DNA of 61,770 nt, counting the filler, from Choristocarpus tenellus KU-1152 (taxonomy: Eukaryota > Protista > Phaeophyceae), in NCBI GenBank assembly GCA_964200185.2. It is 13 parts of 13 records of this genome, joined end to end, with 100 filler letters (N's around TTAATTAATTAA, not from the genome) between each part and the next. Parts side by side here need not be neighbours in the genome. Positions count along the whole stretch, not along the records: positions 49,221 to 53,934 come from CAXNAD020013367.1; positions 54,035 to 56,657 come from CAXNAD020026190.1; 11 more parts are not named here. One strand, 5' to 3'. Of this stretch, positions 1 to 61,770 are shown one piece after another; the first letter of the stretch is position 1, and every line of letters starts with the position of its first letter. The translations under genes and the position numbers were made by a program. The notes under the pieces were generated by a model. It did not search any database. It saw nothing but the letters and a program-made list of their open reading frames with translations, and was not told the origin of the DNA.

Positions 1-3000
1 ACCTTTATCATTGAATATACAAATAGACTGGATTGAATTGTTGTGATTGACAAAATCCTTTTTTTTTGTGTCTGCCCATATCTTTATGTGTATATGCCTG
101 TGTTTCTTCACGTGTTTATGTATGTGCTTGTCTGAGGATTAGTATCCAAAGCACAAATGTTACTGATCATGGGGGGTGCTGTGTACAGTTCTAGCAGTAC
201 TCATGGAACTACTCCACAGTCCAAAAAAATCTAAGTACAAGAGCAACTTGCTTGATAGTATGGTGACATCGCTGCTAATATATGTTTTTATAAACAAAAG
301 TTTGAAAAAATCCTTCTCATTGGATGTAGTAAGACTTAAATACTAGATTCGATTGAAAGCATATTCAAGCAATACATATATGTATATAATCTTCTCTAAA
401 TGGGCAGTGGGATGCCTATAATCTATATGCTTATGTAACTGGCTTGCTCTTCATGGCAATCTTCTCTCAACAGCTTTGTGCTTCAAAGTATAGATCCTGA
501 CAAGGATGAGTCTGAGAATTGATACTTCGGTCGTTACAAACTGTTGGGTCAAGTTATTTATGGTATGTGGAAAGATGGGATGAGGTTTTCACCTGCTTCA
601 CTAATATGTTCCCATAGTGAAAACTACAGGTCTATTTTGTCTCATCCGGAGAGTTTCTCTAGGTTTTATCTTTCCCTCCATTCTGTGTATTATTTTATAT
701 TGCTTTGACACTGGAATTATGGGGGAGGTGGTTTAGAGAGTCCATATAATTTAGTAAGTGCCATTTTTTTAGTGGTTTGATGGGTAGGGCACTGAGATTT
801 TACGTATTCATTTACTGTAGTGGGTAGGTTCTAGTAAGACGACGGGGGAGAACAGAGGAGATGTGTAGGAGGAAGAGATTCTTATGGTGAGGAAGGAGGC
901 AACGATGAGAAGAAGGAAGACAAAAATTTTACGGGGGTAGGTGGTTTGCCTGAATGTAGTAGTAGGTGGTAGTTGGGGATGAGATGTGGGCACTGTAAGG
1001 TAATTTGGTTGCCTCTCAGGTTTAGTGTAATCCATTTTCACATTGGCGAAATCTACCTTGTATACTGAGCACTGTTGGTGCAATGAAGTCATGGTTGGAG
1101 TTAATTGGAGCAGAGGCGATGCAAATGGCGGGAGAAGCGGAGAATAGAATACGTGCAGATATGCTCAGGAGGGAATCGTAGGAGCTTGGGTGATTGGAAT
1201 TGTGGCGGGTCACCTACCGTATTCTGAGCATGTTGTAACTCATTCGACAAGGTGGCGTGTTCAGCCTGGCCCACCCTGGAGCAGCCAGAAAGGTCACAGA
1301 AGCCCTGGTAGGCAGAGCTCCACATGCCCCTCGTGGGTCTCAGGAACGTACGCTTCTGGTGGGGGTTATCAAGAGCTTCTGTCTGTCCCATAACCTGATC
1401 CATGGGATGGTGAGATCTCGGAAAATGAATAACTCGAAAGGCAAATGGAGAGTCGAAATCACAGCACAGGTAGGCAAGGCAGCAAGGACAGGAAACTCGC
1501 TACGACTGTAAGGGGGTGCCACAGCCTACGAAGTGAGAAATCTGTTGTCTGTGCGACGTTGGGAAATCTTTTGCCAAATACCGTGGTGAGGCCAATAGTT
1601 CGTACATGTAACACGATCGGATCCACACCTTGCCGTAGCTGTTGCGTACCAAGGCAAGCATCAGTGTCCCCAGAAATAGACATCGGGCAACTAAATTCAT
1701 ACTGAACCTGTATCTGGGTGCGACGTACAAAGGCGAAAACGAGGATGGGTGCAAGAATCGTCTTTAGGAACCACCAGGCTGTCTCGACCTCCAGATTCTG
1801 GAAATAATAAGTGTTGGCATTACACAACCCACCTCGTACGTTTCCTCTTATTACGAGATGGAAGGTACATCTATCTGTACGCCTCGGGCCGTGAATGCAT
1901 ACACGACACCAGCACTGCCTTTGCACTGAGAGAGTACTTCTTTCCCGTTGGTCTTAAATTGCGTGGTGGGGTTTCCTTTTCCACTCTCGGTTTTGGTGTA
2001 ACCGCTGTCTGTCTATGGTATTCATTCATTGTATTTATTTCAGATTTTTTGTTAGGAAGTGAGATATCAAAGTATAAACCTGATGCATCACCCTTGTCAT
2101 TATTTATCTTGTTTTCAATTGGGTGAAGATTGATTCTTCAAGAGGACGGAAACAACAGCAAAATGAACTGTCGTCTTTACCATAGTTTTGCACCTTCAAC
2201 CACTGTACATTTATCAAAAGGTTTGTCACTCCTGTCCACATACATCCTAACTCCGCCTTCTTTTGTTAGTTCTACGTTTTGGTAGACTTGGTCGAGTGCT
2301 GATCTCCACTCCTTCCTCCAAGGAGGAAATACATTTTCTGACATTATATACGTTGTACGTGCGTACTTCATTCACACTCTTACGTCGTACTTTTTCGAGA
2401 ACTATTCATTCGATCTTCTCGTAAAGACCAAGAACAAGTCCCATCATCACAACAATCAATACCAATACCATCCCACAACACATTCAAATTCTCTTTTCTT
2501 TATAAAATTATATTTATTCTACCAAATTGCTTTCTTTTTCCTTCGTGCAACATCTCAGATGCCACATTTTATAGTATTCAAGCAAATGTGATTTGGCTAT
2601 TAACCATGTGAAGTGTATTTTCTGTGGCTCTATGTAGGACTAATTGTACTATGTACATTGATTGTTTGTGTTAGACTGTTTTCCTACCTTGCCAGTATTT
2701 GGTGAGAAATGGGACTCTCTGAAAAAATATCGTCGTCAGGATACCCTCACATCACGAACGTCCAAACCAGACAACTGTTTTCGATTTGGTTATTGATTTC
2801 CTTGTCCTTAACCATAACCAACCCTGTTCCTTTACTCATGCTCTTGTTTGAAATTTGAAATGAATACCTTAGGATTCCCCAACACAACACATCAGTCCCA
2901 CAACAGGACAACAGCCCCAAATTAGGATACTCTGCTCTATTCAACCTTCACACGCTCTCTTTTCCGTGTGCCTAGTACACCATCGCTGAGATTGGTAAGC

Positions 3001-3549
3001 ATAGCAAGTTCATCGATTGTGCCAAGACCAGCAATGTTGTAAGGTACCCACTGTGCCTGTCAAAACACTTCATTGAGTGAGAGAATCCGTGAGAGCTTTC
3101 CAAAGTGGTATGCTATTACTCGTATTTCACCATGCACCCCTGGCTGCACGTGGCACACTGGTAGTCTCTTTCATCATGGTTGCAGGATTTAATCTTTCCT
3201 TGCATTGTCCATGAGTGGGAGATTCCGAAGGGTGAGATCGTGTCCCACCCAAGAAAGCGCACAAGCATGGATATAATCAGCAAATTGTCTGTTGACCAGG
3301 CATACAACCTCTTCGGTTTCAAGGTTGGATGGAGATTTAAAGTGACTGAAGGGGGCTCTAGATATACCAGGAGAGATACCACACGGTTAACAGGAGGTAG
3401 TACGATGGCAAGCATCAGTTGAGTTTGCTGACAGTAGAGAGCCAAATCAATCAGAGGTAGGCAGGGTAGCATTTTAAGGATTTATGGAGAAAAAGCAAAA
3501 TACGCAGTTTTGTACTATTCCAGAAAGGGGTCAAAGTATCTGGGGGGGG

Positions 3550-3649
3550 NNNNNNNNNNNNNNNNNNNNNNNNNNNNNNNNNNNNNNNNNNNNTTAATTA
3601 ATTAANNNNNNNNNNNNNNNNNNNNNNNNNNNNNNNNNNNNNNNNNNNN
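3550..3649. other. Artificial contig linker (44 N + TTAATTAATTAA + 44 N); first of 12
   Basis: Identical 100-bp cassettes with stops in all six frames at 3550-3649, 8903-9002, 12741-12840, 17765-17864, 21481-21580, 29039-29138, 32799-32898, 36285-36384, 43303-43402, 49121-49220, 53935-54034 and 56658-56757. Confidence 0.98.
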
Positions 3650-4435
3650 GGGAGTGACCCTCGCAAGATAGCCTAGACAGGAGGAGAGGGACCAGGAGTT
3701 GAGGAGACATGCCACCTGTTGTTTGCCCTCCATCTCGCTGAGGTGTGTGGCCAAAGTTCGTGTCCCAGAGCTCTCAATCACCTCAGCCATATGGGTTTGG
3801 ATAAAGTCATATGTTCCCACGGGAGCCTCCAACGTGACAAAACCATTGGGGTTCTGGGCTAGGTGTATTCCTGCGGCAGAAAGAGACCCAAAGTACCTGG
3901 GGGGGGGGGGGGGGGGGGGGTACCCCCCGGCGGGCGGGTTTGNNNNNNNNNNGGGTGAGGCGGCGCGTGCGGATCGGCAGGTAGGGGCGGTCGGGGGGGG
4001 GGTGGGATGGGTAGGGGCGGCGGTCTACACCAGAGGGTCCATTTGGTCTAAAACCAGGAAAAGTGAACTTTCATTATCTATCCGATGTATGGAACCAAAT
4101 CACCCAAAAATCGCGACATGAAAAAATTGGCCTCAAATGGACAGCCGCCACCCCCCCTAGATACTTTGAGTCAGAAGCTCCAGTTCTGAGGGCGTGGGTT
4201 GGTGGCCCAGGGGAGGTGCGACAAAGGTCTTGTCCATATTTAAGTCTATGCCTACCTCACGAAAGCAGCTATGGTGTTAGGGCTGATCATCCTTGTAGAT
4301 ATGGACGTGTCATCCAGAAAGCTTCGGGAGGAAATCCCTTGGGGTCCAAATACTGATTGGACCTGTTGTAAAGGCCTTGTGTGTTGCTATGAAATGTAAG
4401 AGGGGGCCCAGTGGGTCTCTCTATTGTGCCCCAGA
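3650..4435 (-). mobile_element. Degenerate CRE-like non-LTR retrotransposon, reverse transcriptase fragment (interrupted by a MITE)
   Basis: Minus-strand frames give GAQ*RDPLGPLL (QGDPLGP motif), SFLDD (catalytic YxDD), GIDLNMDKT, then GFVTLEAPVGTYDF...CLLNSWSLSSCLGYLARVTP (thumb region typical of CRE-like RTs). Stops and frameshifts are present. Confidence 0.8.
3885..4172. mobile_element. MITE family B (poly-G internal), full copy
   Basis: TIRs GACCCAAAGTACCT / AGATACTTTGAGTC, flanked by AGA/AGA. Removing the element plus 3 bp restores the RT frame (ELLSAAGIH). Internal similarity to 7769-7948 and 32899-33091. Confidence 0.85.
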
Positions 4436-4654
4436 TCTTGATGGCAGGACCTTCAACACGACTTATGATAATATCTCACTGTGTATCTATTTACTATGAT
4501 ACCCAGCAGCAGTTCTCGGCGGTGAGTCTTTATACACGAAGCTTTACAACACGCTTAAGCAACATACAGTATATTCTCTAGCTAGAGGAAGCGCAGCTAG
4601 GACTGGAATGGCAGGGTATTAGACTGACTCGTTGCCTCAGCGGGGTTCCAAACT

Positions 4655-4790
4655 ATGCTCCTCCAATTGTTGGACGACAATTATGACAACTACTTCTCCA
4701 CGATGAATCCCTTCTTGGGCATGAAGGGCAACACTGACCAAGCCCTGGAGGATAGGGATGACCTTCTTCAGTATTTTGGGAAGGGAGAGA
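4655..4790 (+). mobile_element. Possible Copia gag N-terminal remnant
   Basis: LLDDNYDNYFSTMNPFLGMKG...ALED resembles the L-x-G/D-x-NY-x2-W-x3-M start of Copia gag. No further domains seen. Confidence 0.3.
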
Positions 4791-5863
4791 GGATGAGAGT
4801 CATGATTCAACGGGATGCTTGTTCTAGATATGTTCCTTACAGGGGGAGGCAGGAAACTGCAGGGAAACAGGGAGTGTTCTCATTGCTAAGGCTATAAAAG
4901 GTCAATCAAGGTAGTGGCCATAGCACGACTGGATATCTTGCAAACCCTATTGTGCGACAGGATCCCACGCCACGCATGATACTGCAGGATCTTGTGTTGA
5001 CACCGCTAGATCTCGTGTCAACACGGGCAGGTCTCACATGCAAAAAAATGCAACAAGTGTGGACTGCTAAAACATCACAGTCTGTATTCTTTTAAAGGAA
5101 GGTGCTTAAATATATGACGATAGGAGGCACCTGCAGTAAATTTGTCGTCTAGGGAGGGTGATCCCTGCCCAAACAGGCGGAAGTGTTCGCTGGGTCAGGG
5201 ATGGGGTCCAGCAAGAAAAATAGAGGTGAAATAAGATTTAAGGCTACTTTGGTTACGTAGCCAACAAAAATCAGGTGGGAGTGTCTGGTGTGGAGATAAA
5301 GTGCTTTGATTCGAGGTGTTCCAAAAGCGTGACTAATGAAACAACGCACATGTACAATTTCAGAACATCTCGTGATGGTCACCTGATGATATAGATACGG
5401 ATGACTCATTATTACCCATTGAGGGGCATGGTAGGCTTGACCTAAACCCTAAAGTAGGTCATATGATGAGTGGGTATATGTTTTTTTGGGGTTCTGCTGC
5501 TCTTGTCCCGACTATATTATTTTACTATTATGCCCATTCTGACACTTTGCAGACGTTTCAGCCAATGAAAGAATCAACTTAATATTAGAACAACCCCTCA
5601 AAAAGCAACAGTTGTCGTAAATGTGGAAGACATTTTCTATTTACTATCTACTATTTTACTACCAGCTATGCTGCGCCACTACCCTCCTATACCTCCAACC
5701 TAGCTTAGCCCTGCACCCCAGGGTGAGGAGCTAGGGAAGCATCCCAAAAATCTAACAAGCCCCTCCTTGCCCATTTCCCTGGTGTCTCCAGCTCAAAACG
5801 CATGACACGTCTTGATGGAGCCACTTGTGTTGTGACGGATACTATCTGTCGTAAACGGGTTTT

Positions 5864-6122
5864 GAGTGGAAGTATCTTAGAGGGTAGAGCCGCGTCTATT
5901 TGGGGGCAAGAATCCAATGTTGTGATTTCGATGTAATTTTGGCTATCGTGTTTGTTAGGAAGTGTCAATATCCTTGTTGCGGACACACCTTTTCATAACG
6001 TATACATTTTATCTACTCCGAAATATTTACGAGTAGGAAAATGTCCTTAAACAATCCGAGGGAAGCCAAGCCCCAAATGGACAAACAGGGCAAAACTCGT
6101 ACCCTCTAAGATACTTTCACTC
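5864..6122. mobile_element. MITE family A (~259 bp), full copy
   Basis: ~23-bp TIR GAGTGGAAGTATCTTAGAGGGTA / TACCCTCTAAGATACTTTCACTC and TSD TTTT. Removing element + 4 bp restores the host CRE frame (FKTRL). Confidence 0.92.
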
Positions 6123-6729
6123 TTTTGAAAGCTCCTTTACTGCTTTAGCCTCCTGCCCCTCTCCCCCCTTCCATGTGCGTAGCCAACCTATCCAGACAAC
6201 TCTCTCCTTGCTTACCGAGGCGCCCAAACTTTCCTCCGCGAAGGTGTTGAAGTTGTAACTACGAGAGTCAAAAGAACCCTCGTAGTGGGTGCGCTTTTGC
6301 GCCTCAGCTGCTGCAGCTGCTACGCCATTTGCTGGTGGATGAGTGTGGTAGATGGGAGGCTGCTTGCACTTCTGCAAACATAACATCTAGAAGGAGGCCT
6401 TTGTCCCGGTAGGAGCTGATTTGGCGTCCGCGAGTGCCCCAGTATGGGAGACCAGATCCATGCGGAAATTTCGGTCCACTCTGCATGGGCTTCCGTCCTC
6501 CATAGTGCAAGGGATGCCTATTCCTTTGCAGAGTTGACCTAGACTCACATCACGATTGATGTGCGTTGGTGGACCTGTCCTCCTGCCCTGGGGCAGGTAC
6601 GAGCATGTCTAGTGTCCACATTTTGCCTCCTGCACCCAGCCACTGGACACCTGTTGGATAGGGACTCCTCCTTCCCTAGGGATCTGCTGGCGGTGAGTCT
6701 AAACACTCTCTGGAAGGGATCTGGCATTT

Positions 6730-6987
6730 GAGTCACAGTATCTTAGAGGGTAAAGCCGCGTCCATTTGGGACCAAAATCCAATGTTGCAATTTAGATGTA
6801 ATTTCGGCTATCATGTTTGTTAGGAGATATCAATACCCTTGTTCCGGACACACCTTTTCATAACGTATACATATTACCTACTCCGAAACATTTTTGAGTA
6901 GGTGACATCTCATTAAAACCTCGTGGGAAGCCAAGCCCCAAACGGACAAAAAGAGAAAAACTCGTACCCTCTAAGATACTTTCACTC
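6730..6987. mobile_element. MITE family A, full copy
   Basis: Closely similar to 5864-6122, with TSD ATTT/ATTT. Removal restores the CRE frame (SRTKMPD). Confidence 0.92.
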
Positions 6988-7768
6988 ATTTTTGTTCTGG
7001 ACAAGGGTTGTGTGGAAGCCCATGCATTTGCCCCTTGTCCACACTGGCTCCGGTGGCAAGCCAGGGCTAGCGAGGAACTTACTTCCCTTGTTGAGCCTTG
7101 TCAGGTAAGTGGACGAATTGCATCCAGAAAGAGTCGAATCGGATCCTGTTTTTAGGACACCGGTGATCTCGTGTTGTACCCTCCTTGTTATCCTGGTGTC
7201 ATGGTCATGTCATCTATATTATCGTTCAATTATATGGATGGTGGTAATGGGAAGGTATCTCTGGCATTTCTGTGGTGTGGTACTGTCGTAATTGCTGTTG
7301 AAGTGTTTCTTACATATCGACGTTATGGTATACATATCTTGCAGTCAGCCCTGTTGTAATATTCTCACGGTACGGTAAAACGTCTAAACAACGTAGTCAG
7401 ATCTGCGGTAATCATTACCATGACGAGCCTTGATTGAATTTCTCTACAGAATCAAACTCCCATGCTGATATACGTGCATTTACTTTTGAAGTTACATGGT
7501 ACAGTAGTGTTCAGAACAAGGTATCATGTTGTGTTCAGGTTGAATCCGACTATCGTGGTAAGATCGATGTTTGGATGTGGAACCGTTGGTTGTCCGTTTC
7601 TTCAGATGTTGCATGGGTTGAGGTGGTCTTGGCTAGCAATTCTCAGACGGGTTGTTTTGGTGGCATGCGATTTGCACTTGTATTAATATATTGACAATCC
7701 AACACTTTCACCATACTTGGATTAATGAGATGCTCAGCAAGGTGCTTCATTTCCCGTCTTGCCATGAA

Positions 7769-7948
7769 AGTTCAAAGTATCTGGGGGGGGTGGCGGCTGG
7801 CCATTTGGGGTCAATTTTTCATGTCGCGATTTTTGGATGATTTGGTTGCATACGTCGGATGGATAATGATGAAAGTGCATTTTTCCTGGTTTTGGTCCAA
7901 ATGGACACCATGGTGTGGACAGCCCCCCTTCACAAGATACTTTGGGTC
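7769..7948. mobile_element. MITE family B, full copy
   Basis: AGTTCAAAGTATCTGGGGG ... AGATACTTTGGGTC, flanked by TGAA/TGAA. Confidence 0.85.
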
Positions 7949-9002
7949 TGAAGCGGTTGTGATTGACAGATGTATATCCTTTGTATTAACGGCCCACTTG
8001 CTCACTATTTCCCTTGTTCTGTGCATCACCCTAAAACAGCACTTCAATGATCAGCTGGTTGCATCATGTGAGAGTGACCAGTGTGGAGATGTAAGGGTTG
8101 TGCTGGACTCTCTGGGAGAACGAAGGAGAAGATAAAAGATGTCTTTTATCATTTGCGTGGAGGTGGTTTCCTTTTGGTATATCTTTGTCCCTTTTTCAGC
8201 TTGAAACTTGGCAGATGAATTCATTTCTCTATGCACAGTCAAGGCCTTCATGCTGAGAAATGCATTTTCTGTTTCAATCTTACATGCGCAAAGTGTTCAG
8301 AACGAGCTACTATTTATCAATAGTGTTTAGTTTTAATCTTACTAAACTGGTAGGATCGATACTGGATGTGAAAGCCTTGGTTGCCTTTTCCCGAGATGTG
8401 GATAGCTTTATTGAGAGCTCATGAAATATGGGACTCGTGGCCACGCTTGAAAATAGGAATTTGGTTCGCCATAAGGATTATTCACCCAGTAAAATGGGAC
8501 ACTCTCTCGGAACCAGTCACTAACGGTGCTAAGTCAGATTGCATCACTGCCTCTACTGTACTCAAGTTTACTCTATGTGATAAAATAAGTCATTGTTCTG
8601 TCCTACTAGGCTATACAAAACCGATCATGGATTTGTCACTCAGTGCTGTATGCTTGTACCATCACTCACAAGAGAATAGTTTACTGTGACACCCTCCTCC
8701 CCTTCGTCATAAAGTAAATGCAATATACACAAACACCCAATCGCAGCACAGGTAGTGCTTTGGCAAATTCATCTAAAACATCACATGCTGCCTAAAACGT
8801 TCACAGGCAGATTCTTGGATCAACATATCTGTGCAAAATAGGAAAATTGTGAGGTGTACCTTATTTTGTGTATATGAGATTATTGTGTTGAATTGATTCC
8901 ATNNNNNNNNNNNNNNNNNNNNNNNNNNNNNNNNNNNNNNNNNNNNTTAATTAATTAANNNNNNNNNNNNNNNNNNNNNNNNNNNNNNNNNNNNNNNNNN
9001 NN

Positions 9003-9081
9003 CCAAAATTACACCAAAATCGCAACATTTGATTTTGGCCCCCAAATGGACGCGGCTCTACCCTCTAAGATACTTTGGCCC
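9003..9081. mobile_element. MITE family A end, abutting Copia gag at contig start
   Basis: ...GGACGCGGCTCTACCCTCTAAGATACTTTGGCCC matches the family A terminus. Confidence 0.85.
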
Positions 9082-12000
9082 GTTCCTCCTTCTACAAACG
9101 GCGAAGGGGTCTGCATCAACAATAGTGGCGAAATACGAAAATGGAGGTCAACCAGACGGCAGAGGGGCATGGTTAGAACTAGAAGGAGTCTACAGTGGAC
9201 GCGCAGAGGACGAGATCCCCGTACAAGTCATCACCTTGGAGGCGAAACTCCAAGAATTACGGTGCACGGCGTCTCAGGACAGCACCGATTTTGTCGTTAA
9301 ACTCGAACAGCTATTTTTGGAATTCAAGGAGCTCAAGGAGCCCAAATCCGAAAACATGAAGAGGGCATCTATACTGCTTGGGATCAAGGAAGCGATGCCA
9401 CATGTGTTCGTGCAATTAATAACGCGCCCGGAAATCAGCTATGAGGAGCTCAAACGGGCAGTCATCTCGTCGACGACTTATCTTCACTCGGGTCAAGATG
9501 GTCATGATGGGGTATTGGCAGTGCATGGCAATGTAATGAACGGCCATGCTCGGAAGACCAGGGGATCAGCTGGAAGCGGCCTCAAATCAAACAATGTGGA
9601 TATTGCTTAAAGATGAACCATCGATGGCAGAATTGTTACTCATACTTCTAAAGGGAAGCCACCTGCAACACGTCCTCGCCTGGGATGGCACCCGCAACAT
9701 TTCCGCCACCTCGAACTCGTGGGAGCAGCAACAAAGTCGATGGAAACCAAGCGCGCTCCTTCTCCACTTTCAAGGTGACAGCAGACGAGGAGGTTAACAG
9801 AAGTGCTGTGTTCAACTCCTCCAGTGGAAGACAAGTCAAGATATTTTGTGACTCTGGAGCAAACGTACATCTTACACCTGATCGTGAAGATCTCGTAAGC
9901 ACTCAGGATACCAAATGCACATGCACCTTTGGAAACAATGGGAAATTAGAAGAGAAGGAAACTAGGGATATGGTTCTAATGGTGACGGACAAGGACGGCA
10001 AACCAACAAGTGGTTCTGAAGGATGTTCTATGGGTTCCAGGTCTACCATGCCGCATATTGAGTACTGGAAGTATACGACGGAATGGAGGGGAGTTTATGG
10101 ATTCAGGAACAAAAGAAATTTATCTGAGGGCCTCCAAAAATTCGCCTAAGATAAACCTACAAAAGTCGGGGGGGTTCTTAAATTTAACTGGAACCATAAT
10201 CTCCATGGAACAAGAATCGAGAGCCAGCGCTGCACGAGCCAACCAAAAGCAGAGGCTGACATTGAGGGACTGGCACAACATATTGGGACACATCAACCCA
10301 TCAGCAATGAAGCATCTCGAGAAACGTGGACCTCTAGAAATCACCGACGCTACTGTGGCATCAGAACTGCAATGCAAGACCTGCAAGGAATGCAAGTCCG
10401 AGGCCCTAAGTTATCAACGGGGTGGCAGGACCCCCAAGCAGCCCGACAAGGTTATCCACACAGATTTGGCGGGACCTTTTAAAGCAGACATCACTGGTCA
10501 CCAATATTTTCAGGTGTTTGTTGAAGAGAGCAGCCGAGACAAGAGGGTGTATGGATTGAAAACGAAAAACGCAGCGACGGACGCAACCGCTGCTTATATC
10601 AACCAGATGGCCAGGGAAGGTATACCAGTCAAATTAATCAGTGGGGATGGTGCTGGCAAGCTTGGGTGATTGTTGAAGTTCCAAAGGATGCTGGCGAACA
10701 ACGGTACCCAACGGAGGAAATCTCCACCGAGAATACCACAGAGCAACAGAATCGCCGAAAGGGCGATAAAGCAACTCATGGGGGCAGCAAGGAGTCAACT
10801 GGCAAAGGCTGGGCTGGGTGATGAGTATTGGTTCTTTCCCATCACGGACGTCGCCTTCAAGACTGGAGGCATGCCACGCGAATACCTGGGTGGAGAGACA
10901 CCATGCGAGCGTCTAACAGGTAAAACTTTCAACCACGATAGGCTTCGGGCCTGGGGGAGCGAGTGCTATGTTCACCAGGACAAGCAGCAGATAGGAGCCG
11001 GTTCAAAATTTCACCCATACGCCAAGCGAGGTATAATCACGGGACACGACCGTACATCACTATGTTGGTACATCTGGCTTCCTCAAGAGGCCAAGTTGGT
11101 AATAGCCCACGTGACGTTTCAGCCAGACGAACACATCATGAACTTCGTGGGAGAGAGAGAGACCATGACTTCAACGGGTAATGAAGAGATTTCTGATACT
11201 GAAGACGGTTCTGATCGGGATTTCGATATTGCAGTCGATCCGATACCACAAGCTACAGCCATGAGCCAGAACTCGACAAGTTCACCTAGTGGACAACGAA
11301 GGTCAGCCAGGATAGCTGAACAACCCAGGGTGGACTACAGGGGTTTACACTCGGAGATACAGAAGAACTGGGAGAGAATATAGTGAATCTGCTCAGAACA
11401 AGCACGGATGATGCATACTGTTTGATGGGCATCGCAGGTGACATCTCAATAGGCCACCAAGAGCCATCGATCATCGCAGAAGTCCTCGCAGGGCCTGATG
11501 CAAAACACTGGAAAGAGGCAATGGAACAAGAAATGGAGAGCCAACGAAACAAAGGAACCTTCCATGAGGGAGAGAGTCTGCCCACCAGGGAAGAGACCTG
11601 TCAAAACAATATTCATATATAAAATCAAAAGGACAGCCTATGGAGACATTGAAAGATTTAAGGCCAGGCTGGTGGCATGGGGTTTTTCCCAACAAGAAGG
11701 GGTGGACTACTTCAGCACGTTCAGTCCAGTGGTGGGATTTGACGTGATTCAGGCAGTCCTGGCTACAACAGCTAACAGAAACTGGATCATCAACTCCCTA
11801 GACTTCACTCAAGCCTACCTGAACGCACCACTCCCTGAAGATGTATGACTACAACTGCTCAATGGATCCATCGTAAAAGCTGCCAGGGCCATCTATGGCC
11901 TTAAGCAATTAGCAATGGAGTGGTACAAGGAGCTCAAGGGAACAATCTTAGCTGAGGGGTGGAGTGTTAGCGACTTTGACGCCTGCCTATATGTGAAAAG

Positions 12001-12740
12001 GAGTGAAGATGGAAGGATCGCTATCCTTTTTCACTACGTGGATGACATCTCATTGACTGGAAACTTTCACGAGAACATAAAGAGGATGAAGAGCAATCTG
12101 CTTACCAAGTACAAAGGACAGTACCTCGGAACCCCGGACAAGTTAGTTGGGGTGGCAATCAACAGGGATGAGGCTGGCATCACACTAGACCAACATTTCT
12201 ATGCAGAGAGGATTGTTCGCGAAGGAATGGGATCCACAGAAGTACAGAGTACCTCATCACCCTTAAACCCAGGAATAGACCTGACCACAAGAAGAAATGA
12301 CGAGGAGGAGCTGGACCAGAGGTACAAACCTTACCGCACCATCCTGGGGAAACTTATGTTCCTAGCTGGGATGACACAACCAGACCTATCCTTCAGTGTA
12401 CGGGAACTGGGAAGATATGCAGCATCTCCCTGTGATCAACACTGGAAAGGACTACAACATATTCTATGATACCTAGCGGGCACCACGAAAGTAGGGATAC
12501 ACTATCCTGCTGGTGGTGAAATGGAAAATGGGGGCCTGGTCAGATATGGAGACTCAGACTGGGGCAATGACACTGCATCAAGGCGGAGCATGACAGGGTA
12601 TCTAATACTCATTAATGGAGCACCTGTTGCATGGAAATCCAAGATGCAGGGAGCTGTAACCACATCTTCATCAGAGGCGGAATGGACAGCGATGGTGCAT
12701 GGAATGAGGCATGCAATATTCCTCAGAGGCATCCTGGGGG
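9082..12740 (+). mobile_element. Ty1/Copia LTR retrotransposon gag-pol, degenerate
   Basis: Copia domain order: gag, protease IFCDSGANVHLT, GAG-pre-integrase WHNILGH..CKTC, integrase IHTDLAGP/ISGDGAG/NRIAERAIK, RT KARLVAWGFSQQEGVDYFSTFSPV and HYVDD, RNase H YGDSDWGND..SRRSMTGY..SSSEAEW. Several frameshifts and stops; LTRs lie outside the contig. Confidence 0.97.
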
Positions 12741-15700
12741 NNNNNNNNNNNNNNNNNNNNNNNNNNNNNNNNNNNNNNNNNNNNTTAATTAATTAANNNN
12801 NNNNNNNNNNNNNNNNNNNNNNNNNNNNNNNNNNNNNNNNCTACCTAACTTGACGGGAAAGTGCATTTTTTGTCGATTTCTCCATGCCCCTCAAACTTTC
12901 TCCCTGTAAGTCTCTTGCATGCCACGTCTGAAATTTGGATGGACCCTAGAGAGTTACAATGGCTATTGAAACATCTCTATCTGTTTCACCTAACTTTTGT
13001 CTAAGAATTTGTGTGATAGTGGGGTAAAAATGGGGATGGACGGAAGAAGGCTCAAGAAAGGAAACAAAAAATATGTACTGTTCGGAGCTGTGGGAATTGA
13101 TCGTGTCTGAGTGGGACTAGTGTGGTGGACCCATCATCGCTTTGACCTGCAATTCACAGGGAGGAGGGATATCGATTCGAGGAAGCACTGTATGTGAGTT
13201 TGAAACATATGTGAGAGATCTTTTTTTTCTTAGGTTTACAGCATAGCCCTAACGCTTCACCCCAGGAAGAGGCTTCCAAAGCACCCTCTCTCAAAGTTTG
13301 TTTGCGTTGATGTGAAGATCTGAAGGATTTTGGAAGAGAGGTCTCCATATAAATAGTTATGTTATTTGTGTTGCCTCCAGTGCCTTCTGACAGGATTTCA
13401 CCCTAAAATAGACAGCATGACATCAAAGAGTAATTGTGTATACTGGATGCAACCATCAGTCTCTTGAGGGTATGAAGCCCAGAATCTCAATGATGAAAGG
13501 GAGAGGCTGTAACAAAGTGCTTCAGGGAGCAAGAGGGCAGGTTTCAGGATCATGAGGGATTCAGATTTCTCAGTGATGCTGGATGAAAAATCTAACCATC
13601 ATGATGGACGTTTAATCTGACAATCTAGACCTTGACTTCCCAGATATGGTAGCAATGTCAGGACGCTTGGCTTTCAGTAGGGCGAAGAGTTGGCTGCATA
13701 GTTTTTGGGTTCAGGGCACTTCATCTATTCTTATGAAACGAGCTGGCAAAACATATTTTACACCGATATTGATTTGGAATACGACCAAACACTGTCCATT
13801 TGTGGCTTATTTGCAAGGGAGTGCAATCTCTGAAGTTAATTGCTCTAGAGTCGTTCATACTTAACCAAGCATGTAACCAGCATGAAAAGAAACACCCTGA
13901 ATTGAAGGAAAGATATTGGCCTCCACGGTAGAGCTCTATATCACTTTGCAACTACGCCTTCAATAAGATCAGGGTAGAAGGGGAGAGAAGGGAAGGACCT
14001 CGAAATATGTTGCTATTTGCTACACTCCCTGGGTCTGGCATGAAAGCTGGGCGTGAGACCTATTTTAACCTTCTCTGACTACATGCCACCCGACAAAAAT
14101 GCCAGTATCCTCTGGTTTGTCTTACCATAGCTCACAGTTAACTCTCCTGTGCATAATGTAAGTTTGTTTCAGCTGCCTGCACTGCCCCAGTCTATTCTGG
14201 ATATGATCATTTCTTTCACACACAGGTTAAGACAGGCCAACCCTTATTGGTTGACCAGCACAGCACCAACCACCCTGCAAATATATCTAAAATTCAAGGT
14301 ACTTCAACATCTATTAAAAAAGCACTACAGCATAACCCATGGCAAAGCTGATCATTCATCAAACAACATTTGGAAGAGCTGCACGGTAAACGAGGCCTAG
14401 AGTAGGAAGCCAAGTGTTTATGATTGTTCCTTTTTTATCTGAGATGATTCGACCCTTGTCCCACTGTCTATATGCTCCCTTCTTCGGCTTGCCCACTATG
14501 ATTTTATTATTGAAGGGTGTGCGTTGCAACTGACTAACCAATACTCCAATGCACCTCCCAAAACAGTCTGTCTAGAGGATCAAATTGGCGTAGCGAGGTA
14601 TGGATCTGTAAGAGGTCGTATTCAGGAAATTGCGCATATTAGCGGTCTCAGGGGTACATTCACCATGTCTCAAAATGATTATCTCCATTTCTCACAGACG
14701 AGAGATCTCTACAGTAATATAAGATTCATACGATGGTACTCCTCTGAACGACAGGCGATGGTGTGATTGCTGCCACCTTTGTTGGGTGACCAACGGCCGT
14801 TCCAGCCTTAAATTGTTCGCTGCTGCCCTCGCGAACTACCCTGCTCTGTACGTGACTGCACTCACCATTTGCGACATCTCTCTCCAACAGAGGGTTAGCC
14901 CCCATATTCATAGTGAATTTATCATGCATGTACTGGTATCTCGATGTCATCCCTGTGAATGAGAATCACATAGGGTTAGGTCGATAACAATTATTTTGTG
15001 GGATCTGCTCGATTAACTTGTTTTCTAGGGCTGACAGAGTCAATTTGAACTCCCTCTTACCTTCATTTAACCTAGACATTCCGCATATCCATCTACGGTC
15101 TTGAACGTTTCCATTACTGACGAAGAGAAGCGACTTGCGCGAGAATTCAAAGTCATCATCACACCCTACCTCTTGCACCAAGCATCAAATTATTGAAAGT
15201 CGTCTTGAGAAGAGTCCGGAAACTCCGTTGCTCATACGACCTAGTCCAGACACAACCATGTTGACCACGAGGAAGGCAACGTTATCGTCGCCCTCTCCAG
15301 TATTTTTGGGCGACTTTACTGAGTTCAGGAGGAAATATCCTCCAGAAAGAACAAGTTCACATCATGTGTTTTGTGTTTTTAGGTTGGTTTTAGTCATTAT
15401 GTACTACAAGTATATGATAATTATATTTGTGTACGGTATGTTCTACATACAGTAGTACAAAAAAAATGTATGTCGTTATACATCCTAAAAAAAAAAACTT
15501 CATGGGATTAGAATAACACTGTTCTGTGGTGCTACAGCACATTGAATATATGTGAAACGCCTCGTAACTATCGGGTGAGTTGTACTTCCCCAATTCTACC
15601 CTGGCAGTGGTACTTGTAGCAGAGGAGAAGGAATTCGGAGTAGACTTAAGACAGGAAAATGTTCGCCAGTGGGAGGAAGGATCTCAAGGTGTTGGTTTCA

Positions 15701-15929
15701 ACAAGCTCTGTCTTGAGTACTTCGCCAGATGTATTGATACGCAGGATGCATTTGATCGGACTTCTCGTTGATAATTCTTGGGACCACGGGGCGACCTCGT
15801 AAGAACGAACAACGTTGTTAGGTTGGTACCATTCGAAAGAAGCAACTGACCTTCAAGCCTAGTCCCATTGTAAGAAGCCTTGCCCTTCTCACCCGTTCTC
15901 ACCCTCTCCCTCATCTCTATGTACCGTAG

Positions 15930-17378
15930 GCGATCGACGAGATGCAGGCCGTCGGTGTACGGACTGTGGCGGCACGAACTAGTCTGCCCGTTCGTAAAAC
16001 TAGATTGCGAAATCGTGCGGCGGCGGGAGAGGAGGTAGCGCATCTGTCGAATAGCCACCTCGCAGAGCAAGATCTGGAGGGTATAGATCGTAGAGGCATT
16101 TGTGAGAGCATTCTTGTGGAGGGAAATGTCCAGACCTTCGTTGATTTTTTCTACCTCACGCATAGACCTAGACCAACACAAGGTGAGCCTTTGACAGGGT
16201 TGACATGTACACGAACCAAACCCGATACAAATGACCATAGTTAACTCTAAATAAAATTGGAAACTACCAGTAGAACCATCCATCACGTGATGGAGAGTTA
16301 GAGTACAATGATGGTACTCCGCACCAAGAAAGAGTTGCCATAAGAAGGTTGACTTGTATATGGTACCCCCCCTTCAGGCAATAGTTTTGTGCTATTTTTG
16401 TTGCTAGAAGTAGCAAGGCTAAGTCATTGGCAGCCGGCCAGGAGATCGATTGCATTTTCTATACCAAAAATTCCAGTATACTGAGTGGTACAGAGGACCT
16501 TATCAAAAATAACCTGTGCCGAGTCTTACCAAAAAGTCTCATATTGGAGGTGGGCAACTTACAGAAATAAAAGAAAATCGAACCTATAGAATGCCAAATG
16601 CTTTTGTATACCAATTCAAACTCTCCCCTAAAGAGGTTTTGTGGAGGTAGTTACCGTTGATACCAGCCTTCTTACTGGCATCTCAATTCCTAATTACAAC
16701 AATATCAACTTGATAACAGCAAATATGGTAACTACTCAAGTGAAGGTTCAAACTCTGGTGTACACAGATAACTTTGATCTGAGGCAAACACCTGAGGAGA
16801 TTAAAGTTCCACCCAGGGAGATGGTTTTTATTAAGAACAACTTGGCGGCAGCAGAAAGTGCCCGGCGACAAGGCGACACTTCAGCTGTGTACAAGTCGTT
16901 CAATAGGTAAAACAATATTGTGCTTGCCTTCATCCTGCTCTTCTTGTGTTTATCTGGATGAATCACAAGTTTTCTCGTGCTATAAGAGTCAAAATGCAAG
17001 ATGTTGTTGTGGGGCTTTGGACTTCGTAGAGACATACCACTTGTATATTTTCATTGCCAGATTGGGAAACACCTTCTTGTGATACTATCCTATCCCAAAC
17101 AAGTTGTATATCTCATCTGCAACAAAAATTTGTTCAAGTGCCTTTAAAAAAAAAATGAGAGTACCCATTTGAATGTATAAATGCAGTGCAATGCTTTTTG
17201 ACTGCTCCATCATGTTCCCGGGTTTCTCAACAGCCTTGCACAGTATTTTCAGGACACTAACGACCCTAAGACTGGAGTTTACTTCTATGAGAAGTGCCTT
17301 GAGATCAGCCGACTGACAAGTGATAAGAAGGGGGAAATGAGTGCCAACCATCGCTTAGGACTTGTATACGATAGGATG
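15930..17378 (+). CDS. TTC29: Tetratricopeptide repeat protein 29-like (flagellar axonemal TPR protein), partial; exons ~15930-16182, 16768-16906, 17234-17378
   Basis: Phase-consistent GT-AG splicing gives ICESILVEGNVQTFVDFFYLT...LAAAESARRQGDTSAVYKSFNSLAQYFQDTNDPKTGVYFYEKCLEISRLTSDKKGEMSANHRLGLVYD, matching the TTC29 N-terminal pattern as I recall it. Confidence 0.75.
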
Positions 17379-17924
17379 GTGAGACCTCAAGGTACCTGGG
17401 GATGCATCAGGCCATCAGACAACTACTTTCATACCCCTATTAGCAAAATGATGACATGAGTCATAGTTATGAATTGTTATGATTCTTATGTGTCTTGTGA
17501 CCTACAGAGCATCTCCCCAATCCACAGGTGCAAAATCCAACTGAACTTTAATGGAAGAATTTGACCACAAATGGATACAATAAGGAGCTATGTGCTAGTG
17601 TTTGTCTTTCACAATGCACCCATAATACATGCCTTCTAGTAGTGTCAAGTTTAGGGTTAGATGTGTGTTGTATCTTGTATATGCTTAGTACGGCAGTTGA
17701 CTGCTGTTGGACTTCATAAGGTCAAACGTATCTGGGGGGGGGGGTGGTTTGTGAGGGGACGTCCNNNNNNNNNNNNNNNNNNNNNNNNNNNNNNNNNNNN
17801 NNNNNNNNTTAATTAATTAANNNNNNNNNNNNNNNNNNNNNNNNNNNNNNNNNNNNNNNNNNNNTTTCGGTCATACCCATCCTCAATAGTACGCTCCATC
17901 CTCAATTTTTAAAATCCACTGTTA

Positions 17925-18053
17925 AAAGGTGTGTCTGGAACTAGGATATTGAAACTTCCTAACAAACACGATAGACAAAATTACATCAAACATCGCAACA
18001 TTGGATTTTGACCCCATATGGACGAGGCTCTACCCTCTAAGATACTTTGACTC
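17925..18053. mobile_element. MITE family A, partial
   Basis: Reverse-orientation match to the 5864-6122 copy, ending AGATACTTTGACTC. Confidence 0.85.
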
Positions 18054-18577
18054 TTTGTCCCCTATTTGTCTTGTGTATTTTAATACCTACCCACAGTAGT
18101 CAAGTGACAGCTGTGGTGTTATATGCAGCCTGGCCTTTGATAGAGGAGCTATTAAGCCAGGGAGAGATTTTTTTTGTGTATATGTCACAGGCGATATGTC
18201 TTGATGGCCGTTTCATAAACAACATTATGACATTGAAGTTCGATATTTGATATATTTGTACTTCTTGATTATTTATTTATTATTTGGTCATTATGGTCCA
18301 CGATTGTGATCGACATTGTTGATCAGTCCCTTTTGATACCATTTTATTTACGATAATCCAAGTGAGAGATCCAGCATACTTGACGACTTGTGCATCAGGA
18401 GTCCTATACCTACATCAGTATCATATGTAAGACCATGGATTGGAGCTATACATCCTGTGGAGGTGAGCATCGAGGGGCGCCTGTAACATATATGGTATGG
18501 GCGTTGTAAGGGAGTCAACTAATTGGTGCTACTCTGTTCCAAGGATTCACTTTAGGCGTTGCACTAGGGATATTTCG

Positions 18578-19070
18578 TGGATCGTGGGAGATGCAACATA
18601 GTACTGCTAAGGACCCCTCTATTTTCAGGATCGTGGGAGACGCAACTTGATATGGCTGAGGACCCACGGTAGAAAAACACCCCAGAGTGTGTTTGTAGAG
18701 ATTGTGATAGGATAGATATGAAGCAATAGTCCCACCATATTGCTGTATTCCAGTGACTTGTAGTAGTGATTTACTAGGAAGATTTTGTTCATTGCAGGAG
18801 ACGCTACGTGCATTGCTAAGGACCCTGCCATTTCATGGACCGTGGGAGACGCTACATGGTATTGCTAAGGACCTGCAGGAGAAATTACCTAAGGATGTTT
18901 CCACATGAGACTGCAATAGGACAGATTGGTGGCTGATATTTAATGACCCCAGACCAGTATTCACGGTAACTACTGTTTTTCTATTTGTTGCATGTAATGA
19001 TATACTAGGGAGGATTTTATTGATTGTAGGAGACGAAACAAGGTATTGTCAAGGACCTACAGGAGAATGG
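18578..19070 (+). repeat. Degenerate ~49-bp subrepeat cluster (GGGAGACGCWAC...GCTAAGGACC), probably LTR/UTR of the downstream Copia
   Basis: Five imperfect units near 18578, 18627, 18793, 18837 and 19024. Confidence 0.7.
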
Positions 19071-19689
19071 GCCCAAGATTGTTTACACAGAGACTGTAAT
19101 AGAACGGTAGTAGATTGAGGACTGATTTATGGTGCCTACACAAAACCAATGTCAACATATTGATGCTAGGGTATATTTGTGGAATTGTTCTTGAGAGAGC
19201 TAGCAGAAGTTTGTCTTTCTCTAGTTTCAGAGAAGTAGAGTTTTAGGGTGCATAGTTTCTGCGCTGCGAGGAAGAGTGTTCGTAGATAGTGCTGCTGACA
19301 CACTACAGACACCACTGGTGGATTATATAATAAGATGGAGAGCCAGTGACAGATATCATATGTCCTGACTCATCATAGTGTCCATTGATTTGAGTGTTAC
19401 GTTCAAGATACACTTACCATGCTTAAGACAAGTAATAAGTGATTCATAGTAAATTAGTGTGGACGATTGCAAACCCCACACTATAGGGATAGTAATGATT
19501 GTTTAGGCTTGTCTCACCCACCTATTCAGTCAACGGATTTGAGACCACAAACCTCTTGCAACAGTAATATTACATATCTACATTAAGCTATTCATTGTCC
19601 TTCATCAAAGCACCAAAGCTGCGGGTCCAGTGTGGAATATTTCAACAACTGTCATTGGAGTATTCCCCGATGGGTGTGGACCCATATCT

Positions 19690-21480
19690 TCACCATGTGA
19701 GGACGTGTGCGATTAATGGACTGCAGGAGGCGACGACAGGACCTGCTTTGACATCGTGCTGACGTACGAATCTCCGAGTGAGGCGCTCGCCGCACTGGCC
19801 AAGAACTATGCTCATTCTGGACAAACGGAGAGAAATCTCGTGAAACGGCAATTATTGATGGACATGGTGCTGGAATCTGGGGGAGATCCTGCTGACATCA
19901 TTAACCGGCAGGAGGCTCTTATAGTGGAGCTGAAGAGCTTGGGAGGTTCTGTGACAGAGGAAGATCGAGTGGGTTGACTACAAAATTCACTTGGCGAGGA
20001 GTGTCTGGACATCTTGTCCCAGATAGATGATGACGAGTCGGCAGATGGGCGGATAAAACTGGGAAAGTTAGTCCTGAAGAGATATCGACCGCGCTCTATT
20101 CAAAGGGGGACGGAATCGGCTGGGGTGAGAGCTGGCGCACTGGTAGCGGGACAGCAATCCAGACGACCTGGTGGGCAACCCAATTGTTGAGAATGTGGTG
20201 GACGTCACTTCCGATCCAAGTGCCACATATCAAGAAGCATAAGGCGAGTGAAGGGGGCATTACTTGCTTTGTCTGCGGAGAAATATGACATCAAAGCTCC
20301 GCATGTCGGCAAAGAAAATCGGGATCGTCAAGGGGTCTGGAGTCTTCTAACATCCAGAAAAAGAAGAATCGGATAGGGGGGAATGGTTCTAAGAACAAAG
20401 GAGAAAGACCAAAATCGAATGGATCTAGCGAAGGACAACCAAGATTGGCAGGTTTTCCAGTAACTAATCAAGCAAGTTATCTTGTTAGTAAGGTAAAATC
20501 CCTTCCCTTCAAGAGACTGTCATGGGTTGAGGTTTGGATTCGGAAGAGTGCAGCCCACATAATTTTATGACGTTAATTGGGAATCTTGTGATGGAACAGT
20601 TGCAGTTGAAGGTGGTGGAACACTTGACAACGTGGGGAAGGGGGACATCAAATCGGGATGTGTCCTAAGTGGTTAACTGCAGACTGTTGTATTCACTAAC
20701 GTACTTGTGGCGCCTGATCTTGGTGGGAACTTGTAATCTGCCAAGGCTTGCATGCGAGATGGTCACAGTTTCCGGTATACAGTTTTCGGTATGTCGACCC
20801 CACTAGAATCTCAACTTTTAGGGACAACGGGGAAGAAATATCACCTTCACGTCATTGGAGGAGGAGGAATTATTCTCCCTAGGGATACGCAGAGTGAGTG
20901 CGAGGAATGGCTCCGATTCTACTAATGTCCCTACCACTGATGCAACGTCCGTTTCTGGCACACCAAGAATTAACTTGACCCAAAAAACTGCGTCATTGGA
21001 CGTGAATGAGCTTCACACGCGATTAGGTGTTGTTCATTAGGGGTTGGACAGGAAAGACGCTTCGGTGCAGAACATTTGTGAACTGGAACATGGGGGCCAT
21101 CATGTTGAGGTTGCCTCTCGACAAGGGTCATAGGCATCCAATCCTAAAGGAGATGGAGAATCGTGCTTCGGTGTAGGGGGAAGATGTTTATGTGGACTCG
21201 ACTGAGCGAACGCAATTTCAGAGGAGGATGTTCTGATATCTGATGATCTCGCCCAGGAGGGGGCTAGAGGAGTCGATTTCGCACAGGATGAGACTGGAGG
21301 TATCGACCTAACCCACGCTGGGGCTAGAGATGTCAATCTCACTCAAGAGGGGAGTGGAGGCGATATTGATTCTGGAGGATCGATGTTTGACACTACGGCA
21401 TCAGTGGATGATATTGTAGCGAAGCGGACGCTTCCCCCTGAGGGAGTTGGAGTGAATACCATAGTCCCAGGAGGGACCCA
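19690..21480 (+). mobile_element. Second Ty1/Copia element, degenerate, apparently lacking the integrase core
   Basis: gag (ALAALAKNYA...ELKSLGGSVTEED), two degenerate zinc knuckles (C*ECGGRHFRSKC; CFVCGEI*HQSSAC), protease-adjacent VAVEGGGTLDNVGKGDI..NVLVAPDLGGNL*S, and LHTRLG (pre-integrase). It then jumps to linker-like sequence with a 10-aa repeat. Confidence 0.85.
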
Positions 21481-21987
21481 NNNNNNNNNNNNNNNNNNNN
21501 NNNNNNNNNNNNNNNNNNNNNNNNTTAATTAATTAANNNNNNNNNNNNNNNNNNNNNNNNNNNNNNNNNNNNNNNNNNNNCGTACGCCCCCCCACAAACC
21601 ACCCCCCCCCCCAAGATACTTTGACCCTAACTATTTTTCAAACCCAGGTATCGACACCGACAATGGTTCAAACCTCGTTCTCCTGCTCATCTCCAAAGAG
21701 GGCACCATCTGTTAACCTCATCATACCACAGGGCAAGGCAATACCAATCCTCACCCTGTGAGTGCGAAGACGCTCTCCATATTGGGTGGGTTTTTCCTCC
21801 CTTCGATAAACTTGCACTGCCCAACAACCAGTAAGACCCTAGACATTGCAGGTCCTTGCCAACCAATTTACCTTTTCACCACATAAAATACAACACAACA
21901 CAGAACATCAAAGATCAACCACAGCACTACTACAAGGTGAGAAAACATCTCTCTTTTACCACGAGGCGACAAGCAAAAAAAATAGCC

Positions 21988-21992
21988 GTGTA

Positions 21993-22025
<33 letters not shown>

Positions 22026-22048
22026 GTATGTGTGTGTGTGCATGTGTG
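21988..22048 (+). repeat. (GTGTAT)n / (GT)n microsatellite
   Basis: Seen directly. Confidence 0.95.
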
Positions 22049-24201
22049 ATGCAGCGCAATATTGTGGAGATCTTATGCCGCATCCAATGCGTCCATGAGA
22101 TGTGAAGAATTCAGTCACCAAAAGCACAGCAAAAGCCCCCTTCTGACCACTTCAGTCAACGGTCACATTGACCAGGTCGAGCATCCAGTTTCCATCCCTT
22201 CCCTTCACTCCAGTGTATGTAATGTTGCTATTGCATCACCTTGCGTCCTACCCAGCAGATAAAACATATGTGCCTCCCCACCTAATCGCTTGTGAGGGAT
22301 AAGATGCTCACAAAGTAAACTAGCACTACAGCTACGCTTGTAGTACTACAGCATCAATCATTCTCACGCCCCCTTTTCCTTGAAAAGGCTCATGATCGAT
22401 GCATGTTCAAAAAGCCAAGGATAACCGACCTTCCTTCTCCCCCCTTCCCTCTATTTGAGAGTATCTAACTCTACTGCCAGCCTGGCTTGCCAACAATGCG
22501 ACAAAGGCGTCACACATACACAAGCTGTGCACGTCACATGCCACAGAGCAAAACCCGGCAAATAGCATGATTCCATTATTGGCTAGGTAAAAGCTTCACA
22601 AAAACAAGTGCCTACAAAGCAAAACTTGACCAAAATAGCTCACAATCACCTCGATGCACTGGATACACCAATCGAAAGGCTCAGTTTCATTTGCATGGCC
22701 CAATCAAAAAACAACAAAAGTTCCCAAGAAAAAGCTCTGGAAGATCAAGAAGTCAAGAAATTGCACCAAAGCACATAACTTAGGATGAACAAAAACAAAC
22801 GTGTGTGAGCTCCCCAATGAACATCTGCAAAATGTCAGTAGGCATCAAATAGTACAAAGACATTTTTTTCTATGATGCTTCTTGAATCAATTATTTTACC
22901 AGCATGATTGGGCAACCACTGTCTGTCTCTGTGACAGCTACATATGACTTTTCAATACCTCATTGGATAGTCAATTGTCCAGCTTGCAGGTGGGACGAGC
23001 ATCTCAGATTTTTTTTAAATTTATTCCCTGGTGCAAAATAAAAAAGTTGACTTAAGAAGCTCATGGAGTAAGTCCTCTTCATTTTTGAGTCTGTCAAGTA
23101 GATATGCCATGCCCCCCTTCCATTGTGCACTGTTGTTTTCCTAGCAATGCCATCCATGTCCCTCACCATTTCAAACCAGTCTAAGAATAACAGACAGTGG
23201 GGGCTTCTTGTCAAAAAATCTTCCAGTCCTATGATTCTCATGACCATGGCTAGAATAGCTAATGAGAAAAGTATATGGTCAGGTCATGTGTCACCCATTG
23301 TTCACACCCTGGTTGGATGGTGCAACAAATATGGTACTGCCCAAGAGTCTTTTTACAACAGTACCGTAACCCTCACTGATCATTAATGTCCAATAAATCA
23401 AAATCACATCAAACTTGATACACAACCAAGGCAATGTATATTTAGACCTCCCTCTCATATACTGAAAAGACACCGGGGTATTTCTTTCTGGGAAGAACAG
23501 TGGTAGGGGAAGCTATAGATAATCCAGAAGAGGTCTATGCTCACACCATATACATCTTCTCCTAGTCGACAAGTTAGTTAGATCACTTGTTCTTGAACAT
23601 TCAGGACCACATTCTAGGCCTTCACCAGAGATCTCACCATACAATATTCATCCCATGTAGTAATTAGTAACGCAGATACAAGTGTTGCACGTTCCCATTC
23701 CTCACCACACTAATTTTCTCAATGTTGGAGTAGTACCACCAAAGAGCGATAACCTAAGGCTAAATACCCCAAATACATGGACAAACTTCCTACCTGACCT
23801 CTATACCCCTACTGCTTTCCAAGGCCACAGCAATTCATTTGCGGTGTGCTCTGTTGGAAAAGGGTCTAAGAGGGAGATGCCACTGAGGTTAGGAGTCCTT
23901 CCGACTTTCTGGTTGAACATGTTCTTTGGAGCACAGTCTATAAGAATGGGATATATTTTGGCATTTTTCTCAGTACATCTAGTTTTGCAAAAGCAATTTG
24001 CCCTTATCAATGGCCCCTTTCAGTGTTTTCATCTTCTTTGAACAAAGTTGGAAAAACCCTTAGAAATATCAAAACAGCCATAAAACACACCCCTCTTGGT
24101 TACTTTTATTCAACAACACAACACAGATGTGCGAACACATGCGTTCTCACCCCTCCCAAACTATCTACAAAAACACAGGAATGACCTCAATATTGACCCA
24201 C

Positions 24202-24730
24202 CTGTTCTAAGCGGTCCTTATCCTGAAGGTAAGTTTCTCGTAGACGCAGTGCAGTCCCCTGCCCACAACTTCCTCCCATAACCACCTGAGCCGTTTCTGT
24301 GTGAAGGTGCGTGCTATTGGTGGGGCACACACCATCATTACTCCTAGGGCAGGAACTATGACTATGGTCATAGTCCACTGTGCCACAGCTGCTTCCCCCT
24401 CGAGTTCCACTGCCACGAGTGCACTCTGCCTCTGTCCTTTCTCCCATTGCCTCCTCCATAACAGCGTTGACGAGGCGCAACTCCGAGATAGGGCGTTCCA
24501 TTAGTCCCTTGACCGCAGCGCTACAACCCGCGCAAGATGTGTACTGTGAGGCCAATCGTATGATTTCTGAGCGTTCAATAACAAGCTGCGTTTGTCTTGT
24601 CGACAGTGGTGATATGTGTGGATTTTGCACCCCAGCCGATGTTTGTCCCTTGGCCCCATTAGCTCTACCCACGCCAACCGACAGGGTGTTCGTCCCGCAA
24701 GTACTGCTAGGGGCATGAACGGCAACTGCA

Positions 24731-24763
<33 letters not shown>

Positions 24764-24886
24764 GCTTGTGCCTTACGCTTGTCTTTGACACATAGTGGCA
24801 CAGTGGTTGTTGAGCGGTTTGGTCGTGCTTGTCTATTTGCCACCCTATGTGCCATAGCTGGCGGTGATAGTGGTGGTGGCACCGTG
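24202..24886 (-). CDS. Internal exon of a GGNBP2-like protein with poly-Ala tract
   Basis: AG/GT-bounded open exon. IERSEIIRLASQYTSCAGCSAAVKGLM resembles the GGNBP2 CxGC motif (REVLSALSQLVPCVGCRRSVERL, recalled). (GCC)n at ~24731-24760 encodes poly-Ala. Confidence 0.45.
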
Positions 24887-25965
24887 CTGGTTTGTGGAGG
24901 TGAAGAGGGAAGGGTCGCAATGTTAGGTATGCCGACAGGTGTGATTGTGAGCGGATACTGGGTGAGGAGACCACATGATCGTGGTCACCTGGTCCAACAT
25001 GGTTACTGACATCGAGGTACATAAGCATTTCCTTCTGTAACACGTTCAACCAAACTGCTCGATGGGGTTGTTTAGATACATCTACATCCTACTTCATCCA
25101 CCCACCGAACCTTTGGATCAGTCTGCACTAATAAGCTTGACGTGGAATGTGGTCCAAGGAACCCAAGACATTCACATGAGCGGCCTCTCTGCCACCACAA
25201 TACCACCTGCCTAATATGCTCAAAGATCAAAGTACAAGTTTTCTTCTACAAATCACTCTCTGTCTGAATTACCAGAGATGATTGAAGGAGGTCAACACAA
25301 CAGGGAAACAAGGTACTGTCTGTTTAGATGTCTCAAGTAGAGGCAAGACTGTCAACGAAGCACTAAACCTCTGCGCTAAAGTCAGATGATAAATCCTCCA
25401 AGATCAAAGAACCCTGAAAGGTAGAAGGTGTGCATCGACTACCGGCCGCTAGCTCTCTTCCTTAACACATCGATCAGAGGTCCTCCAGCCTACTCCTGCC
25501 ATCCTATCCCCCCTCAGTCCCTTTGCAAATCGAATGTCGTTTCCCGTAAGTGCATTGGTATATTTGCACATGGTATGTAATCCACCGGTTTTTCACAGCA
25601 GCTTCGCCTACCTCTACAGTAGAGCGTGCCTCACTCTCTGTCCCCCTTCCTTTCCTTGTGCACCTAGTTCTGATACCTTGTTATCTAAAATTACCAAATT
25701 GTCAACATACCCTAACCCTATCCCACCTCAAAACCAGTGTAAACAACGGTATCATTAATGACCAATTATAAACAGCATTTCCTTTCCTATCGATATATAT
25801 ATACCGCCATAGGCTTCTCACTATAGGCAGAGTGACGCACGCGCTCATACAACCAGATCAGGTTGTTGCCTCCCATCTCCCCCCTCTCATAACACTATAC
25901 ATTCCACGACTGTGCCATTCGTTCATACCCAAGCGACTTCATACTTTCCTAACCCGCCTGAAACA

Positions 25966-26505
25966 ATGAAGCTGTTCGCCATCATCGCTCTATTTGTGGC
26001 TCTTGTGGGCATGGCCTCGGCCTTCGTTCCTAACTTCACTGTGAAGGCTTCCCTGCAGGTCCAGCAGAAGACCACACCCATGGTGAGTGTCTGGTCTTGT
26101 CCCAATATTGGGATGTCTAAGATATGTATGTTCTCTCGTAGTTTTTGAAAAGGTCTTCTACACATCTTTCCGCCTGGTTGAAACCTGCGACTTAGTCCGA
26201 CTTAGTCTTGCACTGTGGAAAGAGATAATGCACATGTATGAAACTTTCGTCTGTTCGTGTGGACAGGTGCTGACGATTGCTCTCTTTACCACAGGATGTT
26301 TTTGATTTCCACTAACCGTTGTCTTTAATCATCGCCCCGACTTTGTGACATGTAGCGCATGGCTGAGGAAGAGGAAGAAGATAAGGAGATCGGTGCTGGT
26401 GGCATGGCCGACACTCGCAACCCCGACCCCAAGGATGACCCCGATCCCCGCAAGTCGATCTCCGCGGCCCCTTCGTTCGAGGACTACCTCAAGTCCCGCC
26501 AGTGA
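25966..26505 (+). CDS. Small (88 aa) plastid-targeted protein of unknown function; exons 25966-26082 and 26356-26505
   Basis: Signal peptide with ASA-F cleavage motif (MKLFAIIALFVALVGMASAFVP), a transit peptide, and a phase-0 GT-AG intron. Mature part AEEEEEDKEIGAGGMADTRNPDPKDDPDPRKSISAAPSFEDYLKSRQ*; strong C/G-ending codon bias. Confidence 0.9.
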
Positions 26506-28764
26506 ATATCATTCCGGGTCAAGGTTTTATGGCACTATTTAGCCTTTACTGGAAGTTAGACGGTGGAGGACCGCTTGCATGTGTCATCCCTCTAGTGAGA
26601 GACGGCATGAGACTTGCGGCGAGATAAGGACACAGTGTGTACATTGATGAAGTTGTGTGTGTCAGCTACATATGCGTGCGATGAGAGTGGACTATGTAAT
26701 CCACGCCTCGTGTCTCGCCGCTTTAAATAAAGCTAGGTCAAACAGAAGAAAGATTATAAAAGACTTCAAACAAAACAACTCTTGTGCAAATCTTCAAGGT
26801 ATCCTATCCCTCAATGGCTTTGCCTTGACGAACACGACACCTTGAAAGTTCGTCCTACAAAATGTTTTGCCTGTCACCCAATCTCTTACGATGTCAAAAC
26901 TTTGGTTGTTCTATGAGCATATTTCTGGTCGGAAGCTTGAGGACCTAGCGATGAACAGCAAAGTGATGAGAATAAACTTAAGCTAGAGCAGGTACTCAGC
27001 GAGGGAGAAGAGTCTCAACAACGTAAACCGTGTTCAAGTTCAATATCAAGTGTTACAAAGTGTGTCACATCATGTACCTCTGCCTGCCGTTACCTTGACA
27101 TGTCACCCCAGTATGTTCACGCCATTGTAAATGCTGACAACAGCAATTTCGGAGAGATCACTGAAATTTTTTTACAGAAGACATAGTGAAGGGTGTCAGC
27201 AGTGTGTTTTAATTTCAAATTATCAACATTTTTTTCTTTAGTCCTACCACTATAGGAAAATTGATTTGTTTATGGTATGTACGTTCAGAGTCACACCGAA
27301 AACCTTGTTCCTTACTTTGGACTGCTTCCACAAAAACAACCCTGGTCATCCTCACTGTACCTCGTGTTTAGAGTCACTATATATCTGTAAGTGTTCTCTA
27401 GCGTAGAAACCATGTGTTTTGAACGGGACCCTCTTGTTGTCTACCCTTCATTAAGACTGTTGTGGGAAACTAACGTTGTGGCAAATGCTAACACCAACTT
27501 TTATGTAAGTGTTGTCTAATCAAACTTCTGTGGTTAATTCAGTTGCTGGATCTGTGTTACTTACAGTCAGGGCAAAACAAGATTATTTATCTGTGTGATA
27601 CGTGATACTCAATTCGCATACATTAAGAACACTCACCCTACATGTTCCACACTTGAGTGATACTTTTGCATTTCCAATATCAATGGGAAGGATGTGAAGG
27701 AAGTGACTTTCCTTTTATTCCTACACTTTAGAAAGCTGGTTTGCAAAAAATGTTCATTAAGCGTAACAGGTTCATTACTACCTACTCGTCATATTGCTTT
27801 CTTCTCTTAAATGGGTGGTTGAGAGGATTTTGTGTGTGTTGCCTCCATTTCTGCTTTGAATGTTTTACTAAAAGAGTTGATATATATCCTATCGTGCACA
27901 CTTCATGCAGTGGTGGGAAACTTGATTGATTAGAATGTTGACCATGTTGTGGTTGGTTAAGAATAGACATTATTTATGCTTTGAACGTATTGCATTTTAT
28001 TGAACAATAACTGAATTACAAGGCGCCTTACAGTTGTGTGATATGATAGCATTCTGGAGTGGTATTTAACGGATCCTCAACTCAAGAGGGTAGGTAGGTA
28101 CATTTCGGAAATGTTTGAATCCCAAGCAAGCGAGCTGTGATATGTTCTTGTTTCTTCTCACGACATTCTGAATTATATCATTAAAGTTTGCTCTCTCCTC
28201 CTTATTTTTAATCCCACAATAATTTCCATAACTTCCACATCTTACCAAACTTCTTCCTATGACTTCACAAACTTAGAAGACTTCACCATCCATCACACAT
28301 GGTGTGACGTGGGCTTGGCAACACTCACCCCACATTTCATTTGTTCGTTAGGGTTACTTACTGATGATGTTCTCCCCTTTCAGTCTCCTCTAGTCTCTCC
28401 TGATTCTGTCTCTACCTTTTATGACTTTTCTTTCTGTACTCCCGGCCACGCTTGTTTCGAGTCTCAATCTCTCTGATCCACTACTCACAAGCGTCTCTGA
28501 CTAATTACTCCCATAGAATTTAATTTTGCGTCTACTTCCTCAAAGAGTAATATCATTGTATATTCTATCCTTTTTTTCAGGTGTATTCCTCTATCCCAAT
28601 CTTCAACCTTGCTCTCTCTTCTACCAACATAACTTCCCACCTACCTTCCTTAATTTCATCCAAATGTTCCTTCATTGGGGAGATTTTCTATCAATCCACA
28701 AGACTTGGATGAATTCTAACAATTCCAGTTTTTGATAATCTGATCTTATTATTGGAAAATTTAT

Positions 28765-29038
28765 TGTATTATATATTATTATACCCTCGAACATTTTGCA
28801 GATGTGTCAGGGGGGAAACAAATGAAAACTGTACATATGTCAGTTATAAGCCCTAAAGAAATAAAATATCATAAATGTGAAAAACACTGTAAGCGCGAAA
28901 AACACTTATCTATTACTTCACCATCAATATTGTACTACTGCCTTTCCGTGCCTCCAATCTACCCACTCCTGCGCCCCGGGGGGGGAAAACCTAGGGAGGC
29001 ATCCCAAGAATCCAACAAACCTCTCCGTACCAATCTCC
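28765..29038 (-). mobile_element. CRE-like retrotransposon 3' end and tail, cut by contig end
   Basis: Homologous to 5515-5790 (CTAGGGARGCATCCCAARAATC; ACAYTTTGCAGA) and ends in an AAT-rich tail. Confidence 0.7.
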
Positions 29039-30300
29039 NNNNNNNNNNNNNNNNNNNNNNNNNNNNNNNNNNNNNNNNNNNNTTAATTAATTAANNNNNN
29101 NNNNNNNNNNNNNNNNNNNNNNNNNNNNNNNNNNNNNNCCAGCACCCACCCCCCAGATACTTTGACCCAAATGACATAGACGTCGAGTTGTGGAGGATTC
29201 ACTGGGTGTCGGAGTGAGAATTGAGTAGATGTGCTATGATTGTGTTCAAGTCGTATGGACTGCGCAATGAGATTGCTTGACGTACATGGTGTTTGGAAGA
29301 GGGTGCTTTGTGGGCCAGGGATTTCAGAATGATGTTATATAGGGCATTTGGGTGAACATATTGCTTGAAGTGCACTTGAGAACTGAAATGAGTTGCCAAC
29401 TATGCATAGATATGACGATACTATGGTATCCTCGCCCTGCATTATGCAATATCAGCTCATTCATTGTGGAAAGTTAAGAGATTTTAGCCTCGGCGATTTC
29501 CATGAACTCAACGTATGTTTGGCAGTTTTCTGGCAAACAGATGAAGTGGTGAGAGAGTTATGTCATCATCATCCCCTTGGCAAACATTCGAAGTCATACT
29601 TTTACTCCTCAACGTCGCATGATGGTGACATAGGAGCTCAAAGGTTTTGACATGGCCCATCCACAATTAACAGTCAAACAATAGCATGATCGAACGGACT
29701 GTTGTGGGCCATGTAGGAAGGTGAACAAGTGAGAGACAGCCAGTAGCAGACCCCAATTCACCATTACACCACCCAGTCGGAAAGCACCACCATCACACCC
29801 CAACCAATGTCAATGCAAAGTGGTTCTTTATAGTCTTCAGTTTCCTAGCTTTGATTACCTAGTTGGTACCAAATGTACCAAATATCCAATGTGTTGCTCA
29901 AATTACCGACAAACCTGCCTGGGCAGTGCTGGAAGTGATTGCCTTGCTTTGCTTTTGATCAAGTACTAAAAACATGTATAGAAGGAAAACGTCAACAGAT
30001 ATTCACCATTGTGCTTCCTCTTGTCCGATATCTTAGGAGATAGCTGGATTGCCAAGAATATTAGACCCAGAATCGAGATCCCAGAGGGGCAATTGGGAAG
30101 AGAAGGTTCCTAGTCATCATAACATCATGCATCGTACATCTTTTCATCCTCTCAAAGCAAGAACTGCTACTTGGCACTATGGTCCTGTCGGTTTTGGAAG
30201 TAGTGATACCTCCTTGAGCCGCTGGAGCCTCAATTTATCCATCTATCACGCATTGCCTATCATTATCTCTAACCTGATCCTAGTTGTCATTGAGTCGGTA

Positions 30301-32566
30301 GGGATTTGAAAGGTCAAGTTGGACCTGAGATCATTTTTCGTGAGGTTTTCTACGAAGAATATATTGTGGGAGTCTCTACGCATAACCTCAAAAAGCAGGG
30401 TAGTGAGGCATGCGTCATTGTTTTCCCTGCTCCTTGTATAGGAAGTGAACTACTAGTACCAAAACACTGCATCTTCTCGACACCAACCTGGAAAGGCAGG
30501 CAAAACCATCTTCTTTTTGACTTGCATGATCGACCCAGGTGAGATTGTAAGAGTAATGGCCTTGTAAATGTTGCAGATAAAGTGCCCATTTTTCTCTGTA
30601 AGTTCAGGGGGGGAATATAGTACTTTATAACAACAGGGTAGAACAAGTAGCCCATTGCATCTTCTCATGAGACTTCAGACATGTTCAGGATTATCTTTTC
30701 CGTCTCTCTTCGTTTATTGCACCATGAAAAGGCGTACACATAATACTGTACTACTTAGATTAAATTACATTATGCACTTTGATGTATAGTGTACACCTGT
30801 ATAGTTTCTTCGAAATAGGTTTACCTTTTATGTGCAAACTTGGATCTAACTCTTTGTCAGTTTCAATGTTTTTTTTTTGTTGAAACGGTATGTAGTACAG
30901 TACATTTTGGTGGATGCCACAAGAAAGGATTACCTCAAGTTTGAAAAAGATGCGATATAGAATGCTCCAGAGTATGTAAAGGATGCAGGAATATGTAAAG
31001 GTGTAGTAAGTAATCCATGGGGGAAAATACCACCTGTCAATTTGATCTATTGTGCTGTTTGTGCAGATCTAAACTCCTGTTTGTGTCAGTATGGAAGAAG
31101 AGAAAAGGAGATGGGACATTCACACAATTCCTCCTTGGTGAACATGATGAGGTGGTTGAAAAGAGAAGAATGATATTATTATGCATGGTGGAGGTTGGTT
31201 TAGCACCTGTTGCTTGTAGAAGTGCTACAAACATAATTCTTCCAGAAATTCCATCAAGACATAGAAAAACGTCTCGGACGTGGACTTCAAAACCCAGAAT
31301 TGATTCTCCATAAATATCCCACTAAGATATGAACTATGATCTCGAATGTTTTTTGTTGCATATTAGTGAAAGTTGTATCGTATTCTGCACACTGTTGAGT
31401 TGCAAGCCCTCGGGCAGTTGATTGCATAGCAGCTATTTTTTTCTTACTACAGAGGATCGTGAAGAGGATATCACCATAACTATGTAGATATAAGTGATGA
31501 AGTGCTAGAGATAAATGGAAAGGTTGACGCCTTCTGAGCACTTGTTCGACTGTATAGGCCTCACAAGGGAACGCTCTGGTGTGTTTGTGCCATGCAATGT
31601 TCTGCACGGTATATCAAGGCACTTGCACGATGGTTCATTGCATGTTTCTTTTAAATCTCCATTGGATAACATCATCCTCACATGAGGCAGAACAAGGATC
31701 ACCATTTTCACTGATGGATTGCGTTTCTTTACCACAAACTCCATTTTGCCGTCCAATACACCACTAAGTTATCAAGACACCTATAGAATGTGCTGTCTTG
31801 ACATGGATAAACGTATCATGTGCTATCCGTTCCTGACCAGTAGCATCAGAATTGCTGACGTCAATGGTACGGCAATGTACGCAGGGGGAAACATGTGTAC
31901 ATGCTACTATCGCCCTGGTTATGATGTTTCTATACCTCTGCCACCTAAGCGAGGGGCAGACCTCAGCATTTACCAAGAAACAGCCGCACCAGATAGGAAA
32001 TACTTCCTAACGTTCAAGGTACAGATACAATTCTTCTGCCTTCTACATCGAGCAGTGCCGCCTAGAAGCCTCTAAATCTATGAGAGTAGGCACAGTCAGC
32101 ATTTACCAATGGTGTTATCTTGCATTGCTCTGAAAATGTTTTATAGTGGAGAATACATAATGAGATTTTCTCGATTGAATAACTTTACTGCCGACGTTAA
32201 TCAGCCATGTTGAGCCTTTTCCTCTTTTTTGTGATTGGTTGTAGTGTTTTGGAGATGGCCCCATCTTTCCTTTGGCAATGTCCATAACTGCTACCTGTTC
32301 CTGCCATATTGCATGCTTGGTAGGGAAGCTTATATACGGGAAGAAGAACCGGCTCGATAGATCGAGCAGCAGCATATTTGCTTGGTGAACTAACTGTTGG
32401 TGATGATGATGTCGTAATCCTTCTGGAATGCAAGAAGGACAACATCTGTGAGGGTTTTGAACATCTGGGTGTTTCGTACAATAACTACGAATACCATGAC
32501 CTGATGAACTCGACATTTGCTCTCATTCCTGGTGGGCATTCACCAGCTACGTTTCGCCTTGCAGAA
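30301..32566 (+). CDS. Exostosin-like glycosyltransferase (GT47), partial; exons ~30301-30538, 31841-32018, 32324-32566 (cut by a MITE)
   Basis: Motifs EACVIV, WKGRQNHLLFD, YRPGYDVSIPLPP, RKYFLTFKG, YHDLMNSTFALIPGGHSPATFRLAE. Intron phases are consistent. Confidence 0.88.
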
Positions 32567-32798
32567 GAGCGAAAGTATCTTAGAGGGTACGAGTTTTGCC
32601 CTGTTTGTCCATTTGGGGTCTGACTTCCCATGGCATATTTTTATTAAATTTGCCTACTCCAAAATGTTTTGGAGTAGGTAAAATGTTTAAGTTATGAAAA
32701 GGTGTGTCCGGAACAAGGATATTGACACTTCCCAACAAACACGATCGCCAAACTTACATCAAAATCACATCATTGAATTTTGACCTCAAATGGACGAG
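32567..32798. mobile_element. MITE family A inserted in the exostosin exon, truncated by contig end
   Basis: Begins GAGCGAAAGTATCTTAGAGGGTA directly after the codons for RLAE. Confidence 0.9.
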
Positions 32799-32898
32799 NN
32801 NNNNNNNNNNNNNNNNNNNNNNNNNNNNNNNNNNNNNNNNNNTTAATTAATTAANNNNNNNNNNNNNNNNNNNNNNNNNNNNNNNNNNNNNNNNNNNN

Positions 32899-33091
32899 GT
32901 GGTGAGTGTGAGGCGGAGGGGGGGGGGGGGGGGGGGGGGGGTCTACACCTGGGTGTCCATTTAGGTCAAAATAAGGAAAAGTGCATTTACATGATCCATC
33001 GGACGTATGCAATCAAATCACCAAAAAAACGCGACATGAAAAAATTGACCCCAAATGGACAGCCGCCACCCCCCTCGAGATACTTTGACCC
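32899..33091. mobile_element. MITE family B, partial at contig start
   Basis: Matches 4000-4172 and ends AGATACTTTGACCC. Other family B-type ends at 3528-3549, 17719-17764, 21581-21627, 29139-29168, 36385-36405, 43264-43302, 54035-54116, 56561-56657 and 56758-56776. Confidence 0.88.
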
Positions 33092-34559
33092 TTGCCTAAC
33101 CTATGTAACAAATGAGTCCCCACTCCCCAGGCTCGTTCTTGTCATTGCAATCATTTTCATGATTAGAACAAGGCAAACACCCCAAGCAAACCAAGATGCC
33201 AGTCAAACACAACTGAGCCTTCCCCATTTGCTCTCTACTATTAGCCTATTCCTATATGTGCTATTGCGGTACCTACTCCTTACAGTAGAACAATATACAG
33301 GAGTAAGCAGTACTTCTACTGCAAGTGCATTTTACTTGACTAGCCCCAAGCCTACACATGTCGCCTCTCTCAAACGAAGTTCTACACATCATGGCCTTTC
33401 GGACTGCATCATTGATCACGCCACAGGGAAATATCTGCCCACTGGTTGGGTTGTATAGACTATATATCCGTATCCAACCCATGAGGTGCATGGCAATGGA
33501 GTAGGAAAAAACAATCCTCCTTTGGATCCAATATCTCCTTGACCTCGTCCCACCCTTGCACCCACACCTCCCTCTATTCACACATAATGCAGATACTCGA
33601 AGCACTGAAGGTTGTACTTGCCACTGCAACAGGATGTACAGCTGGTAATACCACAAGCTGGACAGTCACAAATCATGTACCACGTACGTGTACTCCAATA
33701 TACTGTTGAACAGTGTATGTCAACACTGGCACAGGATATGACCTGCTTCAGATGGGCGAAGTGCCTCGCCGTAGGCTTTGTACGCATTCCGGATTACATG
33801 GCAGGCATTCTTTGTCCTGCGAAGCTTCCGGTGGTACATTGCCTATTGAGAGTGGGTTTTCCCATGGGTTTAGGGTGGGGGAGGGCGAGTGTTCGTTTCG
33901 AGTCAAGTGATACCAGATGCAGGGAAGGGTGAGACCACACGTATTCCAAAGGCTAGGTATTGTACCCAGGTGTCATCTTACAGCAATGATGGAACCTTGG
34001 GTGCACAACGGACACCACAACAATCAAAACTTATGGAAAATTATAGTGTGCATCATCTCTTGTACTACAAACAATGACTTCACACTTCATACTCAAAGCA
34101 CGACCTGCCCTAATGAAGAAAGTCGCCTCTCTCTTCAACAAGGTCACCACCAGTAGTTGGTGAGACAAGGATATACCGGATACTTGGGGGGGAAGGGCTG
34201 CTAAGAAGAAAAACTGTTCAGTGTTCAGCTCATAATCAAGGTGGACTGCACTGATGCGTCCCCAGACATGCTTGAGGACTCCGAGCTAGACCTGACAAAT
34301 CATCTGCTTGTACGGCACTACAACATCATCAACACACCAGAGCTCAAGGGCCTTTTTGCGTCACATAACCCTCACAGGGTTGAAACACTGCCGCAACTGT
34401 CAATTTCAGTATGCTAGGAGACCTCTTCGACGTTCTTCTTAAAAAGAACCACCAATAATATCAAAATTCTAAAGTTAATGGATAGATTCTGCAACTTGCG
34501 TCTTTACTAAGACAGTAGGCCTTGAGTTAGAAGTACAGCAGAAACCCCAAGCTCTCCGT

Positions 34560-36132
34560 GTACCTCCTGCTGCAATAGCTGGGTTGAAGTGTTCTCCTGC
34601 AGCCACTGCTTAAGCATCGCCTTCTTGTCCTGCATCACCTGGCGCTCCTCTTCCAGCATTTTCTTTGCCTCCACAGCAACACTAGCATCTCCACCACCCA
34701 GTGATGGCGTTTCCACATCCTTTCCCTCAGAACCTTCACTGAGCTCTTCCTTTTGTTCGTAATCTGACCCCTGAACGGACCAGGTGCCTTCCCACCTGGC
34801 AGTCTCTTGGGTCCCTTCCCCATTGGTCCTCAAATATTTCCCCTTGGACTTTTTACCGCTGCCAACCTTCCACAACACCCCCTTTTCCCCATCACCACCA
34901 TATCCTTGCTCCGAGACTGACTCAAGCCCCTCCTCATCAAGCACCCCATTCTGCTGGTGCTCCACCTCCTGTCTTGAGCATTTCTCGTATATTGAACAGC
35001 TCGCCCTGTCAACGCGGTCGCTCCATGGCTCATGTAAGCCTTCCACCCAACCTTCCCAATAGCTACTCTCCCACCACTTTTCACCTTGCCAAAACCTGTC
35101 GCTATCTGGCGCCCATGCCAAGATCCCAATGCCGCCCTCGCTAAAGCAATCCTCACCCTCTTTCCTCACCCCATCCTCAACCCCTTGTCCACCCAAGTCC
35201 TCCTCTGAACTGTCGCTCAGGTCTTGACTCCCTGGGTCACCGCAGAAGAAGTCCATCGCACGAAACACCCCACTCTCACCAACCCACACATCCTCTTCCG
35301 CCTTAACTCTCATCCCGGCATACCCCTCCCCCTGCCCACCATTGCTCTGTCGGCCGTCTACCATTGCCCACTGATGCATTGATGAGAGCACCGACCCTAG
35401 TCTTCCCTTGGTTCTACCGGTAACTCCACCTGTGATAACAGCATGGAGTCTCTCCCTCTCCAGGGGCCCATTGCTTGTATCCCAGCCTAAGGAGGCATCA
35501 GGAATAGCAGAAATGGTTGCATACCGCGCAGGAGGAACACTGTGGGGTAGAGTGTGAGCCAAATGTACAAAGCATTCTGAACAGTGCTTCTTCCAGTTCT
35601 TGAGCGCCCCTCGAAACTGACCCTGCTCCTGCCTGACCAATATGCGGGAAATGAGCCTGGCTCCCATCTCTCTCCTCTCCGTAGACCTCATGACCTCGAG
35701 CTGCTTCAGGTGTTTGATGGGACAGAGGAGAGGGTGTACACAAGTGATTTCCTTGGCACTTCCGAAAACCAGGGATGACCAAACTGTGTCAATCAACCTC
35801 TACCGCCAAACAACGAGAGTGATTCTTGCCTGCACAGATCGACCTGGAGGTACTGATGGGGCTAGAGCATGCCCGTTTAGAGATCAAATAACCACCGGAA
35901 AATCATCACAACCAAAATTCCTGAGTAACATTATGAACAACAGAGCCAAGGCAAACAGGGGCTTGGAGGACCCATTACGCCGCAACCGCATCATTGGCTG
36001 ACTGTATGCCTGTGCTCTCACCTCCTCGGCCCTCGAGCATGCCTCAACTGCCTCAGCCATCTTGCACTCAGCAGTTACGAGCTTCACTGTGAGCTCAGCA
36101 TTCTGCACTGCAGCTATGCTGTTCAGCCACAT
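34560..36132 (-). CDS. Hypothetical protein exons (acidic/Gly-rich low complexity with coiled-coil segments)
   Basis: 429-codon ORF 34507-35796 plus an upstream coiled-coil-like ORF 35884-36132. No family recognised. Confidence 0.55.
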
Positions 36133-36493
36133 GCCATATATCCCAGAGTAGGGAAGGGGATTTCACAGGAGTCAATGGGGAGAGAAATGGGGCCATTTTG
36201 TGAGGTAGCACCTAGCAAAACTGACCTCACAAAGAACGGGGAGTGGTACAAGATGTTAAGAATATGCTTTTTATTCATGTGTAANNNNNNNNNNNNNNNN
36301 NNNNNNNNNNNNNNNNNNNNNNNNNNNNTTAATTAATTAANNNNNNNNNNNNNNNNNNNNNNNNNNNNNNNNNNNNNNNNNNNNCCCCCCAAGATACTTC
36401 GGGTCCAAGTGCAACAGAATCCCTAGCCCTAACTCGAACCCTTGCTCGAACCCATCCACCATTTCACTAAACCTAATCACAACTTTGGACCAG

Positions 36494-39400
36494 GAATGGC
36501 TCTTTGAACCCAAGACCCATATTCGAGGAAGTCCCTTCACTGTTCAAGTCCAGCCAGGAGCAACCTTCGGAAGGGCTTGCCTTGCATGGGGTCCAGCATT
36601 ACATAATGGCACTGCCGGCGAGACTACATCATTGACAGTGCAAGCTCGAGATGTCATCGGCAACATTGTCGTGGAGGAAACCAATCATATCGACAGGGAG
36701 TTGCTTGTGTACAGCTTCCACAAGGAACAAGAGGTAATACCTCGTTGACCCCCATGAAGATAGGGACAGCACAAAAACGTTGACCAACAAATCGTTGCCT
36801 AACTTGAACAATGATGGCAGGTGTACTATGTGGGGGAGGTTCAGGGTCCAAGCAATGCTTCTGCCAATGGTACCATTAACATCACAGTGCTTCCAACTGT
36901 GACCGGTCCCTACATGCTAGATATCTCGTTAGGAGGAGAGGTGCGTCATTTTGCCTATCGACTTCTGTGGCGAAGTTAATACGTTGAAGCATTCTGTATT
37001 TCCAAACAAAAATATTTGGTGGAAGCATACGTGTTCAAGTATATTATGTATTCCAATTTCATGGATAGTGTTCATCATCATCACATTATCACAATTTTCT
37101 AGTCAATTGCACCAAATATAGTCCATGGTGAACACTCCTGCCCTCATCGACCTAGTTGCCACACCCTCATAGCCTCCAGCACATGGAAAAATAACCCATG
37201 ATGAGGACCAACAAATCGTTGTGCGTAACAACAGCAAAAAGTTGTTATTCCTCATGTTCAAGTTGATATCACCTGTTGGAGGTGTACAGAAACTGAACTC
37301 ATTGGTCGGTGCACCTCCATCAGTCTGCCAAATTTGAGCACTGCTTGATGCTTCCATTTCGAAAAAAAACAACTCTCCTCTCCCCAACCATCCCCCACTC
37401 CATTTATTCAACCACGCAGGCTGTGGCAAACAGTCCATACTCAGTCCTAGTTCGTCCAGGAGAAGTGTATGGGCCATCCTCAGTGGCTTACGGATCAGGG
37501 CTATCCACATCAGTGTCCACTGTGGAGAACACAATCCATGTACAGGTACACAGTATATGGCATGGTTCATCTCTCACCTTACTCTTGAGGCCAAAGGCAA
37601 AGATCACACTCTATGCACCTCACAAACTTCCTGTCTTCCCATCCTTGGATATTTTCTCAGATCCTGACCTTTACCATATCATGGTCTTGTCACCGTCACT
37701 CCCAGTCTACCCTAGCCCCCGACACTACACCGGTGTTGTTGCTCAACTGCATCTAACTATGCGACTAGCTCTCCTTATTTTGGCTTGTGGTCCCCGATTC
37801 TACAATTGCCTCTTCATCATTCGTTTTTTTGCAAATGCTCTCTAAGGTTCGTGTATCCAACGTTGTTGAAGGTGAGGTGAGGTCAAGACTAACAATAAAT
37901 TTAAAACATGATCAATAATACTACTATCAAGACTGTGGGGGAAGTACATGTTGTGAGGGAAGAGGCTACTGTTAGCTGCTCAGTTGTGACCTGTATGCTA
38001 TTCAATCAGTGGGTTTTGCATGTTGCTCTTCATGTAATGTACCCTGTCACTCAACCGTGCAATGCACAGACCACCATAAGATAGATATCTCGCCTTGCTA
38101 ACATATACTCCTATCGATTTATTCATTTAATTGTGACCGTCCCCGCCCAAACAGATTTATAGTGTCAACTCTTTGTAACCTCGTTCCCCCATCCCATCTC
38201 GTCATCCACATTGAATTTGATCCTCCACGTACAGGCCAAGGATCGCTGGGGCAACAACCTGTGGGGACCCCACTTCAATGTGACAGCTGAGATTATCGAA
38301 GACAGCAGCAAGAAAAAAGCTTCAGTGGTCCACTACACCAATGGATCTGGACTTGCTCTTGTGTCATACATTCCCCAAGAGATTGGAATCAGATCCCTTG
38401 CCGGTGAGGATTGGGGTGTGTAGTCAGGGTTAGTGTTCGGGCTGAATGAGAAAAAGGTATTTGAAGGTCTGTGGCCATGAAAAAAACTGAATTGAAATCT
38501 GGAGTGCAATGTTGAGAGGGTAAGTCGAAGTATGAATGCTTTCAAGTATAACCTGGTCATAGTTGGGTGGTAGTGGGAAATGCAAAGTAGAGGCATTGGG
38601 GCAATGTTGGAAGGTGATGTAGAAGTGAAATGAGAAGGGGGGGTTCAACCTTAGTTCTCTTGGGAGTGCGGCTTGGGGTGGTTACAATATCTTCAGGTTA
38701 ATTGCTAGTGGGTACTCACCGAGAACCGAGGCAAAACAAATTGATTAGGAATGACTCTCTTGACGAGTATGGGAGCATTTTGACGGTATCATATTGTATC
38801 ACCCCCCCAAAAAAGGCATTTGTTTTGTTGGTTCCCTATTCTCACAACCAGTGCCACAGCAATTTCAAGTGAATACTGATAATGCAGAGTCTCAAGCCTT
38901 GTGTGTGTGTGAGCAAATTTTATTGCATTAATGACCCTCTCCCACCTGTGCAACCAAAAAATATGTACGTGATTAACATATTTTCAGAAATATGGTCGGA
39001 ATTTAGTAGTGGCAAACACTACAGGAACGAACATTCTCTCCAGGAACCCAATGAAGAACATCTTCCTGAGTTGGTCTTTTCGATTGTTCTCAAAGGAAAT
39101 GAAATGTTTTGCAACTCTGCAGTATGTCTACAGTGCTTCCATATGCCATACTGCCCTTCCAAGTCCATCGTACGACTATGAATACCATCGGAAAACGACA
39201 AAGATGGAGTGCTTGGCAAGGCCAACTGCAACACAGAGATCTAAAATTTGTACCGCTGCTCAGTCGAAAACCTAAGGTTTATGCTGAGGATATACGGGTA
39301 GTGTCCCTTCTGTAGCCAAAACACTGTTCCAGTGCCATATTTCGTCACCCACGATTTATCTTACCACTAACTCCTTCATACATTTTTTAATTTTGAGAAA

Positions 39401-41294
39401 AAAGATTGTTGGCAATGGCTGCTATACCTATTCATGCCGTTTGAACTGACATCCTTCATCCCACCACTCTTTCCCTGGACTCCTCCCTCAAAATTGCTCT
39501 GCAAGTTCTTGTCAACGGCCTCCATGTCAGGGGCAGCCCTTTTCAGGTCGACATAATTGCAGGACCAGTTAATGCCACCAATAGCACTGCCTCAGGCCAG
39601 GGACTCTCCCTTGCTGTGGCAGGGGAGATAACTCGGTTCACTATTCAGTCCAGAGATGCCAATGCGAATCCCACTGATACTGCTAGCAATGGTATAGGGT
39701 TCTCAGAGCTCTTCAATGTTACACTTCAACAACAGGATGAGGAAAATGGGAGGAATGTCTCAGTCATTGTCCGGGGCACTGGGGTGCATCAAGGCGAGAC
39801 AATAACTACCACAATATGGTGCAGGGTAGGCATTTCTCTCATGGTGTTGCATTGACATGTTTGGCAATCGATAATGTTCAAGGCATTGAGAAGATGGAAC
39901 TATTATATTAGTTATTCTTATGGCAGTTTGACTCATGGCGTGTAACTCCAGGGTGTAGAGTATTTCAGGGAGCGAAGGGAAATGGACAATAGCACTGTAA
40001 GGAGGCGTTTTACTTCATCAGTATGCCACTAAGGCTTTTGTATTGGAAGAAATGTGTCATGTTCTCAAACCTTGGTGCTAGCATTGTCAGTATGGTGAAA
40101 AAAAACAGGTTTTTGAAATGCATAACCACCTGCTAAGAGAACTACTGAGATTTTCTGTCATGCGTAAGGGTTGGACCTGGACACATACGTAAACAATGTG
40201 AAAGGTTGGTAAAAAAAAAATTGAACAGAAAGGATTATTGAATGGGTGAGAAGGGGTTTGACCTTGCATGCAAAGAGAGGTCAGCAGAAGACTGGAGACA
40301 AATATCGAGTTGGCTCTATCAAGCCTATAAGCAGGGCCTGCATGCTATTCGTACTGCAATTCTTACTCTGGAGTACGCAAGCCTTTGGCACACAATTTCA
40401 ACTCCATGCTCCCAGGCCCAAGCGCAAGCAGGCAAAAGGGGGGGGGGAGGTACAAAAGGAAGTAGGAAAAAAAAGTGCATTTTTTTCTCGGGTACAATAT
40501 TAGCACTATCCATGGATGCTCCTATTGCTTAGGCTAGAAAGGGATTTTTTTTGTGCCTTTTCTCCTGTAAGCTGTGTGTGGAATATTTCTTAGCATCCCT
40601 TTTGGAGATTGGGAATCGAGACATGCCCTTGCTCCTTGATGTATATATTCCTGGTAGGGCAAAGACTACACACATATGCTGCTTGATCATACCTGTCACC
40701 ACTCCCTAAACCCTTCCCCTACCCACAACCCACTTCACACCCCTCCTTTGGCCTGTGACTCAAGGCAGCAGCGGATTGCACATTGTCTCCTACAATGCCA
40801 CAAAGGCTGGCAACTACAGCCTGGATGTTGTCAATGCTACCGATGGCTCCCATATCCAAGGATCTCCATCTGCTGTGACGGTACTTCCAGGCAAAGCTTT
40901 TGCTCCTAGCATGCACGTCTGGTGGGACAAGCAGGTGAGTTGGTTGAGATCCCTAAAGGCACAGGACGATGTCCTTGTCTTCATTTACTTGGGTGCATGA
41001 CAATGTGTTGCCCAAGTGACATGAAACTTCAAATGCCTCACCTGACCACCTCATCTAGTGGAGTAGCTCATCTTTGGCCTCGTGAAAATTCTCACTTTGT
41101 CATTTGCACAAGAAGATGAGGGCAAGAGGGAACCCCTTGAGGAATAGGATGCCAAGGATCCCTAAAGCCAATGTAGGACCTCTTAGCATATCATTGATCC
41201 GCACGGCCCTCCAGCACCACCTCACCACAATTGCTAACCTCTGAATGATCAGCTCATAGATTCAAACAAGTTTATGCAAGATTTGTTGTACATC

Positions 41295-41372
<78 letters not shown>

Positions 41373-41778
41373 CACACACATAATCTTTGAAGTGCATGCA
41401 CCTGTGATCACCAACAAGTCAAGCACTAAGACTAACCTCATCTGTGATTCACAAACAATGGAAGCAAGATTGTAGTCGCAGATGTCGTCCACCTACGATT
41501 GGCTGACTATTGGGGAAATAACCTCACTTGGGGGGGAGGAAATGTGGTGGCAATCTGGATTCCAGAGGCAACAGAGAATGACGGGGCAGGATCGTGGACA
41601 GGCAATGGAGTAGAAGTGGAGCCAGACAATGGGGTGGGAACTGCGGTGACTGATGTCGGTGGAGGGTTTTACGAAGTGGCAACCGTGCCAGTGGCTGGGA
41701 TATTCAATCTAGAGCTGAGTGTGATAGAAGAAGGGGGCCTATGGGGCACATATCACCAGGACAGGGATTTTACAGACG
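36494..41778 (+). CDS. Filamin/ABP280-repeat protein with probable PA14 domain start, partial; about 7 exons (~36494-36732, 36821-36940, 37420-37544, 38235-38403, ~39505-39781, ~40765-40933, ~41470-41778)
   Basis: Repeated filamin signatures HIRGSPFTVQV, VQARDVIGN, AKDRWGN, HVRGSPFQV, IQSRDANAN, HIQGSPSAVTV, followed by GGLWGTY. Many N-x-S/T sites. Confidence 0.85.
41296..41380 (+). repeat. (CA)n microsatellite, intronic
   Basis: Seen directly. Confidence 0.97.
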
Positions 41779-42037
41779 GTGAGGGTGAAGGCAGCACGAT
41801 GTGGCTACTCTGTCAGGCTGCAAGAGATGTAGGGAAGGCTTGAAGAAAAGCTCGACCAATTCCAATTCCACCAAAGGAAGGAAATTGTACATTCTGGACT
41901 AAAATGGACTACTCACTGAAGAAACATAAATTTTTCCCCAAACAATCGAACTACAATTAAAATAGAAATATTTGGACGCAATTTTCTTTTTCAAGGGCCA
42001 GTGTTGATAGATGACTTTGTTGTCACTTTGTACTGAT

Positions 42038-42298
42038 GAGTCAAAGTATCTTAGGGGATAGACCCGCATCCGCTCGGGGACCAAAATCCAATGTTGCTAT
42101 TTTGATGAGATTTTGTCTATTATGTTTGTTAGAAAGCGTCAATGTCCTTGTTCCAGGCATGCCTTATTAAGACATACATTTTACCTACTCCAAGACATTT
42201 CGGAGGGGGTATAATATCATAATAACTTATGGAAAGTCAAGCCCCAAACGGAAAAACAGGGAAAAACTGTCCACAAACCCTTCAAGATGCTTTCACGC
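42038..42298. mobile_element. MITE family A, full diverged copy
   Basis: GAGTCAAAGTATCT...AGATGCTTTCACGC with flanks TGAT/CGAT. Confidence 0.88.
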
Positions 42299-43402
42299 CG
42301 ATCAGACATGACTACACTTGTGGAACGTTTACCGTGCGTTGATCCATTGGTCCTTTTTTCCCCCCCTAAAGGTTGCTTTCTCATAAGAACATATTCTAAA
42401 CATTACTAGCTCTTGTTTTGAAGGGTTTGCACCAATCTAGACCATGTTTCTAACATAGTCACTAGGGATGTAATTCTTGCCATGTAGACCATTTCCGTCG
42501 GAATGGTGACAACCATTTTCTGCTATTCGGAACTTAGGGCTTGCGAGCAGGGTTTGGAGTCGTGATTAGGGGATACTAGGAAGAGAATCAATTTCCCTTT
42601 GACTGTTGACTTTCTCATCATAAACGCCATGAGAAGGGGTTTAAGTAGAGAGTACCTTTTCTATTCATCATGTCCCCAAGAACTTTGTTGTTGATATTGC
42701 ATTGTGCAGTAACCAGGTCTACAAAATATCTTCTCAATGAATCCCATGCCTAACCCTTCTGATACATCTTTTTCACAGTACATAGTGCATGTCCTGTTCC
42801 CAAGCATATTTTATCACAGGGCTAGGGTTAGGGTCAGACCTTTGAACCGTTAGAGCTCAATGATCCAGTTGTCCATGTTTTCAGTCCTTACTCCTGTTCT
42901 TCAGTTTACTTGGGCAGCATGTACCCACTGATGGAAGTCTCCTGGTTGATGAGTCTAGAATGCATCCTCCACACTTGGCAAACCAATACCCACCTATTTT
43001 GCTCAGCTTTTGATATCACTTTGAAATAGGAGAGACTTTTTCTCCAGCCAAGGCCATAATTTGAAGAGATAGGATTATCTCACCAAGAGAGGAATAGACG
43101 CAGCTGTCTCAGCATAGAACATTGGAAAGCTCACAGCATAGGAGGACTTCCCCTGTACTTATTCATGAAAAAATAATTTTCGTTTTCCAAGATATGGAGC
43201 CTGAAACACTTGCACCTTAAATTTGTTGCCCTAAATACATAAGAGGAACTCCCAACCACAACAGACTCAAAGTATCTGGGGGGGGTGGCGGCTGTCCATT
43301 TGNNNNNNNNNNNNNNNNNNNNNNNNNNNNNNNNNNNNNNNNNNNNTTAATTAATTAANNNNNNNNNNNNNNNNNNNNNNNNNNNNNNNNNNNNNNNNNN
43401 NN

Positions 43403-43451
43403 CTTTGGCCCCCAAATGGACGCGGCTCTACCCTCTAAGATACTTTGGCTC
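43403..43451. mobile_element. MITE family A end overlapping the FNT stop codon
   Basis: GAGCCAAAGTATCTTAGAGGGTAG on the minus strand reads EPKYLRG* in frame with the last FNT exon. Confidence 0.88.
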
Positions 43452-46400
43452 TGTGGTCACATGCTGCCGCTCGTCACCTTTCCCCCCCTCTAGTGTATTA
43501 CCGGCTGCTACAAGTTGCGTTATCTCTCTGTTGGCAGCACCATGACCGTTGAACTCCCAGAGGGTGTCCTCATAGTGGACGTGAAGGAAGAAGAATGGAC
43601 CTGCTACCATGACCAAGGCACCAATGATGTTTCCAATAGATGCAGGTACGATGTTCCACAAAAACGCCTGTGCAAGGAACAAGTAGGCAGTGCTCATAAA
43701 TTGCAGATATTGAAGGTGTTTTGTGTAATAGGATATCTCCTCATTCTATCAAAATAAGATAGTGTGCTGTCTGTCAGACATCCGTATTCACTGTCCCAAA
43801 GGAAAGTGCCACTGTAGAAATGATCCTCGGAAAAGAAGTCCATTGGCCTGCAAGCACCTGTCTATTAAGGGGGGTATTGTGGTAAGGGGAGTGCGTACCT
43901 GTGTTGTGCCAATAAACCGGCTCATGCATGGAACGTACGACGATGGTATAGAAAGTATTTCCCACCTGTGCGTTAAAAGAAAAAGGCAGCTGTCATGTGC
44001 CTCTTGCCTCACCTCTTCCCAAGTCACTGGGGGGTTGCTCATTGTGATCAACCCAATGCTGAAGTAGCCCATATTGGCTGTGGTGTGCTGAGCACCTAGG
44101 GCAACGAAGCCCAGCACTGGAAAAAATATGCCAACCAGCATGCCAGGAAGGGTTCTGTTGTTGTTGATCACGAAGAGAATCAGCATGGGAAATATGTCCT
44201 CGGTTAGTCAACCTCGCGAGAGGGGGTGAAGCCTTGGTAGACATACCCTGGGGGGATGATTGGAGTGACGATTCTTCGGTATTTAACATGTCACAAGATG
44301 AACCACTAACCATATATGCCGAAATTTTCAATTTTCTCCATGCGAAAATAGGCTTTCAGCTGTCGGGGTGCCATGTCAAAGATATTCCAGCAAGAACAGG
44401 TCATCTCAAACATCAATCGTCAAGCAAAAGGGTAAAAATTCGTCAAACTTAACTTAGCTGTTTTGCTTCACATAGTCTGCACACCTAGTATACTGAAAGC
44501 AAGCTTTAGTTCTACCTGGAGTATTATCCAAATCAATACTTCTAAACTACTATTTTTTCTTCTTACTTCAGTGGAAGGGAGATCACAGACAATACTGAAA
44601 AAATTGCTTTGGTGCCTTGTACATGGAAGTACATTGATCGTCACCTTGCCGATGATGCCAGAAGAACTGCCATGCCCACAAGCCAATTCCCAAGGAAGGC
44701 CGAAGCCACAACCTGCAGAAGCCCAAATAATCGAAAAATACGACAGAAGAGAACAGCAGGGGCATAATCGAGAACTCTCAGGGTTGGCCTGTTGAGTAAT
44801 CCCAGAAGAAAGGAAAAACATCATCACAATGTTGAGATGGGGGTTAGCCAGGAGATAGGAGCATTAGGGGCAGCAGACTACCGATAGAACTGAATTCTCT
44901 GTTTCAAAGAGAAAGCTCTAAAAGACCGAAATTTGTGAGGCATTTAAGACAATATTGCTTCCAAGGGAAAGCACTAAGCTGTGCAATTGAAATTGAAGTA
45001 ATTATATCCTGAAACACCTACAATAATGATAGTGGCACCATAGTTTAGTCCAATCCCAATGTGTCTGACTCTGTAGCGTGAAAGATCGCACATGCTTGTA
45101 CTGGGATAGTAGAGCTCTATCATTCAACACTAACTCCAGACAAACACACATTATATATATTTCCAATAGTAGCCATTTTCTATGCACGAATGTACAGATG
45201 ATGTCTTAGAGCACATAGGCATACATGATAGTGCACTTGTGACAAACTTGTGCTCACCTCGAACAACTTAGTCCTTCCCAAGGATGTCTATTGAAGATTT
45301 CATTATCTCTTGTGGACAAAATCAAGAACTCTACTATACTGAAACCCTACAGTCAAAGGTATTATATAGGTACTAGTGAGTGGTAGATCTCTATTATTGA
45401 ACTGGTCTCGACGCCTGCCTCATGGCCACGGCCTATCAATCGCCAAACCACCAACTCACAGCTTCATGATGATCATTCTATCAACTTCGAGGCAGGGGAA
45501 GGCAACGGGTTGCAAGGCTTGTCTCAAAATCATTACGAAAGAGTAACTATCCATGAAGTTTGGGCTATTGCATGTACCTCAAACCACCCCTCAGTGCTGT
45601 TATCCTTGAATTTGTCGACCTTACTGGTGAGGATCTCTGCCAGACGTTCCTTCGCCTCATTTGTCATAACATGTCCCGCTTTCATCATGGCAGCCACAAA
45701 TAGCGCACCAAGCAAGTTGAATATCCAAACCCACATCCAGAACCGCAAACACTTCTGGAAGGCGTGAGGCACGCAAATCATGGGCGACACGTGAGGTCGA
45801 AAACTGGATGTTTTTGGCAATTCTCCCTCTCTCTCCCCTGCTCGCCGAATCCCTTTTCAGTGTTTCCTACGTAGAGTCAACAGAATTTGAAAGCTAGAAG
45901 ACATGGGCAGCATAATGAAATATAGTCGAACATAGACTGTCACACAACATGTGCTTGCACAGAAGTTCTACTCTGCACAGGAAGATCGAAATTCCTCCAA
46001 CTCGTTCATTGGAATTCCGTCAGTCACGAACGGGCTTACCTGGCAGTGCTGCCAGATGTGAGATCTGTTTTTTGTTGAGGACAATGCCCCACCTTCAATG
46101 TCCTTGGCATACGCATGACTGCCACTCCCCAGAGTCAGCATCCACACCTGTAGTCACAGGGATGGCCTCAGAGAATTAATGAAGATAGGTAGAGAAAGAA
46201 AAGCACCTCAACCTGGGTTCACCACGCTGTTGTTCGTTTTGGTGGGTGAGAGATACCGCTCACCGGTATTGCCACGATGACTGCGGTGAACAGTGCAGTT
46301 CCTGTTGTGACAACGAGAAAGAAGCCCCCAACGAACCCGAGACCCATCAGAAGATTTTCCATCCCAAGAGATTCCGCCCCTTGACTGAGGAAGACAGACA

Positions 46401-46590
46401 AGGCAGCTCCAAAAGCGATGAAGCATCCAGCCAGAACAGCACCGACGGCTTGGATTCCAGGAGGCTTCGAAATTAAGATACTGCCTTGCTCAGCCAAGGT
46501 TAAATATGTATCCATTGGTGATCTGCGATAGTCAGACTGTGATCGTCGGTGCAGAGCTTCGTGTACCTTGTCACTAATAATCATGGTCAT
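43428..46590 (-). CDS. Formate/nitrite transporter (FNT family), ~353 aa; exons 46590-46264, 46147-46040, 45754-45578, 44712-44645, 44154-44013, 43667-43428
   Basis: All five introns are GT-AG with matching phases. FNT motifs LAGCFIAFG, GTALFT, FNLLGA, LGNWLVGMA, FFPVLGFVALGAQHTTANM, IGNIIGA. Confidence 0.93.
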
Positions 46591-46824
46591 GGTTATGTCT
46601 TGAGAAATCGCGTGGTGGAAGGAGCAAAGTCGTAGAAATGTCGATGAGGGGGAACAGCTGCGTGTCTATCACGAAGTTCAATGAACTTTAGGTGCTTTTC
46701 CATTCCCCAATCTGATAAATCTCAATTTGCAGGATGAAGGTTGCGAGGTTCAATGTGGCTCGATTAAAACAGAAAAGTAATAAATTGATACCATAATGGG
46801 TAAGAACTGAGAGATGCTGGGTAT

Positions 46825-47005
46825 GTGACATTATATATTATGCCCTTTGACATTTTGCAGATGTGTCAGGGGGAAAACCAATAATGTCTTACAGTATTCT
46901 TATGTTTAGGACATTTTATATACACATATGTATATAGTTTTCATTGGTTTCCCCCTGACACATCTGCAATATGTCATTATTAGACCTTAAGAAATAAAGA
47001 TACAG
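46825..47005 (-). mobile_element. CRE-like 3' tail copy with internal inverted duplication (~35-bp arms 46848-46883 / 46943-46976)
   Basis: TGACATTTTGCAGATGTGTCAGGGGAAAACCAAT versus ATTGGTTTCCCCCTGACACATCTGCAATATGTCA; flanks match 28770-28870. Confidence 0.7.
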
Positions 47006-47044
47006 TTTTACAGATATTGGGAGTGATAGATTTCCTTGTCTTCT

Positions 47045-47319
47045 TGTAACGTCTCTTCATGAGTATGCTTTTCCGAAGACGGATCTCCTATCTCTGAAGG
47101 GTTTCTTTTCTGAAACCCATCCGAATCGTGATCCTCCCCACTTCCTCAGTAGTTCCTCACTTTTTCCTGTAAGTCCTTTCAAATCTTCCGCTTGTCGAAC
47201 CATAACCCTGTCCTCTCGGTTACGGTTCGTCTTCGTCCGTCTGGTTCGTCTTGCCCAGTGATTCTCTTTACCACCCTTGCCTGAGTGAGGTACACCACCA
47301 CATAATCACCCGATTCATA
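47045..47319 (-). repeat. Dispersed LTR-like repeat body without the tRNA segment (copy 3)
   Basis: Reverse complement aligns with 54961-55125 and 61726-61770 starting exactly at TATGAATCG. The distal boundary is uncertain. Confidence 0.75.
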
Positions 47320-47858
47320 AGTAAGAGGTATTAATGCTACCCAATAAAATTGATGTAATTAATTTCTTGGAAAGATACGAAGTGGGACGGACCAAATTTA
47401 CAGCTTGTGACAGATAGATACAAGTAAGCGAGTCCATTTTAGAATAAAGTAATAATGCTTGGACGCTTTTTTGTACTACTATTCAACACCACTCACAACA
47501 ACAGACTATATAATATGATGGGCGCACTCTACAAAAAGCACACTACTACCTTGACTTCGATCTCGCTCACAAAAAAGTGTTTTGAAAGTGCTAAATACAT
47601 ATTATTAGTACAAAAACATACCCACAACTGGTCGTCCTTGGCGTCATTGCTCTGTTTTTGGTCCTAATCAATACACGTTTCTTCTACTTTTCGTTGTAAT
47701 GTAACAGTTTCTGTCGAAGGAATGAGTGGGTTGGATCAATATTATACTTCCTTTTCAAGGAAATTGGATTTCGTACATAGCAGACCAGAAGTCCACTAAT
47801 TGATTGCGTGCTGAGATGGGGGAAAGGCCCGTCCCAATCCTGCTCTCTCCAACCTGCA

Positions 47859-48036
47859 TCATCCTGCCTGTCACTAAACCACAAAAGGAAAAGGCGGAGA
47901 ACTTGAACTGTGGTGGCAAAGCCTCATCGGTCACAAGAGTAAGATACAGGTAACGACTTGATATATATGTTCATTTATACACCACAGTTCAAGTTCTCCG
48001 CCTTTTCCTTTTGTGGTTTAGTGACAGGCAGGATGA
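47859..48036. repeat. Perfect 57-bp inverted repeat with 64-nt spacer
   Basis: Arms 47859-47915 and 47980-48036 are exact reverse complements. Confidence 0.93.
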
Positions 48037-49045
48037 ACACGTACTGATTTATGATGTATTGGATTGAAGTGTAATGTAGTATACGTTCTATTATGTATTG
48101 TGTATGTGACGGATACGTAGGTCCTTTGGGGAACTAATCTCAATCAAGTTCATTTCCGCGCGCACACATAAGTGTGTTGCACGCATTTTTGTTGTTTTTG
48201 GTTGACGCTCACATCAATATAAATGAGAGAGAAGTCCTGAGGATGCCCAGATCACTCCCCTTGATGGTCACAATGATATGACGTCATCGATAGGATACAA
48301 GTTTCAACTCAGGCTTTGTCCCAAGATTTGATGGTTGTGAGCGCTCTAACACAACTGGTGATCAAGAACACCCCCCACAACTGATCGGACCCTGCCTCAC
48401 AACATTTCTTCAGGGCAATTTTTTTGTGAAGTCATTACCCACAACTTAGCCAATAATCGCCTACTCATAGTGAAGCTTTGCCACCTGCTGGAGTGATGGG
48501 CAGTTGGATGACTGAACCCAATTGTGCGAGAAAATACAATATATTCATGCGGAAGTGTAATTAGTCATAGTCCAACAACAGAACAGAAAATTTGTAGTTG
48601 AGAAGTCGTGCAATGCATAGTACCTCAGTCAGGCAGTGATATGTACTAATTTTCCGTTTGTTGTGTGATGATGAATGCTCAAGAGCGGTGATAATGATTA
48701 CTGTAATCGTAACACAGTGGGTGTTAAGAGTAGGGGAGTGCATCAAAAGTTATCTGTGTTTTGTCCTAGTGACACTTTAGACGGTATAATTGATATTGCA
48801 CTTCTGGTGAGTACATACCAGTAAGAAGTAGGAAGAAAAAGTTAAGGAAAAAGGCAAGTTGTGGACATAAAATTCAAGGAGTGCCGACATTCACACGGGA
48901 GTCAACTCCATTGAGGGAGACTTCTCCCCTGATGGGGGAATCACCCCCCCTATTCGGCAAGTCGCTCTCCCATTTTCCGTTGTTTTGATGGCATACATTG
49001 GGTTGCTGATTTGTTGGGCATTTTGTTCCCCGAGAGAGAACCCCC

Positions 49046-49120
49046 TGTTGAAACACTAGTAAACCCCTGAGCTACCGAGCAGATAGTCACACCGACTATC
49101 TGCTCGGTAGCTCAGGGGTT
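49046..49120. repeat. TGTTG-starting mini-element with perfect 27-bp hairpin, cut by contig end
   Basis: AACCCCTGAGCTACCGAGCAGATAGTC-ACACC-reverse complement. The first 43 bp recur at 50457. Confidence 0.8.
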
Positions 49121-50456
49121 NNNNNNNNNNNNNNNNNNNNNNNNNNNNNNNNNNNNNNNNNNNNTTAATTAATTAANNNNNNNNNNNNNNNNNNNNNNNN
49201 NNNNNNNNNNNNNNNNNNNNTCGCCTTTTTGAGTACAACAAGCCGCTGAGCGTGTCTGTGAGATAGATGATGAAAGATGACACAAAATAAAAGAAATGAC
49301 ATCGATGTACGGCATCTTGGGGGACTCCGCTGCTACGACAACATGACAACACTGCTCACAAGTACTAGCAGCTAACACATCTGAATGCTACTACCATTTT
49401 TTTTTACCTTTTGGTTTCGGAACTTTGGAAATCATTAATTATCATCAATTAAGTATGTCCTACTACCACCTTCGGCATGGATTCCCATCCAAAAAGGGAC
49501 CCTCAAAAAGTGCCGCAATATATACAAAAAANNNNNNNNNNCCATTTTGGGAAAAATCCATCCTCCATGAAATAATCCATCCGCCATTATCTCGATCCAC
49601 TGTTATGGGAAGTAACACAGCTCAGGATGGTCATGAAAGCCAATTAATGGGCAATCAAGACTGAGCCATCACCATAAAAGATTGGGAACTTGAGCTTGAG
49701 GTCCATGAAGACCCCAGCAAGGTAAATGTTTCAGAGACCAAGGCACAGGTGTAGGCATGGTAGGACTTGATTGTGTGTTAGTGGGCTCATGCAGAAGGCT
49801 CATAACCTGTTTGAAACCTATATTTTGATGGATTGGGCTGAAGTACAGATCAGCAATGATGTTATTGTTCAGATGGAGTGCTCTGCAAACAGGTTTGTGG
49901 TCTAGAAAAGAGAAATGTTTTGACCCAGTGCAATGAAGCGCTGATTATTTCCAGATGAGGCTAATCAGATAGTGTGTTGTGTAGAGAGGGTTGCTGCATT
50001 GTGGGGAAACGTTGCGGATGTATTAACTCTGAATATATAGCATCCAACTGTGCAGCGATATACGCAAAAGGCAGAGTGAACACAAGAGACCATGGTGGGC
50101 GTCTGGTTTGTAAACTTGATGCAATGTTTGAACGCATCTACCAGAAAAAGAAAAACCAGTCTCTTTTATTACACAGAACTTCAAGGAAAACTTCAGGAAT
50201 TGCAAACTTGATACAAAAAATAGGACAATGAGTATGCATGTCCACTATGAATCCGTGTATGTATGCTAGGTGTTAAAGTGTGTGCATAGTCACCACGATC
50301 CGAGTGGACAGTATCATAGCAAAGTACAGTTGCAACAAGTCAGGTGGGGATCTCCGACTAAAATTACGAATCCACCAGGGTAGCTCATGCTTTATAAAAT
50401 GAAACTCACAAACAAATCACACAAAAGGAAGAACTATCCAGCCATGAAGACGCATG

Positions 50457-50522
50457 TGTTGAAACACTAGTAAACCCCTCAGCTACCGAGCAGACAGTCG
50501 GCTGGCTTATAGTGTTTCAACA
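50457..50522. mobile_element. 66-bp mini-element, 13-bp TIR TGTTGAAACACTA/TAGTGTTTCAACA
   Basis: Flanks GCATG/GCATA (5-bp TSD with one mismatch); homologous to 49046-49088. Confidence 0.7.
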
Positions 50523-50827
50523 GCATATCATACACATCTATACACACGTAGTAGGGAGGAAATATACAGGAGTTGCCTGTTACGTGGCACATGAAGACCA
50601 ATCATAGCAGGCTAACTTCTCGTCCCGGTAGCACTGTGAAAAATAGTGCAACAAGGAGTTAGCATTCTGCAAAAGGTGCTTATATTCTTCACCAATAGCA
50701 CCAATACTGCAGGTTCCTCAATCTCCACATATGCCAAACAGGACGCTCTGGGCAAATTGCCCTTGCACTTTGTGAGGAATTTCTTAAGCCCATTCTTCCA
50801 TAGAGCAGGGTGCTTAAGGCATGTTAC

Positions 50828-53279
50828 TCACATGATCGGCTGCCTTTTCTCAAGGAGCTGGAATATGCTCAGGGCGTATCTAGGGGTAAGGGGGGGAGGG
50901 GGTTGAGATGGTCAGATTGGCACAAGGATCAAAACATGAGGTGCTTAATATGCTTCTAGCTTGGTTGAGCAAATCGCATAATGCAAGATAGCAAATACAG
51001 CATATTCTCTCTCAACCATATGTATCAGTTGTTCGAGAATGGGTCAAATATTGAAATACAGTATTCAGTTTGTTTAGAACTGCTCTGATGTTGAGTGCTC
51101 CAGACCACACACTGTTCAAGAAAATATGTACAAAATGTGCTTTTGTGAAGTAATCTGGGATGCCTTAAGTTCCAAGTTTATCATTTCAAGAAATAACAGC
51201 ATAGCGCTGTAAATGACTACTTCAGTGCCATATCAAACGCTAACCGGTAGATCCCAAATAGCAACATCCCCCCAATGGTCACTACTCTCATTGTGCTTGC
51301 CACTGAACCTTGAGTTGGCGATGATGGCAAAGTTGAATGATAATTCTCTGTCTAGGTGTAACCTCAACTACAGAGTGGAACCGTGTGATTACTGCGCAAT
51401 AGAAAATGCATTCTGAATGATCCATTCTTCTCCATGATGCACAAGGGTGGAATCTGTATGCCCATCCAGATTTTGTCAATTCTTGAGATCTTTTTTATTG
51501 TTTGTAACACTGAATAATCGTTCCAATCTCTGTGGATCCCATTTTCCTCAACTCCCAATTCTTAATCTTAGACAGTCAAAGAACAATTGTTTCGACCACC
51601 TGTATGTACGCACCTCATCTGGACGTCCCTAGGCCAGTTCTTGCTGAACCAAGGTATATCTCGGAGGTAATTGTCCCCAGTTTGCATCCACTCTAAGTTT
51701 TCCTTTACTGTGCTCTTAGTGGATATGGGCGATCCATCTCTCAGGTAGTTGCGGATGTATTGCTGAGGGAAGGTGGGGGGGAGGGGGTGATTGAAGTAAT
51801 AGGATTTCAAAAACTAGTCTTCTATTATAGAACCCCAGAGTTCAAACGATTTGAGATACATGGGTCGTGAAAGAGTTGGAGTCCCTAGTTCGTTTGAAGC
51901 CACTGATTCTCCAAAACTTGTGTTCCCCTGAAGTAAGTAGAATGCGCCAAATGCGGCAATGGCAACGGACATGATGACCAACATGGGTGTACTTGAGGGG
52001 TACATCATATGTATGCTGAGTTATTTTCCTACTACATGAAAACTAAGTTAGGGCTCAATCTTGGTGGTACATGTGACCTATTTGGAAAAGGAATAATGTC
52101 CAACCTTAGATGCTGGGAAACTGCCATCTTGCAACACTCTTGAAGCATTGCGAGGGAAAAATGGTGAAATATGGAGTTACTTTCGTGCTAAATAACACGG
52201 GTCTGATCAGTAACAAACACACTAGACTATGCAGCTTTTATCATAAGCATGTTTTCACAGCAAATATCCACCCTCATGATTCTCCAGAGCTGATGCACCA
52301 AGCCTATGCCAGGGTCCTAGAATGTCGTATGTAATGAGACCAACATTGTCACATACCTTAAAAAGCGGAAGAAGCACATCCAGTTCCATTTCGTCCGCGG
52401 CCTGTCTAATCTGTACTGCTGCTCGGTCTGGGAGCTTGTCACAGAAACGTTTACATATGCCAGAAGTCCACTCCTGTGCTGTTCGAGCCAAGGCAAGGTC
52501 CCACAGATCATGGAGGTGCTTCAGGCGCGTGTACCTTGCAACAGTTGGGGGCAGACCCTTTCCTTTGCCACCATGGTTGTCATTCCCACAACTGCTTTCT
52601 ACTCTCATTACATCCCACATGAAGTCGGACAACAATATGTTGGCGGTTTCTTCTGACAAAGTCTGCACCAGATTTCCTCCAACAGAAGCCAAGATACTGA
52701 TAGCAGAGTCCAACACCTCAAGCAGACTCTGTGCACGAGCAGGTGTACTAAGATCCCTGCCATGTGTGAAAGGGTTCGTAATGGTTTGGAAGCGATTGGG
52801 CTATGTGTTGAGGTGCGACATGACACAGAGCACTTCGAGCAGATGGCAAATAGGAATGTAAATATATACAACGCTTTAATATCAACTGACGAACTTTAAT
52901 TGCAAGAATATCGCACCTTAGTCAGCGTAAGTTCTGAAATGTCTCTAAGCTTGACAAATACCTCCGAAGACAAGAATTAACCTCAATAAAATCTAGCAAC
53001 TTCAGCTGCCAAACTGATCCATTGAGAAAGTCACAGCCAAATATACCTATTTTTATTCCCATTTTCAAGTACACGTGATAGAATTAGGGCATCTACGATT
53101 TTGATAGACCTCTCTCCTTACCTAGAAATGGCCACCTTTTCACACTGGGGTAGAGGCTCCTGACAAACCTTCAAGCCGAGCTTTGTCAACAGTGCCTCCC
53201 CACCACCCTCATCACCCCGGTATGAAAACTGAATGGCGTCTTCATCCAGCCGCACAATGGGGATGCCTGATAGAATCAC
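50828..53279 (-). CDS. RNF213 (mysterin)-like protein, C-terminal region; last four exons 53279-53122, 52756-52357, 51762-51614, 50879-50828
   Basis: Phase-consistent splicing to a stop. The sequence ...KVCQEPLPQCEKVAISRDLSTPARAQSLLEVLDSAISILASVGG...RLKHLHDLWDL...GICKRFCDKLP...ELDVLLPLFKQYI...WPRDVQMRYALSIFQLL parallels the RNF213 C-terminus as recalled (MAQDSLP..AISGQL...EVLSVVEVTLGFLSTAGG...QLKHTIALW...ISSRYKADL...LDAFLLELHEMI...FPEEILL). Confidence 0.72.
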
Positions 53280-53434
53280 CTTTTGAAACAGACGAAAACT
53301 GTCAGTGTTCAGAGTCAAGTATATGAGAGGTATCCATAGTGGCAGTTTAAGGATGCTGACAATTATGTGCAAACATTACCTTTACAAAGGTATATATCAC
53401 ATTTCCTCTGTTCAGAATTATATGTAATATAACT

Positions 53435-53693
53435 GTTTGAAAGTATCTTAGAGGTTACGAGTTTTTCCCTATTTGTCCATTTGGGGCTTGGCTTCCCATG
53501 TTTTTTTTAATGACATTTTCCTACTCCAAAATGTTTAGGGGTAGGTATAATGTATACGTTATGAAAAGGTGTGTCCGAAACATAGATATTGACACTTCCT
53601 AACAAACACGATAATCAAAATTACACCAATACCGCAACATAGGTTTTTGACCACCAAATGGACGTGGCTCTACCCTCTAAGATACTTTGGCTC
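53435..53693. mobile_element. MITE family A, full copy (reverse orientation)
   Basis: GTTTGAAAGTATCT...AGATACTTTGGCTC with flanks ACT/ACT. Confidence 0.9.
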
Positions 53694-54905
53694 ACTTTTA
53701 CAGCCCTGATAAAGAAACAAGATTATTTTTCAAATTTTCATTTATTATAGGTGCACACAATCCAAGTGGCAACTGAGGTTTGGCAAGAGACTGTTTTATT
53801 TGGGAAGGTGAGAATACTTCCACCTGAACTCAATACGGTGAGACAGAAATGAAACGGTTACCCACCAAAATCTCAACCAAAATGGGGCAGTCTACACCCA
53901 TCTGTGATTCCGTACCCGAAGCCCTCCAAATCTCNNNNNNNNNNNNNNNNNNNNNNNNNNNNNNNNNNNNNNNNNNNNTTAATTAATTAANNNNNNNNNN
54001 NNNNNNNNNNNNNNNNNNNNNNNNNNNNNNNNNNCCCTAGGATTTTTGAGTACTTCGTCCGGACCGAAACGGACGCCCCCTCACAAACCACCCCCCCCCC
54101 TAAGATACTTTGGCCCAGGTTGGAGTTGGTTGTGGTGTGATAGTTGAGAGGGTGATTTTCCTCACTAAAATCAAGTTACTTAGACATCCGTCCGTCCGTC
54201 GTCCAGTATATGGCTTGGGGGGCTATTTCTCCTCTCCCTGAGCGAGTTTTTTCACGGGAGAAGAAGAATCGTGATCCTCCATGTCTCACCTGTCTGTGTG
54301 TAACCCTAAAATCTTCATTGTTATTGTAACTCCACTGTTATGCCAAAAAGCTCATCAGCCAGCAGCCAGTCAGCCCTCCTCATTGAGCTTGGTCAAGAAT
54401 ACACGCTCTCCGTCGTAATCGCGACCCCTCCTTGATTTCTTGTTCCGCATTGATTGACTGGTCCACTCAACCAAGCACGAGTCCTCCTCTCGACACACAG
54501 CAATCACCAGCGCATACGCTCTGCCCAATCTCAGCCTTCGACTTCTGTGAAACTTGAAGCCTGGAAGTAGACCACACCATGATATTCAGTATGTCCTTCG
54601 ACAGAGGGGCTTCTGCAATCATTGTACCGAGTTCTGTGTAGACACTCTACGTTGTAGTGAGCTGCGTGCGAAGGTTAAGGTCCGAAAGCCTCGCACAGAG
54701 TGTGTTTCCAGGAACAAAATCGTCAAGGTGGACTCATCTTGATTAATTTCGAGGTATGTAAGGTGGGTTGATCGGTGATCTGCATATCAAATTAAAGCTG
54801 AGATCATAGGTAGTCGATTGGAGGAAAGAAGTCCTGTCACAAAAAAAAAGTCTTGAGATGATTTTCAACGATTTTCATTTTTTTACCAATTCAACTAACC
54901 CAACC

Positions 54906-54959
54906 CTGCTAAGTTTGTGTGCTTTGCACGCGTGAGTTCGAATCTCACCGGTGTCGCCT
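54906..54959 (+). pseudogene. tRNA-Ser(GCT) 3' half (anticodon loop to CCA-equivalent), fused to repeat body
   Basis: CTGCTAA loop, long variable arm GTGC-TTT-GCAC, T-arm GTGAG-TTCGAAT-CTCAC, acceptor 3' strand CGGTGTC, discriminator G, then CCT. No 5' half or A box. Confidence 0.85.
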
Positions 54960-54960
54960 A

Positions 54961-55373
54961 TATGAATCGTGTTATTCTGTGGCGGCATCGTTCACTCAGA
55001 CAAGGGTGGCGAAGAGAATCATCGGGTACCAAACGAAACAAGACGAACCGTAACCGAGAGTAAGAGGTTAAAGGTTGGACAAGTGGAAGATCTCAAGGAC
55101 TTGCAGGTAGAATTGAGGAGTGATGAGCATCTTCAGAGAGGGGGCTTCATCACCACCATTCAAGACATGAGAACAAACTGAATTTTTCATGTGTGACAAC
55201 TCTGAATGACGAGCTGTCCTGAGTCTATGGAATTGATCTCGCGAAGAGATTCCATGGTTTCATTCTAAAGGAAGGTCCGCCAATAGATTCATGGATGCTT
55301 GACAAGGAACTTCAATCTGTACATCGGTATAACGATATGACGGTATATTGAATACGGCAATAACGGTGTAACA
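54961..55373 (+). repeat. Dispersed LTR-like repeat body (copy 1)
   Basis: Homologous to 47145-47319 (-) and 61726-61770. A possible distal end GGTGTAACA reads TGTTACACC on the minus strand. Confidence 0.65.
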
Positions 55374-58300
55374 AAAGATAAACATGGTTTCCACATTTTT
55401 TGCATTTACTTACTCAACACAGAGTAAATTTGCGACCAGATTTTTTTGCCCCAATCGACACCATTTAATCTCAGCTTTAATTTAATATGTTGATCACCGA
55501 TCAGGACGCCTTACATCACCTCGAAATTAATCAAGGCCGGTCTGATCCTAGAGGCGACTGACTAGATACGCGATATCTCGTAGCTAGGGTGGTGAAGTTG
55601 GTTTGTGGCGATACACACTCAACGAGTTACCTTCTTGTTTGTACATCCTCCACACTTTGATCCAAGCCAATCGAGAGGTCGGCAGGTTTGGACCCTTTTG
55701 CATTACAAGCCATCTTTCTAACCCTGTGCAATACTCTATTTCATTGCCTTATGTTGACAATAATGTACGCAAATCGATATTCCCCCTTTCCATCCACAAA
55801 GTGACACCACAATTTAGCAAAGGCTCGTTCTGCAATTCTAAAAATAGCATTTTTTTCCTTTTCTCAGGATCCTTAAAATGCCACCCTACCTACCTCTGAG
55901 TTGGTTTGACTCTTTGCCCATCCCCTCACCACCCAAACACTACTGTGTTTTTCTACCTTCACATTGGGACCACTACATTTCACTGGGCATAATTGCAAGT
56001 GTGGACACTACCTTACGGAAATTGTAGCACCGTGAATGCAGATGGGGACGATGAGATTAGACTGTGCTTTGATTGCCACACTCCCGAGGAGAAGAGTGAT
56101 GTGAGAAACAGTAGTGATGATGATAAGAGCCCATTGTGTGACGGCTTTCTTCGTCTCCTCCAACTGGAAACAGCCTTCTAGTCGCCGGCAAGTTGCGGCT
56201 GCCTGCCAAGGGGTCAGATATTTGGGGAAAGTTGCCAACATTGAAACGAATGTCCTTCACCCAGAAGGCAAAGTTCTGGACTTGCTAGCGGCACACAAGA
56301 TTAACCATGTCAGCATAGCAGAGCGATAAGGTGTTGGCTTGAGGATCATCACACTAGTTGGATTAAACAAGAAAGGTTTTCAGAAGCAAGCTTCATGTAA
56401 GTCGAAAAGTTCCACATGTTTGCAACTCATACGATTCACTCAGGTATGATATTGTGTCCCTGCAATGCTATGAGTGTGCAAGTAAAAATTGTTGGTGCAG
56501 AGAACAGGAACAACATACAGCACAACACCCGTAAGTCAAAGAACAGTCCGATGTATGACTGGGTCAAAGTATCTGGGGGGGGGGGGGGGGGGGGGGGGGC
56601 GGGGGGGGCGGCGTTTGACAAAACACTTCTTTTTTTTTCGGTCGCGGCGAAAAAAAANNNNNNNNNNNNNNNNNNNNNNNNNNNNNNNNNNNNNNNNNNN
56701 NTTAATTAATTAANNNNNNNNNNNNNNNNNNNNNNNNNNNNNNNNNNNNNNNNNNNNCCCCCAGATACTTTGACCCGGATCGATATCCTGACCTAGTGTA
56801 TACTTGTTCCAAGTATATATATAAATATAAAGGATAGCAACATCACCTCTTTCAGCCCATCTCAACTACGTACTATACATAACCAAGTAATCCCTGTACA
56901 AGTCCTAACTTACACACAGGCTCTACAAGCAGACCTGTTTTTCCTCTTTCGGAGTTGTTTGAAGTTTGACTCCTTTTATATATGTACAACCTACATCTTA
57001 CCATGATGCTACTTCACCTTGATATAACTACTGACTCTTGGCCTCGCGCGAATAGTCGATCGCGCGCCCGCACATAATTTTTAAGTATATAATTCTGAAA
57101 ATTATAGAAAACCATACCACCACTGACTCAATACAGGTACATTTTTCGCCCCTTCTTATGGACGTACCGTGTAAAACCAACTCATTTCTGTCTGTCCTTA
57201 CACCTGTCTGTCTGTACACGCCAGCATCGACTTTATAGAGCTATTTTTTCTCTTTGCGAGATATTCGGAGTTTCAGTCCTCTTAATAATGTACTATATTT
57301 GTATGTAGGTCAAATTTCGACAAAATACTGTGACTTCAACATAACCTCCATGTCAGGAAAGACAGTCACACCACACTCCCTCTTCTCCCCTGCCTAGCAC
57401 ACAGCCTTCAAGGGCTCCAGCCTCCCCCCCAGAGGGGCCTATTTATCAAAATTAACAATTCAGAACTACATATCTCAATGATGCGTTCACTTCCTAAAAA
57501 ATACACTACCACCAGCCGTGATGATGGCAACACTCGGTCAATTGATATCCTCATACAGAACAAATCAGAGTGGGGATGGTCACGATTGGGTTTGTGGTGA
57601 TGGTAGGACCTGTTGGACATGTCAATGCTTGCAATCTGTCAAGCACAACACTACATCAAAACTGAGAGGCCTTACATGAAGAATTTGATAAAATCTGATA
57701 GGTTTATCAATAACTACTTCCACAGTAGCAGGAAAGCATGGGTCATGGTAGATGCACAGATGAGTTGCACAATACAACAAACAAGCTTCAGTCAGCTTTT
57801 CTCGTGCCTTTGAGGGCTCAGTGCTGCAGTGTTGACCCTTCTACATTAGCCTCACCCCACAAGCTCATATTTACCGTAGGTACTATATGACAGCCTGATT
57901 AAACTCATGCCATAATTACTCTGTCAGCTGTCTGTGCAAATATAATGAGTAACGATATATCACCACATCATACACTTGACAAACAGGAGATTTGATGGTG
58001 TTGTACAGCATGAATCCGTGCAACACATCACACATCATTTGCATGACTAGGTGCTGCAACAGCGTGAAACGCAATTGAATAAGTCAAGGTCATTGTTTTC
58101 GCTGACACCACGGAGGAAAAATTACAATGATCTTCTCATTTGTGACAGCATTTCCATGTTTGAGGCAGCACCCAACAAACCACGTTGCATCAGGTAATAT
58201 ACAGCTTGGTCATAGGTTTGTATTTTGGCAGGTGCAACTGGCATTCACAAAATTAATTGTGATTGAGGAGATAAATTCCACATGCTGTACCAGTAGACTT

Positions 58301-59359
58301 GTGCCTTGAGTCTACTTAGCGGCACCTCCTGATGCATGCATGCACTTTATGGTACCTATCCTTTACTGTTGCATACTTTGTACAGATCCCTGCCTTTCAT
58401 CTACAAAATACAAAGCAATGCCAAACCATTGTTACTCTGGGGTATATTCAAGACGATCCTCCCCCTGTGATACAACACGATAAATACAAACAACTAAAAA
58501 ACAAACCACCCAGCATAGCTCCATTGCATCGCCCAATTGTGCATCTGCCTCCCTTTTCACATTCTCAGCACACCATCTGTGGTTTTGTGATTCAAGGCAA
58601 AGGAATACAGAAATACAAAACATCATTTTCTTCATGTAAAATTTCCACAAAGTACTACATTCAAGACCTCACCATCACATTCTATTAACTGCTTGAATAA
58701 TGTACAGTATGTAGCATCACTAATTGTCACCGACAACATCAACACCAGAACTGGCCCACGTTTGGAAGAGAGAACTCTAAAGGGTTGTGCAGCGATGTAC
58801 CATGCATACACGTTCCTGGCTGTGCTTGTCATGCCCCTCAGCAAGTTGATTTGATTTTATGTCGACCCTGAGAAAGCAATGGTGGGTGAAGCACTCCCTG
58901 CAGCATGCCTATTACCTTTCAGGTTGAAATGGCGCAGTCTTGATTGAGAGATGCATGCTGGAGAAATGATCAGAACAGAGAAAGGGAGAAAAATTAGCAG
59001 AGCGACAACAAGCTATAACAACACCATCAGTTCAGTTGCGACACAAATGAGCACACCATAAAACTGGACACAACAGGTTATTCCATGTATGCAAAGAAGA
59101 AAGTCTGCACAGTACACTGAGTACTAGAGGAACACTTGTTGATCATCATTCCGATTCCCGAAGTGGGGTTCATCACATGCTCTTTGTCACTGGTTGAGAC
59201 ACAACTGGGATATAGATGTCCTCTCTTACACTCGCGTATTCGAGAGGCAGGGGCATTAGCAATTTTACCTCTACTATCTAACCGCAGAGCAAACGTATGC
59301 TTGCGTTGGTTGTAGTTCTTATTAGTAAGTTAACTCAGAGACAACCTGTACGGCACTGA

Positions 59360-60200
59360 CCTGTCCACGACTGCAAATCATACCACCCAGCAGTGGGCGC
59401 TGTGAAATGTCGTGACTATACGACCTTAGGGTCTTAAGGAAACCCCCTCCATGATCTCCTTCATTGCACAGTGAAAACGATGGGTTCGCCCCTATCGAGC
59501 TCCATGTCTTGAGACCCAAGCTTCCAAGGCGCCTTGCCCTTTCATCTTCCAATACTCCCTCGGAAATACCCAGCACCTCCAGTGCCTTGCGATATGACAG
59601 TTCCGTTTCGGTGTAGCCAAGGAACCATTCGACCTTGGTCTGACATGTGCAACCCAAGAACGAATAGAAAGATAGGAGGGAAATGGTTAGTGGCGAAGGG
59701 GGGAATCAAATTGTTAGATGCGATCAACTCAAGGGGGAAACACCACGACAAAGATGCAAAATCACAACTAGCATTGATCATGCCCCTATCGAACTCACTT
59801 GATTGCCTAACCCCCTCTCGGCCATGAGACGTTCGGCCACCTTGACATCATATTCAGTTACACCGAGACGAAGTAGGGCCCTTGTGCGGAGAGCCTGGTC
59901 CTCTGTGACACCGAAAAACTTGTTCAATACACCCGACTTATTGTATGAGGTCGACAGGTGTGGCGAACGCATCAGCTGAGCCGTTTGACCCACTTTGGTG
60001 ACGGTGACACTATTTACTGGTTGCCGAAAGCAGAGACCTGACCCAGGTGACGCCAGATTTTCCCCTTGAGACATCCCTGGTTCCACGATTTCATGGAACG
60101 GAGAATTTTCCTTTACGCGGTCCAAAGCCAACCCTGATGATGGACCTGAGTCTTTGGCAGTGGACGCGTTAATGACATGGGATCTAGCCACTAACATGAT
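59360..60200 (-). CDS. Hypothetical protein exons with a duplicated motif
   Basis: KFFGVTEDQALRTRALLRLGVTE and WFLGYTETELSYRKALEVLGISE in two neighbouring ORFs. No family recognised. Confidence 0.45.
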
Positions 60201-60949
60201 TGTTTCCCCGGATGCTGTGGTGCACTGTTTACTCCTCCCAATGATTATTTGGTGATCACAAATGAACACCTCACACAACAAGGTCTGGGAAGAGGACGTT
60301 GGTGTTCGGATTAGTGGGTTCGTTGTTCCTAGTTTACGTTGTTCTTCTGTATATTACCAGCACCTTCTTGCGAACAACCCGTGATTTTACCCTCTACTTC
60401 TTTGTGACCTGGAGGCAGGTAGGAACCAGCAATTTGGTATCTTCAGACATTGACCCTTACCTCTCCACAAAGCAATCTGATAAATATTATTTTCAGATCT
60501 CAGATCGTAAAAAGATCCACATTCTGAATATGATATACTACTTATTACTACCAATATTTTATTATTTCCATTAATCATTCAACCATAGCATCTTCTTGGA
60601 CAGAAAGAGCAACAGAAAATTTTATGAATCGATCAGGATTCAAATTCGAAGAGGGTGCAAATTCGAACAGCTCATACTACAACACTAACTCAAAACACGG
60701 ACAAGTATTATGAGAGGATGTACTCAAGAATTCGGAACATGGAAGCAAAATAACCACCTGGAATGTTCGCACCATAAGTGTGAACGGTATAGAACATACC
60801 AATACCCTACAGTTTTAAAATAATATCTTTAAAACTTCAGAAATTTCCCTCTTTCCAGTTGCTTGAAGATCAGCAAGGCTTTCCATCTGTTCTAAGACTT
60901 CGTCAAATATTTCCATACGTTTACAAGTAGTATGTAATAAATTCTGACC

Positions 60950-61140
60950 TTCAAGTTCTGGACTAACCTAGGTTGGAGGCACAGGAGGGCATTGGTGTGG
61001 CATAGGTGGTAATAAAATTATAGATCGATGAAAGTCTTTCACATTCTAAAAAATGTTACTTTTTTAGGGGTTATTCTGACATTTGAATGGTTTTCATTGG
61101 TTTTTCCCCCAACACATCTCCAAAATGTCAAGGACATACT
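60950..61140 (+). mobile_element. 5'-truncated CRE-like 3' end copy
   Basis: CTAGGTTGGAGGCACAGGAGGG...CATTGGTTTTTCCCCCAACACATCTCCAAAATGTCAAGG is the reverse complement of 5530-5705 and 28785-28960. Confidence 0.7.
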
Positions 61141-61671
61141 CTACTATGTAAGAGAAAGAAATACCTACTGTATAGTACGAAAGTAACATCTGTACATAGC
61201 CTCTATATCTCCTCTACAATAAACAATTTGAAAATATTTCATGAAGAGGAAAAGAAGAATCATGAGGTAGAAAATATATCACTACAACAAGAAACAACAT
61301 ATAGACAGAACAGTACTCTAAATCACTAGAGAGGCAAACAAGACCCAACTCATGTCATAATAACAATAACACAATACTAATATACACTTATTTGTTTTTA
61401 CACAACTTATTTTTTCGGGTTAGGTTTAGGATTATAAGTGTTATTATTGTTTTTATGTTAATGGTGTGGTCATTACAACATTATTTGTTGGGTCCTATTT
61501 CAACCTCTCCATATTGGAAGTCCTTCCGATATACTAATATATATGCTGATGTTTGCTGGATGGGGAATGGGAACAAGGGTTAATGGGAGGAAGGTGGATT
61601 TGACAGGAGAAGAACTGGTGAACATGTCAAGACAACATTGAAAAGTTGGGGATTGGAACTGAGAAATAAAA

Positions 61672-61724
61672 TGCTAAGTTCGTGTGCATTGCACGCGTGA
61701 GTTCGAATCTCACCGGTGTCGCCA
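61672..61724 (+). pseudogene. tRNA-Ser(GCT) 3' half ending in CCA, fused to repeat body (copy 2; body 61726-61770 runs off the window)
   Basis: TGCTAA GTTCG T GTGC ATT GCAC GC GTGAG TTCGAAT CTCAC CGGTGTC G CCA, then A and TGTGAATCG. Confidence 0.88.
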
Positions 61725-61770
61725 ATGTGAATCGTGTGATTCTGTGGTGGCGTGGTTCACTCAGGCAAGG

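What the first reader, a model, noticed from the sequence alone, without database searches (positions are those of the whole stretch)
54901..55373. Repeat family fused to the 3' half of a mature tRNA-Ser(GCT): giant PBS, captured primer-cDNA chimera or nascent SINE
Seen: two copies (54906-, 61672-) carry ~53 nt of tRNA-Ser(GCT) from the anticodon loop to CCA (CCT in this copy), one spacer A, then a shared body starting T(G/A)TGAATCG. Their upstream flanks are unrelated. A third body copy (ending 47319, minus strand) stops exactly at that junction with no tRNA. Known: eukaryotic tRNA genes do not normally encode CCA, so the segment derives from mature tRNA. Read on the opposite strand the junction is ...CA-T-TGGCGAC..., the canonical LTR-end/primer-binding-site layout, but a PBS is normally 18 nt or less because RT stops at m1A58. 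Inference: RT read through A58 to the anticodon loop. The unit may then be tRNA primer plus minus-strand strong-stop DNA integrated as such, an LTR family with an unusually long PBS, or a tRNA-half-headed SINE.
Basis: partly seen in the sequence, partly recalled or inferred. Interest (0 to 1): 0.78.

Follow-up and report, generated by a model that had tools for sequence, protein, structure and literature searches.

The report
Retrotransposon ends carrying overshot primer tRNA
In a brown alga, a minority of copies of a common jumping-gene end (an LTR) carry a 53-letter backwards copy of the finished serine tRNA that primes the element, likely because reverse transcriptase ran past its usual stop and halted in the anticodon loop, so these copies are likely fossils of a copying by-product and not a new SINE or a giant primer site.

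Summary
Two loci carry tRNA-Ser(GCT) positions 33-76 with CCA, one spacer base, then the body; a third starts at the bare junction. The body is a whole 435-bp TG...CA LTR (54961-55395, element on the minus strand), not a SINE tail or R-U5 piece. Contigs of public runs show a normal 14-15-nt PBS followed by shared internal sequence, so the family has no giant PBS. They also show 23 contigs that start exactly at U33 with unrelated flanks, against 184 bare LTR ends (about 3-11% of ends). The unit equals an over-extended plus-strand strong-stop DNA: U3-R-U5 plus primer copy. The stop sits just before position 32 (m3C32, an RT block, in human and yeast tRNA-Ser; not shown for this alga) and leaves a new CA end. 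The one complete copy has no target duplication, which favours break repair over integrase there. Such overshoots are known in HIV-1 proviruses and as Ty1/Ty3 dead-end products; the fixed U33 end joined to host DNA is the new part. Parent tRNA gene, superfamily and TSDs of other copies could not be tested: no genome is held.

The parts
54907..54959 (+). Copy 1: DNA copy of mature tRNA-Ser(GCT), U33 to 76 (53 nt; CCA decayed to CCT). Its last 14 nt (54946-54959) correspond to the family's normal PBS on the minus strand
54960..54960 (+). One-base spacer between LTR end and PBS
54961..55395 (-). Copy 1: whole 435-bp LTR, U3 end at 55395, U5 end at 54961 (end decayed from CACA to CATA)
   Evidence: depth edge at 55395, pieces ending 55395/55396, purine tract beside the U3 end in one X3 contig; bare ends at the U5 side
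54901..54906 (+). Six bases absent from two empty alleles of the host element; filler, or decayed tRNA positions 27-32 (4 of 5 pair with 39-43 of this copy)
   Evidence: table 5c; suggestive only
54738..54843 (.). Left arm of the palindromic MITE-like element into which copy 1 is inserted
   Evidence: 87 of 107 identical to the right arm; empty alleles
55429..55535 (.). Right arm of the same MITE-like element
61672..61724 (+). Copy 2: tRNA-Ser(GCT) U33 to A76 with intact CCA; equals the majority form; joined directly to single-copy flank
   Evidence: (flank covered at flat depth 27.6 in X1)
61726..61770 (-). Copy 2: U5 end of the LTR, cut by the end of the window
47154..47319 (+). Copy 3: U5 side of a diverged LTR of the family with a bare end at 47319 and no tRNA; its U3 end was not found

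Best explanation
The unit is a whole LTR joined through its primer-site junction to a 53-base reverse copy of the mature primer tRNA-Ser(GCT), and it is likely the fossil of an over-extended plus-strand strong-stop DNA: reverse transcriptase likely copied the still-attached primer past A58, likely stopped just before a modified base 32, and the dead-end product was likely patched into host DNA without a second strand transfer. Shown: LTR ends, 14-15-nt normal PBS, CCA-containing tRNA copy, pile-up of starts at U33, unrelated flanks, no target duplication in the one complete copy, no substitution at A58. Inferred: that the primers lacked m1A58, that m3C32 sets the stop, that each copy is a separate event, and the insertion route (end-joining for copy 1; open for the rest). 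Because the PBS is shorter than the primer copy, the first plus strand cannot be used for transfer and would be displaced as in the Ty1/Ty3 recycling model, which would make such products common.
For: Anatomy U3-R-U5, spacer, anti-CCA, anti-tRNA to U33. Normal PBS of 14 nt (X2: 11 contigs, agreement 0.95; X1: 7 contigs, 0.69) or 15 nt (X3: 2 contigs) followed by shared internal sequence. 23 X1 contigs with loose ends at 54907, agreement 0.4, median length 255 like bare LTR ends; 7 of the 16 longest pieces start exactly at 61672 and 12 of 16 within 61668-61675 (some are the same locus in both runs). Related genes carry no CCA (0 of 12). m3C32 on tRNA-Ser-GCT in human and on tRNA-Ser in yeast (PMC11233606, passages) and m3C32 as an RT block (PMC7237682, passages). 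Dead-end plus-strand products accumulate in Ty3/Ty1 (PMC5371799 section 6); tRNA inserts of 7-54 nt occur in HIV-1 proviruses (PMC12657518, abstract and passages); Ty1 cDNA is captured at breaks (PMC7175516, passage).
Against: Only one copy is complete, so 'whole LTR' and 'no TSD' are n = 1. The host's own tRNA gene was not found; the 12 related genes have T, not C, at position 32, so m3C32 is not established here. Copy 1 may run on to position 27, and 4 of the 16 longest pieces start at 61689-61692 instead, so the stop is not unique. Loose-end tables are cut (579 and 135 rows not shown) and the U33 row is not among the 12 rows listed, so the full distribution of starts was not seen. A T50>A change shared by 18 X1 contigs could mean that some copies descend from one event. 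Reviews state that HIV-1 products running past position 54 cannot complete synthesis or integrate, so a non-canonical route is required.
Confidence: 0.75

Rival explanations
1. Same origin, but integrase does the insertion: the stop at U33 leaves a 3'-CA (complement of G34, U33), so the extended end of an LTR-length or full-length DNA is an integrase substrate; full-length insertions later collapse to LTR plus tRNA. (Variant of the route, not of the identity.)
For: The unit is TG...CA at both ends; starts pile up on one base; Ty1 integrase accepts foreign DNA that only ends in TG...CA (PMC2939329, abstract and passages); 3-11% of ends is a high share for accidental capture.
Against: Copy 1 has no 4-8-bp duplication at 0-1 mismatch within the offsets tested and has extra bases at both ends relative to empty alleles. 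U33-G34 gives a CA whether or not integrase acts; 5 of 35 positions between 33 and the T loop would give one.
Confidence: 0.3
2. The primer is a pre-cut 3' tRNA half (anticodon-loop cleavage), and RT simply runs off its end at U33; no modification stop is needed. (Variant of the stop.)
For: Gives the same sharp end; anticodon-loop cleavage is a general source of tRNA fragments (PMC13191261 abstract); related genes have T32, which cannot be m3C.
Against: Copy 1 and one hybrid contig have C before U33 (table 5c), and copy 1 may reach position 27, which needs a longer template.
Confidence: 0.25
3. Delayed second-strand transfer: the over-extended plus strand jumps to another place on the minus strand, so the 'flank' beyond U33 is element sequence, as in defective HIV-1 proviruses.
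For: Five X1 contigs join the tRNA end back to a point 19-45 bases inside U5, one of them as a hybrid that follows the internal sequence for part of the T arm before switching to tRNA (tables 5, 5c); published for HIV-1.
Against: Flanks of both window copies are host DNA: a MITE in register on both sides (copy 1) and single-copy sequence (copy 2, depth 27.6); loose ends at U33 are long (median 255).
Confidence: 0.12
4. A fixed subfamily or nascent SINE/TRIM whose repeat unit now includes the tRNA half and which spreads as such (Helenus-like, or tRNA-half-headed SINE).
For: Many copies with the same start; intact B box; T50>A shared by 18 contigs; six T follow copy 1.
Against: No A box, no tail; no multi-copy junction beyond U33 among the listed rows although the normal PBS junction is listed; joints at U33 are at single-copy depth; the T run lies in host MITE sequence.
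Confidence: 0.07
5. The family has a giant 53-nt PBS, or the unit is primer plus minus-strand strong-stop DNA.
For: Junction geometry is that of a PBS.
Against: Shared internal sequence begins after 14-15 nt; nothing shared follows U33; the body includes U3 up to the polypurine-tract edge.
Confidence: 0.04

Closest known systems
HIV-1 proviruses with tRNA-Lys3 inserts from delayed second-strand transfer (Hardy et al. 2025, PMC12657518; abstract and passages read)
   Same: LTR end, PBS, then continued reverse copy of the primer tRNA (7-54 nt) fixed in the host genome
   Different: There the insert is joined to downstream viral sequence and its length varies; here most seen copies end at U33 and the two window copies are joined to host DNA
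HIV-1 plus-strand strong-stop products P3-P5 (PMC13191261 section 10 read; PMC8599865 passages)
   Same: Read-through of A58 with stops at later modified bases, including the anticodon loop
   Different: HIV stop is at ms2t6A37 and products are seen in vitro; here the end is at U33 of tRNA-Ser and is heritable
Ty1/Ty3 dead-end plus-strand strong-stop DNA and its capture (PMC5371799 section 6; PMC2939329 and PMC7175516 passages)
   Same: PBS shorter than the primer copy, first plus strand is a dead end, such ends turn up at insertion junctions
   Different: 12 nt of tRNA there, 53 nt here; laboratory events there, dozens or more of natural copies here
Helenus / TRIMp3 (Kojima 2024, PMC10886601; parts 1-4 of 6 of the text read)
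   Same: tRNA-like sequence attached to LTR repeats
   Different: Helenus holds A and B boxes inside both LTRs and is not complementary to its PBS; here the tRNA part is the PBS extended outside the LTR, with CCA and without A box
Hypothesis that tRNA-SINEs arose from primer tRNA joined to strong-stop DNA (Okada group, 1990s; recalled, not read; one search did not return it)
   Same: A genomic tRNA-plus-LTR chimera in the predicted orientation
   Different: The tRNA lacks its 5' half and A box, so it cannot be a standard Pol III head

Membership tests
LTR retrotransposon LTR | TG...CA termini with short inverted repeat | tested here: met
   TGTG at the U3 end of copy 1, CACA at the U5 end of copy 2 and the majority form
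LTR retrotransposon LTR | PBS 1-3 nt from the LTR end followed by shared internal sequence | tested here: met
   14-15-nt PBS, 1-nt spacer, agreement 0.95 in 11 X2 contigs
LTR retrotransposon LTR | Polypurine tract next to U3 | tested here: inconclusive
   8 of 9 purines beside the U3 end in a single X3 contig
LTR retrotransposon LTR | Linked gag-pol giving the superfamily | not testable with these tools
   No genome; the Copia contig 9003-12740 holds no copy of this LTR; internal motif absent from the window
Integrase-made insertion | 4-6-bp target-site duplication | tested here: not met
   Copy 1 only; other copies not testable
Over-extended plus-strand strong-stop DNA | Whole U3-R-U5 followed by the complement of the mature primer from CCA inward | tested here: met
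   Copy 1
Over-extended plus-strand strong-stop DNA | End at a modified base of the primer | tested here: inconclusive
   Pile-up at U33, next to position 32; modification and identity of base 32 unknown in this alga
tRNA-derived SINE (SINE2) | Head with A and B boxes | tested here: not met
   No 5' half in either copy; loose ends at U33 have agreement 0.4
tRNA-derived SINE (SINE2) | A-rich or simple-repeat tail and variable TSD | tested here: not met
   Copy 1 ends at the LTR edge
Helenus / TRIMp3 | tRNA-like sequence inside both LTRs of a two-LTR element | tested here: not met
   Most family ends lack it (184 bare ends in X1); it lies outside the LTR
Giant-PBS element | Shared internal sequence after the long complement | tested here: not met
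   Agreement 0.4 after U33 against 0.95 after 14 nt

The most novel reading that the evidence does not exclude
In this family the primer tRNA-Ser lacks the usual A58 stop, so RT routinely copies to U33; because U33-G34 reads CA on the new strand, the overshoot makes its own integrase end, and LTR-length dead-end DNA is integrated directly as 'pseudo-solo' LTRs tagged with half a tRNA: a second, recombination-free source of solo LTRs and a genomic record of m3C32 in a brown alga.
Probability: 0.25. Interest if true: 0.75.

Novelty: new variant of a known kind. Interest (0 to 1): 0.5.

Why it matters
It shows that a by-product thought to be a dead end is fixed in a genome at a few percent of a family's ends, with a sharp end point. 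The copies make two questions testable from sequence alone: which primer modifications stop a retrotransposon RT in vivo (stop at 33, no error at 58), and whether integrase will use a CA end made from tRNA, which would mean some solo LTRs never were full elements. They also supply tRNA-plus-LTR chimeras of the kind proposed as SINE precursors, and can mislead tRNA and SINE annotation.

Tried and rejected
No genome held, so no genome-wide BLAST, TSD table or parent-gene search. ARAGORN and Rfam on the window: no tRNA. Junction patterns with CCA: 0 hits in metagenome contigs and 0 in viral contigs. Prokaryote scan for the tRNA 3' end: 1 hit, not a tRNA, so no sign of a bacterial CCA-encoding source. 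Internal 5' motif: 0 matches in the window at up to 3 mismatches. A 20-base hit at 38049-38068 (E 0.007) has no tRNA or LTR context and is taken as chance. Folding gives the variable arm and T arm but no significant z-score (-0.56 to -0.84). No RNA holder listed. Segmental duplication and recombination between PBS and a tRNA gene rejected: flanks unrelated and no 5' half. Summed contig depth is no copy number; I used only its ratio (tRNA part to body 0.039 in X1, 0.029 in X2). Ten paper searches listed no paper on tRNA-extended LTR ends in algae or on a U33 end; the library lacks most subscription papers and I read no supplements. Earlier-finding look-ups by sequence and place were empty.

Full report
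Context. The window is 13 short contigs joined by N spacers. A decayed Copia on one contig has its nearest named relatives in the brown alga Choristocarpus tenellus (83-89% for the top named hits) and other brown algae, so the source is a brown alga. No genome is held; genome-wide evidence comes from laying assembled contigs of public DNA-like runs on two stretches (runs X1-X3, one study, so not independent of each other and X1 possibly the source of the window).

Observation. Copies 1 (54907-) and 2 (61672-) share 99 bases at 90.9%: 53 bases of tRNA from U33 to A76, a spacer A, and the body; flanks upstream match at chance level, 9 of 40. Copy 3 begins at the first body base without tRNA. The three lie on different contigs. 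A scan for the T arm and acceptor strand returned 13 matches in 12 metagenome loci; 12 of 13 are complete intron-less tRNA-Ser(GCT) genes, identical to the window over the last 28 bases (21 set by the pattern), and 0 of 12 is followed by CCA. The CCA therefore points to a mature tRNA as template; the alga's own gene was not seen.

The body is an LTR. Depth in X1 falls from 14,282 to 112 at 55395 and pieces end at 55395-55396. The body is thus 435 bp and reads TG...CA on either strand. At its tRNA-side end, X1 shows 32 + 92 + 60 contigs and X2 21 + 66 + 33 contigs with unrelated flanks (agreement 0.41-0.43), i.e. ordinary LTR ends. A further class carries 14 bases of the tRNA complement and then a shared sequence (X2 11 contigs, agreement 0.95; X1 7 contigs, 0.69; 15 bases in 2 X3 contigs): a normal PBS and internal region. 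One X3 contig shows a purine tract beside the other end. In the internal consensus, three bases stand in register with the complement of T54-C56, like the primer over-extension sequence of lentiviruses (my reading of the consensus). The element runs on the minus strand at copies 1 and 2. Its superfamily is unknown.

The extended class. 23 X1 contigs have loose ends exactly at 54907 (U33), agreement 0.4, median length 255. Since copy 1 has C at 54906, these 23 are contigs that do not continue with C; the consensus shows no tRNA 5' half. Of the 16 longest pieces, 7 start at 61672, 5 within 61668-61675 and 4 at 61689-61692; at least three loci appear in both runs, and selection by length favours early starts. 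Share of ends: 23 of 207 (11%, mixing two calls) by contigs, 3-4% by depth ratio; two of three in this window is a lucky draw. The tables are cut, so other start points may be hidden. Six differences reach 2% of depth over the stretch; none is at A58 (61706), while T50>A at 3.4% is listed, so there is no visible misincorporation at 58. Five X1 contigs join the tRNA end back into U5 and one joins it to an inverted LTR end, each at single-copy depth.

Copy 1's site. It lies in the middle of a palindromic element (arms 87 of 107 identical) whose empty alleles were seen in X1 and X2 (table 5c). No duplication of 4-8 bases was found at up to 1 mismatch. Against the empty alleles the window has 7 extra bases, 6 on the tRNA side and 1 on the U3 side, and no loss. 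The six could be tRNA 27-32: 4 of 5 pair with 39-43 of this copy, which about 1-2% of window positions would do, but only 3 of 5 pair with the majority form, and the test is post hoc. If real, this copy ran on to the base after position 26 (a dimethyl-G stop in many eukaryotic tRNAs; recalled).

Mechanism. LTR, spacer, anti-CCA, anti-tRNA is the structure of plus-strand strong-stop DNA whose synthesis did not halt at A58 (PMC13191261 section 10). With a 14-nt PBS the first plus strand overshoots in any case; in Ty1/Ty3 it is displaced and accumulates as a dead end. The end at U33 is where m3C32 would block RT, but the related genes have T32, so a pre-cut 3' half is a live alternative. The end reads CA, the dinucleotide that suffices for Ty1 integrase, yet the only testable copy lacks a TSD, so break repair, known for Ty1 cDNA (cited there), is the better reading for it. 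A minority fits delayed transfer as published for HIV-1.

Comparison and verdict. It works like the over-extended products of HIV-1 and Ty elements and is not a SINE, a Helenus or a giant-PBS family by the tests above. Earlier unreviewed notes of this scan report the same kind of fossil in other genomes; they are leads only, but they lower the surprise. What stands out here is the sharp U33 end, the clean A58, the self-made CA terminus, and the lineage. New variant of a known kind; interest 0.5.

Noticed in passing
window, spacers at 3550-3649, 8903-9002 and ten more: The window is a concatenation of 13 contigs (2.6-7.5 kb) with N44 + 12-base + N44 spacers; neighbours across spacers are not linked.
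   Followed up: yes
window 9003-12740 (+): Decayed Copia gag-pol in several frames (gag, protease-like, pre-integrase, SH3, RVT_2), no LTR on the contig, 83-89% to top named Choristocarpus proteins. Not linked to the tRNA-Ser LTR.
   Followed up: partly
window 5861-6131, 6727-6991, 17922-18057, 32558-32798, 42037-42296, 53438-53694, 9003-9079, 43404-43455: A ~265-bp MITE-like family with ~18-bp terminal inverted repeats, at least 8 copies or pieces in 61 kb.
   Followed up: partly
window 61714, 61715, 61721, 61733: 4 of the 6 common differences among family copies are CpG transitions, suggesting CpG methylation of repeats; DNMT1 is reported kept in Discosporangium and lost in other brown algae (bioRxiv 10.1101/2024.02.19.579948, passage).
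   Followed up: partly
window 61698 (tRNA position 50): T>A in 18 X1 and 12 X2 contigs: a second isodecoder (a partner change at 64 would fall under the 2% cut) or a sub-clade of copies; unexplained.
   Followed up: no
window 61689-61692 (variable-arm loop): Second cluster of starts, 4 of 16 longest pieces; human tRNA-Ser has m3C47d in this arm, but the majority loop here has no C.
   Followed up: no
window 46222-46665 (-): Formate/nitrite transporter exon-like ORF (PF01226, E 1.6e-11) about 500 bp from copy 3.
   Followed up: no
window 46848-46976, 47859-48036, 49062-49120: Three further palindromic elements around copy 3; the first interrupts or ends copy 3's contig neighbourhood.
   Followed up: no
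L001-L007, L009-L012: Nuclear-type tRNA-Ser(GCT) genes from marine metagenome contigs all have T32-T33 rather than C32.
   Followed up: partly
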